Source: Rhodospirillaceae bacterium (GTDB lineage Bacteria; Pseudomonadota; Alphaproteobacteria; GCA-2721365). Taken from it: 64,000 nt of DNA. Both the position numbers and the translations under genes were made by a program. The DNA lies in NCBI GenBank assembly GCA_002721365.1, contig PBKC01000098.1, forward strand, positions 8,993-72,992. Direction: 5' to 3'. Below are positions 1 through 64,000 of this stretch, piece by piece (the first letter of the stretch is position 1; the number at the start of each line of letters is the position of its first letter). The notes below the pieces were generated by a model. The model saw nothing but the letters and a program-made list of their open reading frames with translations. It did no database searches and was not told the DNA's origin.

Positions 1-66
1 TACGCATTCGAAACAGATCGCGATCGCCCCGGGCCGAGTGGACCAGGGACGGTCTCGGTCGAGGGT

Positions 67-1215
67 TTGACCATGGACTTCTCATTCAGCGAGGAACAGT
101 CGGCGATTCGGGAGATGGCGCTGTCGTTCGCCGCGGACGAACTCGCACCCCACGCGATCGCTTGGGATCAGGACAAGCATTTCCCCGTTGAGACGCTGAA
201 GGCGGCGGCGGCCCTCGGCATGGGCGGTATCTATGTCCGCGACGACGTCGGTGGCTCCGGCCTCGCGCGTCTCGACGCCGCCCTGATCTTCGAGGCGTTG
301 GCGACCGGTTGCCCGTCGGTCGCCGCCTATCTCTCGATCCACAACATGTCCGCCTGGATGATCGACCTGTTCGGCTCCGACGCGCAGCGGCAGGCCTTCC
401 TGCCGGACCTTTGCGCGATGGCGAAGCTGTCGAGCTACTGCCTGACCGAGCCGGGAGTGGGCTCGGATGCGGCCGCGCTGAAGACCAGGGCCGTGCGCGA
501 CGGCGACACTTACGTGCTCGACGGTCAGAAGCAGTTCATTTCGGGGGCGGGCGCCAGCGACCTCTATGTCGTCATGGCCCGCACGGGCGGTGACGGCGCG
601 AAGGGGATCACCGCCTTCGTCGTGCCGGCCGATACCTCCGGTCTCTCCTTCGGAGCGAACGAGATCAAGATGGGCTGGAACGCCCAACCGACCCGGGCGG
701 TGATCTTCGATGGGGCCCGTGTGCCCGCCGCCAACCGGCTGGGCGAGGAAGGCGACGGTTTCAGGATAGCCATGGCCGGGCTCGACGGCGGCCGGCTCAA
801 CATCGCCGCCTGCTCGCTCGGCGGGGCGCAGGCTGCCTTCGACAAGGCGGTGACCTATATGGGCGAGCGGTCGGCGTTCGGTCGCAAGCTTCAGGACTTC
901 CAGGCCTTGCAGTTCGGTGTCGCCGACATGGCGGTCGAGCTGGAGGCGGCGCGGACCTTCCTGTGGCGGGCCGCCTCGGCCCTCGACCGGAAGACGCCGG
1001 ATGCGACGCGCCTGTGCGCCATGGCGAAGCGTTTCGTGACCGATATCGGTTTCGACGTCGCCAATCGGGCGCTTCAGCTCCACGGTGGTTACGGCTACCT
1101 CGCCGAATACGGCATCGAGAAGATCGTGCGCGACCTGCGCGTTCATCAGATCCTCGAGGGCACCAACGAGATCATGCGCCTCATCGTCGCGCGGGAGATG
1201 TTGAAGGTACGCTGA
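67..1215 (+). CDS. acyl-CoA dehydrogenase (short/branched-chain, isobutyryl-CoA dehydrogenase-like)
   Basis: 382-aa ORF with ACAD-family motifs: CLTEPGVGSDAA, QLHGGYGYL, RDLRVHQILEGTNEIMR. The start is TTG at 67 or ATG at 73. Confidence 0.9.
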   Translation: MTMDFSFSEEQSAIREMALSFAADELAPHAIAWDQDKHFPVETLKAAAALGMGGIYVRDDVGGSGLARLDAALIFEALATGCPSVAAYLSIHNMSAWMIDLFGSDAQRQAFLPDLCAMAKLSSYCLTEPGVGSDAAALKTRAVRDGDTYVLDGQKQFISGAGASDLYVVMARTGGDGAKGITAFVVPADTSGLSFGANEIKMGWNAQPTRAVIFDGARVPAANRLGEEGDGFRIAMAGLDGGRLNIAACSLGGAQAAFDKAVTYMGERSAFGRKLQDFQALQFGVADMAVELEAARTFLWRAASALDRKTPDATRLCAMAKRFVTDIGFDVANRALQLHGGYGYLAEYGIEKIVRDLRVHQILEGTNEIMRLIVAREMLKVR

Positions 1216-1437
1216 TCGGTGCGACGGTCCCCAAGGATCGGGGTCCAGCGACTTGGCGGTTTCGTGGAAGGGGCGGCCGCTCCCTGTCGAGAAGCGAATG
1301 GTCACCATGTCCGAAGCGGTGTTGCGGTGCGGTTCGTCCATGTTCCTAATACAGGGCATGCGAACGCGGGGAGCCTGATGCTGCCGTCGCCGCGTGAAAT
1401 CGGCGCAGATCTTCCATAGAGACGAAGGACAGAAGAC

Positions 1438-2619
1438 ATGACAGAAGGCGTGGTCATTCTCGCTGGCGCGAGAACGGCGATCGGAACCTTTGGCGGTACC
1501 CTTGCCGGTGCCGAGCCGTCCAAGCTCGGGGCGGACGTGGCCGTCGAGGCCATGCGGCGTGCCAGTGTGGAACCGGAATCGATCGGCCACGTCGTGTTCG
1601 GCAACGTCATTCCCACCGACCCGAAGGACGCCTATCTGGCGCGCGTGGCGGCGATCGAGGGCGGTATCGCGCCGGAGGTTCCGGCCATGACCCTCAACCG
1701 CCTGTGCGGCAGCGGCGCCCAGGCGATCGTTTCGGCCGCGCAGAGCATCATGCTTGGCGACGTCGACATGGCGCTTGCCGGCGGCGCGGAAGTGATGAGC
1801 CGGGCGCCGCACTACCTCCAGACCGGCCGGTTCGGTCAGAAGATGGGTGACACGACCCTGGTCGACGGGCTCATCGGCGTTCTGACCGACCCGTTCGGCA
1901 ACGGCATCATGGGCATAACAGCCGAGAACGTCGCCGAGCGCTGGCAGATCTCACGTCCCGACCAGGACGCCTTCGCCGCGGAAAGCCAACGGCGTGCGGA
2001 GGCCGCGATCACTGCCGGCCATTTCAAGGATCAGATCCTCCCGGTCGAGGTTTCGCGCGGCCGGCAAACCGTTACGTTCGATACCGACGAGCATCCGAAA
2101 TCCGGCACGACGGTCGAGAGTCTGGCGGCGCTGAAGCCCGCATTCAAGAAAGACGGGGCGGTGACGGCAGGGAACTCCTCCGGGATCAACGACGGCGCTG
2201 CCGCGGTCGTGCTGGCCTCGGAAAGCCGGGCGGAGAAGGCCGGGCTGAAGCCCGTGGCCCGGATCGTCGGCTACGCCCATGCCGGCGTCGAGCCCGGCGT
2301 GATGGGCATCGGCCCGGTTCCGGCGGTCAAGGCGCTGCTCGCCCGCACCGGCCTGTCGATCGGCGATTTCGACGTGATCGAATCGAACGAGGCCTTTGCG
2401 GCTCAGGCACTTGCCGTGTCGCGCGAGCTCGGCTTCGATCCCGAGAAGGTCAATCCCGATGGGGGCGCGATCGCTCTCGGCCATCCGGTCGGTGCGACCG
2501 GTGCGATCCTGACCGTGAAGGCGATCTATCATCTCCAGCGCACGGGTGGCCGATATGGCCTGATCACCATGTGCATCGGCGGCGGTCAGGGGATCGCGTT
2601 GGCGATCGAACGCTGCTGA
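1438..2619 (+). CDS. acetyl-CoA C-acetyltransferase (thiolase II)
   Basis: 393-aa ORF with thiolase motifs: [10 protein letters not shown] (active-site Cys), [45 protein letters not shown]. Confidence 0.92.
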
Positions 2620-2793
2620 GCGACATGGCGTGGTTCCAGGGTGGGGGGAAACGGCCCCCTTCCCAGGCCGGCGGATCTCTTCAGAACCCGAAAACCCCGT
2701 AGCCGGGTTCGTCGCGGGCCGAGGCGCCACACGGAACGGAAGGACTTGGGTCCTTAGGCAGCCGATCGATGGCGCGCGCGGTCGGCCCGCCGT

Positions 2794-3483
2794 CTACACG
2801 GGCCGCGAGTCGATCATCTGGTGGCGATGATGCTGGCCGCGGCCGTCGACGCCCGCCGTCATCGCGATCTGAATGACCTGAGAGAGGCTGTGTGCCCCCA
2901 GCTTCTCCATGATGCGCGCCCGGTGCTTCTCCACGGTGCGCGGGCTGATGCCGATATTGGCGGCCGCAACCTTGTTCGGATTTCCGGCCATCAACTCGGC
3001 CAGGACGTCATATTCCCGATCAGTGAGAGTGGCCAAGGCGTCGGAGGCGTCGGCTTCCTCGCGCGCTCGGCTTCTTCGTTCCGAAGACACGGCCAGAGCG
3101 TGCTCGATGCTCTCGACCAACTGGTCGTTCGTGTAGGGCTTCTGAACAAAGTCGATCGCTCCGGCCTTCATTGCCTGTACCGCTTTCGGTACGTCCGCAT
3201 GGCCGGTTATGAAGCAGACGGGTATGTCGATGCCGTGGACCGCCAATTCGCTCTGCAGCTCGAGCCCGGTCATATCCGGCATCATCATGTCGACAAGCAG
3301 GCAGCCCCGATCGACGCCGGCCGACGTCCGTAGGAAGGATGCGCCGGAATCGAAGGTATGGACGAGATAACCGCGCGCGGTGAGCATGATGCGGAGCGAG
3401 TCACGGATCGCAGGCTCGTCATCCACCACGAAGACCGGCCCCTTCTTCGTGTCGTCTTCTGTCACCGGGTCAAGCCTCTTCAT
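2794..3483 (-). CDS. FixJ/LuxR-family two-component response regulator (REC + LuxR-type HTH)
   Basis: 229 aa. Receiver motifs are VFVVDDEPAIRDSL and LLVDMMMPDMTG. The C-terminal LTDREYDVLAELMAGNPNKVAAANIGISPRTVEKHRARIMEKLG is a LuxR-type HTH. The gene overlaps the upstream kinase gene by 14 nt. Confidence 0.9.
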   Translation of the reverse strand: MKRLDPVTEDDTKKGPVFVVDDEPAIRDSLRIMLTARGYLVHTFDSGASFLRTSAGVDRGCLLVDMMMPDMTGLELQSELAVHGIDIPVCFITGHADVPKAVQAMKAGAIDFVQKPYTNDQLVESIEHALAVSSERRSRAREEADASDALATLTDREYDVLAELMAGNPNKVAAANIGISPRTVEKHRARIMEKLGAHSLSQVIQIAMTAGVDGRGQHHRHQMIDSRPV

Positions 3484-5128
3484 TATTCACTGGTAGCGAG
3501 ACAACGAATTCCGTGCCGTCCCCGGGGCGCGTGGCAAAGGTAAGCCGTCCGCCATGGGCTTCGACGATCGAACGGCTGAGCGACAAACCGATGCCCATGC
3601 CCCCTGACTTGGTGGTCACGAAGGGTTGAAACAACTTCTTGGCGATATCCTTGGGAATGCCGGGGCCGGTGTCGGCGACCGCGATCTCGACCATGTGGTC
3701 CGCGCCGCGCCGGGTTTCGACCAGGACCCGGCCGTTCGCCATTCCCGATACCGCATCGAAGGCATTGCGGATGACGTTGAGCAGAACCTGCTGGATCTGT
3801 ACCCGGTCGGCGTCGACCGGGGGCAGGTCGGGCGTCAGGCTGAGGTCGGTCTCGATCCCCCGATCACTGGCGCCGGCGAACATCAGCGTGGCGGCGTCGC
3901 GAACCAGGGCGTTGATGTCCTGGGGCGCCCTGATGGTGTCGGTTGCCGTCGCTAGCGACCGGATGCGTTCGATGATGTCGATGGCATGCCTCGCCTGCTC
4001 CAGGGCTTTTCTGCCCAGGTCTTTCGCCATCGTCAGGTCGTCCGCTTCCAGAACCGTGCCGCAGACCTCCATGTAGGACCCGATCGCCGTAAGCGGTTGG
4101 GTCAGCTCATGGGCGATGCCCGTGGTCAGCTCGCCCAGTTCCGCGAGGCGGATCGCGCGGTGCAGCTCGGTCTGCGACCGTTGCAGTTCGGCCGTTCGCT
4201 CCGACACCCGTCGTTCAAGGTTGCGCCGGCTGTCGATAAGGCTTTGTTCGAGCGCCTTCTGTTTGGAAATGTCCCGAATGGCGGCGATCGTCACGAACTC
4301 ATGGTCGAAATAGGCGGGCGACAGCTTGACGTCGATCGGGAATTCCCGACCGTCCTTCGCACGGCCAAAGAGTGCCAGGCCTTCGCCCATCGAGCGCGTC
4401 TTCGGCGTTGCGAAGAACCGCTTCACGTTGTCCTTGTGCTTCTCCCGAAAACGTTCGGGCATCAGAATTTCGACGGGGCGGCCGAGGACCTCGTCCGACT
4501 GGTAGCCGAACAGCCGTAGCAGTTCACTGTTTGCTCTGTTGATCCGGCCGTCCACATCGACGACCGCGGTCGGGTCGGGTGCGGCTTCGAGCAGGCTGCG
4601 GAGCTCGTCCAGGGCTTCGCGCGGCCGCGTCGAGTCGATGAAGGTGGCGACGACGCCGGCTACCGCGCCGTCGTCCGTACGAAACGGCATGATGCGCCGG
4701 ACGTACCATCGGCCGTTGGCCGCGTGGACTTCCTCCTCCATGATCCGGCTGTTCAGCAGCACGGCATAGGCGTCGTCCAGGAAACGGTCGTCTTCGAACT
4801 TGCGGACGAAATGGCCGATCGGACGGCCGATATCGTCGGGGACCAGCTCGATCAGCATTTCGATCGTCGGCGTGAACCATTTGATGTCGAGGTTCGCGTC
4901 GAGTACCAGGGTCGGAATCTCGATGCTGTTCAGCAGGTTGTTGAGATCATGCCGCGCGCCGTCCAGCTCGGTCACCTTGTGCTCGAGCTGAGCATTGACG
5001 GTCGTGAGTTCCTCGTTGCGAGACTGAAGCTCCTCGCGCGATGATTCGAGTTCCCGGAGCCGTTCCCAGTTGGACTCGCTGGCTTCGACGGGGGACGAGG
5101 CCGCCCTCTTGTCGTCGCGGAAGTTCAC
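3470..5128 (-). CDS. PAS-domain sensor histidine kinase (N-terminally truncated relative to CheB/CheR-PAS-kinase hybrids)
   Basis: 552 aa. It has an N-terminal EELQSRNEELTTVNAQLE heptad segment, two PAS-like regions, the HisKA H-box GIAHELTQPL and HATPase_c motifs (NLLLNVIRNAFDA, DTGPGI, GMGIGLSLSRSIVEAHGG). The only available start is GTG at 5128. Confidence 0.85.
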   Translation of the reverse strand: MNFRDDKRAASSPVEASESNWERLRELESSREELQSRNEELTTVNAQLEHKVTELDGARHDLNNLLNSIEIPTLVLDANLDIKWFTPTIEMLIELVPDDIGRPIGHFVRKFEDDRFLDDAYAVLLNSRIMEEEVHAANGRWYVRRIMPFRTDDGAVAGVVATFIDSTRPREALDELRSLLEAAPDPTAVVDVDGRINRANSELLRLFGYQSDEVLGRPVEILMPERFREKHKDNVKRFFATPKTRSMGEGLALFGRAKDGREFPIDVKLSPAYFDHEFVTIAAIRDISKQKALEQSLIDSRRNLERRVSERTAELQRSQTELHRAIRLAELGELTTGIAHELTQPLTAIGSYMEVCGTVLEADDLTMAKDLGRKALEQARHAIDIIERIRSLATATDTIRAPQDINALVRDAATLMFAGASDRGIETDLSLTPDLPPVDADRVQIQQVLLNVIRNAFDAVSGMANGRVLVETRRGADHMVEIAVADTGPGIPKDIAKKLFQPFVTTKSGGMGIGLSLSRSIVEAHGGRLTFATRPGDGTEFVVSLPVNNEEA

Positions 5129-5358
5129 CAGTAGAGGTCGCCGAAACCGGAATGGGGTAATGGCGGTGCCGCGGTAACGATGACGGCGCGATCGACGATG
5201 AAGGCGATATCGCTATCAGCCGGCGTCGACTCAAAGAATCGCTTCAACCCCGCCAGACTGCCGGCGGACGCTCCGATACCGACTATCGGGAATGTCGTCC
5301 GATCCTCGGCGGTGGCGCCTGGGTCGGCGTTGGAAGGATCACCGGTCAAGGCTGCCAA
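5125..5358 (-). pseudogene. remnant of a CheB-type methylesterase domain N-terminus (stub of a CheB/CheR hybrid kinase)
   Basis: 77-aa ORF reading TTFPIVGIGASAGSLAGLKRFFESTPADSDIAFIV, then non-homologous sequence. Its stop lies in TGGTGA, which overlaps the GTG start of the kinase in another frame. Confidence 0.5.
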
Positions 5359-5722
5359 AAAAGCTGGAGAGGGAGAGGGTCAAAAATCAAGCAAACGCGC
5401 CTTTTCGACGTTCATTCTTCCATACATCAAACAGTGTGAAGCGAAAACGCCTTTCCGAACAGTCCCTCTGCCAAAAAGGCACTGAGTCCGTCGAAATGTT
5501 TTTCGAGACGTCAAAAAGTTAGGCGGGAAATATCCACTCCTATTCAATAGGTATTTTAACCCATTTCGCCGCTGCAATCACTGTTTACATCCTGAAGGGA
5601 TGGAACAAACCCGATTGAAGCGGGGGGCGTGGATGGGATCCGCCTCGAGAACAAGCGCGTTTGATCAGTTGGAACCGGTTTCTTCGAGCGAAGGACTGGG
5701 CCGCGCATGTGCGCCACGGCGG

Positions 5723-6490
5723 ATGACCTCAGCCCAAACGGGCATGCCTGCCGTGTCCGACGCATCGTGTTCCGGATGCCCGGCCGGCGATCGGTCTTTT
5801 TGTCGTGCGCTCCATGGCCAACAATTTGACGATCTGGAAAAAGCGCGCAGGAGCTGTGTGCTCCACTCAGGCGAGAACCTCTTCTGGGAAGGAGAGCGCT
5901 TCGACTCGTTTTGCACCGTTCTCGACGGGTGGCTCTTCTCCTATCGGCTGTTCGGCGACGGTCGGAGGCAAATTCTGAACCTGCTGTTCCCGGGCGATGT
6001 CGTGGGGAGCTGGATCGGCGAGGCGGTCGCCCATTGCTCCGTTCAGGCGCTCACGCCGTCAAAGCTTTGCGTGCTTCCCCAGCTGTCGCAAATGGATCTC
6101 GCAACGCGGTTTCCGGAACTGGCGATCCGCTATGGGGAGACAATCCACAATCAACTGGTCCGCAGCGAGTGCCGCGTGGCGAGCCTTGGGCGGCAGTCGG
6201 CACGTCAGCGTATCGCGCATTTCATTCTCGACCTTTGCTGCCGGCTCAACGTCTCGCATGGGAAACCTCTGCAGGCTGCTATTCCCATGCCCCTGACCCA
6301 GGAGGATATCGCCGATTTCCTCGGACTCACCAACGTGACCGTCTGCCGCATCCTCGGAGACTTTCGCACGGAGAATCTGATCCGAATTGCCGGCCACGAA
6401 CTGCAGGTCCGGGATCCGGAGCAACTCGCGGAAATCTGCGAATACGATTGGCTGGAATGTTCCTCCGCATCAGCGGAGGCATGGATCTAG
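5723..6490 (+). CDS. Crp/Fnr-family transcriptional regulator with FNR-like cysteine cluster
   Basis: The ORF is open from 5600. ATG 5723 gives a typical 255-aa Crp/Fnr length. It has an N-terminal CSGCPAGDRSFC, a cNMP-binding-like beta-roll (LFWEGERFDSFCTVLDGWLFSY...GRRQILNLLFPGDVVG) and a C-terminal HTH (QEDIADFLGLTNVTVCRILGDFR). Confidence 0.85.
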   Translation: MTSAQTGMPAVSDASCSGCPAGDRSFCRALHGQQFDDLEKARRSCVLHSGENLFWEGERFDSFCTVLDGWLFSYRLFGDGRRQILNLLFPGDVVGSWIGEAVAHCSVQALTPSKLCVLPQLSQMDLATRFPELAIRYGETIHNQLVRSECRVASLGRQSARQRIAHFILDLCCRLNVSHGKPLQAAIPMPLTQEDIADFLGLTNVTVCRILGDFRTENLIRIAGHELQVRDPEQLAEICEYDWLECSSASAEAWI

Positions 6491-6595
6491 CGCGTCCGTT
6501 CCGCCACTTGGCCGAAGGCATTTCGGCAATCGCAAGACATCGGGAACGGGGATTCCACGCCTCTAGACGGCGCAGAACCAGGAACGAAGTTCGGT

Positions 6596-6637
6596 GCGAT
6601 CCGCGATCCGCGATCCGCGATCCGCGATCCGCGGTCC
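6596..6637. repeat. heptanucleotide tandem repeat (GCGATCC)x5 plus one degenerate copy (GCGGTCC)
   Basis: Read directly: gcgatcc gcgatcc gcgatcc gcgatcc gcgatcc gcggtcc. It lies in the gap between the convergent 3' ends at 6490 and 6709. Confidence 0.9.
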
Positions 6638-6708
6638 GTCGCCGTCGACCGCGATACCCAGACAGCGAAGCACGACAAGCAGCGACATTTTGCCCTCAGG
6701 TCGATCTC

Positions 6709-7323
6709 TCAGTTCGCTGAAGACGATGCCTCCATCACCTCGAACGAGTCCGCGACCTGGGTCCAGTGATCGGCGCCGTGCTTCTCGGCCAGTCGGCGCT
6801 GGGCCGAATCAAGCGCGTGGGCGCGATCGTCCTCCACGGTGACATAGACCGTCGCCAGCTTGACCGGATGGGTGTGGCCATAGCTGTCCGGGATGTTCTT
6901 GAAGAACGTCACCCCGATCGTCTCGAAGGGGCTCGAGTCCGGACTACAGGGCTCGACGTCTCCCGGCGTGACCATGCCGACCAGGTGCCCGCGGCCATCC
7001 ATTACCGGTAGATGCGTCAATCCGTGCGTCGCCATCAGTTCCGCCGCATTCTCCGTCGTCTCCGTATCGCTGCAGGAAAGCAGCGGCGCGGACTGGATAT
7101 CCCTCACCGAGGCATGGTCGGGCGAAAGGCCTTCCGCGGTCGCCCGCCACAGCAGGTCGTGCTCGGTCAGCATGCCGGTCAGCCGCTCGCCGTCGGCGAC
7201 CAGCAGGCAGGAAAGGTGATCGTGGCGCATGCGGCGTGCGGCCGCCGCGACCGACATGTCCGCCGGAATGGTCGGGACGGGAGGTCCCATGACATCGCGT
7301 ACCAGCATCGCCACTCCTTTCAC
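6709..7323 (-). CDS. CBS-domain pair protein with uncharacterised C-terminal domain
   Basis: 204 aa. Two CBS-like units are visible (VRDVMGPPVPTIPADMSVAAAARRM...LLVADGERLTGMLTEHDLL and VRDIQSAPLLSCSDTETTENAAELM...HLPVMDGRGHLVGMVTPGDV), followed by about 70 aa of unassigned sequence. Confidence 0.85.
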   Translation of the reverse strand: MKGVAMLVRDVMGPPVPTIPADMSVAAAARRMRHDHLSCLLVADGERLTGMLTEHDLLWRATAEGLSPDHASVRDIQSAPLLSCSDTETTENAAELMATHGLTHLPVMDGRGHLVGMVTPGDVEPCSPDSSPFETIGVTFFKNIPDSYGHTHPVKLATVYVTVEDDRAHALDSAQRRLAEKHGADHWTQVADSFEVMEASSSAN

Positions 7324-7341
7324 GTCTACAGGCCGGTCAGC

Positions 7342-7575
7342 TCAGGATTCAGCCAACTCCGCGCTCTGGTCGATCGTCCATCCGATCACCCGGCTCGGTC
7401 CGTGTGCGGTCAGCAGGCCCGGTTGGGAAACGACCCGCTTGACGCTGTCGAGACGGGGCACCAGCGAAGCCGCTTCTTCAGCGTGGTCGGCCAGCACTAG
7501 CCATACGCGATCGCCCTGAAATCCATCGTCGCTCGCGGCGCCCGTCACCTCGAACAGCTTCTTCAATGCGACCAT
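7342..7575 (-). CDS. hypothetical 77-aa protein between the ECF sigma and CBS genes
   Basis: ATG at 7575 (MVALKKLFEVTG...) lies 8 nt after the sigma gene stop. The longer 238-aa ORF in the track overlaps the sigma gene and is Arg/Pro-rich upstream of this Met. I recognised no family. Confidence 0.4.
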   Translation of the reverse strand: MVALKKLFEVTGAASDDGFQGDRVWLVLADHAEEAASLVPRLDSVKRVVSQPGLLTAHGPSRVIGWTIDQSAELAES

Positions 7576-7583
7576 CGTGCGTC

Positions 7584-8075
7584 TCAGCGCTGGGTGTCCA
7601 TCAGCGTTCGAAGCTTCCGCCGGGCGCGGGAAATCCGGGACCTGACGTTGCCTGACGATGTTCCCAAGGCCGAGGCGACGGCGGCGTTGGAGAACCCTGT
7701 CGTCGCGTAGGCTCGGATGATCTGGCGGTCTGACGGAGGCAGGGCGCGGATCATGTCGTCGATCTCGGCCAGGAGATCGAAGTCCGGGGCCCGATGGCGG
7801 TGTCCCGCCATCTCCGATTGCATCTCCGAAAGCAGGCGGATTCGACTGCGCTCCCGGCGGCAGTCGTTGGCGAACTGGTTCCGGAGAATGGTCAGCAACC
7901 ACGCCCGGAGATTGGTGCCGGGCTGGTATAGATGCGACTTTCGCAGTGCGCGTTCGACGCTGTCCTGAACCAGTTCGGCCGCCCCCTGCCGGTTCCGGAC
8001 CAGCCGCATTGCCGCTCGTTGCAGATCGGGAATGAGGGCCACGATACCGTCCCGGCACTCGTCACTGGGCGTCAT
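7584..8075 (-). CDS. ECF-type RNA polymerase sigma-70 family factor
   Basis: The region 2 motif is AAELVQDSVERAL...NLRAWLLTILRNQFAND and region 4 is SDRQII...GFSNAAVASALGTSSGNVRSRISRARRKL. I prefer ATG at 8075, preceded by GGAGG about 8 nt upstream, over the track start at 8156, which lies in low-GC sequence. Confidence 0.85.
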   Translation of the reverse strand: MTPSDECRDGIVALIPDLQRAAMRLVRNRQGAAELVQDSVERALRKSHLYQPGTNLRAWLLTILRNQFANDCRRERSRIRLLSEMQSEMAGHRHRAPDFDLLAEIDDMIRALPPSDRQIIRAYATTGFSNAAVASALGTSSGNVRSRISRARRKLRTLMDTQR

Positions 8076-8540
8076 TATCCCTGCCTCCGAAAGCAAGCTC
8101 GCAGTCTCCTCATGAAAAGACCAAGATCGGTTCCCTTCCTTAATCTGGATTAACATGTACTTTCATAAATAATAGTGACAGATCTCTCCTATTCTTTTGT
8201 AGTATATTTTGCCTATTTATCGTCAAAATTGGCATCATTTTGACTCAATCTGCATGGCGGAAGGGGCGGTGATATGGCGGCGGATGATGGCGAAAGCTCT
8301 GGGAAGGGCAGACGGTCGGGTGTCATGACCCGCATTGACAAAGTCCTTGCAGTCGGCGAGTCAGGGAAGTAAATCCGGTCGGCTACTTGTGCGGGATCGA
8401 AGTGGCCCGCAAAGCTCGTGGTCCGGGAAACCCGATTTGTCGAGGTTTAACCGAAGACGTTAAATCCCGGTGAGAGGCCGCCGGAATCGAAGGGGCAAAG
8501 ATACGGACCGCCGTCCGGCTCTGTCTCGGGGCCGGCCAAT

Positions 8541-8753
8541 CTAACGGGACGGTCCGCCGTTCTGGCTCTTCAGCGTCAGATACATCAGGACGAGATACAC
8601 CCCGGGAACCAGAACCAGCACCATGAACTCGGGAAAAGCCGGCGCAGGGCAATTCGTCGCGAACATTCGGTAGCCAATAAAGATGTCGACAAGGGCAATG
8701 ATCGCGATGCCGATGAACCACGGCATCAGGAGGATCCTCTTCCCGCTGCTCAT
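8541..8753 (-). CDS. possible small two-TM membrane protein
   Basis: 70 aa with two hydrophobic stretches (LLMPWFIGIAIIALVDIFIGY and FMVLVLVPGVYLVLMYL). I recognised no homology, so this is a weak call. Confidence 0.3.
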   Translation of the reverse strand: MSSGKRILLMPWFIGIAIIALVDIFIGYRMFATNCPAPAFPEFMVLVLVPGVYLVLMYLTLKSQNGGPSR

Positions 8754-9105
8754 GCTCTTCTCCTTCCCTGAGATCGAGAATGGTTAAGCTCTAACGACGA
8801 TCTACCATCGCGCGATCTGCTCCAGTGGGCGATGAAGCCGTGATGGGACCGGGCGGCGATCCGCGCACGTCTGTGTTGATTTGTATCGTGGCGGTTTCGT
8901 CCGCGATTTAACTCAGATGAAACCGATCTCAAAAGTTGGCAGGTTTTTGACGGAATGGGCCAGCTAAGCGGTCTTCCGGGGCGCTCCAGCACTTCGATGC
9001 TGCTCTGCGCTGCCGCTTGCGCGCCGTCTCCCTCATTGCTCTGGATTAAGGCGGCCCGGCGGGGCCCGATGCCACAGTCATCGAGTCTCCGGGGAAGGTC
9101 TCGTC

Positions 9106-9690
9106 ATGCAGTTGCCGATCCAGATCACCTACCGCGATTTCCAGCCGGCGGCGGCGGTGGATGCGCTGATCCGCGAAAAGGCGGCCGAACTCGACCGTTA
9201 TCACCACCGAATCATGGGCTGCCGCGTGGTCGTCGAGACTCACCACCATCACCAGCGCAAAGGCCGCCTCTACCATCTACGAATCGACCTGACCGTGCCG
9301 GGGGCGGAAATCGTCGTCGGCCGCGAGCCCGGCGCCCGCCACGCCCATGAAGACATCGGCGTGGCGATCCGCGATGCGTTCGATGCGGCCCGCCGACAGC
9401 TCGAAGACCACGCCCGAAAGGCGCGCGGCGATACCAAGACTCACGCCGTTCCCAGCCATGGCCATGTCAGTCAGCTGATCGCCGAAAACGATTACGGCTT
9501 CATCGAAACGCCGGATGGCAGCGAGGTCTACTTCCACCGCAACAGCGTCGGGGGGCCGGGCTTCGATGCATTGTGGCTCGGAGCGGAGGTCCGTTTCGAC
9601 CTCGTCGAAGGGGAAGGCGAGAAGGGGCCGCAAGCGAGTGTCGTCGTTCCTTCCGGCAAGCATCACCTGCCGCCGAAGGAGACTGCCTGA
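9106..9690 (+). CDS. HPF/RaiA-family ribosome-associated protein fused to a C-terminal cold-shock (CSD) domain
   Basis: 194 aa. The N-terminal half follows the RaiA/HPF pattern ([12 protein letters not shown]...[22 protein letters not shown]...[15 protein letters not shown]...[24 protein letters not shown]). The C-terminal half is CSD-like ([30 protein letters not shown]...[17 protein letters not shown]). Confidence 0.8.
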
Positions 9691-9739
9691 GCATCGGTCG
9701 GCCGGACGATACGTCGCAGCGAACCGCAGGGAGGGCGGG

Positions 9740-11506
9740 ATGCCGTTCGAGACGATCACCAAGCACCCGGAACGTTTTCCGGTCGCGCCCAATCTCGCCG
9801 ATTACGAGGCCGCCCGTGCCGACTTCGACTGGGATGCCGCCCGCGCTGCGCTGAGCGGTCTTCCCGGCGGCCAGGGTCTCAACATCGCTTATGAAGCGGT
9901 GGACCGCCATGTCGCGGCGGGCCGCGGCGACCGCCGGGCCATCCGCCATATCGACCGCCATGGCGGCATCACCGATCTCAGCTTCTCCGATCTCGCGCGC
10001 GAGAGCGCCCGGTTCGCCAACGTCCTCGGCGGTCTCGGGATCGAGAGGGGGGAGCGGGTGTTCGCCCTTTCCGGGCGCGTCCCGGCACTCTACGCCGCCG
10101 CGCTCGGGACCTTGAAGGCCGGTGCAGTCTTCTGCCCTCTGTTCTCGGCCTTCGGGCCGGAGCCGATCGCCGCTCGTCTGGAGATCGGCTCCGGCCGTGT
10201 GCTCGTCACCTCCCGCATCCTCTACCGGCGAAAGGTCGCCGATCTGTGCGCGCGGCTGCCGGCGCTGGACTATGTGTTGCTGACCGATGGCGGCCCCGAG
10301 GACGAGGGTGACGGCGTGCTCGCTTTGCCGCGTCTGATGGCGGACGTATCCGACTCCTTCACCATCGCGCCGACCGCCCCGGAGGACATGGCGCTGCTCC
10401 ACTTCACCAGCGGCACGACGGGAAAGCCCAAGGGGGCCATCCATGTCCACCAGGCCGTGGTGATGCACGCCATGACCGGCCGGATGGCGCTCGACCTCCA
10501 TGACGGCGACGTCTTCTGGTGTACCGCCGACCCCGGGTGGGTGACCGGCACCTCCTACGGCATCATCTCGCCGCTGGTGAACGGTGTCGGCATGATCGTC
10601 GACGAGGCCGAGTTCGACGCCGATCGCTGGTACGGCATTCTCCAGGACCAGCGGGTGACCGTCTGGTACACGGCGCCGACCGCGATCCGCATGCTGATGG
10701 AGGTCGGCGCCGACGTCGCCAAAGGGTACGACCTGTCGTCGCTTCGCTTCCTGGCCAGCGTCGGCGAGCCCCTGAACCCGGAAGCGGTGGTGTGGGGCGC
10801 CGAGACCTTCGGCATTCCGTTTCACGACAACTGGTGGCAGACCGAAACCGGCGGGATCATGATCGCCAACTATGCGGCGATGCCGGTGAAGCCGGGCTCG
10901 ATGGGCCGGCCGCTGCCCGGCATTGCCGCTGGGATCGTCGAACGGACCGAGGACGGCGGCGCCAGGGAAATCGCGGAGCCGGACACCGAAGGCGAGCTCG
11001 CGCTGCGCGTCGGCTGGCCGTCGATGTTCCGCGGCTACCTGCACGAGGAAGCGCGGTACCGGAAGACCTTCGCCGGTGACTGGTACCTGACCGGTGATCT
11101 CGCGAAGCGCGACGCCGACGGCTATTTCTGGTTCGTCGGCCGGGCCGACGACGTGATCAAGGCCGCGGGCCACCTGATCGGCCCGTTCGAGGTCGAGAGC
11201 GTGCTGATGGAGCATCCGGCGGTGGCCGAGGCGGCGGTGATTGGAAAGCCCGACGATGTCGCCGGAAACGTGATCAAGGCGTTCGTCGCCCTGAAGCAGG
11301 GTTACGAACCGGGCGAGCCGCTGCTGAAAGAGCTGATGGCCCATGCCCGCAAGCGTCTCGGCCCGGCGGTGGCGCCGCGCGAGATCGCATTCCGCGCCAA
11401 CCTGCCGAAGACCCGGAGCGGCAAGATCATGCGCCGTCTGCTCAGGGCGCGGGAGCTGGGACTGCCCGAAGGCGACCTTTCGACCCTCGAAAGCGACGAA
11501 CGATGA
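9740..11506 (+). CDS. acsA: AMP-forming acetyl-CoA synthetase, AcsA type (acyl-CoA/acyl-carrier ligase family)
   Basis: 588 aa from ATG 9740; the track ORF extends upstream to 9515 through Arg-rich sequence. AMP-binding motifs are [47 protein letters not shown] and [11 protein letters not shown]. The C-terminal [10 protein letters not shown] tail resembles Bacillus-type AcsA. Confidence 0.88.
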
Positions 11507-12498
11507 CCGGGACCGACGAGAAGGTTCATCTGACCAGGGAGCACTGCCTCGATCTGCTCCGGCAGATGGTCCGCATCCGGCGTTTCGAGGAGAAATGCGC
11601 CGAGCTCTACAGCGGGCAGAAGATCCGCGGCTTCCTGCACCTCTATATCGGTGAGGAGGCGGTGGCCGCGGGGACCATGCAGGCGTTGAAGCCGGATGAT
11701 GCCGTCGTCGCGACCTATCGCGAGCACGGCCACGCGTTGGCCCGTGGCCTCGCCATGGGGCCGGTCATGGCGGAGATGTACGGAAAGGTGAACGGCGCCA
11801 GCCGCGGCCGTGGCGGGTCGATGCACATCTTCGATCGCGGCAAGCGCTTTCTCGGCGGCAATGCGATCGTCGGCGGCGGCCTGCCGCTGGCGGTGGGCCT
11901 GGCCCTCGCAGACAAGATGCAGGGCAGGGACCGGGTTACCGCCTGCTTCTTCGGCGAAGGTGCGGTCGCGGAAGGCGAGTTCCACGAATCGCTCAATCTC
12001 GCCGCGCTGTGGAAGCTGCCGGTGCTGTTCCTCTGCGAGAACAATCTCTACGCCATGGGCACCGCGCTCGACCGCTCGGAATCCCAGACCGACATCCACC
12101 TCAAGGCGGCGTCCTACAACCTGCCGTCGCGGCAGGTCGACGGCATGGACGTGGTGGCGGTCGAGGGGGCGGCACGCGAGGCTGCGGCCAGCGTGCGTCG
12201 GGGCGCCGGGCCGTTCTTCCTGGAATTCCGCACTTACCGCTTCCGCGCCCATTCGATGTTCGACGCCCAGCTCTACCGCGAAAAGGAAGAGGTCGAGCAG
12301 TGGAAGGAGAACGACCCGATCCCGCGCTTCGCCGATTGGGCCCAACAGGCCGACCTGCTGCACCCGGCCGATAAGGAGGCGATCGAGGCGTCCGTTCAGG
12401 CAGAGCTGGCCGAGGCGGTCGCTTTCGCCGAGGCCGGCGCCTGGGAGCCGGTCGAGGATCTGCAGAAATTCGTGACGATGGACGAGGTGCCGGCATGA
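11503..12498 (+). CDS. 2-oxoacid (pyruvate/acetoin-type) dehydrogenase E1 component, alpha subunit
   Basis: 331 aa. TPP-binding region [19 protein letters not shown]...[41 protein letters not shown], and [12 protein letters not shown] overlap with acsA. Confidence 0.92.
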
Positions 12499-13502
12499 AT
12501 GGCGACGGCACCGCCGCGCCCCGCCTTCGCCTCACCTATCGCGACGCGGTGCGCGAGGCGATCCGCGATGCGCTGACCCGCGATGAGCGCGTGTTCCTGA
12601 TGGGTGAGGACGTCGGGCGCTACGGCGGCTGTTACGCGGTGAGCAAGGGCCTGTTGGCTGAATTCGGCGAGGACCGGATCCGTGACACGCCGCTGTCCGA
12701 ATCGGCCTTCGTTGGCGCCGGCATCGGTGCGGCACTGAATGGCATGCGTCCGATCGTCGAGGTCATGACGGTCAATTTCTCGCTGCTCGCCCTCGACCAG
12801 ATCGTCAACAACGCCGCCACCATTCCGCACATGTCGGGTGGGCAGTTCGCAGTGCCGCTGGTCATCCGCATGGCGACGGGATCGGGGCGCCAGCTCGCCG
12901 CCCAGCACAGCCACAGCCTGGAAGGCTGGTACGCGCATATTCCCGGCCTCAAGATCCTGGCGCCCGCGACGCTCGAGGATGCCCGCGGCATGCTGTGGAC
13001 GGCGATCGAGGATCCCAACCCGGTGCTGATCTTCGAGAACGTCCAGCTTTACGACATGGAGGGCGAGCTGCCCGCCGATGCGGGACCCGTCGACATCACC
13101 CGCGCCGCGATACGCCGGGAGGGCAAGCATGCCAGTGTCGTCACCTTCGGCGGCTCGGTCCCCAAGGCGGTGGCGGCGGCTGAGACCCTGGCCGGAGAGG
13201 GCGTCGACGTCGAGGTGGTCGATCTCCGCTCCCTCCGCCCGCTCGACGACGCGACGATCATGGCATCGGTCGCCAAGACCCATCGCGTGCTGGTCGTGGA
13301 CGAGGGCTGGCGGAGCGGCGGTCTCTCGGCGGAGGTCAGTGCCCGGATCAACGAGCAGGTGTTCTACGAACTCGACGCACCGGTCGCCCGGCTGGCGGGT
13401 GTCGAGGTCCCGATCCCCTATCCCAAGCATCTGGAAGATGCGTCGGTGCCCCAGGCCGACACCATCGCCGCCGCGCTGCGGGAGATGGTCGGCCGGCGAT
13501 GA
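12495..13502 (+). CDS. 2-oxoacid dehydrogenase E1 component, beta subunit
   Basis: 335 aa. Typical transketolase-like pyrimidine-binding and C-terminal domains ([42 protein letters not shown]). ATGA overlap with E1alpha. Confidence 0.92.
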
Positions 13503-14710
13503 GCGCGTTCGTCATGCCCTCTCTCGGCGCGGACATGGAGGCGGGGACGGTTGTCGAGTGGCTGCGGAAGGTCGGCGACACCGTTCACCACGGCGACGTG
13601 ATCGCGGTGGTCGAGACGCATAAGGGCGCGATCGAGGTCGAGGTGTTCGAGGATGGGGTGGTCGAGGAAATTCTGGTTCCGCCGGGCGAGGAGGTTCCGG
13701 TCGGTACCGCCTTGGCGATGATCGGCGACGGCAGCGGCGCCTCGGCTGCCGCCGCGCCGAAAGCCCCCTTACCTGCTGCGGCGCCTCCGATGGCGGGCGA
13801 AGTCCGAAGGCCAGACGTGCTGAAGGTCAAGCCGAAGGCTCCGGTGGCCGCCGAGGAGGGCCGCCGGCGCGTTTCGCCCTATGCGCGGCGGCGCGCCGAA
13901 GCGCTCGGCGTCGACCTTGCGGACGTGAAAGGGACGGGGCCCGGCGGTGTCGTCCAGGCGGTGGACGTCGAGCAGGCGGCGGGCCGAGCCCGTGCGTCGG
14001 GACGGGAAGCACCGGCCGCACCTCCGGGCCGTCGCCGCGGCTTCGACCCTGAAGCCATGCGCCAGGGGATCGCCGCGGCGATGGCGAAGTCGCACCGTGA
14101 GATTCCCCATTACTATCTCGACACCACCATCGACATGCAGGCGGCGATGCACTGGCTGGAGGCCGCCAATGCCGAGCGCCCCGTGGCCCAGCGCCTGCTC
14201 TATGCCACCCTGCTGATCAAGGCGACGGCGCTCGCTCTCCGCAAGGTGCCGGAGTTGAACGGCTTCTGGATCGACGGCGGGGCGCGGCCGGCGGAGCGGG
14301 TCCATATCGGCTGGGCGATCGCCCTCCGTGGCGGTGGGCTGATGGCACCGGCGATCCACGATGCCGACACGATGAGCCTCGATGCGCTGATGGCGGCGAT
14401 GCGCGATCTTGTGGCGCGCGCCCGGTCCGGCGGCATTCGCGGCTCGGAGATGACCGATCCGACGATCACCATCACCAACCTGGGAGAGCGCGGCGCCGAG
14501 GCGGTCCATGGCCTTATCTACCCGCCGCAGCTCGCCCTGGTCGGTTTCGGCCGCTTGGCTCAGGCGCCTCTCGCGATCGATGGCGCTGTCTCCGTCCGCC
14601 CTGTCGTCCGAGCGTCTCTCGCGGGTGATCATCGCGGCAGCGACGGCCATAGCGGCGGGCTGCTGCTGGCGGCGATCGACGCGTTGCTCCAGAAACCGGA
14701 GGGCCTATGA
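13499..14710 (+). CDS. dihydrolipoamide acyltransferase (E2) with lipoyl, subunit-binding and catalytic domains
   Basis: 403 aa. Lipoyl domain ([17 protein letters not shown]...[15 protein letters not shown]), an Ala/Pro linker, a PSBD-like segment ([28 protein letters not shown]) and a catalytic domain ending in [14 protein letters not shown] (DHR.xDG active-site motif). ATGA overlap with E1beta. Confidence 0.9.
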
Positions 14711-14955
14711 CCGAGCAGGAAATTCGCGACGCCGTACTGGAAAGCCTGTCCGGCGTCGCGCCGGAACTGGATCTGAGCGAGGTCGAGGACGACACCGACC
14801 TCCGCAACGATCTCGATCTCGATTCGATGGACTTCCTCAACTTCGTCATTGCCGTCAGCGAGCGGTTGGGTGTCGACGTTCCCGAGGCCGACTACGGCAG
14901 GATGGACACGCTGGCGAAGTGCGTCGAATACCTGCGCGCGGCGCAGGCGAAATAG
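14707..14955 (+). CDS. acyl carrier protein (phosphopantetheine-binding)
   Basis: 82 aa. DLRNDLDLDSMDFLNFVIAVSERLGVDVPEADY matches the ACP helix II region, with the DSM/DSL serine attachment site. ATGA overlap with E2. Confidence 0.8.
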   Translation: MTEQEIRDAVLESLSGVAPELDLSEVEDDTDLRNDLDLDSMDFLNFVIAVSERLGVDVPEADYGRMDTLAKCVEYLRAAQAK

Positions 14956-15087
14956 GCGCAAGGGCCGTCCAGGCCGATCGACCTACCTGAAAGGGTAATT
15001 GCCGCGGCGGCGGCCGTCTTCGAAACTCCTTCCCCATGCGAAAGGGTGAGCCGCCTTTTGGCGAGCGGCCGATAGGGGGAGGGGACG

Positions 15088-16170
15088 ATGGTCGAAGTCT
15101 ATTTTGCGACGAACCGGCGGCCCAATCGCCAGAACGGACCAACGGATTTCACCTCCGAATTCACGCCGGATATCAACTCCTTCCGGGTCGGGACCGGGAC
15201 CGTCGAGGGGAACAATCTCTTCGAGCAGGACGTGGATGTCCTAGCGGAGCGGGCGACGATCTCTGTCGAGCCGGAGCGCATGAATGCCGAGGATGCGCGG
15301 GCATCCCGTGTGGGAAGCGACGTCGTCTTCTCCCGAATACGCGAGCGTATGAAGGCGGGTGCGGACGCGATCCTGGCGATCCATGGCTACAACTACACCT
15401 TTCGGCAGGCGGTGGCGCGCGCGGCCCAGCTCGGCCAGTGGCTGGCACCCGAGGCATCCGACATGCGGGGGGAGCGGCCGGAGCCGCCGGTCATGCTCCT
15501 GTTCTCATGGCCGTCGCGCGGGGAAGGTGTGACCCCGAGACTCTATGACGATGAGCGGGCTCGCGCCCGGGCGTCTGGGGAGGCGCTGGGGCGGGCCATC
15601 TTGAAGGCGACGGACTTCCTCCGTGCGATCAAGCGGGAAGACCGCTGCGACGGGTCCATTCACCTGCTGGCGCACAGCATGGGCAATTGGGCGCTGCGCG
15701 GGGCGGTCCAGTACATGAAGACCTTCGTCGGCGAGAACATCCCGCCCTTGTTCGACGAGGTGATTCTGATCGCCGCCGACGAGGACGACGATACCCTGGG
15801 GCAAGGCTATAAGCTGGCGCCCCTTCTTCGGGGAAGCCGCCGGGTTACCGTCTACTACAACCATCAGGACTGGGCGCTGAAGGCCAGCGACTGGGCCATG
15901 GGCAATCCAGATCGTCTGGGACGGTCGGGGCCGAAAGGTGCCGCTGGGGTGCCGGTAAAGGTGGAGCCGGTGAACGTCTCCCGGAAAATCCTGTGGGATG
16001 CCCCGGCGGGCGAGAAGTGGCAGGAAGACGACACCGGTCACCAGTACTACCGAAACAATCCGCGTGTGCGGCTGGACCTTCTGGACGTTCTGGACGGCGT
16101 GGATGCCCGGTTGATCGCGGGGCGACAGCCGGCGGAGGACGGGGGCGGGTTCGTCCTCGTGGACCGGTAG
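15088..16170 (+). CDS. alpha/beta hydrolase, DUF900-like (PF05990-type), no signal peptide
   Basis: 360 aa. N-terminal VYFATNRRP, then LLFSWPSRG, the nucleophile elbow HLLAHSMGNW and later IAADEDDD. The pattern fits the uncharacterised DUF900 esterase-like family as I recall it. Confidence 0.72.
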   Translation: MVEVYFATNRRPNRQNGPTDFTSEFTPDINSFRVGTGTVEGNNLFEQDVDVLAERATISVEPERMNAEDARASRVGSDVVFSRIRERMKAGADAILAIHGYNYTFRQAVARAAQLGQWLAPEASDMRGERPEPPVMLLFSWPSRGEGVTPRLYDDERARARASGEALGRAILKATDFLRAIKREDRCDGSIHLLAHSMGNWALRGAVQYMKTFVGENIPPLFDEVILIAADEDDDTLGQGYKLAPLLRGSRRVTVYYNHQDWALKASDWAMGNPDRLGRSGPKGAAGVPVKVEPVNVSRKILWDAPAGEKWQEDDTGHQYYRNNPRVRLDLLDVLDGVDARLIAGRQPAEDGGGFVLVDR

Positions 16171-16220
16171 GGTTCTCGAAAGTCCGATTTTTCAGCAAGC
16201 GGAACACTGAGGGGGGCGTC

Positions 16221-17057
16221 ATGGTTTCGGTCTTGAAGAGAATGGGCGTGGCGATTGCCATGCCTGTTCTTCTGCTTGGTTGCACCGATCTGGGGGCGGT
16301 CCGGGAGTGGTCGTCCACGTCGCTGGAAGCGACCCAGTACAACGAACTGGTCGCGACCTATGCCGAGACACCGGCCCGGCTCGCGCGCTATGACGCTCCC
16401 GCGGCGGCGAGTGCCTGGACGGAGCAGGCGGCGCTTCGCGCCGAACAGGCCGAGGCGCTCAAGACACAGCTCGACGTGGTCGCCGACTATATGGGGGTGC
16501 TGGCGACCCTCTCCTCGGACGCGACGGTCGACTATTCCCGGGATACCGATGCGCTCGTCGCTTCGCTGAGGAACCTCGACACGCCGATCTCTGCGACCAC
16601 CTTGGGGGCGGTCGGCGGCCTGATGAAGACCATGGTGAATGCGGCGGCCGGGGCTTGGCGTGCCGGTGCCGTGGAACGGTTGGTCGAGCAGGCCAATGCC
16701 CCGTTGCAGACGATCCTGGCGAGTGAGCTCCGCGCGATCGTTGCGGAGGACTTCCGGCGCGATCTGGAGATCGAGGCTCAGCTTCTCGACAGCTATTTCA
16801 AGGGGCTGCTGCGTGCCGGCGGCGGTTCCGCGACGGCGAATGCCGCTCTTCAGGAATGGTACGAAATCCGCAAGGCGGAGAATCGGAAGCGGCAGACGGC
16901 CGTGGACACCTATGTGAGCGTGCTCGACAAGATTTCCGCTGGCCATCAGCAGCTCTACGATGCCCGCGGCGAACTGGATTCGGTCGGCCTCGCCAAGAAG
17001 CTGTTCCGGCTCGCCAAGGATATCCGCCGGGATATCCGAACCCTGATTGCGGCCTGA
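16221..17057 (+). CDS. predicted lipoprotein, all-helical, unknown function
   Basis: ATG 16221 gives MVSVLKRMGVAIAMPVLLLGCTD, a signal peptide with an LLLGC lipobox. The track ORF start at 15993 overlaps the hydrolase gene. The rest is Ala/Leu/Glu-rich and looks helical. Confidence 0.6.
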   Translation: MVSVLKRMGVAIAMPVLLLGCTDLGAVREWSSTSLEATQYNELVATYAETPARLARYDAPAAASAWTEQAALRAEQAEALKTQLDVVADYMGVLATLSSDATVDYSRDTDALVASLRNLDTPISATTLGAVGGLMKTMVNAAAGAWRAGAVERLVEQANAPLQTILASELRAIVAEDFRRDLEIEAQLLDSYFKGLLRAGGGSATANAALQEWYEIRKAENRKRQTAVDTYVSVLDKISAGHQQLYDARGELDSVGLAKKLFRLAKDIRRDIRTLIAA

Positions 17058-17073
17058 GGGGAGGATTGCAGCC

Positions 17074-17472
17074 ATGCCATTGTCAGCAGACGACGCTCGG
17101 GCCATCGCCGACGACCTGCTCGCCGCGGCGAAGTCGATCGATGCATATCTCGATGCCAATTGGGGCAGCATGACCCGCGCCGAGTACGAGGCGCTGAACG
17201 AGTCCCAGAAGACGCTTCTTCGCCTGGCGTCTTTCGCGACGACCGAGGCGGTGGGGTTGGCGCTTGACGAGCTTCAGAATCCGACTGCGGCTCTGCGATC
17301 GGTGATAAACGCGGGCCGCGAGAAGATCGAGACCCTGCAAACCATCGGTCAGGTCATCCAGGTTGCGGCCGGGCTCGCCGATCTCGCCGCTGGCATCATG
17401 GCCCGCAATCCCGGGGCGGTGTTCAAGTCCGCGCGCAATCTCGCCGATACCGTGGAGATCGACATTTTGTAG
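17074..17472 (+). CDS. hypothetical small helical protein
   Basis: 132 aa from ATG 17074, preceded by GAGGGGAGGA. It starts 16 nt after the lipoprotein stop. I recognised no family. Confidence 0.5.
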   Translation: MPLSADDARAIADDLLAAAKSIDAYLDANWGSMTRAEYEALNESQKTLLRLASFATTEAVGLALDELQNPTAALRSVINAGREKIETLQTIGQVIQVAAGLADLAAGIMARNPGAVFKSARNLADTVEIDIL

Positions 17473-17614
17473 GCTCTCCGGCGCGGGCCGGTGCCTGGAC
17501 CGGCTCGCGGAACGGATCAGCCGGTTTGGTCTCTGGTTGAGGGACCAGCCTTCCTCGCGCTATCAAGTGCGGGTGTGACCGGCGACGTCTCGCCGTCCGG
17601 AGGAAAGGCTGACG

Positions 17615-18043
17615 ATGGCGAGCGTTGACGAAGAGGTGTCCTTGTTCGACAGGATCGGCGGTGCGCCGACCATCGATCGCCTCGTCGATGCGTTCTACGC
17701 GCGAATGGACAGCCTGCCCGAAGCGAAAGGAATTCGTGCGCTGCATGCGCCCGATCTCGGGCCGACGCGGCAGGTCCTCAAGCGCTATCTCGGCGAATGG
17801 ACGGGCGGGCCGAAGCTCTATTCGGCGGAGAAAGGGCATCCGCGCCTTCGGCAGCGTCATCTGCACATCCCTATCGGTGAGGCGGAGCGCGATGCGTGGC
17901 TTCTCTGCATGCGCGGTGCGCTCGATGAAACGATCGCCGACTCGCAGGCGCGCGAGACCCTTTATGACGCTTTTGCCGGTCTTGCCGACTGGATGCGCAA
18001 TCTTCCCGGCAACGCCCACGACGCGCGCCGCCACGGGCGGTAG
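17615..18043 (+). CDS. group II truncated haemoglobin (GlbO-like)
   Basis: 142 aa. FDRIGGAPTIDRLVDAFYARM, YLGEWTGGPKLY and HPRLRQRHLHIPIGEAERDAWLLCM match the trHbO pattern. Confidence 0.85.
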   Translation: MASVDEEVSLFDRIGGAPTIDRLVDAFYARMDSLPEAKGIRALHAPDLGPTRQVLKRYLGEWTGGPKLYSAEKGHPRLRQRHLHIPIGEAERDAWLLCMRGALDETIADSQARETLYDAFAGLADWMRNLPGNAHDARRHGR

Positions 18044-18240
18044 CTGGACGGCGGCGTCGATTGCCGCCGGTACCGATTCACCCTGGACTGGGCCGCCGCG
18101 ATAGGCGAGTTTGGCGCGGCTGTGATTGCGCGCGCCGCAATCCGTGAGAAGCCCGCACAAGCTTCGGCTTTGCGGGCTTTGGTGCATCTCGACTGAGCGC
18201 GCTTTCCGCGAGGCAGGGAAGCGATGCGGACGGGTAACGG

Positions 18241-19221
18241 ATGACTGTCGACGAATCACCGGCAAGCATCATCAATATCGACCTGACCGCCGTCGTCGTG
18301 ATGGTGGCGGACGGGGAGCCCTACGTCCTTGTCCTTCGCGATTCCGGCGGCGGCTTCGACGCCTTGCCGTTCGGACCTCTGCAGAAGGACCACGGAACGC
18401 TTCAGGCCGGAATGCGGAGCTGGGTGGAGCGGCGGACCCAGCATCGTCTCGGCTATATCGAGCAGCTTTACACTTTCGGCGACAGGCCCCCTTGGCCCAA
18501 AGGGCTCGATGCCGGTACCGGCGGCCGGACGCTGTCGCTTGCCTATCTCGCACTCGTCCAGGAAGCGCATCCGTCCTTCGTTGGCCATGCCGCCTGGCGC
18601 TCCTGGTACGATTACTTTCCCCTGGAAGACTGGCGCGAAGGCACGCCGGCGGTCCGCGAACCGTTGCTGGCGCATCTCGAAGGTTGGAGCGCCGCCGCCG
18701 GGCCGCGCGGCCGGACGGCGCGGGCCGAGAGGATCGGCCTGACGTTCGGCCTGTCGGAGCGGGCGTGGGACGACGAACGGGCGCTCGAGCGCTACGAGCT
18801 GCTCTACGAGGCGAAGCTCGTGCCCGAAGCACGGTCGGATGCGGGGGAGGCGACCGCCGCCGATATCGAGGCCCTCGCCGGGCGGCCGATGATCCAGGAC
18901 CATCGGCGCATCGTGGCGACCGCCATCAGCCGTTTGCGCGGCAAGATCAAGTACCGGCCGGTGCTGTTCGAGCTTCTGCCCGAGAAGTTCACGCTGCTGC
19001 AACTGCAGCGCACCGCAGAGGCGCTGTCCGGTATGCGCCTTCACAAGCAGAATTTCCGCCGTCTCGTCGAGCAGCAGCGGCTGGTCGAGGAAACGGGCGA
19101 GATGGCGACCGACACCGGCGGCCGTCCGGCGAAGCTGATGCGTTTCCGCCGCGAAGTGACGCTGGAGCGTCCCGCGCCCGGCGTTCGGGTTACGGCGACC
19201 CGCCGCGCAGGATACCCTTGA
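18241..19221 (+). CDS. nadQ: Nudix-like transcriptional regulator of NAD synthesis (NadQ/NrtR type)
   Basis: 326 aa. The N-terminal Nudix-fold-like domain has no intact Nudix box. The C-terminal winged-helix segment is FTLLQLQRTAEALSGMRLHKQNFRRLVEQQRLVEETGE...GGRPAKLMRF. The gene sits immediately upstream of nadABC, with palindromes in the leader. Confidence 0.78.
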   Translation: MTVDESPASIINIDLTAVVVMVADGEPYVLVLRDSGGGFDALPFGPLQKDHGTLQAGMRSWVERRTQHRLGYIEQLYTFGDRPPWPKGLDAGTGGRTLSLAYLALVQEAHPSFVGHAAWRSWYDYFPLEDWREGTPAVREPLLAHLEGWSAAAGPRGRTARAERIGLTFGLSERAWDDERALERYELLYEAKLVPEARSDAGEATAADIEALAGRPMIQDHRRIVATAISRLRGKIKYRPVLFELLPEKFTLLQLQRTAEALSGMRLHKQNFRRLVEQQRLVEETGEMATDTGGRPAKLMRFRREVTLERPAPGVRVTATRRAGYP

Positions 19222-19241
19222 TTCCCGCACGACCCTTCATA

Positions 19242-19258
19242 TACTCAATCTGAGCATA
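19242..19258 (+). promoter_or_regulatory. putative NadQ operator 1 (ATACTCA-ATC-TGAGCAT)
   Basis: 7-3-7 inverted repeat with one mismatch. It shares the extended sequence CTCA-N3-TGAGCATAAGG with site 2. Confidence 0.55.
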
Positions 19259-19298
19259 AGGGGTTCGGCAGTCGGGCCTCTCTTTTTTGACCGTGAAA

Positions 19299-19315
19299 TG
19301 CTCATTTTGAGCATA
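19299..19315 (+). promoter_or_regulatory. putative NadQ operator 2 (ATGCTCA-TTT-TGAGCAT)
   Basis: Perfect 7-3-7 palindrome, directly abutting the nadA ribosome-binding site AAGGAGG and 12 nt upstream of ATG 19327. Confidence 0.6.
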
Positions 19316-19326
19316 AGGAGGCTCGA

Positions 19327-20346
19327 ATGAATACGGGCGATCTCTCCCATGCCGAAGTGCTGCCGTACACACCAGCCGTGGCGGCGCGGACGGCCGACGT
19401 GTTCGAGCGCATGAAACGGGTGGTGCCGGCGATCGAATGGCCGATCCATGCCCCGGAGATCGATGCGATCCGGTCGCTCAAGGAGAAGCGCAACGCGATC
19501 GTTCTCGCCCACAACTACCAGACGCCCGAGATATTCCACGGCGTGGCCGACATCGTCGGCGACTCGCTCGCCCTGGCGCGGCGGGCGACCGAGACCGATG
19601 CCGACGTGATCGTTCTTGCCGGCGTCCACTTCATGGCCGAGACCGCCAAGCTGGTGAACCCGGAGAAGATCGTTCTGATCCCGGACGACGATGCCGGCTG
19701 CTCGCTCGCGTCCTCGATCACCGGCGCCGACGTGCGGCTGCTGCGCGAGACCTATCCCGGCGTCCCGGTGGTGACCTATGTGAATACTTCCGCCGAGGTG
19801 AAGGCCGAGGCCGACATCTGCTGCACCTCGGGCAACGCGGTGAAGGTGGTGGAGTCGCTTGGCGTACCCCGCGTCATCTTCATTCCCGATGCTTATCTGG
19901 CCAACTACGTCGCCCGCCAGACCGACGTCGAGATCATCGCCTGGCACGGGCGCTGCGAGGTCCACGAGCGCTTCACCGGCGCCGAGATCGAGGCCTACCG
20001 CAAGGACTTTCCCGGCCTCGCGGTCATCGCCCATCCCGAATGCCCGCCGGACGTGCTGGATGTCGCCGACTACGTCGGCTCGACCGCGGCGATGGCCGAC
20101 TTCGTCCGCGACCGCAAGCCGCAGCGCGTGCTGATGGTCACCGAATGCTCGATGAGCGACAACGTCGCCGCCCAGGCGCCCGACGTCGAGTTCGTCCGGC
20201 CGTGCAATCTGTGCCCGCACATGAAGCGGATCACTCTGACCAAGATCCGCCGGGCGCTGGAGACGCTGGAACCACGGGTCGAGCTCGACCCGGCGACGGC
20301 CGAGCGGGCGCGGGTCGCGGTCGAACGCATGCTGGCGGTCGCCTGA
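19327..20346 (+). CDS. nadA: quinolinate synthase
   Basis: 339 aa. [45 protein letters not shown] and VTECSM. Confidence 0.95.
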
Positions 20347-20365
20347 GCGGCGCCGGATCACGGCC

Positions 20366-21928
20366 ATGACACCCGAAGACCGCGTCATCGTCGTCGGCAG
20401 CGGCATCGCCGGACTGGCGACCGCGCTCGAGCTTCGGCCGCTGCCGGTCCTGCTGGTGACCGGCGGCGCGTTGGAGGCACCGGGCTCCACCGTATGGGCG
20501 CAGGGCTGGATCGCCGCCGCCATCGGGGACGACGACGAGCCGGCCCTCCATGCCGCCGATACCCTGGCGGCGGGGGCGGGCCTCAGCGACCGCGATATCG
20601 CGGTGCGGGTCGCTGCTCAGGCGCCCGAACGCATCGCCCGGCTGATCGAATGGGGCGTCCCCTTCGACCGCGATGCCGATGGCGTGCTCGCCCGCGGCAC
20701 CGAGGCCGCCCACTCCCGCGCGCGCATCCTCCATGCCGGCGGCGACCGGTCCGGGGCCGCGATCCTGAAGGCACTGGCCGATGTCGTGCGGGCGACGCCG
20801 TCGATTACGATCATGGAGCACGCGGTCGCCGAAGACCTTCTCGGGACGGGCCGCGTGACGGGCGTTCGCGTGCGGCGCGGTCGGGAGGTTTTCTCCGTTC
20901 ACGGGCGCGCCGTCGTCCTGGCGACCGGGGGTGCGGGGGCGCTCTACGCCGCGACGACCAATCCGCCGTCGAGTTGGGGGGCGGGGCTGGCGATGGCGGC
21001 GCGGGCCGGGGCGGTGATGCGCGACCTCGAATTCGTGCAGTTCCATCCCACGGCGATCGACCTCATGGTCGACCCGCTGCCCCTGGCGAGCGAGGCCATC
21101 CGCGGCGAAGGCGTGCCGCTGATCGACGACCGTGGTGCGCCGGTGATGGCGGGGATTGCCGGCGGCGACCTCGCACCGCGCGACGTGGTCGCCCGCGCCG
21201 TCTTCCAGGCCATCGCCGGCGGCCGGACGGTCCTCCTGGACACGCCCCGGGCGATGGGCGGTCGTTTCGCGAAGCGTTTTCCGGGGATCGACGCGCGCTG
21301 CAAGGCGGCCGGGCTCGTCCCCGCGTCCCTGCCGATTCCGGTCCGGCCGGCGGCGCACTATCACATGGGCGGCATCCGCGTGGACGGCCGCGGCCGCAGC
21401 TCGCTCCCCGGCCTTTGGGCCTGCGGAGAGGTGGCGGCGACCGGGCTCCATGGCGGCAATCGCCTAGCCAGCAATTCCCTGCTCGAGGCAGTGACCTTCT
21501 CCGCGTGGATCGCCGATGACATCAAAGGCGAGGCCGTTCCGGCCTTGGAGCCTGCGGTCGGGCCGCAATCGGCACCGTCGGTTGGCTTGAGCGACGCCGA
21601 CAAGGTCGGCCTGTCGGACCTGCGCCGCCTCATGGAGCGGGACGTCGGCGTGGTGCGGGACGGTGAGGGGCTCGCCCGCGCGGTCGCGACGCTCTCCGGC
21701 CTCGTGCGGCGTTCTGGGACTTCGGAAAGGCTGCGGCGCCAAGCGCAGGTGAGCCTCATGATCGCCCTGGCCGCCCTCCACCGGACGGAAAGCTGCGGCG
21801 CCCATTCCCGGCGCGACGCGCCTCGGGCGCCGTCATCGCCGCCCAGGCATCAGGACATCACCCTTGTCGAGGCCGAAACGGCGGCCGCTTCGTTCGCCGA
21901 GGGAAACAGAGAGGAGACCTGTCTTTGA
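20366..21928 (+). CDS. nadB: L-aspartate oxidase
   Basis: 520 aa. FAD motif VIVVGSGIAGL, FVQFHPTA, HYHMGGI, and GLHGGNRLASNSLLE. Confidence 0.93.
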   Translation: MTPEDRVIVVGSGIAGLATALELRPLPVLLVTGGALEAPGSTVWAQGWIAAAIGDDDEPALHAADTLAAGAGLSDRDIAVRVAAQAPERIARLIEWGVPFDRDADGVLARGTEAAHSRARILHAGGDRSGAAILKALADVVRATPSITIMEHAVAEDLLGTGRVTGVRVRRGREVFSVHGRAVVLATGGAGALYAATTNPPSSWGAGLAMAARAGAVMRDLEFVQFHPTAIDLMVDPLPLASEAIRGEGVPLIDDRGAPVMAGIAGGDLAPRDVVARAVFQAIAGGRTVLLDTPRAMGGRFAKRFPGIDARCKAAGLVPASLPIPVRPAAHYHMGGIRVDGRGRSSLPGLWACGEVAATGLHGGNRLASNSLLEAVTFSAWIADDIKGEAVPALEPAVGPQSAPSVGLSDADKVGLSDLRRLMERDVGVVRDGEGLARAVATLSGLVRRSGTSERLRRQAQVSLMIALAALHRTESCGAHSRRDAPRAPSSPPRHQDITLVEAETAAASFAEGNREETCL

Positions 21929-22788
21929 CCAAGTTTCTGCCGCCCCTTCCCGATCTGCTGATCGAGCCGATCGTGCGCGCCGCGCTGATGGAGGACCTCG
22001 GCCGCGCGGGCGACATCACCACGGCGGCGGTCGTGCCGGAGGATACGACCGTCACGGCGGCGTTTGTCGCGCGCACCAAGGGCACGATCGCAGGTCTGGA
22101 CGTCGCTCGGATGGTCTTTCGTCTGATGGACGCAGCGATCGATTGCCGGAAGGAAGTGGCCGACGGGACTGACGTCGAAGCGGGACAGGTCCTGATGCGG
22201 GTCGCGGGGCGGGCACAGCCGATTCTTTCGGCCGAACGGGTATCGCTCAACCTTCTAGGCAGGCTGTCAGGGATAGCGACGGCGACGGCGGCCCTGGTGG
22301 CCGCGGTCGGATCGCATCCGGCGGGCATCACCTGCACGCGGAAGACGACGCCCGGCCTCCGTGCCCTGGAGAAGTTTGCGGTGCGCGCTGGCGGCGGCGT
22401 CAACCACCGCTTCGGCCTCGACGACGCTGTCCTGATCAAGGACAACCATGTCGCTCTGGCCGGCGGCGTCGGCGTCGCGGTGAGGAGCGCCCGCGCCCGG
22501 GTCGGGCATCTGGTCAAGGTCGAGGTTGAGATCGACAGTCTGGATCAGCTCGACGAGGCGCTGGCGGCGGGACCGGACGCCATCCTTCTCGACAACATGA
22601 CGCCCGACGAGTTGCGGGAAGCGGTCCGCCGGGTCGACGGCCGGGCGACCACCGAAGCCTCCGGCGGCATCACCTTGGCGTCGGTGCCGGCGATCGCCGC
22701 GACCGGGGTCGACCTGATCTCGGCCGGCTGGCTGACCCACAGCGCCCCCAGCCTCGACATCGGGTTGGATATCGACGTTTCCGGCTGA
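21925..22788 (+). CDS. nadC: nicotinate-nucleotide diphosphorylase (carboxylating)
   Basis: 287 aa. AERVSLNLL, TRKTTPGLR, HRFGLDDAVLIKDNH, LLDNM, and SGGI. 4-nt overlap with nadB. Confidence 0.93.
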   Translation: MTKFLPPLPDLLIEPIVRAALMEDLGRAGDITTAAVVPEDTTVTAAFVARTKGTIAGLDVARMVFRLMDAAIDCRKEVADGTDVEAGQVLMRVAGRAQPILSAERVSLNLLGRLSGIATATAALVAAVGSHPAGITCTRKTTPGLRALEKFAVRAGGGVNHRFGLDDAVLIKDNHVALAGGVGVAVRSARARVGHLVKVEVEIDSLDQLDEALAAGPDAILLDNMTPDELREAVRRVDGRATTEASGGITLASVPAIAATGVDLISAGWLTHSAPSLDIGLDIDVSG

Positions 22789-22819
22789 AGCCTGAGGGCC
22801 GCTTACCCCGAGGGCGGGG

Positions 22820-23917
22820 TCACATGGTGCGCGGAGACCGGGCCAGATATTCGATGAGCTGCTCTTCGAGCTTCGAAGCCGCCGAGGCCGGATCGTCGGA
22901 ATAGCTCCGATACCACCCGACCGTCATGCGCATGGTGTCGTCGAAGTCGAGCGCCGGCCGCCACTGGAGGCCGAGCGCCGCCTTCGAGATGTCGAGCCTG
23001 AGAAAGGTGGATTCCCGGAGAGGTGACGGGACGATCTCGATCGTCGTCTCGGTCGGTCCCCACTCCTTGAACAGGGACTCCGCCAGACGGCGCACGTCGA
23101 CCTGATCGCCTTCGCCGGGACCGAAGTTCCACGCCTGGGCAAAGGCTTCGCCTTCGTCCAGGAGCCGCGAGCCGAGGTTCAGATAGCCTCGGATCGGCTC
23201 CAGGACATGCTGCCACGGGCGGACAGCATGCGGGTTGCGGATGACCACCGGCTCGCCGGCCATCATCGCCCGGATGACGTCGGGCACCAGTCGGTCCTCG
23301 GCCCAGTCGCCGCCGCCGATGACATTGCCGCTTCGCGCCGTCGCCATCACCACCGGGTGGTCCGGAGTGAACATCGCTTCGCGGTAGGTTTCGGCGACGA
23401 GTTCGGTGCAGGCCTTGCTGGAGCTGTAGGGATCGCGTCCGCCCAGGCGGTCGGTCTCGCGGTATCCCCACGCCCATTCGGCGTTGTAGTAGGTCTTGTC
23501 GGAGGTGACGACGACGATCGCCTTCACGCTCGGGCAGGCGCGCGCCGCCTCCAGCACGTTGACGGTGCCGACGACGTTGGTGGCGTAGGTCCCCTCCGGG
23601 TCGTGGTAGGCACGCCGCACCAGGGCCTGCGCCGCCATGTGAAAGACGATCTCCGGCTGGCAGGCGTTCATGCAGTCGGTCACCGCCTTGGCGTCGCGGA
23701 TGTCGCCGATCACGGACGTCATCCCATCCTCGACGGACGCGCTCTCGTACAGGCTCGGACGCCCTTCCTCAGGCGCCAGCGACAGTCCCGTCACCTCGGC
23801 ACCAACATGTTTGAGCCAAGCGCACATCCAGCTTCCCTTGAAGCCCGTGTGGCCGGTCACCAGCACCCGACGGCCGCCGTAAGAGGCCGTCTGACTGAGA
23901 AAGGTGGTCGTTTCCAT
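22820..23917 (-). CDS. rfbG: CDP-glucose 4,6-dehydratase
   Basis: 365 aa. RVLVTGHTGFKGSWMCAWLKHVGAEVTGLSL...SLYE...GDIRD is the characteristic N-terminus, and YSSSKACTE is the SDR Y-x3-K motif. Confidence 0.9.
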   Translation of the reverse strand: METTTFLSQTASYGGRRVLVTGHTGFKGSWMCAWLKHVGAEVTGLSLAPEEGRPSLYESASVEDGMTSVIGDIRDAKAVTDCMNACQPEIVFHMAAQALVRRAYHDPEGTYATNVVGTVNVLEAARACPSVKAIVVVTSDKTYYNAEWAWGYRETDRLGGRDPYSSSKACTELVAETYREAMFTPDHPVVMATARSGNVIGGGDWAEDRLVPDVIRAMMAGEPVVIRNPHAVRPWQHVLEPIRGYLNLGSRLLDEGEAFAQAWNFGPGEGDQVDVRRLAESLFKEWGPTETTIEIVPSPLRESTFLRLDISKAALGLQWRPALDFDDTMRMTVGWYRSYSDDPASAASKLEEQLIEYLARSPRTM

Positions 23918-23968
23918 GGTGGCTCGGCACCTCCGTTGGCTCGTTCAGGGCGCGGATCGCGCGATTCT

Positions 23969-24958
23969 TCAAAGGACCAGTGAGCGGAACCGGATACTTC
24001 CGTAAATCAGCGCCATCGACATGAACAATACCCGAATCGCCCGCAAGACGGTCTGTCCGGTGGCGGTCACGACGGTGACCGGGTTTACGGTCCTGGTCTT
24101 GGCGATGGCTGCGGCGACCGGCGCGGCGGCGGCCAGCCACAGCGCCTGCGGAAAGATCCATACGATCGGGATGCCGACGATCAGAATGACGTACATCCAG
24201 ATGCAGTTTCGCCACATGAACAGGTTCCAGATCAGCATCCGCGACCGGATTTCCGGATGCAGCTTCACCAGAAGTGGCAGGACGAAGATCCGCGACGGCT
24301 CGATCATCCAGTGGAAGAAGGAGAGCTGCTCGATCTCGTGATAGATGATCGCCTCCGGGACGAAACGATTCCGGTAGCCGGCTTTGATCACCCGCCAGGC
24401 GAGATCGGAATCGGCGCATTCGACGGCGCGGTCGAAGGGATCCTTGAAGCACAGTTTTTCATCGAATCCGCCCAGTTCCTCGAATGCCTTTCGCCGGTAG
24501 AAGGCGTTTGCGGTGGGGTAGGTGGGGTGCTCGACCAGAGTCTGGGCCGTGACCTTCGACATCAGCTGCCGGGTCTGCTCGGGTTTGTAGAGAACGGGCC
24601 CGCTCACCAAGCCGACATCTTCGTCGTCGAATGCCGCGACGGCATGCTCCAGCCAACCGGGATGGGGCCGGCAGTCGCTGTCCGTGAACGCCAGGATTTG
24701 CCCCTGCGCCATCGCCGCGCCGAGATTGCGCGCCGGCGTCGGACCGCGGTCCTCCGCCATCAGATGGTAGCGTACGGGCATGGGGGCGGTTGCCGCGAAC
24801 GACTCGACGGCGCCGCGAATGTCTTCTTGCGATTGGTTATCCAGGACGATGACTTCGAACGGCTCGGCGTAGGTTTGTGCCGACAATCCCGCAAGGGCAT
24901 CCAGCAGGTAGCCGCGCCGGTTCTTGATGGGAATGATGACCGTGACCGCTATGCCCAT
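23969..24958 (-). CDS. family 2 glycosyltransferase with C-terminal membrane region
   Basis: 329 aa. VTVIIPIKNRRGYLLDALAGLSAQTY..FEVIVLDNQS and FTDSDC (DxD). The C-terminus is hydrophobic (WMYVILIVGIPIVWIF...). Confidence 0.85.
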   Translation of the reverse strand: MGIAVTVIIPIKNRRGYLLDALAGLSAQTYAEPFEVIVLDNQSQEDIRGAVESFAATAPMPVRYHLMAEDRGPTPARNLGAAMAQGQILAFTDSDCRPHPGWLEHAVAAFDDEDVGLVSGPVLYKPEQTRQLMSKVTAQTLVEHPTYPTANAFYRRKAFEELGGFDEKLCFKDPFDRAVECADSDLAWRVIKAGYRNRFVPEAIIYHEIEQLSFFHWMIEPSRIFVLPLLVKLHPEIRSRMLIWNLFMWRNCIWMYVILIVGIPIVWIFPQALWLAAAAPVAAAIAKTRTVNPVTVVTATGQTVLRAIRVLFMSMALIYGSIRFRSLVL

Positions 24959-25285
24959 TAGGCTATACCCCGTTGGATATACCTTGGCGATGCCAAAATA
25001 GGTGTCGAGCCGGCCACGGAGCCGTGGCTGAGAGTTTTATTGCATAGCGGTAGGCGGCCGTGGGGTCAATGAAAGTCCCTATATTAGAGCCACTCTACCT
25101 CTATTGGAGGGAGACTCGGTCGCTTGTTCGTGATCTGTGTTTTTGCGGCGCAACACGAAGTGGTTGCATAAGTCCCGATCCTGTGGGCAATATCTCGGTA
25201 CCGATAGGAGCATGGTCCTGCAGCCCGGTGGGCGGAAGAGGGCGGTGCCCACATCCAAGGTTCCATTCATCGGCTCAGGCTGGTC

Positions 25286-26206
25286 ATGCCGTCAAAATTG
25301 CTTCGTTTAGGCCCGTTTGGCGCGGGAGTTACGCTCGGCGACGGAACACTGAGCGTGGAGGGGCGCCTGCAAGGGGCTCCCTGGTCCGCAATTTACCGTA
25401 CTCTCAAAAGGATTACTCGATCCGAGGCGCCGCAGGTGGCGCTTTCCAAGCCCGTTCCAGCGAGTGAGGCAGGCGGCGAGGATCCCGAGGCGGCGGCGAT
25501 CCGGAAAAGGATCGAAGGCATAGTTTGGTACCATACTATTGATCTAGGTCATGGGGTGGCGACGCCCGGTGCCTTCAACCATCTCCCGGTTCTCGATCAG
25601 TATTGCGTGCCTGACGACCTGACCGGGAAGCGGGTGCTCGATATCGGCACCTTCGACGGTTTTTGGGCATTCGAGTTCGAGAAGCGGGGGGCGACCGTCG
25701 TGGCGCTCGATCTCGACAACGCGGGGCAACTCGACCTGCCGGCCCAGGTCCGTGCGAAGACGTCCCAGGAAGAACTCAACCGGAAATTCGGCAATGGTTT
25801 CGCCATTGTCCATGACATCCTGGGGTCCCGGGTCGAGCGGGTGGTGAACACGGTTTACGAGATCGACCCCGCCGTGCACGGCATGTTCGACATCGTGCAT
25901 ATCGGCTCGGCGTTGATACACATGCGCAATCCCATCCGCGCCCTTCAGAGGATGCGGAGCGTGGCGCGGGGCTACGCCTTGATCTCCGAGCCGTACAAGA
26001 AGGATCTGGAACGCTACGGTCCGAAGCCGCTGGTCGAATGCCGCGGCGGGCGTGAGGACTGTAACTGGTACAGGTTCTCGCGGCCGGCATTCCTCGCCAT
26101 GCTGGAGGGGGCCGGATTCTCGAAGGTCGAGATTCTGAACGAGTTCGATCACGGGCCCTACGATGCGCCGGCGTCGATGGCTTACCGCATCTACAAGGCT
26201 TCCTGA
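25286..26206 (+). CDS. class I SAM-dependent methyltransferase
   Basis: 306 aa. WYHTIDLGHGV.TPG, KRVLDIGTFDGFWAFEFEKRGA.VVALD (motif I) and FDIVHIGSALIHMRNP. Confidence 0.75.
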   Translation: MPSKLLRLGPFGAGVTLGDGTLSVEGRLQGAPWSAIYRTLKRITRSEAPQVALSKPVPASEAGGEDPEAAAIRKRIEGIVWYHTIDLGHGVATPGAFNHLPVLDQYCVPDDLTGKRVLDIGTFDGFWAFEFEKRGATVVALDLDNAGQLDLPAQVRAKTSQEELNRKFGNGFAIVHDILGSRVERVVNTVYEIDPAVHGMFDIVHIGSALIHMRNPIRALQRMRSVARGYALISEPYKKDLERYGPKPLVECRGGREDCNWYRFSRPAFLAMLEGAGFSKVEILNEFDHGPYDAPASMAYRIYKAS

Positions 26207-26279
26207 GGCCGGACAGCAGGGCCATCGCCGCGGCCGCGGGACGGCTCGGCGGTAGAGCTTAATCAATAGGAGCGCATAC

Positions 26280-27065
26280 ATGCCCCTCATTCGCCGCGGC
26301 GCCCTTGGTTTTGGCCTCATGGCATTCGCGGATCACCTGAGCTCGGGTGTCGGCGTTTCTATCCCACTCGGACCGCTGAATGGCCTTTTCGGCGGAGCAG
26401 GGACTGCAAGCCCCGGTCTCGGCGGAACCGCCGACGACGCCCCACCGCCGCCGCTTGAAAGCTACATCGGACGGCTCGGCAGCTTGTCCGGCAGCCGTGT
26501 TCTCGATGTGGGGGCGGGGACCAGCGGCGGGTCGGAAGGCTTCCTGAAGCATGGCGCCCAGGAAGTCGTCGTGACCGGCCTTGCGCGGTTGGATCAGATG
26601 GACATGGTGCCGACGGTACGGGCCACCATGAGCGAAGAGGAGCTCTCGGCTCCTCCGGCGCTGGGTGCGCTGGGGGCCGACGGCGAGGCGACCAAGGCCG
26701 TGGCATGCCACCCCTACGACCTGGCCGGTGCCAATCTCGGCACGTTCGATCTCGTTCATTGTGCGGATCAGCTTCGTCGGGCGACCGACCCGGCGAAGGT
26801 CACCGAGAATCTTCGTGAGGTCGCCGGCGGGGCCGTCATTTTGTGCGAGCGCTACGACCCCGATCTCGACCGCTTCCAGCCCAGCGACGTGATGGAATAC
26901 GTCGGCGCCGGGCGTATTCCGCGCTGGTGGCGCTTCGGTCAGAGCATTCTCTGCCAGCTTCTGCAGGACGCGGGTTTCAAGCGGGTCACTGTCCTGGCTT
27001 CGCTGCGGGATACGCATGCCGTCGACCCGCGTGACCGGTATTGGAGCCTGATCCGCGCGGAATAG
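26280..27065 (+). CDS. methyltransferase-like protein (divergent paralog of the preceding gene)
   Basis: 261 aa. SRVLDVGAGTSGGSEGFLKHGAQEVVVTG (motif I-like) and FDLVHCADQLRRATDP parallel the upstream gene. The N-terminus is Gly/Pro-rich. Confidence 0.55.
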   Translation: MPLIRRGALGFGLMAFADHLSSGVGVSIPLGPLNGLFGGAGTASPGLGGTADDAPPPPLESYIGRLGSLSGSRVLDVGAGTSGGSEGFLKHGAQEVVVTGLARLDQMDMVPTVRATMSEEELSAPPALGALGADGEATKAVACHPYDLAGANLGTFDLVHCADQLRRATDPAKVTENLREVAGGAVILCERYDPDLDRFQPSDVMEYVGAGRIPRWWRFGQSILCQLLQDAGFKRVTVLASLRDTHAVDPRDRYWSLIRAE

Positions 27066-27092
27066 TCAGGGCGGCTGGTTGTAGCATGCAGG

Positions 27093-27122
27093 GGTAGGGC
27101 ATTGACTCCTACCGGCCTTTTC
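27093..27122 (+). terminator. candidate intrinsic terminator after the methyltransferase pair
   Basis: GGTAGG-gcattgact-CCTACC stem-loop followed by GGCCTTTTCC. The stem is short (6 bp) and the T-run is short. Confidence 0.3.
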
Positions 27123-27366
27123 CAAAGGTTACGTTGGTTAAGCAGGTAGGTGAGTTTGTCAAATCTTAGGGAATTCGTCGCAGAATTGGGTGCTGTGAAG
27201 GATTCGGGAGAGATCGGCTCCAAGGGAGGTTGGGCCAAGACAAGAGGTGTGGTCGCTGTCGACATAACAACTAAAACTTGCTTGGCGTGGTTCTTGGGCG
27301 CGGCTCGTGTGATGTCGTGACCGCCATAACTCTCTTATCAGCTTTCTGTCCATTTCTCGGGGGTTC

Positions 27367-28065
27367 GTGATGAATGTCGTGATTCTAGCAGGCGGTCGAG
27401 GCCTGCGCGCTTATCCGTTCACCGAATATTTGCCGAAGCCGATGATTCCGGTATGCGGTAAGCCGATTATCGTCCGGGTCATGAACCTGTATGCGAAACA
27501 GGGCATCAAAGAGTTCATCATTTCGCTCGGCTATCGGAAGGAAGCGATCGAAGACTATTTCGCCGATCGCACGACGCCCTGGAAAGTCTCTCTGGTCGAT
27601 ACCGGAGACGAGTCCGACACCGGCGGGCGAATCTACAACGTGCGCGACCGGGTCTCCGATACGTTCATGGCGACCTATTCCGATGCGGTTTGCGACGTTC
27701 CGCTCGACAAGCTTCTTGAGTTCCATCACTCCCACGACGGTCTGGCGACGATCACCAGCGTGCCGCTGCCGTCGCAGTACGGAACGATCGACGCTGACGA
27801 GAACGGTCGCATTCTCGCCTTCCGCGAGAAGCCCATCCTTCGCGAGCATTGGATCAATGCCGGCTTCTTCGTGATGGACAAGGCCATTTTCGACCATTGG
27901 AAGGGCGACAACCTCGAGCGCGAGGTTCTGCCGAACCTGCAGAAGGAAGGCCTTCTGTATACGTATCGGCATGACGGCTTCTTCAAGTCGATGGACACGC
28001 ACAAGGATCAGCTCGAAATGGAAGAGCTGTTCCATTCGGCCAAGTTCGAACTGTTCGCGGCCTGA
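27367..28065 (+). CDS. rfbF: sugar-1-phosphate nucleotidyltransferase, glucose-1-phosphate cytidylyltransferase-like
   Basis: 232 aa. VVILAGGRGLRAYPFTEYLPKPMIPVCGKPII....MNLYAKQGIKEFIISLGYRKEAIEDYF resembles RfbF. The start is GTG 27367 or ATG 27370. Confidence 0.8.
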   Translation: MMNVVILAGGRGLRAYPFTEYLPKPMIPVCGKPIIVRVMNLYAKQGIKEFIISLGYRKEAIEDYFADRTTPWKVSLVDTGDESDTGGRIYNVRDRVSDTFMATYSDAVCDVPLDKLLEFHHSHDGLATITSVPLPSQYGTIDADENGRILAFREKPILREHWINAGFFVMDKAIFDHWKGDNLEREVLPNLQKEGLLYTYRHDGFFKSMDTHKDQLEMEELFHSAKFELFAA

Positions 28066-28085
28066 TCGCCGCATCGCCGTTCGAC

Positions 28086-29087
28086 GTGACGTTCGCGGAT
28101 GACCATCGGACCTGGTGGCGGGGACGGCGTGTCTTCGTAACCGGGGCAAACGGTCTGGTCGGGCGATCCCTCGTCGAGCGCTTGCGCGGGCTTGGGGCGG
28201 AGGCCGTCGGCTTCGTTCGAGCCCGGGCCGGGCGCGAGGCGTGCGGGCCGGAGGGGGCGGGTTACGAAGTCGCAGTCGGCCGGCTCGAAGATTACGCAGT
28301 CCTGGAAAGGACGATCTCCGAGCGCGGTTTCGATGTGGTTTTCCATCTCGGTGCTCAGGCCATCGTGGAGACTGCGCGTCGCGAGCCGCGAGAGACGCTG
28401 GAAGCCAACGTCGCAGGCACCTGGAACGTCCTGGAGGCCTGTCGGCGGTCGCGGACCCCGCCACGCGTCGTCGTTGCATCGACCGACCGTCTGTACCGGG
28501 CATCCGGGCCGGCCGAAGGTGGTCACTCCAAAGGGGTCGCCGATGTCTATGGGGTTTCCAAGCTCTGCGCGGAAGAAATCGTTAAGACTTATAGCTTAGC
28601 ATACGACCTTCCCGTGGTAATCGCGCGTACAGCAAATGTGTTCGGTCCAGAGGACGTTAATTTCAGCCGTCTTATTCCCGGTACCATCCGCGCCGTTCTT
28701 TCGGGAAACCCGCCCGTGATCTTGAGTGACGGGTCGCCGGTCCATGATTACATCTATGTCGAGGATGTGGGTGAAGCATACCTTTGCCTCGCGGAAGCAT
28801 TGGATGGTCCTGGTGTGCAAGGGATGACGATGAACGTCGGCTCGGGCGTGAAGACCAGCGTTCTCGATCTTTCGCGGATGATCATTCGCCTTATGGGGCG
28901 GAGCGATCTGGAGCCGGAGGTTCGCGGGGCACCTTCGGGGGCTAAGTCGGCGTCCGCGACCGAGGAGGCGAACCCAGGGCGTCTCGCCGGCTGGAAACCT
29001 CGTTATTCCTTGGAGCAGGCCCTGCAAGAGACGATAGCATGGTACCGCGCTCATCCCGAGCGGGTCTCGGCGACGGCGGTCTGCTGA
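28086..29087 (+). CDS. NAD(P)-dependent sugar epimerase/dehydratase/reductase (extended SDR)
   Basis: 333 aa. Rossmann motif VFVTGANGLVGRSL, and YGVSKLCAE (Y-x3-K). GTG start. Confidence 0.85.
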   Translation: MTFADDHRTWWRGRRVFVTGANGLVGRSLVERLRGLGAEAVGFVRARAGREACGPEGAGYEVAVGRLEDYAVLERTISERGFDVVFHLGAQAIVETARREPRETLEANVAGTWNVLEACRRSRTPPRVVVASTDRLYRASGPAEGGHSKGVADVYGVSKLCAEEIVKTYSLAYDLPVVIARTANVFGPEDVNFSRLIPGTIRAVLSGNPPVILSDGSPVHDYIYVEDVGEAYLCLAEALDGPGVQGMTMNVGSGVKTSVLDLSRMIIRLMGRSDLEPEVRGAPSGAKSASATEEANPGRLAGWKPRYSLEQALQETIAWYRAHPERVSATAVC

Positions 29088-29133
29088 ATGACCGTTTCTC
29101 CCGTCCCAGGTTTGTGAAGGCATCCGACGTCAG

Positions 29134-30618
29134 ATGAGCGAAGGTCAGTTCGTCATCTCGCTGCGCGAACTCGCGTTTATCGGGTTCAAGCGCAAATGGA
29201 GCATTCTGATCGTCATCTTTACGACGATCGTTTCGGTGCTGGCGTACGTGACTCTGATCGCTTCGCCGCAATACGAGGCGGTGTCGAAACTGATGATGCG
29301 GATCGGCCAGGAATCCGCACCGCCGCCCACTTTTTTGGGCGAGCAGTCGGTGGTCATCGACCAGACTCGCGCCTATGCGGCATCGGAGATCGACATCCTG
29401 ACCAGCTCGGAACTCATCACCAAGCTGATCAGGGAACTGGACCTCGCGAACCTTCCTCAGCCGCCGGTGCCGGACACGCTGTTCGGCCAGATCCGCTACT
29501 ACACCAAGGAGGTGTTTCGGACGGTCTCCGGCTGGATCAACGAAGGCTTGATCGCCATCGGCTTCCGGACCCGTCTCACGCCCGAAGAGCACTTCTTCAC
29601 GCTGTTCAAGAACTCGCTGAATGTCCAAAGCAGTATCGAGAGCACCGTCATCACGGCTGACTTGACCCTTCCCTACCGGGATGTGGTCGCGGTGGCATTG
29701 AACCGGCTGATCGACCTCTATCTGGAATTCCGCCGAGAGCTCTACCACGGCGACACGGCAGTCGCGTTCTTCCGCCAGCGCACGGACGAGGCCCTCAAGC
29801 AGTTGCAGACGGTCGAGGACAAGCTCAGCCGCTTCGAGGACGAGTCGGGGATCCGACTGCTCAAGGAGCAGAAGGTGACCCTTCTGGAAGCGCTTTCCGC
29901 TGCCGAGGAAGAAACCGCTCAGGCGCATGTCGCTCTGCTCATCGCCCAGGAGAAGGTATCGCGGCTGGAGGCGGCCAAGACCGGCAACGGTCGTGATTTT
30001 GCCGGTTTGGGCGACTTCGCCGAAGGCTCCATCGGCCATCAGCTCGTGCTCCAGCTGACGGATGCCGAGCAGAAACGCCAGGACCTGCTGTTCAGCCAGA
30101 GCGCCCAGAGCCCCGCACTGCGCCGGGCGGAAGCGAACATCGATCGGTTGCTGTCGATGCTGGGGGCACATCTCCAGTCGGTTCTGGACGAGCGCCAGGC
30201 TGTCTATCAGGCGAAGCGCTCACGCCAGGAAGACCTCCAGAATCAGCTCGATTCCCTTCATCAGGCGGAAGTGACCTGGAAGGCCGATGTCCGCGAAGTG
30301 GAGAGCGCCGAAAAGACCTACAAGTTCAACAACGACAAGCTGGAAGAGGCTTTGGCGGTTGAAGCGCTGGAGGAGGCGCGCATCGGCAACGTCCTGGTTA
30401 TCCAGGAAGCGCGCACCCCGGCTCAGCCTGTCGGCCTCAGCAAAGCCCTGCTGCTGACCGTCGCGACGATTTTCGGAATCATCGCTGCGATCTGCTGGGC
30501 GGCGCTTCAGGAATTCTTCGACCACCGTGTGTTCACGGTCGAGGAACTCGCGCGGCGCATGAATGCGCCGGCCCTTGCCGTCGTCCCTATTGATCCTCGT
30601 CTTCGTGTCGGAACGTGA
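29134..30618 (+). CDS. polysaccharide co-polymerase / chain-length determinant (Wzz/GumC/EpsF-like)
   Basis: 494 aa. An N-terminal TM (WSILIVIFTTIVSVLAYV), a long coiled-coil-rich periplasmic region and a C-terminal TM (LLLTVATIFGIIAAICWAAL). Confidence 0.8.
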   Translation: MSEGQFVISLRELAFIGFKRKWSILIVIFTTIVSVLAYVTLIASPQYEAVSKLMMRIGQESAPPPTFLGEQSVVIDQTRAYAASEIDILTSSELITKLIRELDLANLPQPPVPDTLFGQIRYYTKEVFRTVSGWINEGLIAIGFRTRLTPEEHFFTLFKNSLNVQSSIESTVITADLTLPYRDVVAVALNRLIDLYLEFRRELYHGDTAVAFFRQRTDEALKQLQTVEDKLSRFEDESGIRLLKEQKVTLLEALSAAEEETAQAHVALLIAQEKVSRLEAAKTGNGRDFAGLGDFAEGSIGHQLVLQLTDAEQKRQDLLFSQSAQSPALRRAEANIDRLLSMLGAHLQSVLDERQAVYQAKRSRQEDLQNQLDSLHQAEVTWKADVREVESAEKTYKFNNDKLEEALAVEALEEARIGNVLVIQEARTPAQPVGLSKALLLTVATIFGIIAAICWAALQEFFDHRVFTVEELARRMNAPALAVVPIDPRLRVGT

Positions 30619-31316
30619 AGCCTCCTCCTCCCCCTCTCTCGAATCGATCCGCAGGGCAGCGAAACGAGGCCCTGACGCCGAATCTCAAGTTCGAAACGCT
30701 CGAGAGCTTTCGCCGCGTGGCACTGTCCTTGGCCAATGCGGTCGACGAGAAGCAGCTGTCCGGGATCGTGTTCGCTTCTCCGACCCGGGGGCAGGGGGCG
30801 ACGACCGTCGCCTACCACGTCGCACGTGACCTGGACCGCGATTTCGGCCTGAAGCCGCTCCTGGTCGAGGTCAACGTCTATCGGCCGATGTATGCACGGG
30901 CTTTCGGACTCGATGTGCGGCGGTCGATCGAGAAGGTCGGCGCGGGCGAATGCTCGGTGGAGGACGCGATTCAGGAAATCCCCGGCGGTCTTTCGGTCAT
31001 CCCGGCCGAAGGGGCGAATGGGGAGGCCAGCACCCGTCTGGCGATCCAGGGGCTTCAGAAGGTCAAGGAAACGGTCAATGACCGATTTCCTATTCTCATC
31101 ATCGACGGACCGCCCATCTTGAGCGCTATCGATTCGATCGCGGCGGGGCGTGTGGTGGGCCATGTCCTCCTGGTTGTGGCAGCGGGGCAATCACCACGTG
31201 AAGCGCTGGCCCGCGTGCGCAAGGAGCTGGACGAGAACAAGGTTGTCCTCTTCGGGACGATCCTGAACAAGCACAAGCGATTCATTCCTGGATGGTTCTA
31301 CCGGTTCATTCGGTGA
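30615..31316 (+). CDS. BY-kinase-like ATPase partner of the PCP, with degenerate Walker A
   Basis: 233 aa. It aligns with the CpsD/EpsG-type layout, but Walker A reads SPTRGQGATTV (no Lys). Walker A' reads LLVEVNVYRP and Walker B reads ILIIDGPP. There is no Tyr-rich tail. GTGA overlap with the PCP gene. Confidence 0.7.
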   Translation: MKPPPPPLSNRSAGQRNEALTPNLKFETLESFRRVALSLANAVDEKQLSGIVFASPTRGQGATTVAYHVARDLDRDFGLKPLLVEVNVYRPMYARAFGLDVRRSIEKVGAGECSVEDAIQEIPGGLSVIPAEGANGEASTRLAIQGLQKVKETVNDRFPILIIDGPPILSAIDSIAAGRVVGHVLLVVAAGQSPREALARVRKELDENKVVLFGTILNKHKRFIPGWFYRFIR

Positions 31317-31373
31317 TCCTGTGCGTTTAGCGGGGAAAGCGGCGACGATCCGCGGCCCACTGGCCGGCATACG

Positions 31374-32705
31374 GTGCTGATTAGAACCTTCAAGTCGCTG
31401 ACGGCTTTTGGGACGAGCGGCGGCAGCATGCGTTGGGCTGCGGGCCTCTCCTTTTTCCTGAAGATGTCGGGAACGGCGCTCGCCTTCGGCGTGCAGCTTC
31501 TTCTCGCGCGACTGATGACGGTGGAGAACTACGGCGTTTACGCCCTGGCGATTACCTGGGCCAACGCGCTGGTGGTTCTTGCCGGGTTCGGCATGCCGAT
31601 GGCCGCGATCCGCTTCGTCGCCGAGCATCAGGCGCGGGTGAACCACAGTCTGATGCGCGGTTTCGTCAGGTTCGGCTACTTGGCGACGATGGTCTCGGCG
31701 ATCCTGGTGGCCATCGGGCTGGCCGCGGTCGTCCTGCTGTTCGATCAGCATCTCTCCGCACAGACCGTGGCCGCTTTCGTGATCGCGGCGCTCATCATCC
31801 CGGCCAACGCCCTCTATATCTTCACCGGCTCGATCCTCCAGGCGCTGCGCCGGATCATGCAGACCGAAGGGCCGCAGCAGGTGTTGCGGCCGCTGTTCAT
31901 CGTGACCGGCGTCGGCATCGTGATTCTCGTTTGGGGGACGGATGCGGTCGACGCGGTGTCGGCCATGTGGGTCACGTTCGCGGCCTCGATTCTCGTGCTG
32001 CTGGTGATGTGGGCGCTGCTGCGCGGTGCCATCCCCGAACCGATGAATGAGGCGGTACCGAGCTACGAGCCGCGCAATTGGCTCGCGATGGGGGCTTCCT
32101 TCCTCGTGTTGCTCGGGTCCGCGTTCCTGAACGAACGAACCGACGTGCTGATGATCGGGTTGCTGTTGGGTTCCGGAGACGCCGGCGTCTACAGCGTCGC
32201 GTCCCGAAACGCACAGTTGCTGGCATTCGGCCTTGCCTCCGCCAACGCCCTGCTCGGGCCATTGACGGCCCGTTTCAATGCTCAGGAGAACATCGGCGAG
32301 CTCCAGCGCGTGGTTACCCAGGGCGCGCGTATCGCCTGCCTGATCTCGTTTCCCGCCGGGATCGTCCTCATTCTGTTCGGGGACTGGATTCTCGGCTTGT
32401 TCGGAGAAGCGTTCAGGCCCGGCTATGGGGCGCTGGTCTGTCTCTGTGCGGCGCAGTTGACCGTGGCGGCGCTGGGCTCCGTGGGCGGGACGCTCGCCTT
32501 GACCGGCCGCAGCCGGATCGTGGCTCAGGCGCTGCTTGGCGGTGTCGCCGTTAATATCGCACTGAATCTTCTATTGATTCCGATGTTCGGACAGATGGGC
32601 GCCGCGCTGGCGACCATGTTTTCGGTGATTGGAACCAATGGCTTTCTCGTCGTAGTCGCCTGGCGCCGTCTGGGTGTTAACACGACGATTTTTCGAATTT
32701 CCTGA
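31374..32705 (+). CDS. Wzx-type polysaccharide flippase (MOP superfamily)
   Basis: 443 aa, multi-TM throughout. The N-terminal segment (FFLKMSGTALAFGVQLLLARLM..ENYGVYALAITW) is typical of polysaccharide biosynthesis/flippase proteins. Confidence 0.8.
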   Translation: MLIRTFKSLTAFGTSGGSMRWAAGLSFFLKMSGTALAFGVQLLLARLMTVENYGVYALAITWANALVVLAGFGMPMAAIRFVAEHQARVNHSLMRGFVRFGYLATMVSAILVAIGLAAVVLLFDQHLSAQTVAAFVIAALIIPANALYIFTGSILQALRRIMQTEGPQQVLRPLFIVTGVGIVILVWGTDAVDAVSAMWVTFAASILVLLVMWALLRGAIPEPMNEAVPSYEPRNWLAMGASFLVLLGSAFLNERTDVLMIGLLLGSGDAGVYSVASRNAQLLAFGLASANALLGPLTARFNAQENIGELQRVVTQGARIACLISFPAGIVLILFGDWILGLFGEAFRPGYGALVCLCAAQLTVAALGSVGGTLALTGRSRIVAQALLGGVAVNIALNLLLIPMFGQMGAALATMFSVIGTNGFLVVVAWRRLGVNTTIFRIS

Positions 32706-32857
32706 ACCGGGTGGGCCTCATGATCGGCAAATCTTGTTCCGCCTCGAAAGAGGTGTCAGCATTCCGCTTCCTGCGAGAGGCGGCCAATTCCAATGCGGCC
32801 CATGCGGGGCGTGCGATTGCCTCTCCGGACCGCCGGTCATCTCAGAGGCTGCGACGA

Positions 32858-35083
32858 ATGACGACGGTTTTCTTAGGCTCCCTGGTGAGCCGGTTTTCCT
32901 CGGCCAAAGCCGGGCGAGAGGGACTCTGGCGGATTTTGCCACGCGCGGGACTGGCGGTGCTGTTCATGGCCGTCTGCTCCGCTTGTGCCGCGGAACCGGG
33001 AGGGGAGTGGCCGAAGAACGGCAGTTTCGAAAGGGGCGATGCGGTTCCGGCGGACTGGGTCCTCGACCCCGCCGTTACCTCCAAGGGAAGCATCGGGATC
33101 GGGACCGAGCGGGTGCAGTCGGGGAGCCACGGCCTGGTTCTTTCGCCGAATGCCGAGAATACGCCCGGTCCGCAGCGTCTCGGGATCGGCCAGCTGGTTC
33201 CGCCCGACGCTTTCCGCGGCGAACGCATCGCGATATCGGCCTGGATGGCAGGGCAGGGAGGGGCCGTTCCCGTGGTCGGACTCCATGCGCTTCGATCGGA
33301 CGGCAGCAGCGCCGGGTCCGTGCTGCTGCGCCCAGAAGTGCAGGACGGCAAGCTCCAGCGCTACGAGGCCGATCTGGATGTCACGATTTCGAGCGACATC
33401 GCCAACCTGATCGTCTTCGTGATCGCCGAGGGGCTGGAGGGAACGGCCTATGTGGATGACGTGGTCATCGCCGAGGCCGGTGCAGGACCGTCTTCTGCCG
33501 CACCGCCGGCCGGCGGCGGCAGTAAGGCCGCTGACGGGAAGGCGTCGATCTCGGTCGATGTGGCCGGGATGGTCCGCCATGTTCCGCCCACTCTGTTCGG
33601 GACGAATGTCGAGTGGATCTTCAACGGCAACGGAATCTGGGTTCCCGGGAAGAACACGTTCGAGCCCGATATCCTCCGATTGACCAAGGACCTCGGCGTC
33701 ACTCTGATCCGGTTTCCCGGCGGCGTGTTCTCGGACTACTACGACTGGCGTGATGGCGTCGGGCCTCAGAGCGAGCGCAAGAAGACGCCTCATCTCCCGG
33801 GCGACAAGAGCGGCGGGTCGCGCCATACCTTCGGGACGGACGAGCTCCTCGCTCTCGCCGATCAGGTCGGCGCGGACGTTCTGATAACCGTCAATGCTGG
33901 GAACGGTACGCCGGAGCTCGCCGCCGACTGGGTGCGGTATGTGAATGGGGAAAACGGCGACAGCCCGCGCTCGCATCGGGTGAAGTACTGGGAAGTCGGC
34001 AACGAACTCTACATGGAGGGCGATCTTTCGGGCGGTGAGATGTCGCCTGAAGAATACGCCGAGACCTTCCTCGCTTTCGCCCGGGCGATGCGGGCCGTTG
34101 ATCCGAATATCAAGCTGGGGGCGGTCGGGCTCAAGAATTTTGGCCGCTATCGGTTCAATGCCCATGACGACTGGAACGAGGTCGTTCTGCGTGAAGCGGG
34201 TAGCGAGATCGACTTTATGGCGATCCACAACGCCTATTCGCCGGTAGTGGGTGACAAGAGCCTCGATCCGGAGCAGGTCTATCGCGCGGCGATGGCGGCT
34301 CCCGTGATGGTGGAACGGAACCTGCGGGATACCGTCGCGCAGATAGACCGGCTGGTTCCCGGCCGCGGCGGCGAGATCGGAATTGGCGTGACCGAGTGGG
34401 GCCCGCTTTACGCTCTCAGCCCGCAGTCGAAGTGGGTGGACCACGTCAAGACGTTGGGGTCCGCGCTTTACGTTTCCGGGGCTTTGAACGCTTTCTTGCG
34501 CGTCCCGGGCGTCGATCTCGCGAACTTCTTCAAGCTGACCGAATACGGTTTCATGGGCTGGATAGGCAAACGCGGGAACGGCTACGCGCCGACCGCGCCC
34601 TATCTGGCGTTCCAACTCTATTCCCGACATTTCGGGGATGTTCTGGTGCCGACGTCCGTGCAGGCTCCGACCTATGACAGCGAGGGGGCCGGCCTGATGG
34701 AAGCGGTCTCCGACGTGCCCATGCTCGACGGTGTGGCGAGCCGCAGCGAAAGCGGGGATCGGGCTTATCTGATCGTGGTCAACAGAAGCTTGGAGTCCGC
34801 GATCGACGCCGAGATCGACGTGTCCGGCTTCGGCGAGGGCTTCAGCGGCACGGCTCGTGTCCTCAGCGGTCCGGCCGTCGACGCCAATACCGGAACCGAG
34901 CTTCCGCGGATTCCCGGTCTCGATTGGGCGAAGCAGGCGGTTGCCGGCTCGAAGGGGCGCTTCGACCGAGGCGGCCCCGGCGAGGTCGGTGTCGAGACCG
35001 TCGATCTTGGCTCGCTCGACGCCCAGTTCACGCACAGCTTTCCACCGCTGTCCGTCACCGCCATCGAGCTGGTTCGACGTTAG
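32858..35083 (+). CDS. secreted CBM + clan GH-A glycoside hydrolase (GH51/GH39-like)
   Basis: The ORF is open from 32711. ATG 32858 gives a signal/lipobox-like LAVLFMAVCSAC. It has a CBM4_9-like N-terminal module (NGSFERGDAVPADWVLDP) and a catalytic core IRFPGGVFSDYYDWRDGVGP...VKYWEVGNELY (acid/base NE motif). Confidence 0.78.
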   Translation: MTTVFLGSLVSRFSSAKAGREGLWRILPRAGLAVLFMAVCSACAAEPGGEWPKNGSFERGDAVPADWVLDPAVTSKGSIGIGTERVQSGSHGLVLSPNAENTPGPQRLGIGQLVPPDAFRGERIAISAWMAGQGGAVPVVGLHALRSDGSSAGSVLLRPEVQDGKLQRYEADLDVTISSDIANLIVFVIAEGLEGTAYVDDVVIAEAGAGPSSAAPPAGGGSKAADGKASISVDVAGMVRHVPPTLFGTNVEWIFNGNGIWVPGKNTFEPDILRLTKDLGVTLIRFPGGVFSDYYDWRDGVGPQSERKKTPHLPGDKSGGSRHTFGTDELLALADQVGADVLITVNAGNGTPELAADWVRYVNGENGDSPRSHRVKYWEVGNELYMEGDLSGGEMSPEEYAETFLAFARAMRAVDPNIKLGAVGLKNFGRYRFNAHDDWNEVVLREAGSEIDFMAIHNAYSPVVGDKSLDPEQVYRAAMAAPVMVERNLRDTVAQIDRLVPGRGGEIGIGVTEWGPLYALSPQSKWVDHVKTLGSALYVSGALNAFLRVPGVDLANFFKLTEYGFMGWIGKRGNGYAPTAPYLAFQLYSRHFGDVLVPTSVQAPTYDSEGAGLMEAVSDVPMLDGVASRSESGDRAYLIVVNRSLESAIDAEIDVSGFGEGFSGTARVLSGPAVDANTGTELPRIPGLDWAKQAVAGSKGRFDRGGPGEVGVETVDLGSLDAQFTHSFPPLSVTAIELVRR

Positions 35084-35198
35084 GCGGGACAGGCTTCCGG
35101 GCGGCGCTCTGCCGCGCGCGGCGGCAGGCGGACAGGGGCGCTATGTCCGGTTCGCGGCGTCAGGGGCTTAAGACGGTCAAAGGCAGGTAACGGCAGGA

Positions 35199-36749
35199 AT
35201 GGTCTTCACCTCCGTCCCATTCCTCTTCGTCTTTCTGCCCGTCGTCCTGATCGGCTTCTTTCTGCTCGTACGTTACAGCAGCCCCTATGCCGCCCGGCTA
35301 TGGCTGCTGATTGCCTCTCTCGTTTTCTATGGCTGGTGGAATCCGGCCTTCATCTTTCTGATCGCGTCTTCGATCGTCGTCAATTTCGGACTCGGCCGGG
35401 TCCTGCTGGCCGAGGGGCGGAACCGGCGGGTGCGCCATCTGGCCCTGGTGGCGGGGATCGTCTTCAATCTCGGGCTGCTCGGTTACTTCAAGTACTACAA
35501 TTTCTTCCTGTCGGTGGTCGGCGATGTCACCGGCTATTCCTTTGCCACCGCCTATATCGTCCTGCCGCTGGCGATCTCGTTCTTCACCTTCCAGCAGATC
35601 GCTTATCTCGCCGATGCCTATGAAGGGCAGGAAAGCCGCTCGCGCTTCACCGACTACGCCCTTTTCGTCTCGTTCTTTCCACAGCTCATCGCCGGTCCGA
35701 TCGTCCGCCACCGCGAGATCATGCCGCAGCTCATGCGGCCCGAAACCTTTCGCTTCGATGCGACGAACCTGCGGGTCGGCGCGACGATCTTCGTCATCGG
35801 GGTTTTCAAGAAGGCGGTTCTGGCCGACAGCCTGGCTACCTATGTCGATCCGCTGTACCTGCAGGCGGAAGCCGGCCCCGATCTCGATCTGGTGGCGGCC
35901 TGGGCGGCATCGATCGGCTTCGCGCTCCAGGTTTACTTCGACTTTTCAGCCTATTCCGACATGGCCACCGGGCTCGCCCGCATGGTGAACGTGGTCCTGC
36001 CCACGAACTTCTTTTCGCCCTACAAGGCGACCAACTATGTCGAGCTCTGGCGGCGCTGGCATGTGACGCTGACGGGCTTCTTCCGCGACTATCTGTTCGT
36101 CCCGCTCACTCGCGGGCGCCACAGCCGCATGACCCAGTACGCGGTGGTTTTCCTGGTCATGGTCCTTGCAGGATTGTGGCACGGCGCCGGCTGGACCTTC
36201 CTTCTGTTCGGCGTGGTCAATGGCGCTTTCCTGGTCGTCAACTACGTCTGGCGCCGCGCCCAGCGCCGACTTCATCTGCCGTTTCCGGGGAAGGGAAGCT
36301 GGGGACGGGGGGTGGCCTGGGCACTGACCTTCGGCGGCTGGCTGATCGGGGTGCCCTTCTTCCGCTGCGCGACCGTCGACGGGGCGGAACGCGTGCTCGA
36401 AGGCATGGCGGGACTGAACGGGATCGCGCTTCCCCGCTCTCTCCATGCGATGGTCGGCGGAGTTTCCTGGATTCAGGAGAGCGGCATGGGCGGCATCCAG
36501 ATGGCCACCATGCTCGCTTGGCTCGCCGGCGGCATGGCGATCGTGCTGTTGCTGCCCAACACGCTCCAGTGGCTCGAACGCTTTCAGCCGACCCTGGATT
36601 ATCGGCGGTTCGCGAATGTTCCCTCGGCGATCACGGCTGCTTGGCGGCCCAGCCTCGTGACCGCCATGGCTCTGGGCGTTCTCCTGTTCATCGCGGTTCA
36701 GGCGATGGTCGGCGGGCGATCGCCCGAATTCATCTATTTCCGGTTCTGA
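35199..36749 (+). CDS. MBOAT-family membrane O-acyltransferase (AlgI/DltB-like)
   Basis: 516 aa, multi-TM. FFPQLIAGPIVR, YFDFSAYSDMA and WRRWHVTLTGFFRDYLF contain the conserved MBOAT His. Confidence 0.9.
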   Translation: MVFTSVPFLFVFLPVVLIGFFLLVRYSSPYAARLWLLIASLVFYGWWNPAFIFLIASSIVVNFGLGRVLLAEGRNRRVRHLALVAGIVFNLGLLGYFKYYNFFLSVVGDVTGYSFATAYIVLPLAISFFTFQQIAYLADAYEGQESRSRFTDYALFVSFFPQLIAGPIVRHREIMPQLMRPETFRFDATNLRVGATIFVIGVFKKAVLADSLATYVDPLYLQAEAGPDLDLVAAWAASIGFALQVYFDFSAYSDMATGLARMVNVVLPTNFFSPYKATNYVELWRRWHVTLTGFFRDYLFVPLTRGRHSRMTQYAVVFLVMVLAGLWHGAGWTFLLFGVVNGAFLVVNYVWRRAQRRLHLPFPGKGSWGRGVAWALTFGGWLIGVPFFRCATVDGAERVLEGMAGLNGIALPRSLHAMVGGVSWIQESGMGGIQMATMLAWLAGGMAIVLLLPNTLQWLERFQPTLDYRRFANVPSAITAAWRPSLVTAMALGVLLFIAVQAMVGGRSPEFIYFRF

Positions 36750-36759
36750 GGCCGGAACC

Positions 36760-37752
36760 TTGCGCTATGTGACCGCCATCATTGCCACAGCGGCCCTGTG
36801 CGCTGGCATATGGTTTGCTTTGTACGACAAGGTCATGGTGCCGGGGCCGGAAGCGGAGTGGGTGTGGCGCATGTACGAAGCGAAATCGGATGCGGCGCGC
36901 GCCATCGACGGTCCTATGCTGCTCGTGGTAGGCGGGTCGGGTGCCCATTTCGGCATCGATACCAACATGATTGAGGAGCGATTGGGTCTCCCTTCGGTCA
37001 ATTTCGGGTCCCATGGCGGGCTCGGAATCGACTATTACCTCTACCGTGCGCGCAAGGTCCTCTCTGCCGGCGATACCGTTCTGATGGCGATCGAGTACGA
37101 ACTGTTCGACCAGCTCGATTTTCCCACCGATCTGCTGCGCGAGGTCATCTACTTCCATGACTCGGACTATGTCCTTCGTCAGCCCGTTTGGGCGTGGCCG
37201 CAGTTCTATTTCGCGCTGACGCCCAACGAGTTGATCACCCGGGTGACCGCTGCCGTGCGGACCGATCAGCCGCTGATCTTCGGCCGCTTCCGCCTCTCGG
37301 CCGATTCCCTCGACCAGCGGGGGAACGAGACGGTGAACAAGGCCTCTATCGTCGATTCGTTCCTGCACGAGGTGGTGCTGGCCGATCCCCCGGTCCGGGT
37401 CTTCCAGGAACCGAAGGCGGAGATCGTCCAGTCCGTCGCCGCGTTCGTTGACTGGTGCCGGCAGCACCAGGTCGAGGTCGTCGCCACCTGGCCGAATGTC
37501 CTTCGCCGACCGGCTTATTCGGAGCCGCCCTATCCGGCGTTTTTCACCGAATTCCAGCGGCTCTATGCGGCGCTGGGCGTCCCGATGGTCGGTCGGCCCG
37601 AGGATGCGATGCTCGACCTCGACGACATGTTCGACACGGCCTATCACCCCAACGATCTGGGGCGTGCCGTGCGGACCGCGCGTCTGGTCGACTCGCTTTG
37701 CGCTTTCCATCCCTGCCCCTGGGATGCCGACAACCCGGAACGGGTTCAATGA
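36760..37752 (+). CDS. putative O-acylation accessory protein (N-terminal anchor; SGNH/DltD/AlgJ-like by position)
   Basis: 330 aa with a single N-terminal TM (VTAIIATAALCAGIWFAL). GGSGAHFG near the N-terminus and DTAYHPND near the C-terminus could be SGNH block I / block V analogues. The assignment rests mostly on synteny with the MBOAT gene. Confidence 0.5.
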   Translation: MRYVTAIIATAALCAGIWFALYDKVMVPGPEAEWVWRMYEAKSDAARAIDGPMLLVVGGSGAHFGIDTNMIEERLGLPSVNFGSHGGLGIDYYLYRARKVLSAGDTVLMAIEYELFDQLDFPTDLLREVIYFHDSDYVLRQPVWAWPQFYFALTPNELITRVTAAVRTDQPLIFGRFRLSADSLDQRGNETVNKASIVDSFLHEVVLADPPVRVFQEPKAEIVQSVAAFVDWCRQHQVEVVATWPNVLRRPAYSEPPYPAFFTEFQRLYAALGVPMVGRPEDAMLDLDDMFDTAYHPNDLGRAVRTARLVDSLCAFHPCPWDADNPERVQ

Positions 37753-39311
37753 GCCGGGAACCGCGCATGGCGGACAGCGGCAACGCGGCGGCCTCGGGGG
37801 CCGTCGGACTGATGTCGGTCCTGATCGGGATCATGGCCTGCCTCCTCGCCATGTTCATGCTGTCGGTCGGCCTCAAGCCGCTGGTGCTACTTATGGCGGG
37901 AGGCGGCGTCGTCGCGCTCGCGTTCATCTCCGGACAGCCGAAGGCGGTGCTGCTGTTCTCCTGGGTGTTCGCGATCACCTACAACCGGCACATCTATTCC
38001 TTCGACAACATTCTCGGCGACTTCGGTTCCCAGGGGCTCTACTGGACGCCTTCGGACGCTCTGCTGTTCCTGCTCTACGCGATCTGGTTCTTCGAGGCCG
38101 CGATCCTCAAGAAGCCGCAGCAGCCCCAAGGAAAGCCGGTCTGGCCCTGGGTCATGCCGTTCCTGTTCGCTTGCGGGATCTCGGCGCTGGCGGCCGTCCA
38201 CATCCAGTGGGGCGTGTTCGAGGTGATCCGGCTTTCGAAGGTCGGGCTGGTCTTGCTGTATTTCCGCTACAACGTGGGCAAGGTCGAATGGTGGTCGATC
38301 GTCGCCGGGCTGGGGACGGCGGTGGTGTTCCAGTCCGTGCTCGGTGCCGATCAGGCGGTATTCAATCTTCTGCAGAGCGCGCTCCGCCATGCCGGACTTG
38401 GCGGCAATGTGGCGGAGTCCGAGGAAACCGCTTTCCGCGCCCGCGGCACGATGGGGCATCCCAACATTCTCGGTCCCTGGCTAATCATGATCGTCCCGGC
38501 CTTCCTGGCCCTGGGGCTGGCTTCGAAGAAATGGTGGCTGTCGATCCTGGCGCTCGGCGTCGCCGTTCTGGGCTTCGGCGGTATCGTTCTCACCAAGTCG
38601 CGCATGCCGATCGCGGTTGTTCTCATGGACTCCGCGATCCTTCTGGCGGCCCTGGTCTGGCTCCGCATGCTGACGGTCAACCGCGCCATCGCGCTCGCGG
38701 CCTTCGGGGCGATGCTCGCCGCCGTCGGAGGGCTGGCAATTCTCGACAAGATCGTCGACCGGCTGACGTCCGATCTGCAGCGGTCGGTGGAGTTCCGCGA
38801 GCAATACAATGACATCGCCATTTCGATCTGGGAGGAAAACCCCATCCTCGGTATCGGATTGAATAATTTCTCGGAGGGGCTGAGGAAGAGGGCGCCGACG
38901 CTAGCGCGAATAAACGATAAGTTAGAGAAAGATCTAAGAAAGCAATATAATCTGCGTACATTCGCGCCGGTTCATAACATGTATCTTCTGATCCTTTCAG
39001 AAATAGGTGTAGTTGGGCTGTTCGCTTTCTTTTATTTTTATCTCGGAGTGATGTTGAGGGGGCTATCGGCTGTGGCGAGATCGGATACTCTTGCCAGCTC
39101 ATTTTGTGTTGGCCTGACAATTGGCTTGTTCGGTCAACTTTTCCAGCAAACCATCGATTTCTCTCTTTGGTATGACGTGGGCATGATCACCATCGGCATT
39201 ATCTTCGGCTTAGTGACCTTGGCGCCGGCATTGATGCCGGCATCCGAGGACGTCGAGTCTCGGGAAACGTATGCCGTTGTCGGCGGGCAGGTCCGCGAGG
39301 TGGGATCGTGA
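37749..39311 (+). CDS. O-antigen ligase/polymerase family membrane protein (Wzy_C domain)
   Basis: 520 aa from ATG 37749, which forms an ATGA overlap with the previous gene; the track start at 37455 lies inside that gene. Multi-TM. RARGTMGHPNILGPWL and APVHNMYLLILSEIGVVGLFAF resemble the Wzy_C / WaaL conserved region. Confidence 0.8.
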   Translation: MSREPRMADSGNAAASGAVGLMSVLIGIMACLLAMFMLSVGLKPLVLLMAGGGVVALAFISGQPKAVLLFSWVFAITYNRHIYSFDNILGDFGSQGLYWTPSDALLFLLYAIWFFEAAILKKPQQPQGKPVWPWVMPFLFACGISALAAVHIQWGVFEVIRLSKVGLVLLYFRYNVGKVEWWSIVAGLGTAVVFQSVLGADQAVFNLLQSALRHAGLGGNVAESEETAFRARGTMGHPNILGPWLIMIVPAFLALGLASKKWWLSILALGVAVLGFGGIVLTKSRMPIAVVLMDSAILLAALVWLRMLTVNRAIALAAFGAMLAAVGGLAILDKIVDRLTSDLQRSVEFREQYNDIAISIWEENPILGIGLNNFSEGLRKRAPTLARINDKLEKDLRKQYNLRTFAPVHNMYLLILSEIGVVGLFAFFYFYLGVMLRGLSAVARSDTLASSFCVGLTIGLFGQLFQQTIDFSLWYDVGMITIGIIFGLVTLAPALMPASEDVESRETYAVVGGQVREVGS

Positions 39312-40381
39312 GCGACGCAGCGCGGAACGATATCCGGCCTTTCGTTTCCGTGGTCGTTCCGACGTTCAACCGTCGTGACGATCTGCAAATCACGATCGAA
39401 GTCCTCGAACGGCAGACCTATCCGGCCGACCGGATGGAGGTGATCGTTATCGACAATTCGTCGACAGACGGCACTGAGGCGATGATCGCCGACCTTCAGG
39501 CGCGTCTATCCATCGAGGTCCGCTACTGCCGAAAGGAACCTGAGGGCCCGGGTGCGGCGCGCAATCTCGGCGCCGAAATGGCGCGCGGCGACTACGTCGC
39601 CTTCGTCGACAGCGACGTCAGCTTGGCACCCGACTGGCTGGCCGAGGCGGCCGCGGTTCTCGATGCCGACGCGGGCGTGGGCCAGGTCGGGGGCAAGGTG
39701 ATCTATGATGCGCACCGAGACTTCCTGAACAGCTACGGCGGCGTGCTCAGTCCTATCGGTCTTGCCTGGGATGCGCGGGAAGGAGAGGCCGTGACCTCGG
39801 CGGATTCGGTCGAGGAGACGCTGTGGATCAGCTGCTCGGCGACCTTGGTCCGGCGTTCGGCGTTCCAGGCCGCGGGTGGTTTCGATGCGGTCTTCTTTTA
39901 TGCCCATGAAGACACCGACCTCAGCTGGCGCCTCGGTGTTCTCGGCTGGAAGGTTCTGGTGATCCCCACGGCGCTGGCATTCCATCGGGTCGGGGCGGCG
40001 ATCGGCCAGAGCAGTCCGCAGATCGTCTTTCACGCCTGCAAGAACAGGCTGCGGTCGATGCTCAAGAATTTGAGCGGCAGGCGGCTCGCATCTGCTTTGC
40101 CGATCTATCTGGCCTATGCGGTGGCCGACGCGACGCTTCGACCGCCGCGCAAGCCCAAATTCGCCGGCCTTGGCTGGAATCTCAAGGTGCTGCCGGAGAC
40201 TTTGAGGCTTCGCCACGCGACCCAGCAGGCGCGCCGGACGCCCGATTCCCAGCTTTTGAGGCTCATGAACCGTCGATGGTTCCCCGAAGTCCGACTGTCC
40301 GGTCGGCGGCGGCGGCCGGTTCGGGCCGAGTTGTCGAGCAATCAATCCGCATCACCGGTGCGCGACGACCGTGTGGCCTGA
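39308..40381 (+). CDS. family 2 glycosyltransferase
   Basis: 357 aa. VSVVVPTFNRRDDLQITIEVLERQTYP..MEVIVIDNSSTDGT and FVDSDV (DxD). GTGA overlap with the upstream gene. Confidence 0.85.
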   Translation: MSDAARNDIRPFVSVVVPTFNRRDDLQITIEVLERQTYPADRMEVIVIDNSSTDGTEAMIADLQARLSIEVRYCRKEPEGPGAARNLGAEMARGDYVAFVDSDVSLAPDWLAEAAAVLDADAGVGQVGGKVIYDAHRDFLNSYGGVLSPIGLAWDAREGEAVTSADSVEETLWISCSATLVRRSAFQAAGGFDAVFFYAHEDTDLSWRLGVLGWKVLVIPTALAFHRVGAAIGQSSPQIVFHACKNRLRSMLKNLSGRRLASALPIYLAYAVADATLRPPRKPKFAGLGWNLKVLPETLRLRHATQQARRTPDSQLLRLMNRRWFPEVRLSGRRRRPVRAELSSNQSASPVRDDRVA

Positions 40382-40465
40382 TAACGCCGTGAACATTCTC
40401 CTGAATCCCTGCGCTCGGGCCTGGATGGCTACGCTCCATGCGACCCTCGGATACGGGCTGGATCC

Positions 40466-42607
40466 GTGAGCGATCGTCTCAGCATCGCCATAGCGAACCC
40501 TTTCTGCTGGCCGCAGGTGCGTCGGGGATCGGAACGGCTGTTGAACGATCTGTCGCATTACGTGGCCGAGGCCGGGCATGCGACGACCGTGCTGACCACC
40601 ACGCCCGATGGGCGGTTTGAGGTCGAGGACGGCATTCAGGTCCTGGGCTTTCGGCAACGTCTTACCCCGAACATCCGGTCCCGTCTCAATGTAGGCCATC
40701 TTTTTGCGCTTCAGTGTCGTCGCGCGCTGCTGGCGAGCGACGTGGACGTCGTACATTGCCTGAGCCATTACGACGCCTTCGGCGCGATTCTCGCCCGCAA
40801 CGCGATTGAGCCTGCGCGTCGCCCCAAGGTTCTGTTTCAGTTCGTCGGCTGGCCGGTCCGGACGCTCTTCCTGACCCGGCCGCTGGATATGTTCATGTTC
40901 CGGTATGCCGTCGCACATGCCGACGAGGTGGCGGTCCTGAGCGAAGGCTGCCGGGAAGAGATGGAAAAGAACTTCGGTCGCCGCGCCTGCGTGCTGCCGC
41001 CCCCGGTGCAGACGGGAAACTTCCGCAAGGACCCCAAGGCGCCGTTCGAACGGCCGCGTCTGTTGTTCGCGGGCGATCTCATGGAAGGCCGGAAAGGCGC
41101 CGCTCTGCTGGCACGGGCGTTTGCCGATCTCAAGGTGCAGATTCCCGACGCCGTTCTTCAGTTCGTCGGGAACGGTGCCGACGAATCCAATCGCGCGGCG
41201 CTGCTCGGCGATCTTCCGCAGTCGGTTCAGAAGGACGTCGAATTGCTGGGGGTCGGATCGCTGGACGGCCTGGTCGACCGCTACCACGAGGCGTCGGTAA
41301 TGGTTCTGCCGGCGTTGCATGAAGCTTTCGGTCTCGTGCTGGTCGAGGCGCTGGCCAGCGGAACGCCGGTTGTCGGCGCCTGCGACGGGGGCATTCGGGA
41401 CGTCATCACCGATCCGGCGGTGGGTGTGATGTTCGACCCGCAAGCATCGCGTGGCGCGGCGCGCAACGCGGAAGGGTTGGTGCAGGCGCTTCGAAAGGGC
41501 GTCGAGCTTGCGCAAGACCCGGCGACGGAAGAGCGCTGTCGCACCCATGCCGAGTTGTTCAGCTGGCAGAAGCTCGGGCCCGCCTATCTGGCAACCTACG
41601 GACGGCTCGCCGGGTCCGGCGGCAGCCCCCGGAAGAAGACGCAGCATCGGGAAGACAATCCGTTCGTGACGGTGGTCGTGCCGACGTTCAAGCGGCACGA
41701 GCAGGTCCTGCAGCTCCTGGAATCGCTGATGGATCAGGACTATCCGGCAGAGCGCTACGAAGTGATCGTCGTTCACAACGACCACGATGAGCGCAAGGCG
41801 GTGATGATAAGGGAGTTCGCGGCTTCGGCGCGGATTCCCATCCACTATGTGCAGAAGAGCTATGCCGGTCCCGGTGCGTCCCGGAATCTCGGTGCGCGCA
41901 TGGCGAAGGGGGAGGTGCTGGCCTTCATTGACGACGATTGCCGGGCGTCACCGGGCTGGATATCGAAAGGAGCCAAAGCGTTAACCGCGGGCGCGGCTCT
42001 GGTCCAGGGAATGACCCTTCCGGGGTCGAAAGCGTCCGGCGGGCCTTTCGACCGCACGATTATGGTCTCCGGGCCCAGCCACTATTTCGAAACTTGCAAC
42101 ATCTTTTATGACCGCAAGGCGTTCGAGGCGGTGGGCGGCTTCTCGCCCGAGTTCGAGGATCGCTTCTTCGGCGAAGACACCGATCTCGGATGGAAAATCA
42201 AGCGCGCGGGCTACCGTGTCGCCTTCCGCTCCGACGCCCTGGTCTACCATGAGGTCAGCCGCAGCCGTCTGTGTCCCTGGATCTTCGAGCCCTGGCGACT
42301 GAAGGTGTGGCCGGCGCTCACCGAAAAGTTTCCGCCGATCCGCAACACGTATTTCCTGAGGTTCTTCTTTTCCCCCATGACGTTTCTGTTCGACGTCTTC
42401 TTCGTTTCTGCGGTGCTGGGGGTGGCGATCAGTGAAGCTTGGCTGGTTCTGGGACTTCCTTACGTCGCCGGCCGCTACATCAGCGCCAGCCGGGACGCCG
42501 GATGGATGGACAAGCTCGCCTACACGGTCATCGGGTTGCCGCGGGCGCTCGTCGCTTTCGGCGCGCTGCTTTACGGGTCCGTTCGGGCGCGGACCGTCGT
42601 GCTGTGA
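40466..42607 (+). CDS. bifunctional glycosyltransferase: N-terminal GT4 fused to C-terminal GT2 plus membrane tail
   Basis: 713 aa. The GT4 part has VLPALHEAFGLVLVEALASGTPVVG (E-x7-E). The GT2 part has VTVVVPTFKRHEQVLQLLESLMDQDYP..YEVIVVHND and FIDDDC. The C-terminus is hydrophobic. Confidence 0.85.
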   Translation: MSDRLSIAIANPFCWPQVRRGSERLLNDLSHYVAEAGHATTVLTTTPDGRFEVEDGIQVLGFRQRLTPNIRSRLNVGHLFALQCRRALLASDVDVVHCLSHYDAFGAILARNAIEPARRPKVLFQFVGWPVRTLFLTRPLDMFMFRYAVAHADEVAVLSEGCREEMEKNFGRRACVLPPPVQTGNFRKDPKAPFERPRLLFAGDLMEGRKGAALLARAFADLKVQIPDAVLQFVGNGADESNRAALLGDLPQSVQKDVELLGVGSLDGLVDRYHEASVMVLPALHEAFGLVLVEALASGTPVVGACDGGIRDVITDPAVGVMFDPQASRGAARNAEGLVQALRKGVELAQDPATEERCRTHAELFSWQKLGPAYLATYGRLAGSGGSPRKKTQHREDNPFVTVVVPTFKRHEQVLQLLESLMDQDYPAERYEVIVVHNDHDERKAVMIREFAASARIPIHYVQKSYAGPGASRNLGARMAKGEVLAFIDDDCRASPGWISKGAKALTAGAALVQGMTLPGSKASGGPFDRTIMVSGPSHYFETCNIFYDRKAFEAVGGFSPEFEDRFFGEDTDLGWKIKRAGYRVAFRSDALVYHEVSRSRLCPWIFEPWRLKVWPALTEKFPPIRNTYFLRFFFSPMTFLFDVFFVSAVLGVAISEAWLVLGLPYVAGRYISASRDAGWMDKLAYTVIGLPRALVAFGALLYGSVRARTVVL

Positions 42608-42659
42608 TGAGGGCGGTGACGATGTATCGCGGTAGTGAACTTGCGGCCGGTCGCTTGGC

Positions 42660-43778
42660 GTGAAGGTACTTTTCACACATGAGCGGTTCATGCCGGATTT
42701 TGGCGGCGGCGGCGAGCTGATCGTCTACGACCGTGTCCGGGGGATGCTGGAACATGGCGCGGATGTCCGCGTGCTCGTCGCCGGCGATACGGCGCTCGGC
42801 GACTACCGTGAGGTGCCGGTCAAGCGGCTCGGCATCCGCCGGCATGCCATGAATCTCGCCGTGCGGGCGGTGATGCGCGAAGCGCGCGGCGTCGATCTGA
42901 TCCATACCTTCACCTACAACGGCGCGCTTCCGTCGATCATCGCCGCCAAGCTCCTCGGCATTCCGATCGTCTGCGAGTTCCTGGGACTGTTCGGTTCCGA
43001 ATGGTTGGGAATGAAGGGGCCTGTCGTCGGCCGGGCCTACCGCCGGTGGGAACGGATGCTCCTGCGGCTCCCCTGGGATCGGGCCATATTCCTGAGTGAC
43101 TTCTCGCATGCGGACGCCGTTCAGCTCGGTGCGAAGCCGGAGCGGTGCGTCACCCTCGAGCCGGCGGTGGACACCGGACAGTTCAAGCCGGCGGACAAGA
43201 AGGACGACTACGTGCTGTTCGTCGGCAAGTTCGAGCAGCGCAAGGGTATCGACGATCTGATCGCAGTGGCGCAGGCGCTTCCCGATATCGAATTTCGGGC
43301 GATCGGGTGGACCGAGGATTTCGAGCGCCTGAGGCCGCGCATATCCCCGAACCTGTACCTCCAGTCGCTCCCTCGCGGGCCCGCGCTTTTCGATGCCTTC
43401 GCACGGGCACCCATTTTTCTGTTCCCGAGCCGGAAAGAGACCTTCGGTCTGGTGGTGCGGGAAGCGATGGCGGCGGGCTGCGCGATCGTGTCGACTTCCG
43501 AGCTCGAATTCCGGGGAACGAAAGTCGCCGCGGGCGACACCCGACGCATGATCGAGGCGATCAGGATGTTCCGGGACGACCCGGCGCTGGCAAGTCGGCT
43601 GGGCCATGAGAATCGTGAGCTCGCCGTCGCCCATAACCGGAATGCTACGCTCGCCCATCAGCTCGCCATTTACGACGAGGTTCTGTCCCAGCGACGTGCC
43701 GAACCTGCAAGAGGGGCAAAGAATGCAGGAGAAGCTGCTGGTATCGGTTCCCACCTGGCGCAAAAAACAAAGAAATAG
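42660..43778 (+). CDS. family 4 (GT-B) glycosyltransferase
   Basis: 372 aa, GTG start. LFPSRKETFGLVVREAMAAGCAIVST. Confidence 0.85.
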   Translation: MKVLFTHERFMPDFGGGGELIVYDRVRGMLEHGADVRVLVAGDTALGDYREVPVKRLGIRRHAMNLAVRAVMREARGVDLIHTFTYNGALPSIIAAKLLGIPIVCEFLGLFGSEWLGMKGPVVGRAYRRWERMLLRLPWDRAIFLSDFSHADAVQLGAKPERCVTLEPAVDTGQFKPADKKDDYVLFVGKFEQRKGIDDLIAVAQALPDIEFRAIGWTEDFERLRPRISPNLYLQSLPRGPALFDAFARAPIFLFPSRKETFGLVVREAMAAGCAIVSTSELEFRGTKVAAGDTRRMIEAIRMFRDDPALASRLGHENRELAVAHNRNATLAHQLAIYDEVLSQRRAEPARGAKNAGEAAGIGSHLAQKTKK

Positions 43779-43786
43779 GCATCTGA

Positions 43787-44980
43787 ATGAAGATAGCGAT
43801 GTATTACCCTTGGATTTATCTGAAGGGTGGTCCGGAGCGGACATTCATAGAAATAGCGCGCCGGAGCAGGCATGATTGGACGTTCTTTACGTCGCATTAC
43901 GATCGAGAAGGCACATTCGCAGAGTTGAAGGACCTGGGGGTCGTGGAAGTCGGTAAGGTGTCGGTCAAGCGTAACTTCAGCGAAGTCATTCGCGCCGGCA
44001 TAACGATCGGGCGGCTCAAGCTCGACCTCGACGACTATGATGCGATGGTCGTATCCTGTGATGGGCTGGGCAATTTCCTGAATTTCAGGAATGGCTCCAA
44101 GCCATCGATTTGCTTGTGTTTCACGCCGTTGCGTGCGGTTTACGATCACGCCTACAGGGCGCGCCATCTGGCGCGCTACAGTGCCATTCGGCCGGTCGCG
44201 CTGATCTTCGAAACCGTCTTCAAGTGGTTCGACCGCTTAGCCTGGGCACGCTATGACGACGTGATCTGCATCAGCGACACCGTCCGGCGCCGGGTGATCG
44301 ACGGTGGGCTGTTTCCGGCCGAGGGGATCGGCTTGTGCCATCCGGGTGTGCCAGCCGACCGGATCAAGGTCAGCCCGGAGCGCGAGTCGTTCTTTTTTCT
44401 GCCCGGCCGCTTGATGTGGACGAAGAACATCGAGCTCGGAATCGAAGGATTCAAGCGATTCCGCCGCTCCGGAACGCCAGGGGCGAAGGACTTCCGTCTG
44501 GTCATCGCCGGCATGGTCGACGCCAAGAGCCAAGAGTACTACGCGAAGCTGCGGGCGCTTGCGGCTGGCGAAGACGGGATCGAATTCATCGAAACGCCGA
44601 CCGACGATCAGATGCAGGATCTGTATCGTCGCTGCTATGGCTTGCTCTTCACGGCATTCAATGAAGACTGGGGGCTGACGCCGATCGAGGCGATGGTGCA
44701 TGGCAAGCCCGTGATCGCCGTTGCCAGCGGCGGTCCGTGCGAGGTGGTGGTCGATCATGAGACGGGCCGTCTCATGCCGGCGGAGGAGGATGCATTCGCC
44801 GCGGCCATGGCCGAACTGGCGGCCGATCCGGACCTCGCCCGGCGGATGGGGGAAAAGGGGGCAGAACGTGCGAAACTGTTTACGTGGGAGCGATTCGTGA
44901 GCGAGCTCGACGACCGGTTGGAAAACGTCGTCGAGCGTGCCGGCCAACCGGTGCCGCGTCAGGCGGAGGCGCCGGCGTGA
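43787..44980 (+). CDS. family 4 (GT-B) glycosyltransferase
   Basis: 397 aa. LFTAFNEDWGLTPIEAMVHGKPVIAVASGGP. Confidence 0.85.
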   Translation: MKIAMYYPWIYLKGGPERTFIEIARRSRHDWTFFTSHYDREGTFAELKDLGVVEVGKVSVKRNFSEVIRAGITIGRLKLDLDDYDAMVVSCDGLGNFLNFRNGSKPSICLCFTPLRAVYDHAYRARHLARYSAIRPVALIFETVFKWFDRLAWARYDDVICISDTVRRRVIDGGLFPAEGIGLCHPGVPADRIKVSPERESFFFLPGRLMWTKNIELGIEGFKRFRRSGTPGAKDFRLVIAGMVDAKSQEYYAKLRALAAGEDGIEFIETPTDDQMQDLYRRCYGLLFTAFNEDWGLTPIEAMVHGKPVIAVASGGPCEVVVDHETGRLMPAEEDAFAAAMAELAADPDLARRMGEKGAERAKLFTWERFVSELDDRLENVVERAGQPVPRQAEAPA

Positions 44981-46059
44981 GCTACAGGCCGCTCCGCCGG
45001 CTCGCCGGCGCTGTAATGTCACTGCTGCTGATCGCGGGATGCGCCCAGGAGCGGTCTTTCGAAGTCGCCCATGACGGCTCCAGGGTTTATCTGGACGATC
45101 TTTCCGACCAGCAGAAGGCCGAGGCGCGCGCCAGGGTCGAAGAAGGGCTGAAGCGCGGATTCGAGCCGTACCTTCTGCAGCCGGGCGACACCATCGACGT
45201 CCTCTATCATCCGTCGCAGAAGATCGAGCGGAACAGCTATTCCATAGCCGTCGGCGACACGCTTCAGATCGAGTTCCTCTATAACGAGGAATTCAACCGC
45301 ACGGTGTCGGTCCGGCCGGACGGGAAGATCTCCCTGCCGGCCAAGAACCCCATCGTCGTCGCGGGGATGACGCCGGAGGATCTCGCGTTGTGGCTCGAGG
45401 ATCTCTACGGAGATCTTCTCGTCGACCCGAGTGTGTCGATCAACGTGATGGACTTCGAAACGGCGGCCCAGAGGCTGGCGAAGGTTGTCGAGTCGGTCCA
45501 GACGGGGCAGGGGCGGCGTGTCGTGGTCGCGCCCGACGGCACCGTTTCCCTGCCGCTGCTCAACCCGACCGCGGCGGCGGGCGAAACCACCGAGAAGTTC
45601 GGCAAAACGATCGAAGCCGAATACGCGGCACGCAACGTCGACGTCGAAATCAGCGTCCTGCTGGTGGATACCGCCCGGCAGCAGATCTTCGTGTTCGGCG
45701 AGGTCGGTACGCCCGGACCACAGGTGGTGACGGGGCCGCGGACGCTGCTGATGACGATCGCCGCCGCCGGCGGGGTTCTGCCCACCGGGGCATCCGACGA
45801 AGTGCGCGTGTTCTATTCCGACAGCGAGGGCGCGCGTCGGGTCCGCTCAATCAACCTGCATGACATCGTCGACGAGTTCCGGATCGAGCAGGATATGTTG
45901 GTGCCGAGCAAGAGCGTGGTCTACGTGCCGCCGACCGATCTTGCGCTGGCCGGGCGGTTCATCGACCAGACGCTCCGCGGCATTCTGCTCTACAACGGCT
46001 TCGGGTTCACGTTCAGCTATGACGTCAACCAGCAGGATCTCGGAAACCTCGGTAACTGA
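44977..46059 (+). CDS. polysaccharide export outer-membrane lipoprotein (Wza/GumB/EpsE-like)
   Basis: GTG 44977 forms a GTGA overlap with the previous gene. It gives VSYRPLRRLAGAVMSLLLIAGCAQ, a signal peptide with a lipobox. The Poly_export-like core is YLLQPGDTIDVLY...VSVRPDGKISLPAKNPIVVAGMTPEDL, followed by SLBB-like repeats. Confidence 0.8.
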   Translation: MSYRPLRRLAGAVMSLLLIAGCAQERSFEVAHDGSRVYLDDLSDQQKAEARARVEEGLKRGFEPYLLQPGDTIDVLYHPSQKIERNSYSIAVGDTLQIEFLYNEEFNRTVSVRPDGKISLPAKNPIVVAGMTPEDLALWLEDLYGDLLVDPSVSINVMDFETAAQRLAKVVESVQTGQGRRVVVAPDGTVSLPLLNPTAAAGETTEKFGKTIEAEYAARNVDVEISVLLVDTARQQIFVFGEVGTPGPQVVTGPRTLLMTIAAAGGVLPTGASDEVRVFYSDSEGARRVRSINLHDIVDEFRIEQDMLVPSKSVVYVPPTDLALAGRFIDQTLRGILLYNGFGFTFSYDVNQQDLGNLGN

Positions 46060-46089
46060 TCCGAGCACTGCACGCCCGGTCGCTTCGTA

Positions 46090-46602
46090 ATGGAAGGCGA
46101 GGCGGCCGGGCCAGCAGGAAAGGCGTTGCATCTCCGGCTGGTGGATGGGTGCGCGCGCCTCGCCTTCCGGTCGGCCTATCGCTTGGCCCTCGCCTGGTGG
46201 TATGTGCGGCGGCCGTCGTCGCGCGGAGCGAACGTGGCGATCTGGTGGGGGGACAAGGTGCTGATGGTACGCACGTCCTATCGCCCTCAGCTCTGCTTTC
46301 CGGGCGGCCTCATCGAACCGAACGAGGAGCCGATCGACGCCGCGGTCCGCGAACTTCGGGAAGAGACCGGAATCGAGATCCGGGCCGACGAGCTCACCTA
46401 TGCCGCCGTCGTTCATCACGTCTTCGAGTACCGGCAGGACGAAGTCCATCTGTATGAAATTCACGTGGATCGGCCGGTAGAGGCGGAGATCGACGATCGC
46501 GAGATCGTCTGGACGGGCTATCTGACGGCCGACGAATGCCTGCGCCATCCTCTTTTTCCCGCCTTGCGCGGCTATCTCGAGGAACGAAGCCGTCTCCGCT
46601 GA
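46090..46602 (+). CDS. Nudix hydrolase
   Basis: 170 aa with the Nudix box GGLIEPNEEPIDAAVRELREETGI. It is the last gene of the + strand polysaccharide operon. Nudix GDP-sugar hydrolases are known in such clusters (e.g. WcaH/Gmm). Confidence 0.75.
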   Translation: MEGEAAGPAGKALHLRLVDGCARLAFRSAYRLALAWWYVRRPSSRGANVAIWWGDKVLMVRTSYRPQLCFPGGLIEPNEEPIDAAVRELREETGIEIRADELTYAAVVHHVFEYRQDEVHLYEIHVDRPVEAEIDDREIVWTGYLTADECLRHPLFPALRGYLEERSRLR

Positions 46603-46868
46603 ACCGGCGTTCGCCAGGCGGCGCCGATGCACCGATCTCAAGCGTCTTTACCGACTTGACGAAAGAGATGCCGTCGGCGGCCTTCTGCGACCGGGATGCC
46701 CCGTGCCATGCGGGTGCTCGACCCTTCGGAGACGCGATGTGGAGGGGGCGGCAGAATCCACCCGACCCGGCGCCGGACAGCGATTGTGTCGATATTTCTT
46801 ACAATTTGGGATGATGCCAGTGGGCATAGTCGCTCGATTTCCGAGGTAATACAAAGAGGTGCACCTTT

Positions 46869-46884
46869 TGGCACGATTTTTGTG
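46869..46884 (+). promoter_or_regulatory. candidate sigma-54 (-24/-12) promoter upstream of the PEP-CTERM gene
   Basis: TGGCACGATTTTTGTG compared with the consensus TGGCACG-N4-TTGCW. The -24 element is perfect, but the -12 element has GT instead of GC. It lies about 160 nt upstream of ATG 47044. Confidence 0.3.
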
Positions 46885-47043
46885 TCGCTTTACCTAAAAT
46901 CGCTCGTCCCGTTGACGAGCTGCGACTTAGGTTTCACCAGCTCACCGCCCATGTTCACGAGATTTTTACGCGATCTCGGGTATGAGTTTGGTAATAGCCT
47001 TCTGGGCATAGCCGCAGGCAATGCGGAAGTTGTGAGGTGTCAG

Positions 47044-47757
47044 ATGAAGAAACTTCTTCGCAAGTATGAATCGTTCGCGGGCGGCATTGCTCACAGCGGG
47101 CGTTCCGCGGCTGTGGCATCCGGCATGGCGGTTGCGATGCTTGTAGGCTTCGCTGGTGAGGCCGAAGCGATCCCGGCGCCGGTCGGTTATCAGAATGATA
47201 CCGGGGTCGAGCTGTTCACGCCCCTTTCCGATCCGCTCATCTCCATCGAGGTCATGGATCTCCTGGGGACGGTCGGCGTCGGTTCGGAATTCGGGTTTTA
47301 TCTTCCCGGCGATCCGAGCAGCCTCTACACCATTTTCGATGCGTCCGACCAGGCGACGCCCGATCAGACGGCACTGATCAGCTTTTCCGGCGGCTTGGTG
47401 GTGGACTACGACGCCAGCGAGGTGCAGACGACGTTCGCGCCGATCTCCAGTGGGTCGATCATCGGCTTTTACATGAAGCTGGCTCCGGGAACGGTCGACG
47501 AGATCACCCTGTATACGGAAGCCGACCTCAATCCTTTCGGGACCGATTTCACGCAGGCCTTCCGGTCCGAGTCGGATACGCCGATTTCGTGGTTCCTGAA
47601 TTTTGAGAACTTCGCCGACGGGACGTCCCTCGGTCAGTACATCGTTGCGCCGATCGCTGCCGCGGTTCCCGAACCGTCCGCCTTGGCGGTGATGGGGATG
47701 GGTGTCCTCGGGCTTGTCGCGATGCGGCGGGGACGTCGGAAGGCAAGCGCCGTCTGA
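47044..47757 (+). CDS. PEP-CTERM sorting-domain secreted protein
   Basis: 237 aa from ATG 47044, with the signal peptide MKKLLRKY...AVAMLVGFAGEAEA. The C-terminus VPEPSALAVMGMGVLGLVAMRRGRRK is the PEP-CTERM motif: PEP, a TM helix and a basic tail. The track start at 46696 runs through low-GC non-coding-looking sequence. Confidence 0.8.
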   Translation: MKKLLRKYESFAGGIAHSGRSAAVASGMAVAMLVGFAGEAEAIPAPVGYQNDTGVELFTPLSDPLISIEVMDLLGTVGVGSEFGFYLPGDPSSLYTIFDASDQATPDQTALISFSGGLVVDYDASEVQTTFAPISSGSIIGFYMKLAPGTVDEITLYTEADLNPFGTDFTQAFRSESDTPISWFLNFENFADGTSLGQYIVAPIAAAVPEPSALAVMGMGVLGLVAMRRGRRKASAV

Positions 47758-48145
47758 CGGCCTTTCCGCCCTGCAAAGAGGGGCTAGGCCCTAGTTGCTG
47801 TTACTCGCTTAAGGGATGGGGCGTCGCTTTCGCTGTCGCCCCGTCCCCGTTGATCAGGCGTTTCCAGGCCTGATGGTGCAAGGCGGCAAAGGACAACCTT
47901 GAGTCGAGAAGACAGAGGAATTGTCTTCCACCTAGTAACCAGCCGATCTGGCACTGGAATTTTACCTCTCACCTATCCGAATGAAGTAATTCACAGCTGG
48001 CGGCAAATGCCGTATGCTGCGATGCAATAAAGTTCCGGGGCGGTGCGGAAGAGGGTTGTGACAATGCCATCCTCGACAAAGGGCATAGTGCCCGCGGCCG
48101 AGCGGTGGGAAACGGAAGCGGATCTGCAGAGGGGTCAGTCAGGTC

Positions 48146-49726
48146 ATGGCGCTCGATAGCAGCATGTACGCGACCCAGGGTCAGCTCGGCCTCGACGAGA
48201 CGCTCGAGGTCGAACGGCCGGCACAAGCTTCGGACGTGACCGCGCGAAGCGGCGCCCCGGCTCTGAGGATCGTCCGGTCCCGGGAAACGCGTTCGCCGGT
48301 TTCACTCAATCTTATCGTCCCTATCGTCCTCTGCCTCGGCGACTTCGCCGTCACGGCGGCCGCCGGGGTCTTCACGGCGTCCGCCTATCTGCCGGACGGC
48401 GTTGCATCGGTTCTCGACGCCGGAACGGTTGGATCAAGCGCCATGACGATGGTCGTGGCGGCTGCGTTCTGTATGTCGATTCTGACGGTGGCATTCGACG
48501 GCTTCAGCCCGCGCAGCATCATCGGTCCGGGGCGCCATCTGGCCCTCTCGCCGCTTCTATTCGTCGTTTCCGTGGCGTTCGTCTGGCTCGTAGCGACCCT
48601 TTTGGGGGCGACGAAGGGTATCCCGTCGGATTGGCTGGTGCCGTGGCTGGGTGTGGCGCTGGGCGGATTGGCCGTGGGCCGGAGCGTCAGCTTTCTGGCC
48701 GTGAACCGGCTGGCAAAGGCGGGACATCTCGGATACCTGACAGCGATCGTCGGAGCGAACAAGCGCGGCCTGGACCTTGCCCAGGGCCTGGGGGCCGAAC
48801 ATGGCCTCTACCGTTTCGCCGGTCTCTACGATGCTCGCTACGGCCGCTACTCCGGTCGCTTCAACGGCGTCGACATGCGCGGATCGCTAGAGGACCTGGT
48901 CGCGGCGGTGGCGGCCGGAAAGATCGAGAAGGTCGTGGTCGCTCTGCCCGGCATATCCGAGAAGCGTCTCGCGGAAATCCTGCGGACGCTGTGCGTGATG
49001 CCGGTCGATATCTATCTCGCGACGGAAAGCGATGCCGTCGATCGCGGCGCGTCCGCAAAAGCCGCACGAGCGATCTCATCCTGGCCGGTCCTGCGGGAAC
49101 CGCTGCCGTTTCGTGCGCGGATTCTCAAGGCCGTCGAGGATCTGGTCGGCGTCATCCTGTTGATCGCCGCGTCCCTTCCGGCGATGGCCGTAATCGCGGT
49201 CGTGATCAAGCTCGACTCGCCGGGGCCGGTGCTGTTCCGGCAAAACCGTCTCGGCCGCGGCGGGCGGGTCTTCACCATGCTCAAGTTCCGCACCATGAGC
49301 CACGCCCAGAGCGATCCCAATGCGGACCGGCTGACCGAGCCCGGGGATCCTCGCGTTACGTTCGTGGGGCGTTTCCTTCGGCGCACGAGCCTCGATGAGC
49401 TGCCGCAGCTCTTCAATGTGCTCCGGGGCGACATGTCGCTGGTCGGTCCGCGGCCGTTGCCGCCGAAGTTCCATTTCCGCGGCAAGGCCTTCGCCGACCT
49501 GATCCCCTCATACGGTTCGCGGCTTCGGGTGAAGCCCGGGATCACCGGCTGGGCTCAGGTCAACGGCTTTCGCGGGACCCCCCCTGACTTCACCGACGCC
49601 TGCACCCTGATGTCGAAGCGGATCGAGTACGATCTCTACTACGCGGAGAATTGGTCGCTGAGCTTCGACTTCTTCATCCTGCTACGCACCTTCTGGCCCG
49701 GGAAGGCGCACGAGAACGTCTTCTGA
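48146..49726 (+). CDS. polyprenyl-phosphate hexose-1-phosphate transferase (WbaP/EpsB-type priming enzyme)
   Basis: 526 aa. N-terminal TM bundle, a central Rossmann-like region and a C-terminal bacterial sugar transferase domain (PGPVLFRQNRLGRGGRVFTMLKFRTM...RTSLDELPQLFNVLRGDMSLVGPRP). Confidence 0.88.
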   Translation: MALDSSMYATQGQLGLDETLEVERPAQASDVTARSGAPALRIVRSRETRSPVSLNLIVPIVLCLGDFAVTAAAGVFTASAYLPDGVASVLDAGTVGSSAMTMVVAAAFCMSILTVAFDGFSPRSIIGPGRHLALSPLLFVVSVAFVWLVATLLGATKGIPSDWLVPWLGVALGGLAVGRSVSFLAVNRLAKAGHLGYLTAIVGANKRGLDLAQGLGAEHGLYRFAGLYDARYGRYSGRFNGVDMRGSLEDLVAAVAAGKIEKVVVALPGISEKRLAEILRTLCVMPVDIYLATESDAVDRGASAKAARAISSWPVLREPLPFRARILKAVEDLVGVILLIAASLPAMAVIAVVIKLDSPGPVLFRQNRLGRGGRVFTMLKFRTMSHAQSDPNADRLTEPGDPRVTFVGRFLRRTSLDELPQLFNVLRGDMSLVGPRPLPPKFHFRGKAFADLIPSYGSRLRVKPGITGWAQVNGFRGTPPDFTDACTLMSKRIEYDLYYAENWSLSFDFFILLRTFWPGKAHENVF

Positions 49727-49783
49727 GAGACCGGGATTGTCGACCGTCACTCCGGCGGTTCGTCGCGGTGAATCCCGGAGTGG

Positions 49784-50932
49784 TCAGCTCCCCTCGGCGA
49801 GGAGGTGCTCGTACAGCGCCTCGTAGGAGGGGCCCAGACGGTCCCAACCGAAGCGCGCGGCATGTGTGCGGCAGCACGCTTCTGTAGCGGGGTCCTTGGC
49901 CAAGGCGACAGCGGTGCGCAAAGCCTCGACCAGCGCATCGACGTCTTGAAGCACGCCGCGCGCCTGTCCGGGATCGACCAGAACACCGATCCGGGAGTCG
50001 TCGACGATGTCGGGAACACCGCCGTGCTGACAACCGACCACCGGCGTTCCACTGGCCAGCGCCTCGGCGAAGACCACTCCGAATGCTTCCCACATGGACG
50101 GCAGGGCCATGACTGTGGCCGACGCCAGATGGCGCGGCAGATCGCTCGGTGGGACAGCGCCATGAAATCGGATGCTGTCCCGAACGTCCGGCGGCACGGC
50201 CGCGACGATCCGTTCGACGTCCCGCGCGGGGGCGTTGCCGCAGAAATGAAGAACGGCATCGGGGAACGAATCCTTCAGACCCGCGAATGCCTCGGCGCAG
50301 GGCAGGGCGCCTTTCCGCGGTTCTCCGACATCGCCCAGGAAGACGATGCTGGGCCAATCGGCCGGGACCGCCTTGGCGGTATTCCGAAAGGACGCCATTT
50401 CAACTGGCAGGGGGATGGTGGTCGCTTTCGCTGCGAAGTCCCGTTCCAGCGTGAAGGCGGCATAGCGGCTGAGGACCAGGATATGGTCGGCATGTTTGAG
50501 CACGGTTCGGAACATCAGCAGTTCGTGCGGCGCGGGGAGGAAGTAGCGGCGGACCGGTATCCCCATGAACTGATGAACCAGCTTGAACTTTGTCGCCGGC
50601 GCCGCGCGGGCGAGCGCCGCGCCGTAAGCATCGAAATGATGCAGGCAGTGCACGACCTCGAAGTCCCGGTGGAGAAGGGTATGCCGGCAGAAGCGGGCGA
50701 AGGCGATGCCGGGGCCCGTCCATCGTCCGAAGTCGAGAGCCTGCCAGCGCTGTCGCCATACAATCGTTTCGATCTCCGGCGGGAACTCGGGTTCGGTACC
50801 GGTCGGTGCCGAAGTGATGACCGAGACCTCATGTCCGCGCCTGTGAAGATAGGCCGCGAGGTCGTGCAGCAGACGCTCGGAGCCGCGTCGGACCTGCGGC
50901 CAGCAGAAAGGGTTCGTCAGCGCAATGCGCAT
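49784..50932 (-). CDS. family 4 (GT-B) glycosyltransferase, paralog of the GT4 half of 40466..42607
   Basis: 382 aa. The N-terminus IALTNPFCWPQVRRGSERLLHDL matches IAIANPFCWPQVRRGSERLLNDL of the fusion protein. ALPSMWEAFGVVFAEALASGTPVVG. Confidence 0.85.
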   Translation of the reverse strand: MRIALTNPFCWPQVRRGSERLLHDLAAYLHRRGHEVSVITSAPTGTEPEFPPEIETIVWRQRWQALDFGRWTGPGIAFARFCRHTLLHRDFEVVHCLHHFDAYGAALARAAPATKFKLVHQFMGIPVRRYFLPAPHELLMFRTVLKHADHILVLSRYAAFTLERDFAAKATTIPLPVEMASFRNTAKAVPADWPSIVFLGDVGEPRKGALPCAEAFAGLKDSFPDAVLHFCGNAPARDVERIVAAVPPDVRDSIRFHGAVPPSDLPRHLASATVMALPSMWEAFGVVFAEALASGTPVVGCQHGGVPDIVDDSRIGVLVDPGQARGVLQDVDALVEALRTAVALAKDPATEACCRTHAARFGWDRLGPSYEALYEHLLAEGS

Positions 50933-51003
50933 GGCATGACGGCGCGCTCGACATCGATGGTCGGCGACCAGTCGGGCCTTTGCGCCCTTGGGGGAAGGAC
51001 GAC

Positions 51004-51978
51004 ATGAAGACCGCTCTGATCCTTGGCGTCTCGGGACAGGATGGCGCTTATCTTGCCGAGTTCCTGCTCGAGAAGGGCTACAACGTCTATGGGACGTCGC
51101 GAGACGCCGAGCTTGCCCGGTTCGGCAATCTCCGTGCGCTCGGTATTCGAGACCGGGTCACCTGCCATTCGGCCAGTCCGACGGACTTTCGGAGCATCTT
51201 CCAGGTCATTCGTCAGGTCGAACCGGACGAGATCTACAATCTGGCCGGGCAGACTTCGGTCGGGCTTTCCTTCGCGCAGCCGGTCGAAACGATGGAGAGC
51301 ATCTCGCTCGGTACGCTCAACGTGCTCGAAGCGGTGCGGATGCTGGACAAGCCGATCCGTCTTTACAACGCCGGCTCCGGTGAATGCTTCGGCAATACGG
51401 CCGGAAATCCGGCGACCGAGCTCACCGCATTCACGCCGCGCAGCCCCTACGCGGTCGCCAAGGCGGCGGCGGTGTGGACCGTCAGCAACTATCGCGAGGC
51501 GTACCATCTGTTCGCCTGCTCGGGGATTCTGTTCAACCACGAATCCCCCTTGCGGCCCGACCGCTTCGTGACGCGGAAGATCGTCAAGGGAGCCGCCGAA
51601 ATCGCGCTCGGTCGGCGCGAGCGGCTGCAGGTGGGCAATCTCGGCGTGCGCCGGGATTGGGGATGGGCACCGGAATATGTCGATGCGATGTGGCGCATGC
51701 TTCAGGCCGATACGGCCGAGGACTTCGTGATCGCGACCGGCAAGGACCATGCCCTCGAAGACTTCGCGCGTCTGGCCTTCGAGGCTTTCGATCTGGACTG
51801 GCGGGACTATGTCGACGTGTCGCCGACCCTTTTCCGGCCTACCGATATCGAGGTCGGTGTCGGCGATGCCGGCAAGGCCGAGAGGCTGCTGGGATGGCGG
51901 GCCGAGCTCGATCTGGCCGAGATCGTCCGGCGCATGGCGGAAGCGGAGCGAGACAAACTTCTGGCGGAAGAGAGCTGA
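51004..51978 (+). CDS. GDP-mannose 4,6-dehydratase family protein, short form (second paralog; possible dehydratase/reductase)
   Basis: 324 aa from ATG 51004. ALILGVSGQDGAYLAEFLLEKGYNVYG, SPYAVAKAAA (Y-x3-K), [20 protein letters not shown] and NLGVRRDWGWAPEYVDAMW. Confidence 0.8.
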   Translation: MKTALILGVSGQDGAYLAEFLLEKGYNVYGTSRDAELARFGNLRALGIRDRVTCHSASPTDFRSIFQVIRQVEPDEIYNLAGQTSVGLSFAQPVETMESISLGTLNVLEAVRMLDKPIRLYNAGSGECFGNTAGNPATELTAFTPRSPYAVAKAAAVWTVSNYREAYHLFACSGILFNHESPLRPDRFVTRKIVKGAAEIALGRRERLQVGNLGVRRDWGWAPEYVDAMWRMLQADTAEDFVIATGKDHALEDFARLAFEAFDLDWRDYVDVSPTLFRPTDIEVGVGDAGKAERLLGWRAELDLAEIVRRMAEAERDKLLAEES

Positions 51979-52068
51979 CCGCGCGGCTGTAAGCCTGTCG
52001 AGGCCTCCCCCAGGGCAGCGCGACGGCGGGCACGAACAACCGGACGCCGCCGCCGCGAGGCTTTGCAC

Positions 52069-53136
52069 TCAGGCGTCCCCCTTGTGCCGCTCTTCCTTCT
52101 TCTTCATCAGCGCGAGATCGGCTTCGACCATTTCGCGCACCAGCTCCTTGAACGGCGTCGTATGGCGCCAGCCGAGCTCCGTCCGCGCCTTCGTCGGGTC
52201 TCCGAGAAGCAGATCGACCTCGGTGGGGCGGAAATAGCGGGGATCGACGGAGACGAGGACCGTGCCGGACGCGGCGTCGTGTCCTTTCTCGTCCACACCC
52301 GTTCCTTTCCAGACGATCTGACGACCAGTGGTGGCGAAGGCCTCTTCCACGAATTCGCGGACGGTATGGGTTTCACCGGTCGCCAGAACGAAGTCGTCGG
52401 GCGTGTCGTGCTGGACGATGCGCCACATGCCTTCGACGTAGTCGCGGGCGTGCCCCCAGTCGCGCTTGGAATCGAGGTTACCGAGGAAGAGGCGCGACTG
52501 GAGCCCCAGTTCGATCGCGGCGACGGCCCGGCTGATCTTGCGGGTAACGAAGGTTTCACCGCGGATCGGGCTCTCGTGATTGAAAAGGATGCCGTTCGAG
52601 GCGTGCATCCCATACGCTTCCCGGTAGTTCACGGTGATCCAGTAGGCGTAGAGCTTGGCCGCGCCGTAAGGGCTCCGAGGATAGAACGGAGTCGTCTCGC
52701 TCTGTGGCACGGCTTGGGCCTTGCCGTAGAGCTCCGATGTCGATGCCTGGTAGAAGCGGACCGACTTTTCCATGCCGAGGATGCGGATCGCCTCGAGCAG
52801 CCTGAGCGTGCCGAGGCCGTCGGCATTGCCCGTGTATTCGGCCGTTTCGAAGCTCACCTGCACATGGCTTTGGGCCGCGAGATTGTAGATCTCCGCCGGT
52901 TGGGTTTCCTGCACGAGACGGATGAGATTTGTCGCGTCCGTCATATCCCCGAAATGTAGGAAGAAGCGCGGCTCGCCCTCGTGAGGATCCGTGTAGAGAT
53001 GGTCGACTCGCCCCGTATTGAACGAAGAGGATCGCCGCTTCACGCCATGGACGGTGTAGCCTTTGTTGAGCAGAAGCTCAGATAAATACGCGCCGTCCTG
53101 CCCGGTTACACCGGTTATTAACGCAATCTTGCTCAC
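52069..53136 (-). CDS. gmd: GDP-mannose 4,6-dehydratase
   Basis: 355 aa. [85 protein letters not shown] and [19 protein letters not shown]. Confidence 0.95.
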
Positions 53137-53422
53137 GATATGTCCCCACGAGGAAAGATGAACGGACCGCTCATGTCATCACTGGCCGTCCGAGACCTGC
53201 ATGGCGCTGCTGTCGAGACTACCAAGGTTTCGGCCGTGTGTGAGCCTGTCCGAACTGCCGGTTGCCGGAATCCCCTCGCACGTTTTCCTCTCATTCTTGT
53301 CAGTGTAATGACGCTCACGCATCATGCTACTGGGTCTGTGCGGCCTGCAGGCGGGTCCTAGGTAATATGGTATATGTTTGCCGAGGGATCGCCATCCCTC
53401 GTTTCGCAGAGGGACGCTGATC

Positions 53423-56400
53423 ATGACTGTGCCGCCGATTCCGGCCGACGACGTTATCTCGCTCGGGGATCCCGATTCCGACGTCGTGGTCATCGACCCG
53501 GCAGCCCTCCTTTTCAATGACGTCGATCCCGATGGCGATACGCTTTTCCTTGAAGCCGTCGACGGTACGAATCTGATCAATGCGACGGCGGAGATCGATG
53601 CCGATGGTAACGTCGTCGTTACCGCCATCGACTCGTCCGCACCGATCGGCGGCTCCTTCACTTATGTCGTTTCGGATAGAAACAGTGCCGTTCGTACAGC
53701 CGTCGCGAGTTTCGGAACCGGCGGCATAGAGTATACCGATATTTCGCCGGGCACGACCGGTGCCGACAGTCTTCTCGGGTCGGATGCGCCATCCGATCTT
53801 TCCGGTGGCCAGGGTGATGATCTCGTTTTCGGTGGTACTGGAGACGATAGCCTGTCGGGCGGCGCCGACGACGACACGATTCAGGGTGGCAGCGGTGCCG
53901 ACGAAATCCTGGGCGGGGACGGTCAGGACAGCCTCTCCGGCGACGAAGGCGCCGATACGCTCGACGGCGGCGCGGGCAACGACATTCTGTCCGATGTCGA
54001 CGGGGGAACGATCTCCGGCGGGGAAGGCGACGACCATCTGATCGTCGGCGTTCTGCCCGAAGAGCACGAGACGGTGGTCGATGGGGGGCTTGGCGAAGAC
54101 ACCCTCGACCTGGACCTTACGCCGGAGCAGTTCCTCAACGCCGCAACTCTTCGTGAGCTTTCGGCGCTCAACGATTTCATCACGGACTCGGCCGACTCGG
54201 CGGTCGATGACGGTGCGACCTTTACCGTGAACGGTTTGGCGCTGACGGTGAGCAATGTCGAAGCGCTTACCGTCAATGGTGATCCCTTCGCGGTCCCCGA
54301 CGAGTCGACCTGGCTCGAAACGGTCTTCGTCGATCCGACCGGCGACGGGATCGGCGACGGTTCGTTCGAGAATCCCTTCACGTCCTGGGATTTCGTCACG
54401 TTCGAAGCGGGCAAGACCTATCTGCAGAAGGCCGATACCGTCTTCGAAGACAGCCTGTTCGTCGACGTTCAGGCCACCGCCGATCATCCGATCTACATCG
54501 GCTCCTATGGCGAGGGGGCACCGCCGACCATCTCCGGCTCGGTGATCTTTTCCGGGGCGGCGAACGTCGAATTTCACGACTTCACCGTCACCGACTCCGA
54601 CATCGCCGGCGTCTTGATTACGGACGGCAGCCAGTCGATCAGCGTGACCGACTCGACCATCACGCGCAGCGCCGTCGGCATCGAGATCACCGATGGCTCC
54701 GGTGGCAGCAGCACCGGCCACAAGCTGCTCAACAACATTATCCACTCGAACGACACCAGCGGAATTTCCGTCGTCGACGTCAGTGCGGCAGCGGGCGAGG
54801 AAACAGTCATTGCGGACAATACGATCTACCGCAATGGCATGCATGGCGTCGGTATTATTGGAAATTACTACGTTATTGAGAACAACGAGATCCACAATAA
54901 CGGTATTAGTGGAATTATTGGGACAAGCGGAATCCATCTTTTTGCACAAAGCAATGAAGTTGCTGCGGGTGATTTCAATATAATTCGATACAACACCGTT
55001 TCCCATCAGAATGACTCTGATAGTAATGATGGAAACGGGATTCAAGCCGATCAATATTCGAACGATAACCAGATTTACGGGAATATCGTTTTTGCCAATG
55101 CCGGACCAGGTCTCAATTTATACGATGCGACCAACAATCTTGTTTATGACAATATTGCATACGGAAACTCCGTAGACCTATTCAACACGCACGCCAACAA
55201 GGCGGAAATGACGGTCGGCAGCCTGGGCGGAGAGCTGTTCGACCTGACGTTCGGGAACCAAATTCACGACAATATCTTCTACGCGATCGACAGCGACGTC
55301 GCGGCCTTCCTGGTCGACATTCCGTCGTCGGACGAAGTCAACGCGATCGGCGACAATCAGTTCTTCCACGAAGCCGGCGGTGACCTCTGGCGGTGGGGGA
55401 CCTTGTCCGGCACCGACATCGAGGAATGGAACAGTCTTGCGGAAGGCGGGGGTGACGATGTCGTCTTCGATCCCGTGGCCGCCGGATTCGTTCCACCGGA
55501 AGAACCGCCCGCCTACATGCTGGACGGAAGTTTCGAGGTCCATGCCCCTCAGTTCACGGTCGTCGATCCCGACAGCACCAATCTCGTTTTCGGGACCGCT
55601 GCCGGCGATCTCTATGTCGGTGGTGACTTCCGCGACATCCTGGTCGGGCGCGGCGGCAACGACACCATCCTTGCCGAAGGCGGCCATGACTGGCTGATCG
55701 GCAACGAAGGCGACGACAGTCTGGTCGGCGGCGACGGTCTCGACGAAGCCTGGGGCGGGGTGGGCGCCGATACGCTGGTCGGTGGGGCCGGGACGGATCT
55801 GCTATTCGGCGGCAACGACGCCGATTCGATCCTCGGCGGTGACGGACGCGACGACCTTGCCGGTGGTTTCGGCGACGACACGATTTTCGGCGGTGCCGAT
55901 ATCGACTCGATCGACGGCGGCGTCGGAAATGACTGGCTGACCGGCGGTGACGGTGAGGATGTCGTCCATGGCCGTGACGACAACGACTTCATCGACGAGA
56001 GCGGCGACCTCGTTTCGGCCAACAAGCTGTTCGGCGGCACCGGCGACGACACCATCATCGGCGGTGGCGGCAATGACCAGCTCGCCGGGAGCGAGGGCAA
56101 CGACTCTCTGATCGGCGGTGCCGGCGATGATCAGGTCAATGCCGACGAGGGCATCGACGTGGTCTTCGGCGGTGAGGGCAGCGATCTGGTCGATGGTGGC
56201 GACGGCGACGACGTGGTCCAGGGCGAGGCGGGCAGCGACACCTTGCGCGGCGGTGCCGGCAACGATTCCATCCTTGGCGGGGCCGATAACGACACGCTGG
56301 TCGGGAACGAAGGCGACGACACGCTGATCGGCGGCGACGGCGCCGATATTCTCGATGTGAGCGACGACACCGAGGGCAACAACCTTCTTCAGGGCGATGC

Positions 56401-59400
56401 CGGCAACGACCAGCTCACCGGCGGTGGCGGTGCCGACACCATGGATGGCGGTGCCGATGACGACACCCTGAGCGGTGCCGAGGGTGCGGACAGTCTCTCG
56501 GGCGGCGACGGCAACGACACGCTTATCGGCGAGGCCGGTGCGGATACGGCTATCGGCGGTGCCGGGTCCGATCTCATCGAAGGCGGTGACGATGCGGACT
56601 CCATCCTTGGCGGACTCGGTGATGACACCGGCCAGGGTGGTACCGGCAACGACATCGTCATGGGTGAGGATGGCGCCGACCTGCTGATCGGTGGGATCGG
56701 CGATGACACGCTGCTGGGCGGCGAAGGCGACGATGTCCTCGACGAGGGCGACGATGCCGCCGGCGCGAACCTCCTCGAAGGTGGCGCGGGCTTCGACAAG
56801 CTCACGGGTGGCGGCGGCGATGACACGCTGGACGGTGGTCTCGACGGCGATACGCTGACCGGTGGCGGTGGAGCGGACAGCCTGGTCGGAGGCGATGGCC
56901 AGGATGCTCTGTTCGGATCGGATGGTGCCGATACCGTAGTTGGGGGCGACGACGCCGATACGGTCGATGGCGGGGCCGGTGACGACTCGGTCGTCGGTGG
57001 CTTGGGCGATGACACCGGCCAGGGCGGTGCCGGCAACGACCTCGTTTTGGGCGGGGACGGAGCAGACCTGCTGATCGGGGGGCTCGACGACGATACCCTC
57101 GAAGGCGGCGCCGGGGACGATGTCCTCAACGAAGACGAAGACCCCTCCGGCAATAACCTTCTCCTCGGCGGAGCAGGCTTTGACGAACTCACCGGCGGTG
57201 GTGGTGCCGATACCCTGGATGGCGGTGCCGACGACGATACGCTGACCGGCGGTGGCGGCGCGGATAGCCTGCTCGGGGCCGATGGGAACGACGTTCTGAT
57301 CGCCGGAGCCGGTGTGGACACGGTCATCGGCGGCGTTGGCAACGATCTCGCCGAAGGCGGTGATGACGACGACTCGATCGTCGGTGGCCTTGGCGACGAT
57401 ACCGGCCAGGGCGGCACCGGCAACGACATCGTCATGGGCGAGGATGGTGCCGACCTGCTGATCGGCGGGATCGGCGACGACACGCTGCTGGGCGGCGAAG
57501 GCGACGATGTCCTCGACGAGGGTGACGACACGGCCGGCGCGAACCTTCTCCGGGGTGAAGCCGGATCGGACAAGCTCACCGGCGGCGGCGGCAGCGACAC
57601 GCTGGAAGGCGGTCTCGACAACGACACCCTGACCGGCGGCGGTGGGACGGACAGCTTGATGGGCGGTGACGGGCAGGACGCTGTGTTCGGTTCCGCCGGT
57701 GCCGATACCGTCCTCGGCGGCGATGGAGCCGATACGGTCGACGGTGGCGATGGCGACGATTCCGTGGTCGGGGGGCTCGGCGACGACACCGGCCAGGGCG
57801 GTGCGGGGAACGATATCGTATTCGGCGAGGACGGCGCCGATCTTCTGATCGGCGGTCTCGGCGATGACACCCTGATGGGCGGTGTCGGCGACGACGTCAT
57901 CAGTGACGACGAGGATCCGTCGGGTGCCAACCTTCTCCTGGGTGAAGAGGGCTTCGACGACCTCACGGGTGGCGGGGGCGACGATACGCTCGACGGTGGC
58001 GTTGACGACGACACCCTGACCGGCGGTGGTGGCGCCGACAGCTTGCTGGGATCGGACGGCGACGACGTTCTGATTGCCGGTGCCGGGGCCGATACCTTGA
58101 TCGGGGGCGCGGGCAACGACCTCGGCGAAGGCGGCGATGGCGACGACTCGATCGTCGGTGGCGTTGGCGACGATACGGGCCAAGGCGGCGCCGGCAACGA
58201 CGTGGTGTCGGGTGAGGACGGCGCGGATCTGCTGATCGGCGGGATCGGTGACGACACCCTTCTCGGCGGCGATGGCGATGACACCCTCGACGAGGGGGAT
58301 GACGCGGTCGGATCCAACCTGCTCGAAGGCGGGGCCGGCTCCGACAAGCTTACCGGTGGCGGTGGCGACGATACACTGGAGGGCGGCCTCGACGCGGACA
58401 CCCTGACCGGTGCCGGCGGTGCGGATAGCCTGATGGGCGGTGACGGCCAGGATGCCCTGTTCGGGTCCGCTGGCGCCGATACCGTCGATGGTGGTGACGG
58501 CGCCGATACCGTCGATGGCGGCGATGGGGCCGACTCCCTTTCGGGAGGTCTTGGCGACGATACCGGCCAGGGCGGTGCCGGCAACGATCTCGTCTCAGGT
58601 GACGAGGGCAATGACCTTCTGATCGGCGGCCTCGACGACGATACCCTTATGGGCGGCATCGGCGACGACATCCTCGACGAAGGCGAGGACGCCGCCGGAG
58701 CCAATCTCCTTCTCGGCGACGTCGGCTTCGATCAGCTCACGGGCGGCGGGGGCAACGACACGCTCGATGGTGGCGCCGACGACGACACTCTGACCGGCGG
58801 TGGCGGCGACGACAGCTTGCTCGGGGGCGACGGCAATGACGTCATGATCGCCGGGGCGGGCGCCGATACGCTGATCGGCGGAGCGGGGAACGATCTCGCC
58901 GAGGCGGGAGACGGCGACGATTCGGTTGTCGGGGGGCTCGGTGCCGATACCGGGCAGGGCGGCGCGGGCAACGATATTGTTTCCGGCAATGGGGGCAACG
59001 ACCTCCTGTTCGGCGGCATTGGCGACGATACGCTGATCGGCGGCGTCGGCGATGACGTGCTCGATGAAAGCGGGGACCCGGCCGGCGCCAATCTGCTGCA
59101 GGGTGGAGCCGGCCTCGATCAGCTCACCGGCGGCGGTGGCAGCGACACGCTCAATGGCGGTGATGACGCCGATACCCTGACGGGTGGCGCCGGAACCGAC
59201 AGTCTGCTCGGTGGAGCGGGCAATGATCAGCTCTCCGGCAATATCGGCGACGATACCTTGGAGGGCGGCGACGGCGCCGACTTCGGTTCCGGCGGCGAAG
59301 GGGCGGACCTTATCGTCGGCGGTCTCGGCAACGACACCGGTGACGGCGGCACCGGCAATGACACGATCATCGGCGAAGAAGGCAACGATCTTCTGATCGG

Positions 59401-62400
59401 CGGCGACGGTGACGACTCCCTCTCGGGCGGTCTCGAGGGCGACACGCTCCAGGGTGGTGTCGGCGACGATCAGCTTTCGGGCGATGAGGGCGACGACAAC
59501 CTTGCCGGCGGAGCGGGATCGGACACGCTGCTTGGCGGTGACGGCGACGACGTCATGGACGAACTTGCCGATCTCACCGGCGCCAACCTCTTCGACGGTG
59601 GTGATGGCGCCGACAGCCTCTATGGCGGCGGTGGCGCGGAAGTCTTCGCCGGCGGTGCCGGGGTGGACTTCATCGTCGCCGGAGCGGGGGGCGACAGTGT
59701 CTCGGGGGGTGCCGACAGCGACGTCATCGACGGTGGTGCGGGCGACGACACGATGTCGGGCGATGCCGGCGGTGATCGCCTTCTCGGCGGTGACGGCGTG
59801 GACATCCTGGATGAATCCGCCGATCTCGATGGCGGAAACGAACTGTTCGGCCAGGCCGGGAACGACAGCCTTCTCGGTGGTAGCGGCGCGGACATGCTGG
59901 ACGGCGGCGACGATGCCGACTCCCTTAGCGGCGGTGCCGGGACCGACCAACTGATCGGCGGCGCTGGCGACGACACCGTCGACGGCGGCGCCGATGCCGA
60001 CACGCTCGATGGCGGCGCGGGTGAGGACAGTCTGATCGGCGGCGGCGGAGGCGACGTTCTGTCGGCGGGCGCCGGCAACGACACCGTGTCCGCCGGAGAC
60101 GGCAACGATACCGCCGATGGCGGCGACGGCGCCGACCTCGTCGATGGCGATGCGGGCGACGACCTGCTGATCGGTGGTCTTGGCGACGATACCCTGCGCG
60201 GCGGCGTGGGGAACGACCAGATCGACGAAGGGGCGGATGCTACCGGCGCCAATCTGCTGGTCGGTGATGCCGGGACCGACCGGCTCACCGGTGGCGGTGG
60301 CAACGATACCCTGGATGGCGGCCTCGACGCAGACACTCTTTCGGGCGCCGGCGGGCAGGACAGCCTGCTTGGTGGCGACGGAGCGGACGTGCTCGACGGC
60401 GGGGTTGGCGACGATACCGCGGCAGGCGGTGCCGGCAACGATACCGCTTCGGGCGGGAGCGGCAACGACCTGCTGTCAGGCGACGACGGCGACGATCTTC
60501 TGTTCGGCGATGCCGGCGACGATACGCTCGATGGTGGTGACGGCGCGGATTCGCTCGATGAGGGCGCCGACCTCACCGGCTCGAACCTCCTTCTGGGCGG
60601 GGCCGGTTCCGATCCCCTGACCGGCGGGGCCGCAGCCGACACCCTGGACGGCGGTACCGAGAACGACACCCTGAGCGGCGGTGGCGGCAACGACAGCTTG
60701 CTCGGCAGCGATGGTGACGACGTTCTGATTGCCGCCGACGGAAACGACACTGTCTTGGGCGGCATCGGCAATGACTTTGCGGCCGGCGACAGCGGCGACG
60801 ATTCGGTCTCCGGCGGCGCTGGCAACGACACCGTCGACGGCGGTGCGGGTAACGACGTCGTTTCCGGCGACGACGGAGCCGATCTTCTGCTGGGTCGGGA
60901 CGGGGACGACACCCTTCGCGGCGGTGCCGGTGCGGACATCCTCGACGAAAGCAGCGACGCGGCGGGGTTCAATCTTCTCGAAGGCGGTGACGGCGCCGAC
61001 AACCTGACCGGCGGTGGCGGGGCCGATACCCTCGACGGCGGTATCGACGACGATACCCTGAACGGCGCTGAGGGAGCCAACAGCCTGCTGGGCGGTGCCG
61101 GCAACGACAACCTGGTCGGCGGGTCGGGTGACGATACGGTCGTCGGCGGCGCCGGCGACGACACCGGCCAAGGCGGCGAAGGCACCGATCTGGTTACCGG
61201 CGGTGACGGCGCGGATCTTCTGACCGGCGGTTCGGGCAACGACGAGTTGCGGGGCGGCGCCGGCGACGATGTGCTGGACGAAAGCGCCGACGCGACCGGC
61301 GACAATCTTCTCGTGGGCGATGAGGGCCTCGACCGGCTTACCGGCGGCAGTGGCAACGACACGCTCGATGGCGGTCTCGATGCCGACACCCTCACTGGCG
61401 GCGGTGGCGGCGACAGCCTGCTCGGCGGAGATGGTGCCGACATTATGTCGGGCGGTATCGGCGACGATACGGTCGAGGGCGGCTCCGGCAACGACACCGG
61501 CGATGGCGGTTCCGGTAACGACCTGCTGCGCGGCGATGATGGTTCGGATGTGCTGGTGGGCGGCACAGGCTCCGATTCGCTCTTCGGCGGTGCGGATGCT
61601 GATGTCCTTGACGACTCGACCGATGCTCTTGGATTCAACCTGCTCGATGGCGGGACCGGCGACGACAGTCTGTTCGGTGGCGGCGCGGCCGATACGCTTC
61701 TCGGCGGAGACGGCGCGGATTTCGTCATTGCCGGGCTGGGCGCGGACAGTGCCTTCGGCGGCGCCGGTGACGACGTCATAGATGGTGGCGGCGGAAACGA
61801 CGTCCTGTCCGGTGGAGCCGGAGCCGACCGTGTCATGGCCGGTGACGGCAACGACACCGTGGACGAGTCGGCCGATCTCGACGGCGGCAACGAAGTCTAT
61901 GGCCAAGCCGGTGACGACAGCCTGCTGGGCGGCGCTGGCGCCGACATGCTGGACGGTGGCGCCGGTGCCGATGATCTCTCAGGCGGTGATGGCGCCGATA
62001 CGCTTCGCGGCGGCGCGGATGACGATCGGGTACAGGGCGGCATCGGCGATGATGTTCTCGCCGGTAATGCAGGCAACGACACCGTGCTCGGCGGCGACGG
62101 CAATGACCTCGTCGACGAGTCCGATGATCCGACCGGCAGCAACCTCCTGGAAGGTGGGGCCGGGCTTGACAGCCTGATCGGCGGAGGTGGCGCCGACCAG
62201 ATCGATGGCGGCGCAGACGCCGACTTCCTGCGTGGCGGCGGAGGCAACGATACCGCTGACGGCGGACTTGGCGACGACATGGTCCAGGGCGAGGACGGTG
62301 ACGACCTCCTGGTCGGCGGTGCCGGGTCGGACACGCTGCTGGGTGGCTCCGGCAACGACGTTCTCGACGAACTGGTCGATACCGGCGGCGGCAACTTCAT

Positions 62401-64000
62401 GGACGGCGGTGACGGGGCCGACAGCCTGTATGGCGGTGCCGGTACCGAGATTCTCGCGGGCGGTGCCGGGAACGACTACGTCGTCGCGGGTGCCGGAAAC
62501 GACAGCGCTCAGGGCGGGATCGGCGACGACACCGTCGATGGCGGCGAAGGCGACGACTTCGTCACGGGCAATGAAGGAAACGACGTGATCGCCGGCAGCG
62601 GCGGTTCCGACATCCTGATGGGGGGTGTCGGCGACGACATCCTCGATGAAAGCGGCGACGGGGCCGGGGCCAATCTGCTGATGGGCGAGGCCGGCTTCGA
62701 CCAGCTCACCGGGGGTGGCGGCAATGACACCCTTGATGGTGGCGACGATGCGGACACCCTCTCCGGCGGCGGCGGCCGGGACAGCTTGCTCGGTGGTGCC
62801 GGAAGCGACGTCCTTTCGGGCGAGGCCGGTGACGACACCGTTGAGGGCGGCATCGGTGCCGACACCGCCGACGGCGGTCTGGGCAACGACCAGCTCTCGG
62901 GTGGCGACGGCGCCGATGTGCTGGTCGGCGGTGGCGGCGATGACACGCTAGTCGGCGGTGCCGACGGCGACCTGCTTGACGAGACGGCGGACGCGACCGG
63001 CGCGAACCGCCTCGACGGCGGGGCCGGGGCCGACAGCCTGTTCGGCGGTGGTGGCGGGGAGATCCTGCTTGGCGGCGACGGCAACGATTTCATCTCGGCC
63101 GGGCTGGGCGCCGACAGTGTGACCGGTGATGCCGGCGACGACGTCATCCATGGGGAGGACGGTAACGATACGCTGAGTGGCGGCCTGGGCGCCGACCGGT
63201 TGCTCGCCGGAGCAGGGGATGACCTCGTCGACGAGACGGCGGACACAAGCGACGGGAACGAGCTGTTCGGCGATGCCGGCAACGACAGCTTGTTCGGCGG
63301 CAGCGGAGCGGATCTGCTCGAAGGCGGCGTCGGCCTCGATCAACTCGACGGTGGAGGCGGCAACGATACCCTGTCCGGCGGTGCCGATTCGGATGTGCTC
63401 GATGGCAACGCGGGTGATGACGTGCTCGTGGGCGATTCCGGGAGCGACACCTTACGGGGCGGTGACGGCGACGATCTGATCAATGAGGGGGCCGATGCCG
63501 CTGGCGCCAACCTGCTGGAAGGCGGCAGCGGCTTCGACAACCTCATCGGTGGCGGCGGCAACGACACGATGTTCGGCGGCCTCGACGGCGATACCCTTGC
63601 CGGCGGCGCTGGCGGAGACTTCCTGGATGGCGAAGGCGGCGCGGACTCGATTCTCGGCGGGATCGGCGACGATACGGCGCAGGGCGGTGACGGTGACGAC
63701 CGGATATTCGGTGAAGCCGGTGCCGACTTGCTGGTCGGCGGCGCGGGCAACGACTTTGTCGACAGCGGTGCCGACGACGACCTCGTCCTCGGCGGCAGCG
63801 GTGACGACGTGCTCGTTCTGGGCGACGGCGCCGATCTCGCACTCGGCGATGATGGCGCCGATTCGCTCACGGGTGGTGTCGGCGACGACACCATGGTCGG
63901 CGGTCAGGGCGTCGACACGGTTTCCGGCGGTGACGGTAACGACGTCATCGACGAATCGGCCGATACCGACGCAGGTAATCTCCTGTCGGGTGACGCCGGT
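53423..64000 (+). CDS. giant secreted RTX-repeat protein with a right-handed beta-helix (pectate-lyase/AlgE A-module-like) domain; 5' partial, continues past the window end
   Basis: The frame of 53423 is open from the TAA at 53363-53365 to base 64000, a span of 3,526 codons from the ATG. The ATG is preceded by GAGGGA. The ORF is missing from the track, presumably because it has no stop in the window; no ORF in this frame is listed after 53423. My translation gives MTVPPIPADD...NDVDPDGDTLFLEAVDG (cadherin-like). A short GGxGxD block follows at about 53760-54010. PbH1-type beta-helix turns follow at about 54500-55200 (IIHSNDTSGISVV, NTIYRNGMHGVGIIG, NNEIHNNGISGII, NQIYGNIVFANAGPGLNLY, NNLVYDNIAYGN). 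From about 55600 there is a continuous run of GGxGxDxL nonapeptides to the window end. Confidence 0.88.
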   Translation, partial: MTVPPIPADDVISLGDPDSDVVVIDPAALLFNDVDPDGDTLFLEAVDGTNLINATAEIDADGNVVVTAIDSSAPIGGSFTYVVSDRNSAVRTAVASFGTGGIEYTDISPGTTGADSLLGSDAPSDLSGGQGDDLVFGGTGDDSLSGGADDDTIQGGSGADEILGGDGQDSLSGDEGADTLDGGAGNDILSDVDGGTISGGEGDDHLIVGVLPEEHETVVDGGLGEDTLDLDLTPEQFLNAATLRELSALNDFITDSADSAVDDGATFTVNGLALTVSNVEALTVNGDPFAVPDESTWLETVFVDPTGDGIGDGSFENPFTSWDFVTFEAGKTYLQKADTVFEDSLFVDVQATADHPIYIGSYGEGAPPTISGSVIFSGAANVEFHDFTVTDSDIAGVLITDGSQSISVTDSTITRSAVGIEITDGSGGSSTGHKLLNNIIHSNDTSGISVVDVSAAAGEETVIADNTIYRNGMHGVGIIGNYYVIENNEIHNNGISGIIGTSGIHLFAQSNEVAAGDFNIIRYNTVSHQNDSDSNDGNGIQADQYSNDNQIYGNIVFANAGPGLNLYDATNNLVYDNIAYGNSVDLFNTHANKAEMTVGSLGGELFDLTFGNQIHDNIFYAIDSDVAAFLVDIPSSDEVNAIGDNQFFHEAGGDLWRWGTLSGTDIEEWNSLAEGGGDDVVFDPVAAGFVPPEEPPAYMLDGSFEVHAPQFTVVDPDSTNLVFGTAAGDLYVGGDFRDILVGRGGNDTILAEGGHDWLIGNEGDDSLVGGDGLDEAWGGVGADTLVGGAGTDLLFGGNDADSILGGDGRDDLAGGFGDDTIFGGADIDSIDGGVGNDWLTGGDGEDVVHGRDDNDFIDESGDLVSANKLFGGTGDDTIIGGGGNDQLAGSEGNDSLIGGAGDDQVNADEGIDVVFGGEGSDLVDGGDGDDVVQGEAGSDTLRGGAGNDSILGGADNDTLVGNEGDDTLIGGDGADILDVSDDTEGNNLLQGDAGNDQLTGGGGADTMDGGADDDTLSGAEGADSLSGGDGNDTLIGEAGADTAIGGAGSDLIEGGDDADSILGGLGDDTGQGGTGNDIVMGEDGADLLIGGIGDDTLLGGEGDDVLDEGDDAAGANLLEGGAGFDKLTGGGGDDTLDGGLDGDTLTGGGGADSLVGGDGQDALFGSDGADTVVGGDDADTVDGGAGDDSVVGGLGDDTGQGGAGNDLVLGGDGADLLIGGLDDDTLEGGAGDDVLNEDEDPSGNNLLLGGAGFDELTGGGGADTLDGGADDDTLTGGGGADSLLGADGNDVLIAGAGVDTVIGGVGNDLAEGGDDDDSIVGGLGDDTGQGGTGNDIVMGEDGADLLIGGIGDDTLLGGEGDDVLDEGDDTAGANLLRGEAGSDKLTGGGGSDTLEGGLDNDTLTGGGGTDSLMGGDGQDAVFGSAGADTVLGGDGADTVDGGDGDDSVVGGLGDDTGQGGAGNDIVFGEDGADLLIGGLGDDTLMGGVGDDVISDDEDPSGANLLLGEEGFDDLTGGGGDDTLDGGVDDDTLTGGGGADSLLGSDGDDVLIAGAGADTLIGGAGNDLGEGGDGDDSIVGGVGDDTGQGGAGNDVVSGEDGADLLIGGIGDDTLLGGDGDDTLDEGDDAVGSNLLEGGAGSDKLTGGGGDDTLEGGLDADTLTGAGGADSLMGGDGQDALFGSAGADTVDGGDGADTVDGGDGADSLSGGLGDDTGQGGAGNDLVSGDEGNDLLIGGLDDDTLMGGIGDDILDEGEDAAGANLLLGDVGFDQLTGGGGNDTLDGGADDDTLTGGGGDDSLLGGDGNDVMIAGAGADTLIGGAGNDLAEAGDGDDSVVGGLGADTGQGGAGNDIVSGNGGNDLLFGGIGDDTLIGGVGDDVLDESGDPAGANLLQGGAGLDQLTGGGGSDTLNGGDDADTLTGGAGTDSLLGGAGNDQLSGNIGDDTLEGGDGADFGSGGEGADLIVGGLGNDTGDGGTGNDTIIGEEGNDLLIGGDGDDSLSGGLEGDTLQGGVGDDQLSGDEGDDNLAGGAGSDTLLGGDGDDVMDELADLTGANLFDGGDGADSLYGGGGAEVFAGGAGVDFIVAGAGGDSVSGGADSDVIDGGAGDDTMSGDAGGDRLLGGDGVDILDESADLDGGNELFGQAGNDSLLGGSGADMLDGGDDADSLSGGAGTDQLIGGAGDDTVDGGADADTLDGGAGEDSLIGGGGGDVLSAGAGNDTVSAGDGNDTADGGDGADLVDGDAGDDLLIGGLGDDTLRGGVGNDQIDEGADATGANLLVGDAGTDRLTGGGGNDTLDGGLDADTLSGAGGQDSLLGGDGADVLDGGVGDDTAAGGAGNDTASGGSGNDLLSGDDGDDLLFGDAGDDTLDGGDGADSLDEGADLTGSNLLLGGAGSDPLTGGAAADTLDGGTENDTLSGGGGNDSLLGSDGDDVLIAADGNDTVLGGIGNDFAAGDSGDDSVSGGAGNDTVDGGAGNDVVSGDDGADLLLGRDGDDTLRGGAGADILDESSDAAGFNLLEGGDGADNLTGGGGADTLDGGIDDDTLNGAEGANSLLGGAGNDNLVGGSGDDTVVGGAGDDTGQGGEGTDLVTGGDGADLLTGGSGNDELRGGAGDDVLDESADATGDNLLVGDEGLDRLTGGSGNDTLDGGLDADTLTGGGGGDSLLGGDGADIMSGGIGDDTVEGGSGNDTGDGGSGNDLLRGDDGSDVLVGGTGSDSLFGGADADVLDDSTDALGFNLLDGGTGDDSLFGGGAADTLLGGDGADFVIAGLGADSAFGGAGDDVIDGGGGNDVLSGGAGADRVMAGDGNDTVDESADLDGGNEVYGQAGDDSLLGGAGADMLDGGAGADDLSGGDGADTLRGGADDDRVQGGIGDDVLAGNAGNDTVLGGDGNDLVDESDDPTGSNLLEGGAGLDSLIGGGGADQIDGGADADFLRGGGGNDTADGGLGDDMVQGEDGDDLLVGGAGSDTLLGGSGNDVLDELVDTGGGNFMDGGDGADSLYGGAGTEILAGGAGNDYVVAGAGNDSAQGGIGDDTVDGGEGDDFVTGNEGNDVIAGSGGSDILMGGVGDDILDESGDGAGANLLMGEAGFDQLTGGGGNDTLDGGDDADTLSGGGGRDSLLGGAGSDVLSGEAGDDTVEGGIGADTADGGLGNDQLSGGDGADVLVGGGGDDTLVGGADGDLLDETADATGANRLDGGAGADSLFGGGGGEILLGGDGNDFISAGLGADSVTGDAGDDVIHGEDGNDTLSGGLGADRLLAGAGDDLVDETADTSDGNELFGDAGNDSLFGGSGADLLEGGVGLDQLDGGGGNDTLSGGADSDVLDGNAGDDVLVGDSGSDTLRGGDGDDLINEGADAAGANLLEGGSGFDNLIGGGGNDTMFGGLDGDTLAGGAGGDFLDGEGGADSILGGIGDDTAQGGDGDDRIFGEAGADLLVGGAGNDFVDSGADDDLVLGGSGDDVLVLGDGADLALGDDGADSLTGGVGDDTMVGGQGVDTVSGGDGNDVIDESADTDAGNLLSGDAG
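56264..59746 (+). repeat. in-phase higher-order tandem repeat inside the RTX gene: 387-nt (129-codon) unit, alternating as a 774-nt two-unit super-repeat
   Basis: The Asp codon of the anchor motif GG(A/T)GND falls at 56264, 56651, 57038, 57425, 57812, 58199, 58586, 58973 and 59360, exactly 387 nt apart by my coordinate count. Copies 774 nt apart are the most alike. Confidence 0.85.

Follow-up and report, generated by a model that had tools for sequence, protein, structure and literature searches.

The 64-kb window, i.e., the whole stretch of DNA analysed, carries a cassette of five genes (ligase, E1alpha, E1beta, a lipoyl E2 and a small acyl carrier protein, ACP) that form a translationally coupled module inherited as a unit. 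Judging from gene order across bacteria, the carrier is no accidental neighbour of the E2. We tentatively propose, with a probability of roughly 0.4, that the cassette may be a mobile, stress-induced module converting pyruvate to an acetyl thioester and then acetate via acetyl-S-ACP, with the dihydrolipoamide dehydrogenase (E3) acting in trans. No published description of this five-gene cassette was found in the literature.

An open reading frame check placed all five genes on the forward strand at 9740-14955 (Table 1). As the first-pass annotation had described, they are joined by four 4-nt ATGA overlaps, in which the start ATG shares TG with the preceding TGA. The ligase starts at an ATG behind GGGAGGG, and the reading frame from 9515 is an upstream extension. 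Gene callers choose Met6 (13514) as the E2 start; because homologues keep the longer MxEFxMPSLG N-terminus, the upstream start is favoured and is used here.

Table 1 Features of the cassette and its immediate surroundings in the window.
Feature	Position	Strand	Basis
Crp/Fnr-family regulator	5600-6490	+	Pfam listing, contig L001
CBS-domain protein	6709-7323	-	Pfam listing, contig L001
S30AE ribosome hibernation factor fused to cold-shock domain	9106-9690	+	Pfam families, identical contig L001
AMP-forming ligase, AcsA type, 588 aa	9740-11506	+	NF003313
E1alpha, thiamine-diphosphate dependent, pyruvate-dehydrogenase type, 331 aa	11503-12498	+	PF00676 E1_dh, TIGR03182
E1beta, 335 aa	12495-13502	+	Transket_pyr + Transketolase_C, NF006667
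E2 dihydrolipoamide acyltransferase, 403 aa	13499-14710	+	PF00364, PF02817, PF00198
E2 lipoyl Lys42 codon	13622-13624	+	VETHKG
Acyl carrier protein, 82 aa	14707-14955	+	PF00550 PP-binding
Carrier Ser40 codon, phosphopantetheine attachment	14824-14826	+	LDLDSMD
DUF900 alpha/beta hydrolase	15088-16170	+	PF05990

About 80 further loci, spread over more than 10 phyla and often on plasmids, have the same gene order. The hosts include Alpha-, Beta- and Gammaproteobacteria, Desulfobacterota, Actinomycetota, Chloroflexota, Gemmatimonadota, Nitrospinota, Verrucomicrobiota, Acidobacteriota and Entotheonella. The gene-neighbourhood check suggested at first pass, on whether the ACP is absent from orthologous clusters, was run, and wherever the sequence extends far enough downstream, the carrier gene lay directly after E2 (67 copies in full and a further three truncated by contig ends). 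The 4-nt overlap between E2 and carrier occurs in 55 of 65 loci, and 48 of 57 share the ATGA overlap between ligase and E1alpha. Such recurrence of order and overlaps in about 80 independent loci is far beyond chance. The carrier stays with E2 even in loci that lack the ligase gene or have it elsewhere (L028, L046, L030, L055 and L065), and ligase and carrier were never adjacent in the loci surveyed. Genera with a housekeeping pyruvate dehydrogenase (PDH) and Lpd carry the cassette as an accessory element, often on a plasmid, and it is best modelled as horizontally mobile.

The ligase has AMP-binding and AMP-binding_C domains, scores 905 bits against the acetate-CoA ligase model (cutoff 729) and aligns over its full length with the AcsA structure 9G79_B (E = 3e-161). 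It is about half identical to CoA-using AcsA and retains the SGH glycine, the R584-equivalent Arg and the acetylatable lysine motif (11 residues), with no departure seen at the residues checked against CoA-using AcsA. By these criteria it is predicted to be an acetate-CoA ligase of the Bacillus AcsA type. Like the B. subtilis-type enzyme (PDB 9G79), it is a short form without the Salmonella Acs insertion carrying R191/R194; unlike that system, its gene is coupled to a PDH-like E1alpha in an operon with an ACP, and GNAT or Usp-GNAT genes are near the cassette in some loci only.

For the E1 subunits, E1alpha scores 447.5 bits against PDH_E1_alph_y (TIGR03182; cutoff 393.85) and E1beta 404.6 bits against NF006667 (cutoff 321), and the two are fused in 15 related loci. 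These matches indicate a pyruvate-type rather than an acetoin-type E1 and argue against the acetoin-like substrate proposed in the first-pass annotation. The cassette shares the E1alpha/beta and lipoyl-E2 architecture of acetoin dehydrogenase AcoABC(L), but its E1alpha passes a PDH equivalog cutoff with no acetoin-specific placement, its E2 matches the AcoC model NF011457 over the lipoyl domain only (79 bits; cutoff 307), and acoL, acoX and acoR genes are missing from it.

All E2 and ACP motifs named at first pass are present (VETHKG, the subunit-binding domain, GDHRGSDG and LDLDSMD). The E2 comprises a lipoyl domain (residues 4-75), a subunit-binding domain (E3_binding; residues 124-158) and a catalytic 2-oxoacid_dh domain (residues 186-402) with His378 and Asp382. 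Lys42, the subunit-binding domain (in one to three copies), TITxTxLG and DHRxxDG are conserved among 63 cassette E2s. The reported absence of lipoamide dehydrogenase from the cluster extends well beyond it, with no E3 redox motif anywhere in the window and no E3 gene within about 8 kb of the cassette in any of the ~80 loci. On a Desulfotalea conjugative plasmid, a lipoate-protein ligase gene directly follows the ACP gene, which suggests that the lipoyl arm is needed.

The cassette resembles PDH complexes with a heterotetrameric E1 (PdhA/PdhB/PdhC-Lpd; mitochondrial, alphaproteobacterial or Gram-positive type) in that both E1 subunits pass PDH models, the E2 combines a single lipoyl domain and a subunit-binding domain with a DHRxxDG catalytic domain, and mitochondrial and Geobacillus E2p are the best solved-structure relatives of that E2. 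It differs from them in that its loci are without an E3 gene and ligase and ACP genes are built into the operon. Moreover, its E2 falls far below every NCBIfam E2 equivalog cutoff (best TIGR01349, 216 bits versus 445), the residue preceding the lipoyl lysine is variable among cassette E2s rather than Asp, and Geobacillus and fungal E2p carry 2-3 more residues in the C-terminal tail past the conserved Pro.

The carrier matches the PP-binding family at 35.7 bits (cutoff 20.8) and is below all NCBIfam ACP cutoffs. Its AlphaFold2 model (pLDDT 92.9) is confident and has the four helices of a canonical carrier protein, with Ser40 opening helix II. Of 68 carrier copies, 67 retain this serine (Phe replaces it in the L004 homologue). 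Two motifs do not vary among 38 homologues, PExDY and the distinctive recognition helix DSMDFLNF.

In the mechanism that we propose, the cassette would be induced by oxygen shortage or other stress. E1 would decarboxylate pyruvate and acetylate the lipoyl arm of E2, E2 would pass the acetyl group to the carrier's phosphopantetheine thiol to give acetyl-S-ACP, instead of or besides free CoA, and the ligase would interconvert acetate and the acetyl thioester. Re-oxidation of the reduced lipoyl arm would fall to the host's own housekeeping dihydrolipoamide dehydrogenase, bound to the subunit-binding domain. The net role would be to handle the pyruvate/acetate/acetyl-thioester node in oxygen limitation or dormancy, not to supply lipid or polysaccharide synthesis.

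In QncN/QncL/QncM, an acyl group passes from a lipoyl-E2 to an ACP, which provides a precedent (PMC6335953). By description, this glycolicacyl-ACP system, like SclQ1-4, shares with the cassette a thiamine-dependent E1-like enzyme, a lipoyl E2-like acyltransferase, a dedicated small ACP and the lack of an E3 (PMC6335953). Qnc and Scl differ in serving tetrahydroisoquinoline and scleric acid biosynthesis, with the C2 unit derived from ketose phosphates and entering a non-ribosomal peptide line in a biosynthetic cluster, whereas the cassette has a PDH-type pyruvate E1 and an attached AcsA-type ligase, with no NRPS/PKS nearby, and lies in stress/hypoxia islands. Together with the conserved adjacency, this precedent supports the functional tie between ACP and E2 put forward at first pass, though not the lipid or exopolysaccharide destination given to it.

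Transfer to the carrier is consistent with the conserved lipoyl and catalytic residues of E2 and with the equivalog cutoffs passed by E1alpha and the ligase. In its favour, too, members of the carrier's ACP subfamily elsewhere occur as fusions with GNAT acetyltransferase-like domains, another thioester-using family. Against it, the E2 has every feature of a normal CoA-using E2, and where E2 forms a cage its CoA site faces the hollow interior of the core (PMC8421416), which would be awkward for a 9-kDa carrier unless the cassette E2 stays trimeric. Given the ligase's identity to CoA-using AcsA and its retained key residues, a CoA-only cycle is equally compatible. The cassette would then be an ordinary second, stress-expressed PDH plus acetyl-CoA synthetase using free CoA and the host E3, and the carrier a structural or regulatory subunit rather than an acceptor, e.g., an acyl-state sensor like mitochondrial ACP in respiratory and Fe-S assembly complexes. 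This account is possible, if rather doubtful. The curated cutoffs, the end-to-end ligase alignment, the retained subunit-binding domain and the accessory status beside housekeeping enzymes all fit it, as do the best solved-structure matches of the carrier, which are mitochondrial complex-bound ACPs and weak (E = 3e-8). However, it leaves unexplained why, throughout the loci and phyla, an ACP with a conserved serine and invariant helix is tied to E2. There is also no gene for a LYR-type partner, and E3 is missing from all loci, even from the conjugative plasmid with a lipoate ligase of its own.

ANL-family ligases often load stand-alone carrier proteins. The cassette ligase might do the same as an acetate:ACP ligase, with E2 using acetyl-ACP in reverse or not at all, and its translational coupling into the operon would suit this arrangement. 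Co-variation of distance matrices gave r = 0.54-0.65 for ACP versus ligase and 0.52-0.55 for ACP versus E2, so that the ACP tracks the ligase at least as closely and E2 is not singled out, in a result that shifted with sampling. Loading by the ligase is nevertheless unlikely, since the ACP keeps its place beside E2 in the loci whose ligase is elsewhere or lacking, and the ligase residues checked are those of CoA-using AcsA.

Inspection of the surroundings showed that the hibernation factor gene ends 49 nt upstream of the ligase with no promoter-like or terminator-like site in between, and the two are possibly co-transcribed. Crp/Fnr and CBS families flank the cassette in the window and also on a Leisingera plasmid. 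Recurrent neighbours were PEP synthase (n = 14 loci), Hsp20 (n = 12), CBS (n = 10), Usp (n at least 10) and DUF2267 (n = 7), along with the hibernation factor and Crp/Fnr-type and FixJ-type regulators. The cassette is usually located in low-oxygen or stress gene islands. FNR-type boxes (TTGA-N6-TCAA) were detected in some proteobacteria; 6 of 58 loci have them at 60-300 nt before the ligase, where about one would be expected, and none precedes the window's own copy. PEP synthase is, like the ligase, an AMP-linked enzyme. In Syntrophus aciditrophicus, an AMP-forming Acs runs in reverse and makes ATP from acetyl-CoA, AMP and PPi, a precedent for substrate-level ATP formation by such an enzyme (PMC4992975). 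The Syntrophus enzyme uses free CoA, unlike the carrier route proposed here, and the present evidence does not indicate the direction of the cassette ligase.

These neighbours also bear on the first-pass idea that acyl-ACP, made by E2 or the ligase from a 2-oxoacid or acetoin-like substrate, serves a dedicated lipid- or polysaccharide-modification pathway. The conserved ACP-E2 link and a polysaccharide cluster in the same window (~22.8-53 kb) are in keeping with that idea, but the cluster starts 8 kb from the cassette, is absent from other loci, and is separated from it by the hydrolase, two genes without assigned function, a globin, an NrtR-like regulator and nadABC. Beside the cassette, no type of acyl-ACP consumer, such as an acyltransferase or ketosynthase, recurs across loci, the flanks differ completely between loci except for stress genes, and the E1 is PDH-type, which together make this destination highly improbable. 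The alpha/beta hydrolase noted 132 nt downstream is indeed there; with no homologue in any other cassette locus, it is a neighbour only, outside the conserved cassette.

The universal absence of E3 and the stress islands could also reflect a system independent of E3 by design, in which the pyruvate-reduced lipoyl dithiol feeds stress reductases such as thiol peroxidases, while the carrier docks or tethers a partner. Ohr/OsmC are thiol peroxidases described as lipoyl-dependent (PMC5384416, PMC5962072), and a natural ACP-OsmC fusion directly follows a cassette E2 (L082). That fusion was seen on two short contigs only, with no OsmC homologue in the other loci, and such a scheme leaves no role for the phosphopantetheine thiol or the ligase, so we regard it as very unlikely.

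A first-pass annotation had described five translationally coupled genes, and at all four junctions the start ATG indeed overlaps the TGA of the preceding gene. Translation of the ligase begins with an ATG at 9740 that has a ribosome-binding site (GGGAGGG) in front; a ligase ORF opening at 9515 was discarded in its favour as an artefact of the open frame. E2 is annotated by gene callers as a protein of 398 aa starting at Met6, versus the 403-aa form. The motifs named earlier are all present, i.e., VETHKG (Lys42) and GDHRGSDG in E2 and LDLDSMD (Ser40) in the carrier. Scanning for promoters and terminators revealed nothing exceeding the shuffled background. The sequencing runs retrieved by a search were all DNA metagenomes, with none from RNA.

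Genes of the cassette and their coordinates in the window
Gene	Position	Strand	Basis
AMP-forming ligase, AcsA type	9740-11506	+	ORF + family scan
E1alpha	11503-12498	+	ORF + family scan
E1beta	12495-13502	+	ORF + family scan
E2	13499-14710	+	ORF + family scan
Acyl carrier protein (ACP)	14707-14955	+	ORF + family scan

The E1 subunits are of the pyruvate dehydrogenase (PDH) type. E1alpha contains E1_dh (PF00676) and passes the PDH E1alpha model TIGR03182 (447.5 bits; cutoff 393.85), E1beta contains Transket_pyr (PF02779) and Transketolase_C (PF02780) and passes NF006667 (404.6 bits; cutoff 321), and together they have the profile of a thiamine-diphosphate E1 (alpha + beta) of the pyruvate branch. 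Transketolase models gave only weak matches to E1. E2 comprises the Biotin_lipoyl (PF00364), E3_binding (PF02817) and 2-oxoacid_dh (PF00198) domains and reached the cutoff of none of the NCBIfam E2 equivalogs (best 216 bits vs 445). The cassette shares E1alpha/beta and the lipoyl, subunit-binding and catalytic E2 domains with the pyruvate dehydrogenase complex, but lacks its third component, E3. The acetoin-like substrate suggested earlier is not supported, as E1alpha passes the PDH equivalog and the AcoC model fails: unlike in AcoABC, NF011457 matches only residues 3-166 of the cassette E2 (79 bits vs a cutoff of 307).

Across 63 cassette E2s, the lipoyl lysine (Lys42) is invariant, the residue preceding it varies (H, E or Q; D is canonical), and the subunit-binding domain, TITxTxLG and DHRxxDG (His378/Asp382) are kept. 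The shorter C-terminal tail of E2 hints at, without proving, an altered core assembly. Multiple tandem peripheral-subunit-binding domains are unusual for E2 proteins, and two or three such copies were found in some E2 homologues (P0058, P0095, P0073 and P0113 are listed). Long E2 homologues were also considered as E2-ACP fusions and rejected, their length reflecting extra subunit-binding domains and one frameshift read-through. E1alpha and E1beta are fused into one protein (~665-679 aa) in 15 cassette loci, e.g., L059:4981-6978 (Tranquillimonas) and L087:6845-8842 (Leisingera), both from Rhodobacterales.

The ligase contains AMP-binding and AMP-binding_C domains, scores 905 bits against the acetate-CoA ligase model NF003313 (cutoff 729), and aligns end to end with the 572-aa AcsA of PDB 9G79 (E 3e-161). 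The SGH-hinge glycine, the R584 equivalent and the acetylatable lysine motif SGKIMRR are all kept in the alignment to 9G79 and 2P2F. By sequence, the protein thus classifies as an AMP-forming acetate-CoA ligase (AcsA), with its substrate and thiol acceptor predicted. The CoA residues R191 and R194 of Salmonella Acs lie in an insertion, and they are non-discriminating for the cassette ligase because Bacillus AcsA lacks the same insertion. Given a pyruvate-type E1 and an acetate-type ligase, the chemistry of the cassette is likely that of acetyl groups. On a Rhodococcus plasmid, a 503-aa Usp-GNAT fusion protein is encoded ~2 kb upstream of the cassette (L080:1588-3099) and may serve as a lysine acetyltransferase for which the AcsA-type ligase is a substrate.

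The carrier matches PP-binding (PF00550; 35.7 bits) and falls below the cutoff of all NCBIfam ACP models (best 41.8 bits vs 70). Its AlphaFold2 model (pLDDT 92.9) is a classic four-helix ACP (helices 3-17, 40-54, 60-65 and 69-81) in which Ser40 opens helix II. By modelled fold and attachment serine the protein is a type II ACP, and its phosphopantetheinylation is predicted. The serine is kept in 67 of 68 carrier copies, and DSMDFLNF and PExDY are invariant across 38 relatives. Fatty-acid-synthesis AcpP, whose equivalog score the carrier does not reach, has an acidic DSLDxVELV recognition helix, whereas helix II of the carrier (DSMDFLNFVIA) is hydrophobic and invariant in the subfamily. The current annotation places the cassette ACP under 'fatty acid biosynthetic process', a label not supported by its context. 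A profile of the subfamily retrieved 1,324 representatives (E <= 1e-10) among 1.84 billion cluster representatives, i.e., a size of ~1,300 counted at 50% identity.

The exception to the serine is the carrier at L004:11197-11454, with Phe (DLDFMD) at the phosphopantetheine position, which might reflect a sequencing error, decay of the gene or a carrier-independent role. In a sister ACP subfamily (DSMDWLN), the carrier is fused to a C-terminal region (L081:378-956, L083:758-1600 and L084:648-1454) that looks like a Pat-like GNAT by eye (RYxRF motif), with Pfam reporting PP-binding only. The surroundings of these ACP-GNAT fusions have nothing to do with E1/E2, and the contigs are short (1.2-2 kb) and partly frameshifted.

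A Mesorhizobium genome and a 2-Mb metagenomic contig, both with E2 homologues, have all five genes in unchanged order between wholly different flanks. A scan of one genome per species gave 73 loci, and tblastn with the five window proteins showed the order ligase-E1alpha-E1beta-E2-ACP in essentially all of them. There were 67 complete copies of the ACP gene and three cut by a contig end, and in every locus with enough downstream sequence it directly follows E2, bearing out the adjacency noted at first. The 4-nt overlap is present at the E2/ACP junction in 55/65 loci, at ligase/E1alpha in 48/57 and at E1alpha/E1beta in 34/46. The ACP also stays directly behind E2 where the ligase is relocated (loci L028 and L046) or missing from the locus (L030, L055 and L065).

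Record titles cover Alpha-, Beta- and Gammaproteobacteria, Desulfobacterota, Actinomycetota, Chloroflexota, Gemmatimonadota, Nitrospinota, Verrucomicrobiota, Acidobacteriota and Candidatus Entotheonella. Searching plasmids with the ACP (tblastn) returned 35 records, including Burkholderia, Cupriavidus, Ralstonia, Sinorhizobium, Methylocystis, Leisingera, Rhodococcus and Desulfotalea, and nearly all matches listed adjoin an annotated 'dihydrolipoamide acetyltransferase family protein'. The cassette occurs in >10 phyla, strict anaerobes among them, and on conjugative plasmids. Full-text searches for the gene combination found no paper describing it, and the cassette is absent from the paper on the Burkholderia cenocepacia low-oxygen (lxa) locus. 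The cassette, a PDH-type E1/E2 with a dedicated carrier, is widespread, mobile, stress-linked and experimentally tractable.

Neither the 64-kb window, in agreement with the earlier report of no E3, nor any related locus (~8 kb on each side) contains the redox-disulfide motif of dihydrolipoamide dehydrogenase, whether a strict or a loose pattern is used; the absence is therefore a property of the whole cassette family. The simplest reading is that E3 would be supplied in trans by the host, since the subunit-binding domain is kept in E2 and the cassette is in many cases an accessory element or carried on a plasmid. On a conjugative plasmid of the strict anaerobe Desulfotalea psychrophila, which carries the cassette, a lipoate-protein ligase follows the ACP (L085:10336-11346), again with no E3, which argues that the lipoyl arm would be required. 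The ACP as an octanoyl donor for lipoylation was set aside: this is the sole cassette-linked lipoylation gene, and salvage lipoate-protein ligases use free lipoate, not acyl-ACP.

At L082:518-1237, directly after the E2 gene and with the usual overlap, the cassette ACP is fused to an OsmC-family peroxidase domain. Thiol peroxidases of the Ohr/OsmC type have been described as dependent on lipoyl groups (PMC5384416, PMC5962072), and together with the fusion this keeps alive an E3-independent, pyruvate-driven reductant role of the cassette; with the evidence for the fusion limited to two short contigs, such a role has very little chance of being the right one.

In the reading best supported by our analysis, to which we assign a probability of about 0.4, E1/E2 would convert pyruvate to acetyl-lipoyl-E2, E2 would pass the acetyl group to the carrier to give acetyl-S-ACP, the ligase would connect acetate with the thioester pool, E3 would come from the host, and the whole module would be expressed under oxygen limitation or other stress. 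This reading draws on the tie between ACP and E2, the kept carrier features, the private recognition helix and the precedent of QncN/L/M, the E1-like/E2-like/ACP set of tetrahydroisoquinoline biosynthesis. In QncN/L/M, passage of an acyl group from a lipoyl-E2 to a dedicated ACP has been documented, and the scleric acid counterpart SclQ1-4 is proposed to work in the same way (PMC6335953). Like QncN/L/M, the cassette has a dedicated ACP encoded with an E1/E2 pair and no E3; the E1 of QncN/L/M, however, is transketolase-like, acts on ketose phosphates and belongs to an NRPS/biosynthetic cluster, whereas that of the cassette is PDH-type, and no NRPS or PKS genes were found in the flanks of the loci inspected. 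Confidence in acetyl-S-ACP formation is tempered by the look of the ligase and E2 as normal CoA enzymes, by the CoA site, which in caged E2 cores points into the cage (PMC8421416), and by co-variation, which did not separate the partners of the ACP: the mirror-tree correlations of ACP with ligase, E1 and E2 changed with the choice of loci and with the crude way in which fused E1 genes were split.

The ligase and E2 resemble normal CoA enzymes, as expected if the cassette were a CoA-only stress PDH plus ACS with the ACP as an accessory, but the tie of the ACP to E2 and its distinctive invariant helix make this somewhat unlikely. Even then, the five genes are currently annotated one by one and not as a unit, the NCBI pipeline calling them acsA, pdhA, 'alpha-ketoacid dehydrogenase subunit beta', 'dihydrolipoamide acetyltransferase family protein' and 'acyl carrier protein'. 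If the carrier is the acyl acceptor, a PDH-type complex in primary or stress metabolism would feed protein-bound pantetheine rather than CoA, and with ~1,300 representatives of the ACP subfamily, and the cassette present in >10 phyla, this would not be a curiosity. The pyruvate to acetyl-S-ACP route would give a metabolic function to a recurrent, unexplained part of hypoxia/dormancy islands (Hsp20, Usp, CBS, hibernation factor, PEP synthase), and would raise the question of how a lipoyl enzyme is recycled without a co-travelling E3.

Because no consumer of acyl-ACP is conserved outside the cassette, the consumer would be generic or the ligase itself. The latter would allow a closed, CoA-sparing energy module for non-growth survival (acetyl-S-ACP + AMP + PPi -> acetate + ATP + holo-ACP), with the ACP shuttling privately between E2 and the ligase of its own operon and a neighbouring PEP synthase adding a second AMP-to-ATP step upstream. 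Syntrophus aciditrophicus offers a precedent for Acs running in reverse (PMC4992975); we consider the closed module improbable. PEP synthase-type enzymes are near the cassette in 14 loci; in four of these cases the gene immediately precedes the ligase, and in two it takes the place of the ligase.

Other recurrent neighbours are Hsp20 (12 loci), CBS proteins (10), Usp (at least 10), FixJ/NarL-type regulators (10), P-type ATPases (8), DUF2267 (7) and PfkB kinases (4), with GroEL, FtsH, BON and J-domain proteins also seen across loci. In 6/58 loci, all proteobacterial, a TTGA-N6-TCAA (FNR/FixK-type) box precedes the ligase by 60-300 nt (~1 locus expected), and none was found in the window at 5000-9800. 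In the window, the cassette is preceded by genes for a PAS histidine kinase, a Crp/Fnr regulator, a CBS protein and an ECF-type sigma factor, and on the downstream side there are DUF900, two unknown genes, genes for a globin and an NrtR-like regulator, and nadABC. None of the PADLOC defence models matched. With flanks of stress and low-oxygen genes in place of lipid or polysaccharide genes, and a polysaccharide cluster that is a separate unit without a link to the cassette in other genomes, a lipid or polysaccharide (EPS) destination of the acyl group is not supported; of the original interpretation, the E2-ACP coupling stands, and its acetoin, lipid and EPS parts do not.

Directly upstream, window 9106-9690 (+) encodes a 194-aa fusion of an S30AE ribosome hibernation factor domain and a cold-shock domain; only 49 nt separate the end of the gene from the ligase start, and the two may share a transcript with the rest of the cassette. 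The hydrolase gene reported downstream is the DUF900 gene, 132 nt past the cassette and unique to the window among the loci compared. The 278-aa and 132-aa genes behind it (16221-17054 and 17074-17469, +) have no Pfam or PADLOC match. The NrtR-like regulator gene is followed by nadA, nadB-like and nadC-like genes (18241-22788, +), of which only NadA has a domain match, while the names of the nadB-like and nadC-like genes come from their position and N-terminal sequence. Several other loci have NAD salvage/PRPP genes near the cassette, i.e., nicotinate phosphoribosyltransferase and ribose-phosphate pyrophosphokinase.

The polysaccharide-type cluster (~22820-53136), judged from N-terminal sequences only, contains NAD-dependent sugar epimerase/dehydratase-like, glycosyltransferase-like, nucleotidyltransferase-like and multi-span membrane proteins, with a marked negative AT skew at 32-40 kb. 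At 55001-64000 (+), a single frame has no stop over at least 3,000 codons and continues past the window end, encoding beta-helix-like and GGxGxD calcium-binding (RTX-type) repeats. This frame accounts for the strong GC skew in the final 8 kb, and the minus-strand ORFs in the same region look like shadow frames.

Follow-up and report, generated by a model that had tools for sequence, protein, structure and literature searches.

The question raised by this locus is whether the very long open reading frame within an exopolysaccharide (EPS) gene cluster encodes a real protein and, if it does, how that protein might act on the polymer made next to it. The frame lies in a 64,000-nt stretch of contig PBKC01000098.1 (the window). 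The host belongs to a lineage of marine Rhodospirillaceae that is present in several ocean metagenomes, and neighbouring genes carry the accessions MBL29357, MBL29376, and MBL29402, labelled "Rhodospirillaceae bacterium". An earlier note had placed the giant gene beside a polysaccharide locus, and the gene families identify that locus as one of Wzx/Wzy type. It encodes sugar-nucleotide enzymes, methyltransferases, a Wzz/tyrosine-kinase pair, Wzx, an MBOAT protein, Wzy_C, a GH51-like protein, GT2 and GT4 glycosyltransferases, Poly_export, a WcaJ-like priming transferase, fcl, and gmd, together with a flocculation-type PEP-CTERM protein. The GH51-like protein (32711-35083) is another candidate glycosidase already in the locus. 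A nucleotide-sugar 6-dehydrogenase located 7 kb downstream is TviB-like (UDP-GlcNAc) and not AlgD-like, and alginate-synthase-type families were not reported among the neighbours of the giant gene. The features of the region are as follows.

22820-53136, strand not specified: Wzx/Wzy-type exopolysaccharide locus (gene families, public gene calls)
53409-53414, plus strand: Shine-Dalgarno-like GAGGGA, 8 nt before the start codon (read from the sequence)
53423-64000, plus strand: giant gene, first 3526 of its 3686 codons, stop outside the window (translation, public contigs, SNPs)
53432-53710, plus strand: cadherin-like/bacterial Ig domain, aa 4-96 (Pfam Big_9, E 1e-8; Cadherin_5, E 3e-6)
53720-54088, plus strand: first short RTX block, aa ~100-222, with eight GGxGxD-like cores (Pfam)
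54089-54298, plus strand: linker, aa ~223-292, conserved in relatives with an N-terminal extension
54299-55552, plus strand: right-handed parallel beta-helix, aa ~293-710, putative polysaccharide-active catalytic module (AlphaFold, Foldseek, Pfam)
54935-55051, plus strand: family signature and candidate active site (conservation in 157 members, model)
55646-64000 and continuing past the window, plus strand: main RTX nonapeptide array, aa 742 to ~3609 (Pfam HemolysinCabind)
56312-59211, plus strand: 387-nt super-repeats (129 aa, 14 nonapeptides plus 3), 7.5 copies (Tandem Repeats Finder)

Direct translation of the plus strand from ATG 53423 to base 64000 gives 3,526 codons without a stop, and the codons at the window end read ...DESADTDAGNLLSGDAG. 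The frame, its length, its last codons, and the GAGGGA ribosome-binding site are all as the earlier note had reported. An in-frame TAA (53363-53365) lies 60 nt 5' of the ATG. The description of the frame as open-ended holds up to base 64000 and no further: the JGI public metagenome contig MDTD01061975.1 (L005), which overlaps window positions 62742-64000 with one mismatch, extends the frame by 160 codons through a non-repeat C-terminal tail to a stop that ends at window-equivalent position 64483, only 483 nt past the window. The complete protein, joined from the window and this contig, is 3,686 aa (350 kDa, pI 4.05). A product of 3,686 aa was called independently in three ENA assemblies, adjoining the same gmd gene, and a start at 53423 reproduces this public gene call. 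The mechanical ORF list gives long minus-strand ORFs and omits the giant frame, as had been remarked, because the frame runs off the window end. One assembly (L001) matches window positions 42069-63136 at 99.9% without gaps, and two others (L002 and L003) differ by only 21-23 substitutions each in position-by-position comparison, in the same register; the repeat copy number is therefore reproducible among the assemblies that support the gene, all of which are short-read metagenome assemblies. In total, four other assemblies agree with the giant gene, free of indels over the stretch that each covers.

A frame of this kind could also arise by misassembly of a repeat, from a pseudogene, or by chance in GC-rich repetitive DNA, with true transcription on the minus strand. 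The repeat region contains antisense ORFs as long as 793 aa, codon-position GC in the plus frame is indistinguishable from that in one antisense frame, and the support comes wholly from short reads. We nevertheless regard this explanation as highly improbable, since five assemblies are concordant in sequence and in the 3,686-aa length, the frame stays open for 11 kb, and its domains match curated families. Strain polymorphism points the same way. The strains differ at 12-15 SNPs within the giant gene, of which 9-12 are synonymous third-position changes in the plus frame (10 synonymous to 3 nonsynonymous against L001). Synonymous SNPs at plus-strand third positions are first positions of the matching antisense frame, and the plus frame is thus favoured over the antisense ORFs. 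We conclude that the giant gene is real, that its full product is 3,686 aa, and that purifying selection acts on the plus frame. Convincing promoter or terminator signals were not found at either end of the gene. A leader hairpin sequestering the Shine-Dalgarno sequence was considered and rejected; its stability was no greater than that of shuffled controls, and it had no Rfam match.

The protein consists, in order, of a cadherin-like domain, a short RTX block, a right-handed beta-helix, an RTX region of ~2,870 aa, and an acidic tail of ~110 aa. Pfam confirms the order of the first four, which had been proposed from the sequence alone. The N-terminal cadherin-like domain, which also has a weak NCBIfam match to tandem-95 repeats, is a candidate carbohydrate- or Ca2+-binding module. 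The linker that precedes the beta-helix is covered in five representatives (P0124, P0125, P0127, P0128, and P0170) that align from query residue 1-2, equivalent to aa 225. The N-terminus, MTVPPIPADDVISLGDPD, has no hydrophobic h-region on inspection, and hence no signal peptide is seen. In the Pfam annotation there is one Big_9/Cadherin_5 domain only, with no LapA-type retention module or tandem Ig-like extender, and genes for LapG and LapD were not seen within the window.

RTX repeats account for ~78% of the protein (8.6 kb of coding sequence). HemolysinCabind matches it at E 7.5e-61 over aa 1-1000 and at E 0 over aa 1001-3526 (85 stretches), with about 100 matched stretches overall to the window end. 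The full protein contains 178 GGxGx[DN] matches and 211 census-type predicted Ca2+ sites, mostly spaced 9 or 18 residues apart, in ~318 nonapeptide-length units without real linkers; there are 691 Asp and no Cys. The main array is built of runs of 9n+3 residues (84, 93, 111, 129, 138, and 165), with one 12-residue variant turn, DExxDxxGxNLL, per run. The super-repeats share 71% nucleotide matches, and their in-register protein windows are 66-82% identical, which suggests an old, diverged duplication. AlphaFold predicts a continuous, unbroken beta-roll for this region (pLDDT 93.7, pTM 0.85), to which the nearest solved structures are the RTX blocks of CyaA, with modules of the RsaA S-layer protein and the MpAFP adhesin also among the nearest rolls; the AlgE6 R1 module is a local structural match.

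Public data contain many RTX proteins longer than 3,000 aa, and giants of 2,000-3,760 aa are likewise common. More than 100 environmental giants in that size range are 29-45% identical to the present protein over the repeats and share with it thousands of residues of GGxGxD nonapeptides, an acidic composition, and a C-terminus of type I secretion system (T1SS) type. Size alone is therefore not novel; the protein stands out by how many repeats it has and by how dense and regular they are. Among 118 RTX giants retrieved with a 2,150-aa query from this protein, a search that did not bring up the protein itself, the median number of predicted Ca2+ sites is 95 and the maximum 126, against 211 here, and the site density of the present protein is the highest. 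Neither a Beta_helix domain nor the DExxDxxGxNLL punctuation occurs in any of the 118. The earlier claim that the RTX region far exceeds its precedents stands when it is set against AlgE, ExsH, and the Ply proteins.

An acidic stretch of ~110 aa free of repeats closes the protein. It contains no Lys, Arg, or Cys, and its final residues, DNISV, are like those of RTX-fused relatives (DYQFV, DFIFV, or DILI). Curated C-terminal T1SS target-domain models in NCBIfam do not match the tail at E<=0.1, and its composition resembles that typical of type I secretion substrates. ABC transporter, membrane-fusion, and TolC-like genes are found neither in window positions 1-53422 nor in the 10.4 kb downstream. 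Genes for PrsDE substrates are dispersed in the genome, away from the T1SS genes (PMC9298526), and the lack of linkage here is unsurprising for this reason. Of the earlier expectation that both a secretion signal and T1SS genes would lie beyond the window, the first part agrees with the T1SS-like tail and the missing signal peptide, while the second does not hold for the 10.4 kb downstream. Export probably proceeds in a single step through an unlinked T1SS.

The beta-helix is the part of the protein most informative about function. Pfam Beta_helix matches at E 5e-14, the Beta_helix/NosD stretch covers about aa 375-584, and the AlphaFold model is confident (pLDDT 91.8, pTM 0.91). Foldseek matches in the PDB include GH136, the AlgE4/6 A-modules, PL6, PL9, AlgG, and tailspikes. 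Viral beta-helix and tailspike proteins are matched as well, and the top of the list consists of carbohydrate-active beta-helices only. The domain thus has the similarity to carbohydrate-active enzymes that the earlier reading implied, and this extends to the AlgE A-modules (2pyg, 2pyh, and 5lw3; E 2e-8 to 4e-7, target-normalised TM 0.60-0.65). GH136 is the top match both by sequence profile (E 6e-10) and by Foldseek (E 9.5e-9, 15% identity), with the profile match spanning the N-terminal cap alone (profile positions 26-97). AlgG is a weak profile match, and PL6, PL9, and PL31 (PsAly) are among the profile and fold matches. Sequence-level PDB alignments are restricted to the N-terminal cap and generic PbH1 coils, and the structural matches have 10-16% identity and TM 0.4-0.65. 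The likeness stops at the fold, which does not discriminate a hydrolase from a lyase or an epimerase.

NCBIfam has no specific family for this domain. It belongs to an uncharacterised family with the signature SGIH...DGNGIQxD, for which a search of 50%-identity representatives returned 526 cluster representatives at E<=1e-3, the cluster of the giant protein not being among them. Members occur in Methylobacterium, Variovorax, Ideonella, Haematobacter, Acetobacteraceae, and many uncultured lineages; the only full-length relative in the plasmid collection is from Haematobacter. Among 157 members, the only near-invariant ionisable residues are His505 (87%; 54935-54937, in GTSGIH), Asp536 (97%; 55028-55030), and Asp543 (99%; 55049-55051), the two Asp standing seven residues apart in DGNGIQAD, and all three are present in the giant protein. 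Conserved Lys or Tyr residues were not found among these members, and the only partly conserved Arg is Arg522 (70%). In the AlphaFold model, the three residues are at or within six-residue strands of two successive coils, and the regular spacing of the two signature strands suggests that they share one sheet. At position 560, where 80% of the family have Asp, the giant protein has Ala. Substitution D560A as a mark of an inactive enzyme was rejected; the position varies (H/S/Q/G/A) across the RTX-fused clade.

Stand-alone members of the family carry Sec, Tat, or lipoprotein signals, and most sampled RTX-fused members are without them. Family members are predicted to be exported by a signal peptide or an RTX fusion, in every case to a site outside the cytoplasm, and their genes are usually found in Wzx/Wzy loci. 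Of six homologues sampled, five are encoded within such loci beside glycosyltransferases, and the Roseomonas homologue P0007 is outside any EPS locus. On a larger scale, EPS genes occur within 10 kb in 30 of 48 long GTDB loci of the family, against 0-3 for control genes.

From the directly observed gene, its length, domain order, fold, family conservation pattern, and genomic association, we infer an activity, a substrate, an export route, and a role for the roll, and modestly favour a secreted, Ca2+-dependent glycanase that acts on the polymer of its own locus and is exported by a T1SS. In Ca2+-rich seawater, the RTX units would bind Ca2+ at the predicted sites and fold into a long, near-continuous beta-roll; such folding would power export, keep it unidirectional, and yield a stiff rod. 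Most likely, the beta-helix would bind the polymer that the locus makes in a groove with His505, Asp536, and Asp543 along its walls, and would cleave it, most likely as a two-carboxylate glycosidase. As a result, EPS would be trimmed or remodelled outside the cell, comparable to the action of PlyA/PlyB, ExsH, and WceF. The earlier note had left the choice between a T1SS-secreted, Ca2+-dependent enzyme and an adhesin; the evidence leans toward the enzyme, with the AlgE analogy narrowed to fold and architecture and without adjacent T1SS genes in the stretches covered. An RTX region of ~2,870 aa is unexplained by an enzymatic role, and this was counted against the glycanase, as were the GH51-like candidate in the locus, the position of P0007, the lack of T1SS genes in the flanking DNA covered, the tail unmatched by curated models, the fold-level similarity, and Ala at position 560, although that residue varies in the RTX-fused clade.

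The same domains could instead make a Ca2+-dependent surface, matrix, or adhesin protein, in which the roll is the working part, whether as rod, S-layer-like scaffold, or Ca2+-mediated cross-linker of the acidic EPS, and the beta-helix and cadherin-like modules tether the polymer as lectins without cleaving it. This is possible, if not what we expect. It would account for a protein that is mostly RTX, with a site count and density above those of all 118 giants compared and a rigid, continuous roll in the AlphaFold prediction. Modules of the RsaA S-layer and MpAFP adhesin proteins are among the nearest solved rolls, the flocculation-type PEP-CTERM protein is encoded in the locus, and in Rhizobium the cadherin-like Ra domains act as lectins for EPS (PMC9298526). 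However, the near-invariant His/Asp/Asp set is kept, and it is common to stand-alone periplasmic members of ~450 aa that could not be scaffolds; moreover, a LapA-type retention module and an Ig-repeat extender are missing, and there is a single cadherin-like domain. Structural and enzymatic roles are compatible and not mutually exclusive.

If the beta-helix is catalytic, its chemistry could differ from hydrolysis. The catalytic motif of AlgE is YG[F/I]DPH[D/E], and that of AlgG is DPHD. A secreted, AlgE-like C5-epimerase or epimerase/lyase acting on EPS uronic acids, with the RTX region as multiplied R-modules, is suggested by the A-modules of AlgE4 and AlgE6 among the best structural matches (from E 2e-8), the weak AlgG profile match, the common order of catalytic beta-helix and then RTX, and the 6-dehydrogenase, which makes uronic acids plausible. 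However, the DPH[DE] motif is absent from the giant protein and 11 relatives, which argues against an AlgE-type epimerase, and the family has no conserved Tyr. In addition, GH136 and lyases score equally well, the locus is of Wzx/Wzy type without an alginate-synthase-type neighbour, and the dehydrogenase is not of AlgD type; we consider epimerisation quite unlikely. Beta-elimination by a PL6/PL9/PL31-like lyase is also unlikely. Those families are among the profile and fold matches, Ca2+ is abundant, and the EPS may be acidic, but the catalysts of such lyases are Lys, Arg, or Tyr (Tyr184/Lys221 in PsAly; PMC6796002), and in this family Lys and Tyr are not conserved and R522 reaches 70% only.

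Each R-module of an AlgE protein has a handful of RTX motifs, and the total is a few dozen at most, compared with ~318 units in the giant protein. The analogy to Azotobacter vinelandii AlgE1-7 drawn in the earlier note is upheld for fold and architecture, with an N-terminal right-handed beta-helix followed by Ca2+-binding RTX modules and extracellular, Ca2+-dependent action on a polysaccharide, which is also proposed here. It does not extend to the DPH(D/E) motif, to sequence (13-14% identity), or to an alginate-type locus.

The Ply glycanases are far smaller than the giant protein. PlyA, PlyB, and PlyC of Rhizobium leguminosarum are T1SS-secreted EPS glycanases with a cadherin-like domain and dispersed genes (PMC9298526), and their catalytic region, which is pectate-lyase/polygalacturonase/PL6-like, trims the cell's own EPS extracellularly (PMC9298526, PMC3034196). 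By domain type as described, the giant protein resembles them in having a beta-helix region and a cadherin-like domain, and its T1SS genes would likewise be unlinked. The description of the Ply proteins is that of non-RTX proteins (PMC3034196); their cadherin-like domain (Ra/CHDL) is C-terminal, whereas in the giant protein it is N-terminal and the long RTX region follows. Like WceF and Erwinia AmsF, the gene is a beta-helix gene embedded in a Wzx/Wzy EPS cluster. WceF of Pantoea stewartii is a Tat-exported beta-helix glycanase with a tailspike-like fold that acts on the polymer of its own cluster and controls the chain length (PMC7949094). Stand-alone Tat/Sec members of the family closely match this logic; WceF itself has no RTX and is not among the 50 Foldseek matches listed. 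The likeness to the GH136 lacto-N-biosidases LnbX and ErLnb136 lies in the N-terminal cap and the fold, and GH136 enzymes have an exo-acting pocket and require a partner subunit or domain (PMC8106489). CyaA has about 40 RTX repeats in five blocks (PMC3034196), against 211 sites in a linker-free array here. Unlike the adhesins LapA, SiiE, and MpIBP, the protein is built mostly of nonapeptide RTX and not of Ig repeats, and it has no retention module.

T1SS-secreted, Ca2+-dependent, polysaccharide-active proteins are an established class, and the present protein does not overturn current understanding of them. What sets it apart is an exceptionally long and regular RTX region, joined to a probable polymer-cutting beta-helix. 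More speculatively, the whole RTX region may form one continuous, Ca2+-stiffened beta-roll of ~159 turns and ~75 nm that acts as a ruler or spacer or as an EPS cross-linker, and the beta-helix may found a new CAZy family; we consider this combination doubtful. If true, no solved or characterised beta-roll would come near it in length, and a rigid ruler would keep the EPS-cleaving beta-helix at a set distance inside the capsule or matrix, fixing polymer length or layer thickness; in the alternative, a Ca2+-loaded rod would cross-link acidic EPS.

The beta-helix family is widespread, unnamed, and tied to EPS loci, and with a clear candidate active site it is a target in the search for a new glycanase, lyase, or CAZy family in EPS chain-length control. 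The giant protein is an extreme natural RTX expansion, linker-free and punctuated by the 9n+3 rule, and it could be used to probe the length limit of beta-rolls and the T1SS export of very long substrates powered by Ca2+ folding. In the ocean, it may affect how particles aggregate and how Ca2+-EPS gels behave.

The reading frame that starts at ATG 53423 (+) is a complete and real gene. As the earlier note had described, 53423-64000 reads without a stop for 3,526 codons (terminal residues ...DESADTDAGNLLSGDAG), and a Shine-Dalgarno-like ribosome binding site, GAGGGA, lies at 53409-53414, 5' of this ATG, which is the first after the upstream in-frame stop TAA (53363-53365). The frame is missing from the mechanical ORF list solely because it runs past the window end; over the repeats the list holds broken antisense ORFs of at most 793 aa. 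It is open-ended only within the window: an exact-string scan of JGI metagenomes using the window's final bases retrieved contig MDTD01061975.1, which overlaps window 62742-64000 with one mismatch, and adds 160 in-frame codons before a stop whose last base is window-equivalent 64483. The full product (window plus this contig) is 3,686 aa, identical to the independent gene-call length. Through an exact look-up of the neighboring gmd (GDP-mannose 4,6-dehydratase), this locus was recovered from three independent ENA assemblies, one from Tara Oceans, each with a 3,686-residue gene call beside gmd. One of these ENA contigs aligns to window 42069-63136 without gaps, at 99.9% identity. Repeat copy number is reproducible between assemblies, because they agree on length and sequence without gaps, and short reads can resolve the repeats because the units have diverged (71% between 387-nt units). 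The coding strand is better supported by SNPs than by codon-position GC, which alone did not discriminate the + frame from one of the antisense frames: of the 12-15 SNPs between strains within the gene, 9-12 fall at third positions of the + frame and are synonymous.

Only three amino-acid differences separate the window strain from three other assemblies:
D343G, aa 343, window 54450, near the start of the beta-helix domain
P2398T, aa 2398, window 60614, RTX array
N2553D, aa 2553, window 61079, RTX array

The 5' leader (53383-53414) contains a perfect 7-bp hairpin (GAGGGAT-cgcc-ATCCCTC), the 3' arm of which can alternatively pair with the identical Shine-Dalgarno sequence GAGGGA at 53409-53414; the minimum-free-energy fold sequesters that sequence. 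The leader fold did not exceed shuffled controls in stability (z = -0.42), and it had no Rfam match.

The predicted protein (350 kDa, pI 4.05) contains 691 Asp, 8 Lys, and no Cys. Pfam agrees with the domain order proposed from sequence, cadherin-like, first RTX block, beta-helix, and RTX to the window end:
aa 4-96, cadherin-like/bacterial Ig domain (Pfam Big_9/Cadherin_5)
aa ~100-222, first RTX block
aa ~223-292, linker, common to some relatives
aa ~293-710, right-handed beta-helix (Pfam Beta_helix/NosD match at about aa 375-584)
aa 742-3609, main RTX array (Pfam HemolysinCabind to the window end)
last ~110 aa, acidic, non-repeat C-terminal tail ending ...SFSVLSDNISV

GC content is 0.586 over the beta-helix domain (window 54001-56000) versus 0.68-0.69 over the RTX array (56001-64000); the array also has a strongly positive GC skew (+0.12 to +0.15). 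The shift arises because the repeats use GGN/GAY codons, rather than from foreign origin.

Beta-helix domains related to this one form an uncharacterized family. Its best relatives share just 35-45% identity and are named in their sources only as "right-handed parallel beta-helix repeat-containing protein." An exhaustive representative search gave 526 cluster representatives (E ≤ 1e-3), many of them stand-alone proteins of 400-500 aa. The domain was modeled with high confidence from a 30-sequence alignment (pLDDT 91.8, pTM 0.91). The carbohydrate-active likeness expected of it is present at the fold level, where Foldseek matches in the PDB had 10-16% identity and TM 0.4-0.65 overall:
GH136 lacto-N-biosidases (E 9.5e-9)
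AlgE4 and AlgE6 A-modules (E 2e-8, target-normalized TM 0.60-0.65)
one phage tailspike
PL6 and PL9 lyases, alginate epimerase/lyase, and AlgG

Viral library matches of comparable significance were to beta-helix, tailspike, and putative depolymerase proteins, while profile-to-PDB sequence matches were confined to the N-terminal cap and generic coils. Among 157 family members, the only near-invariant ionizable residues are His505 (87%), Asp536 (97%), and Asp543 (99%), all within the signature GTSGIH...DGNGIQxD; none of the conserved positions is Lys or Tyr. In the model these three lie at or inside six-residue strands of two consecutive coils, and the partly conserved His474, Asp560 (Ala here), and Glu595 lie at or just before the matching strands of adjacent coils. 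Because strand-residue spacing is regular, the strands bearing His505, Asp536, and Asp543 probably share one sheet, with the residues forming a stripe typical of a substrate groove. Ala560 was rejected as a mark of inactivation, since position 560 varies within the RTX-fused clade.

The gene lies beside a Wzx/Wzy-type exopolysaccharide (EPS) locus at window 22.8-53.1 kb, the gene content of which confirms the proposed polysaccharide setting:
sugar-nucleotide enzymes and methyltransferases
Wzz/EpsF-like protein and tyrosine kinase
Wzx, GH51-like protein, MBOAT, and Wzy_C
GT2 and GT4 glycosyltransferases and Poly_export
PepA-like PEP-CTERM protein
WcaJ-like priming transferase, fcl, and gmd

The giant gene and gmd are divergent, and its 3' neighbor is a convergent NAD-dependent epimerase/dehydratase, with a TviB-like nucleotide-sugar dehydrogenase 7 kb beyond. 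Positions 1-8433 of the JGI contig (window-equivalent ~66.5-75 kb) encode Fe-S (Fer4_22) and NiFe-hydrogenase-like/complex-I 49-kDa-like proteins and a TviB-like UDP-GlcNAc 6-dehydrogenase; the hydrogenase-like genes break up an apparently continuing sugar-nucleotide region. The GH51-like protein (32711-35083, +; 790 aa), between Wzx and MBOAT, has an arabinofuranosidase-like domain at aa 277-728 (NCBIfam ArfA, E 7.5e-39, under the curated cutoff) and is a second candidate polymer-trimming enzyme. The PEP-CTERM protein (46696-47757, +) weakly resembles flocculation protein PepA, and the chain-length-determinant and tyrosine-kinase pair (29134-31316, +) shows weak similarity to EpsF/EpsG and XrtA-associated models. 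No exosortase could be recognized within the window. A 330-aa ORF (36760-37752) had no family matches. The 383-aa ORF at 50917-52068 (-) is spurious, as GC3, Pfam, and public gene calls support the overlapping fcl-like GDP-fucose synthase gene (50980-51978, +). Together, fcl and gmd point to a polymer containing fucose. The stretch 32000-40000, which coincides with the genes for the membrane proteins Wzx, MBOAT, and Wzy, has a strongly negative AT skew (-0.13 to -0.22).

Association with EPS loci extends to the family. Five of six sampled homologues lie inside Wzx/Wzy loci, four of them immediately upstream of a GT4 gene; the exception is a Roseomonas homologue outside any such locus. Among 78 GTDB loci from species representatives, 48 were at least 15 kb, and 30 of these had a homologue of an EPS gene (glycosyltransferase or Wzy/Wzz/Wzx/Poly_export/priming-transferase) within 10 kb by tblastn, which is insensitive; five unrelated control genes each matched 0-3 loci. 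Two or three paralogous family genes occur together in some EPS loci (GCA_036704275.1 contig, 3785-11362; Haematobacter plasmid pOT1-2, 11767-15655), and in the former two of three paralogues (778 and 601 aa) are fused to RTX. This pattern suggests that RTX tails were recruited repeatedly within the family.

The RTX region is exceptional in density. By the definitions of the 2010 RTX census, the whole protein has 211 predicted non-overlapping Ca2+ sites, spaced mainly 9 or 18 residues apart; the highest count in that census, about 200, belonged to a protein of 4,334 aa (PMC3034196). The array is punctuated by the motif DExxDxxGxNLL (16 occurrences), and inter-motif runs are 84, 93, 111, 129, 138, or 165 aa. 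Every run is 9n+3, and therefore the "blocks" are nonapeptide runs plus one 12-residue variant turn, without true linkers. An AlphaFold model of three 129-aa super-repeats, aligned with in-register internal copies, formed a roll (pLDDT 93.7, pTM 0.85) with unbroken 9-residue strand periodicity and the motif seen only as slightly lengthened turns; the two weakest of the five models reached 77 and 69, and idealized repeats may make AlphaFold over-confident. Among matches listed, the closest solved structures were CyaA RTX blocks, MpAFP, lipase and serralysin rolls, RsaA, and AlgE6 R1, all with low query-normalized TM (≤0.34) and none aligning over the entire 386-residue model. Extrapolated from the model, the whole array would have about 159 turns and be roughly 75 nm long.

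Within its family the protein is an extreme outlier. The longest representative is 1,828 aa (versus 3,686 here); for ORFs in GTDB genomes that carry the domain, the median length is near 500 aa and the longest has 1,845 aa, with five or more RTX cores (at most 58) in just 6 of 78. Size alone is not unusual for RTX proteins at large: a 2,150-aa query matched over 100 proteins, 2,059-3,762 aa in length, in metagenomes and in isolates (e.g., Chromobacterium, Phenylobacterium, Nitrospira, Chitinimonas, Caulobacter), in a comparison that appears to cover proteins up to 1.75x query length. Census-type sites in the 118 listed giants number 95 at the median and never exceed 126 (≤4.3 per 100 aa, versus 5.7 here), and each giant has 0-1 copies of DExxDxxGxNLL; none has a Beta_helix domain.

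Stand-alone family members start with Sec, Tat, or lipoprotein signals, whereas most RTX-fused members sampled lack N-terminal signals and have tails resembling those of type I secretion system (T1SS) substrates (e.g., DYQFV, DFIFV, DILI); the family is therefore always extracytoplasmic, via two routes. The earlier note's reading held for the gene, the EPS locus, and the carbohydrate-active fold; its expectation of adjacent T1SS genes did not, as ABC transporter, HlyD-type, and TolC-type genes are absent from the whole window and 10.4 kb downstream. None were seen near the loci of RTX-fused homologues either. Substrate genes of the multi-substrate PrsDE system are dispersed (PMC9298526), and by analogy distant T1SS genes would be normal for such systems.

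We somewhat favor a protein that would be exported by a T1SS and folded by Ca2+, with N-terminal cadherin-like and beta-helix modules that would bind and cut the EPS of the surrounding locus. ExsH would be a functional analogue. PlyA/PlyB/PlyC (PMC9298526) and WceF (PMC7949094) offer further functional analogies. A chiefly structural role, as a Ca2+/EPS matrix or surface protein whose N-terminal modules act like lectins, is rather unlikely. Polysaccharide lyase activity is improbable, as the family has no conserved Lys, Tyr, or Arg, unlike PsAly, whose catalysts are Tyr184/Lys221 (PMC6796002). AlgE is similar in architecture, but the protein is not an AlgE family member; an AlgE-like epimerase is very improbable, since the AlgE/AlgG catalytic motif DPH(D/E) is missing from it and 11 relatives. 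The conserved carboxylate pair, lacking a partner Lys, Tyr, or Arg, would favor a glycosidase over a lyase or AlgE-type epimerase. An artefact is hardly credible. Cleavage of the local EPS stays our preferred, conditional reading, and what makes the protein noteworthy is its union of an uncharacterized EPS-locus beta-helix family with a record-dense, apparently continuous RTX roll.
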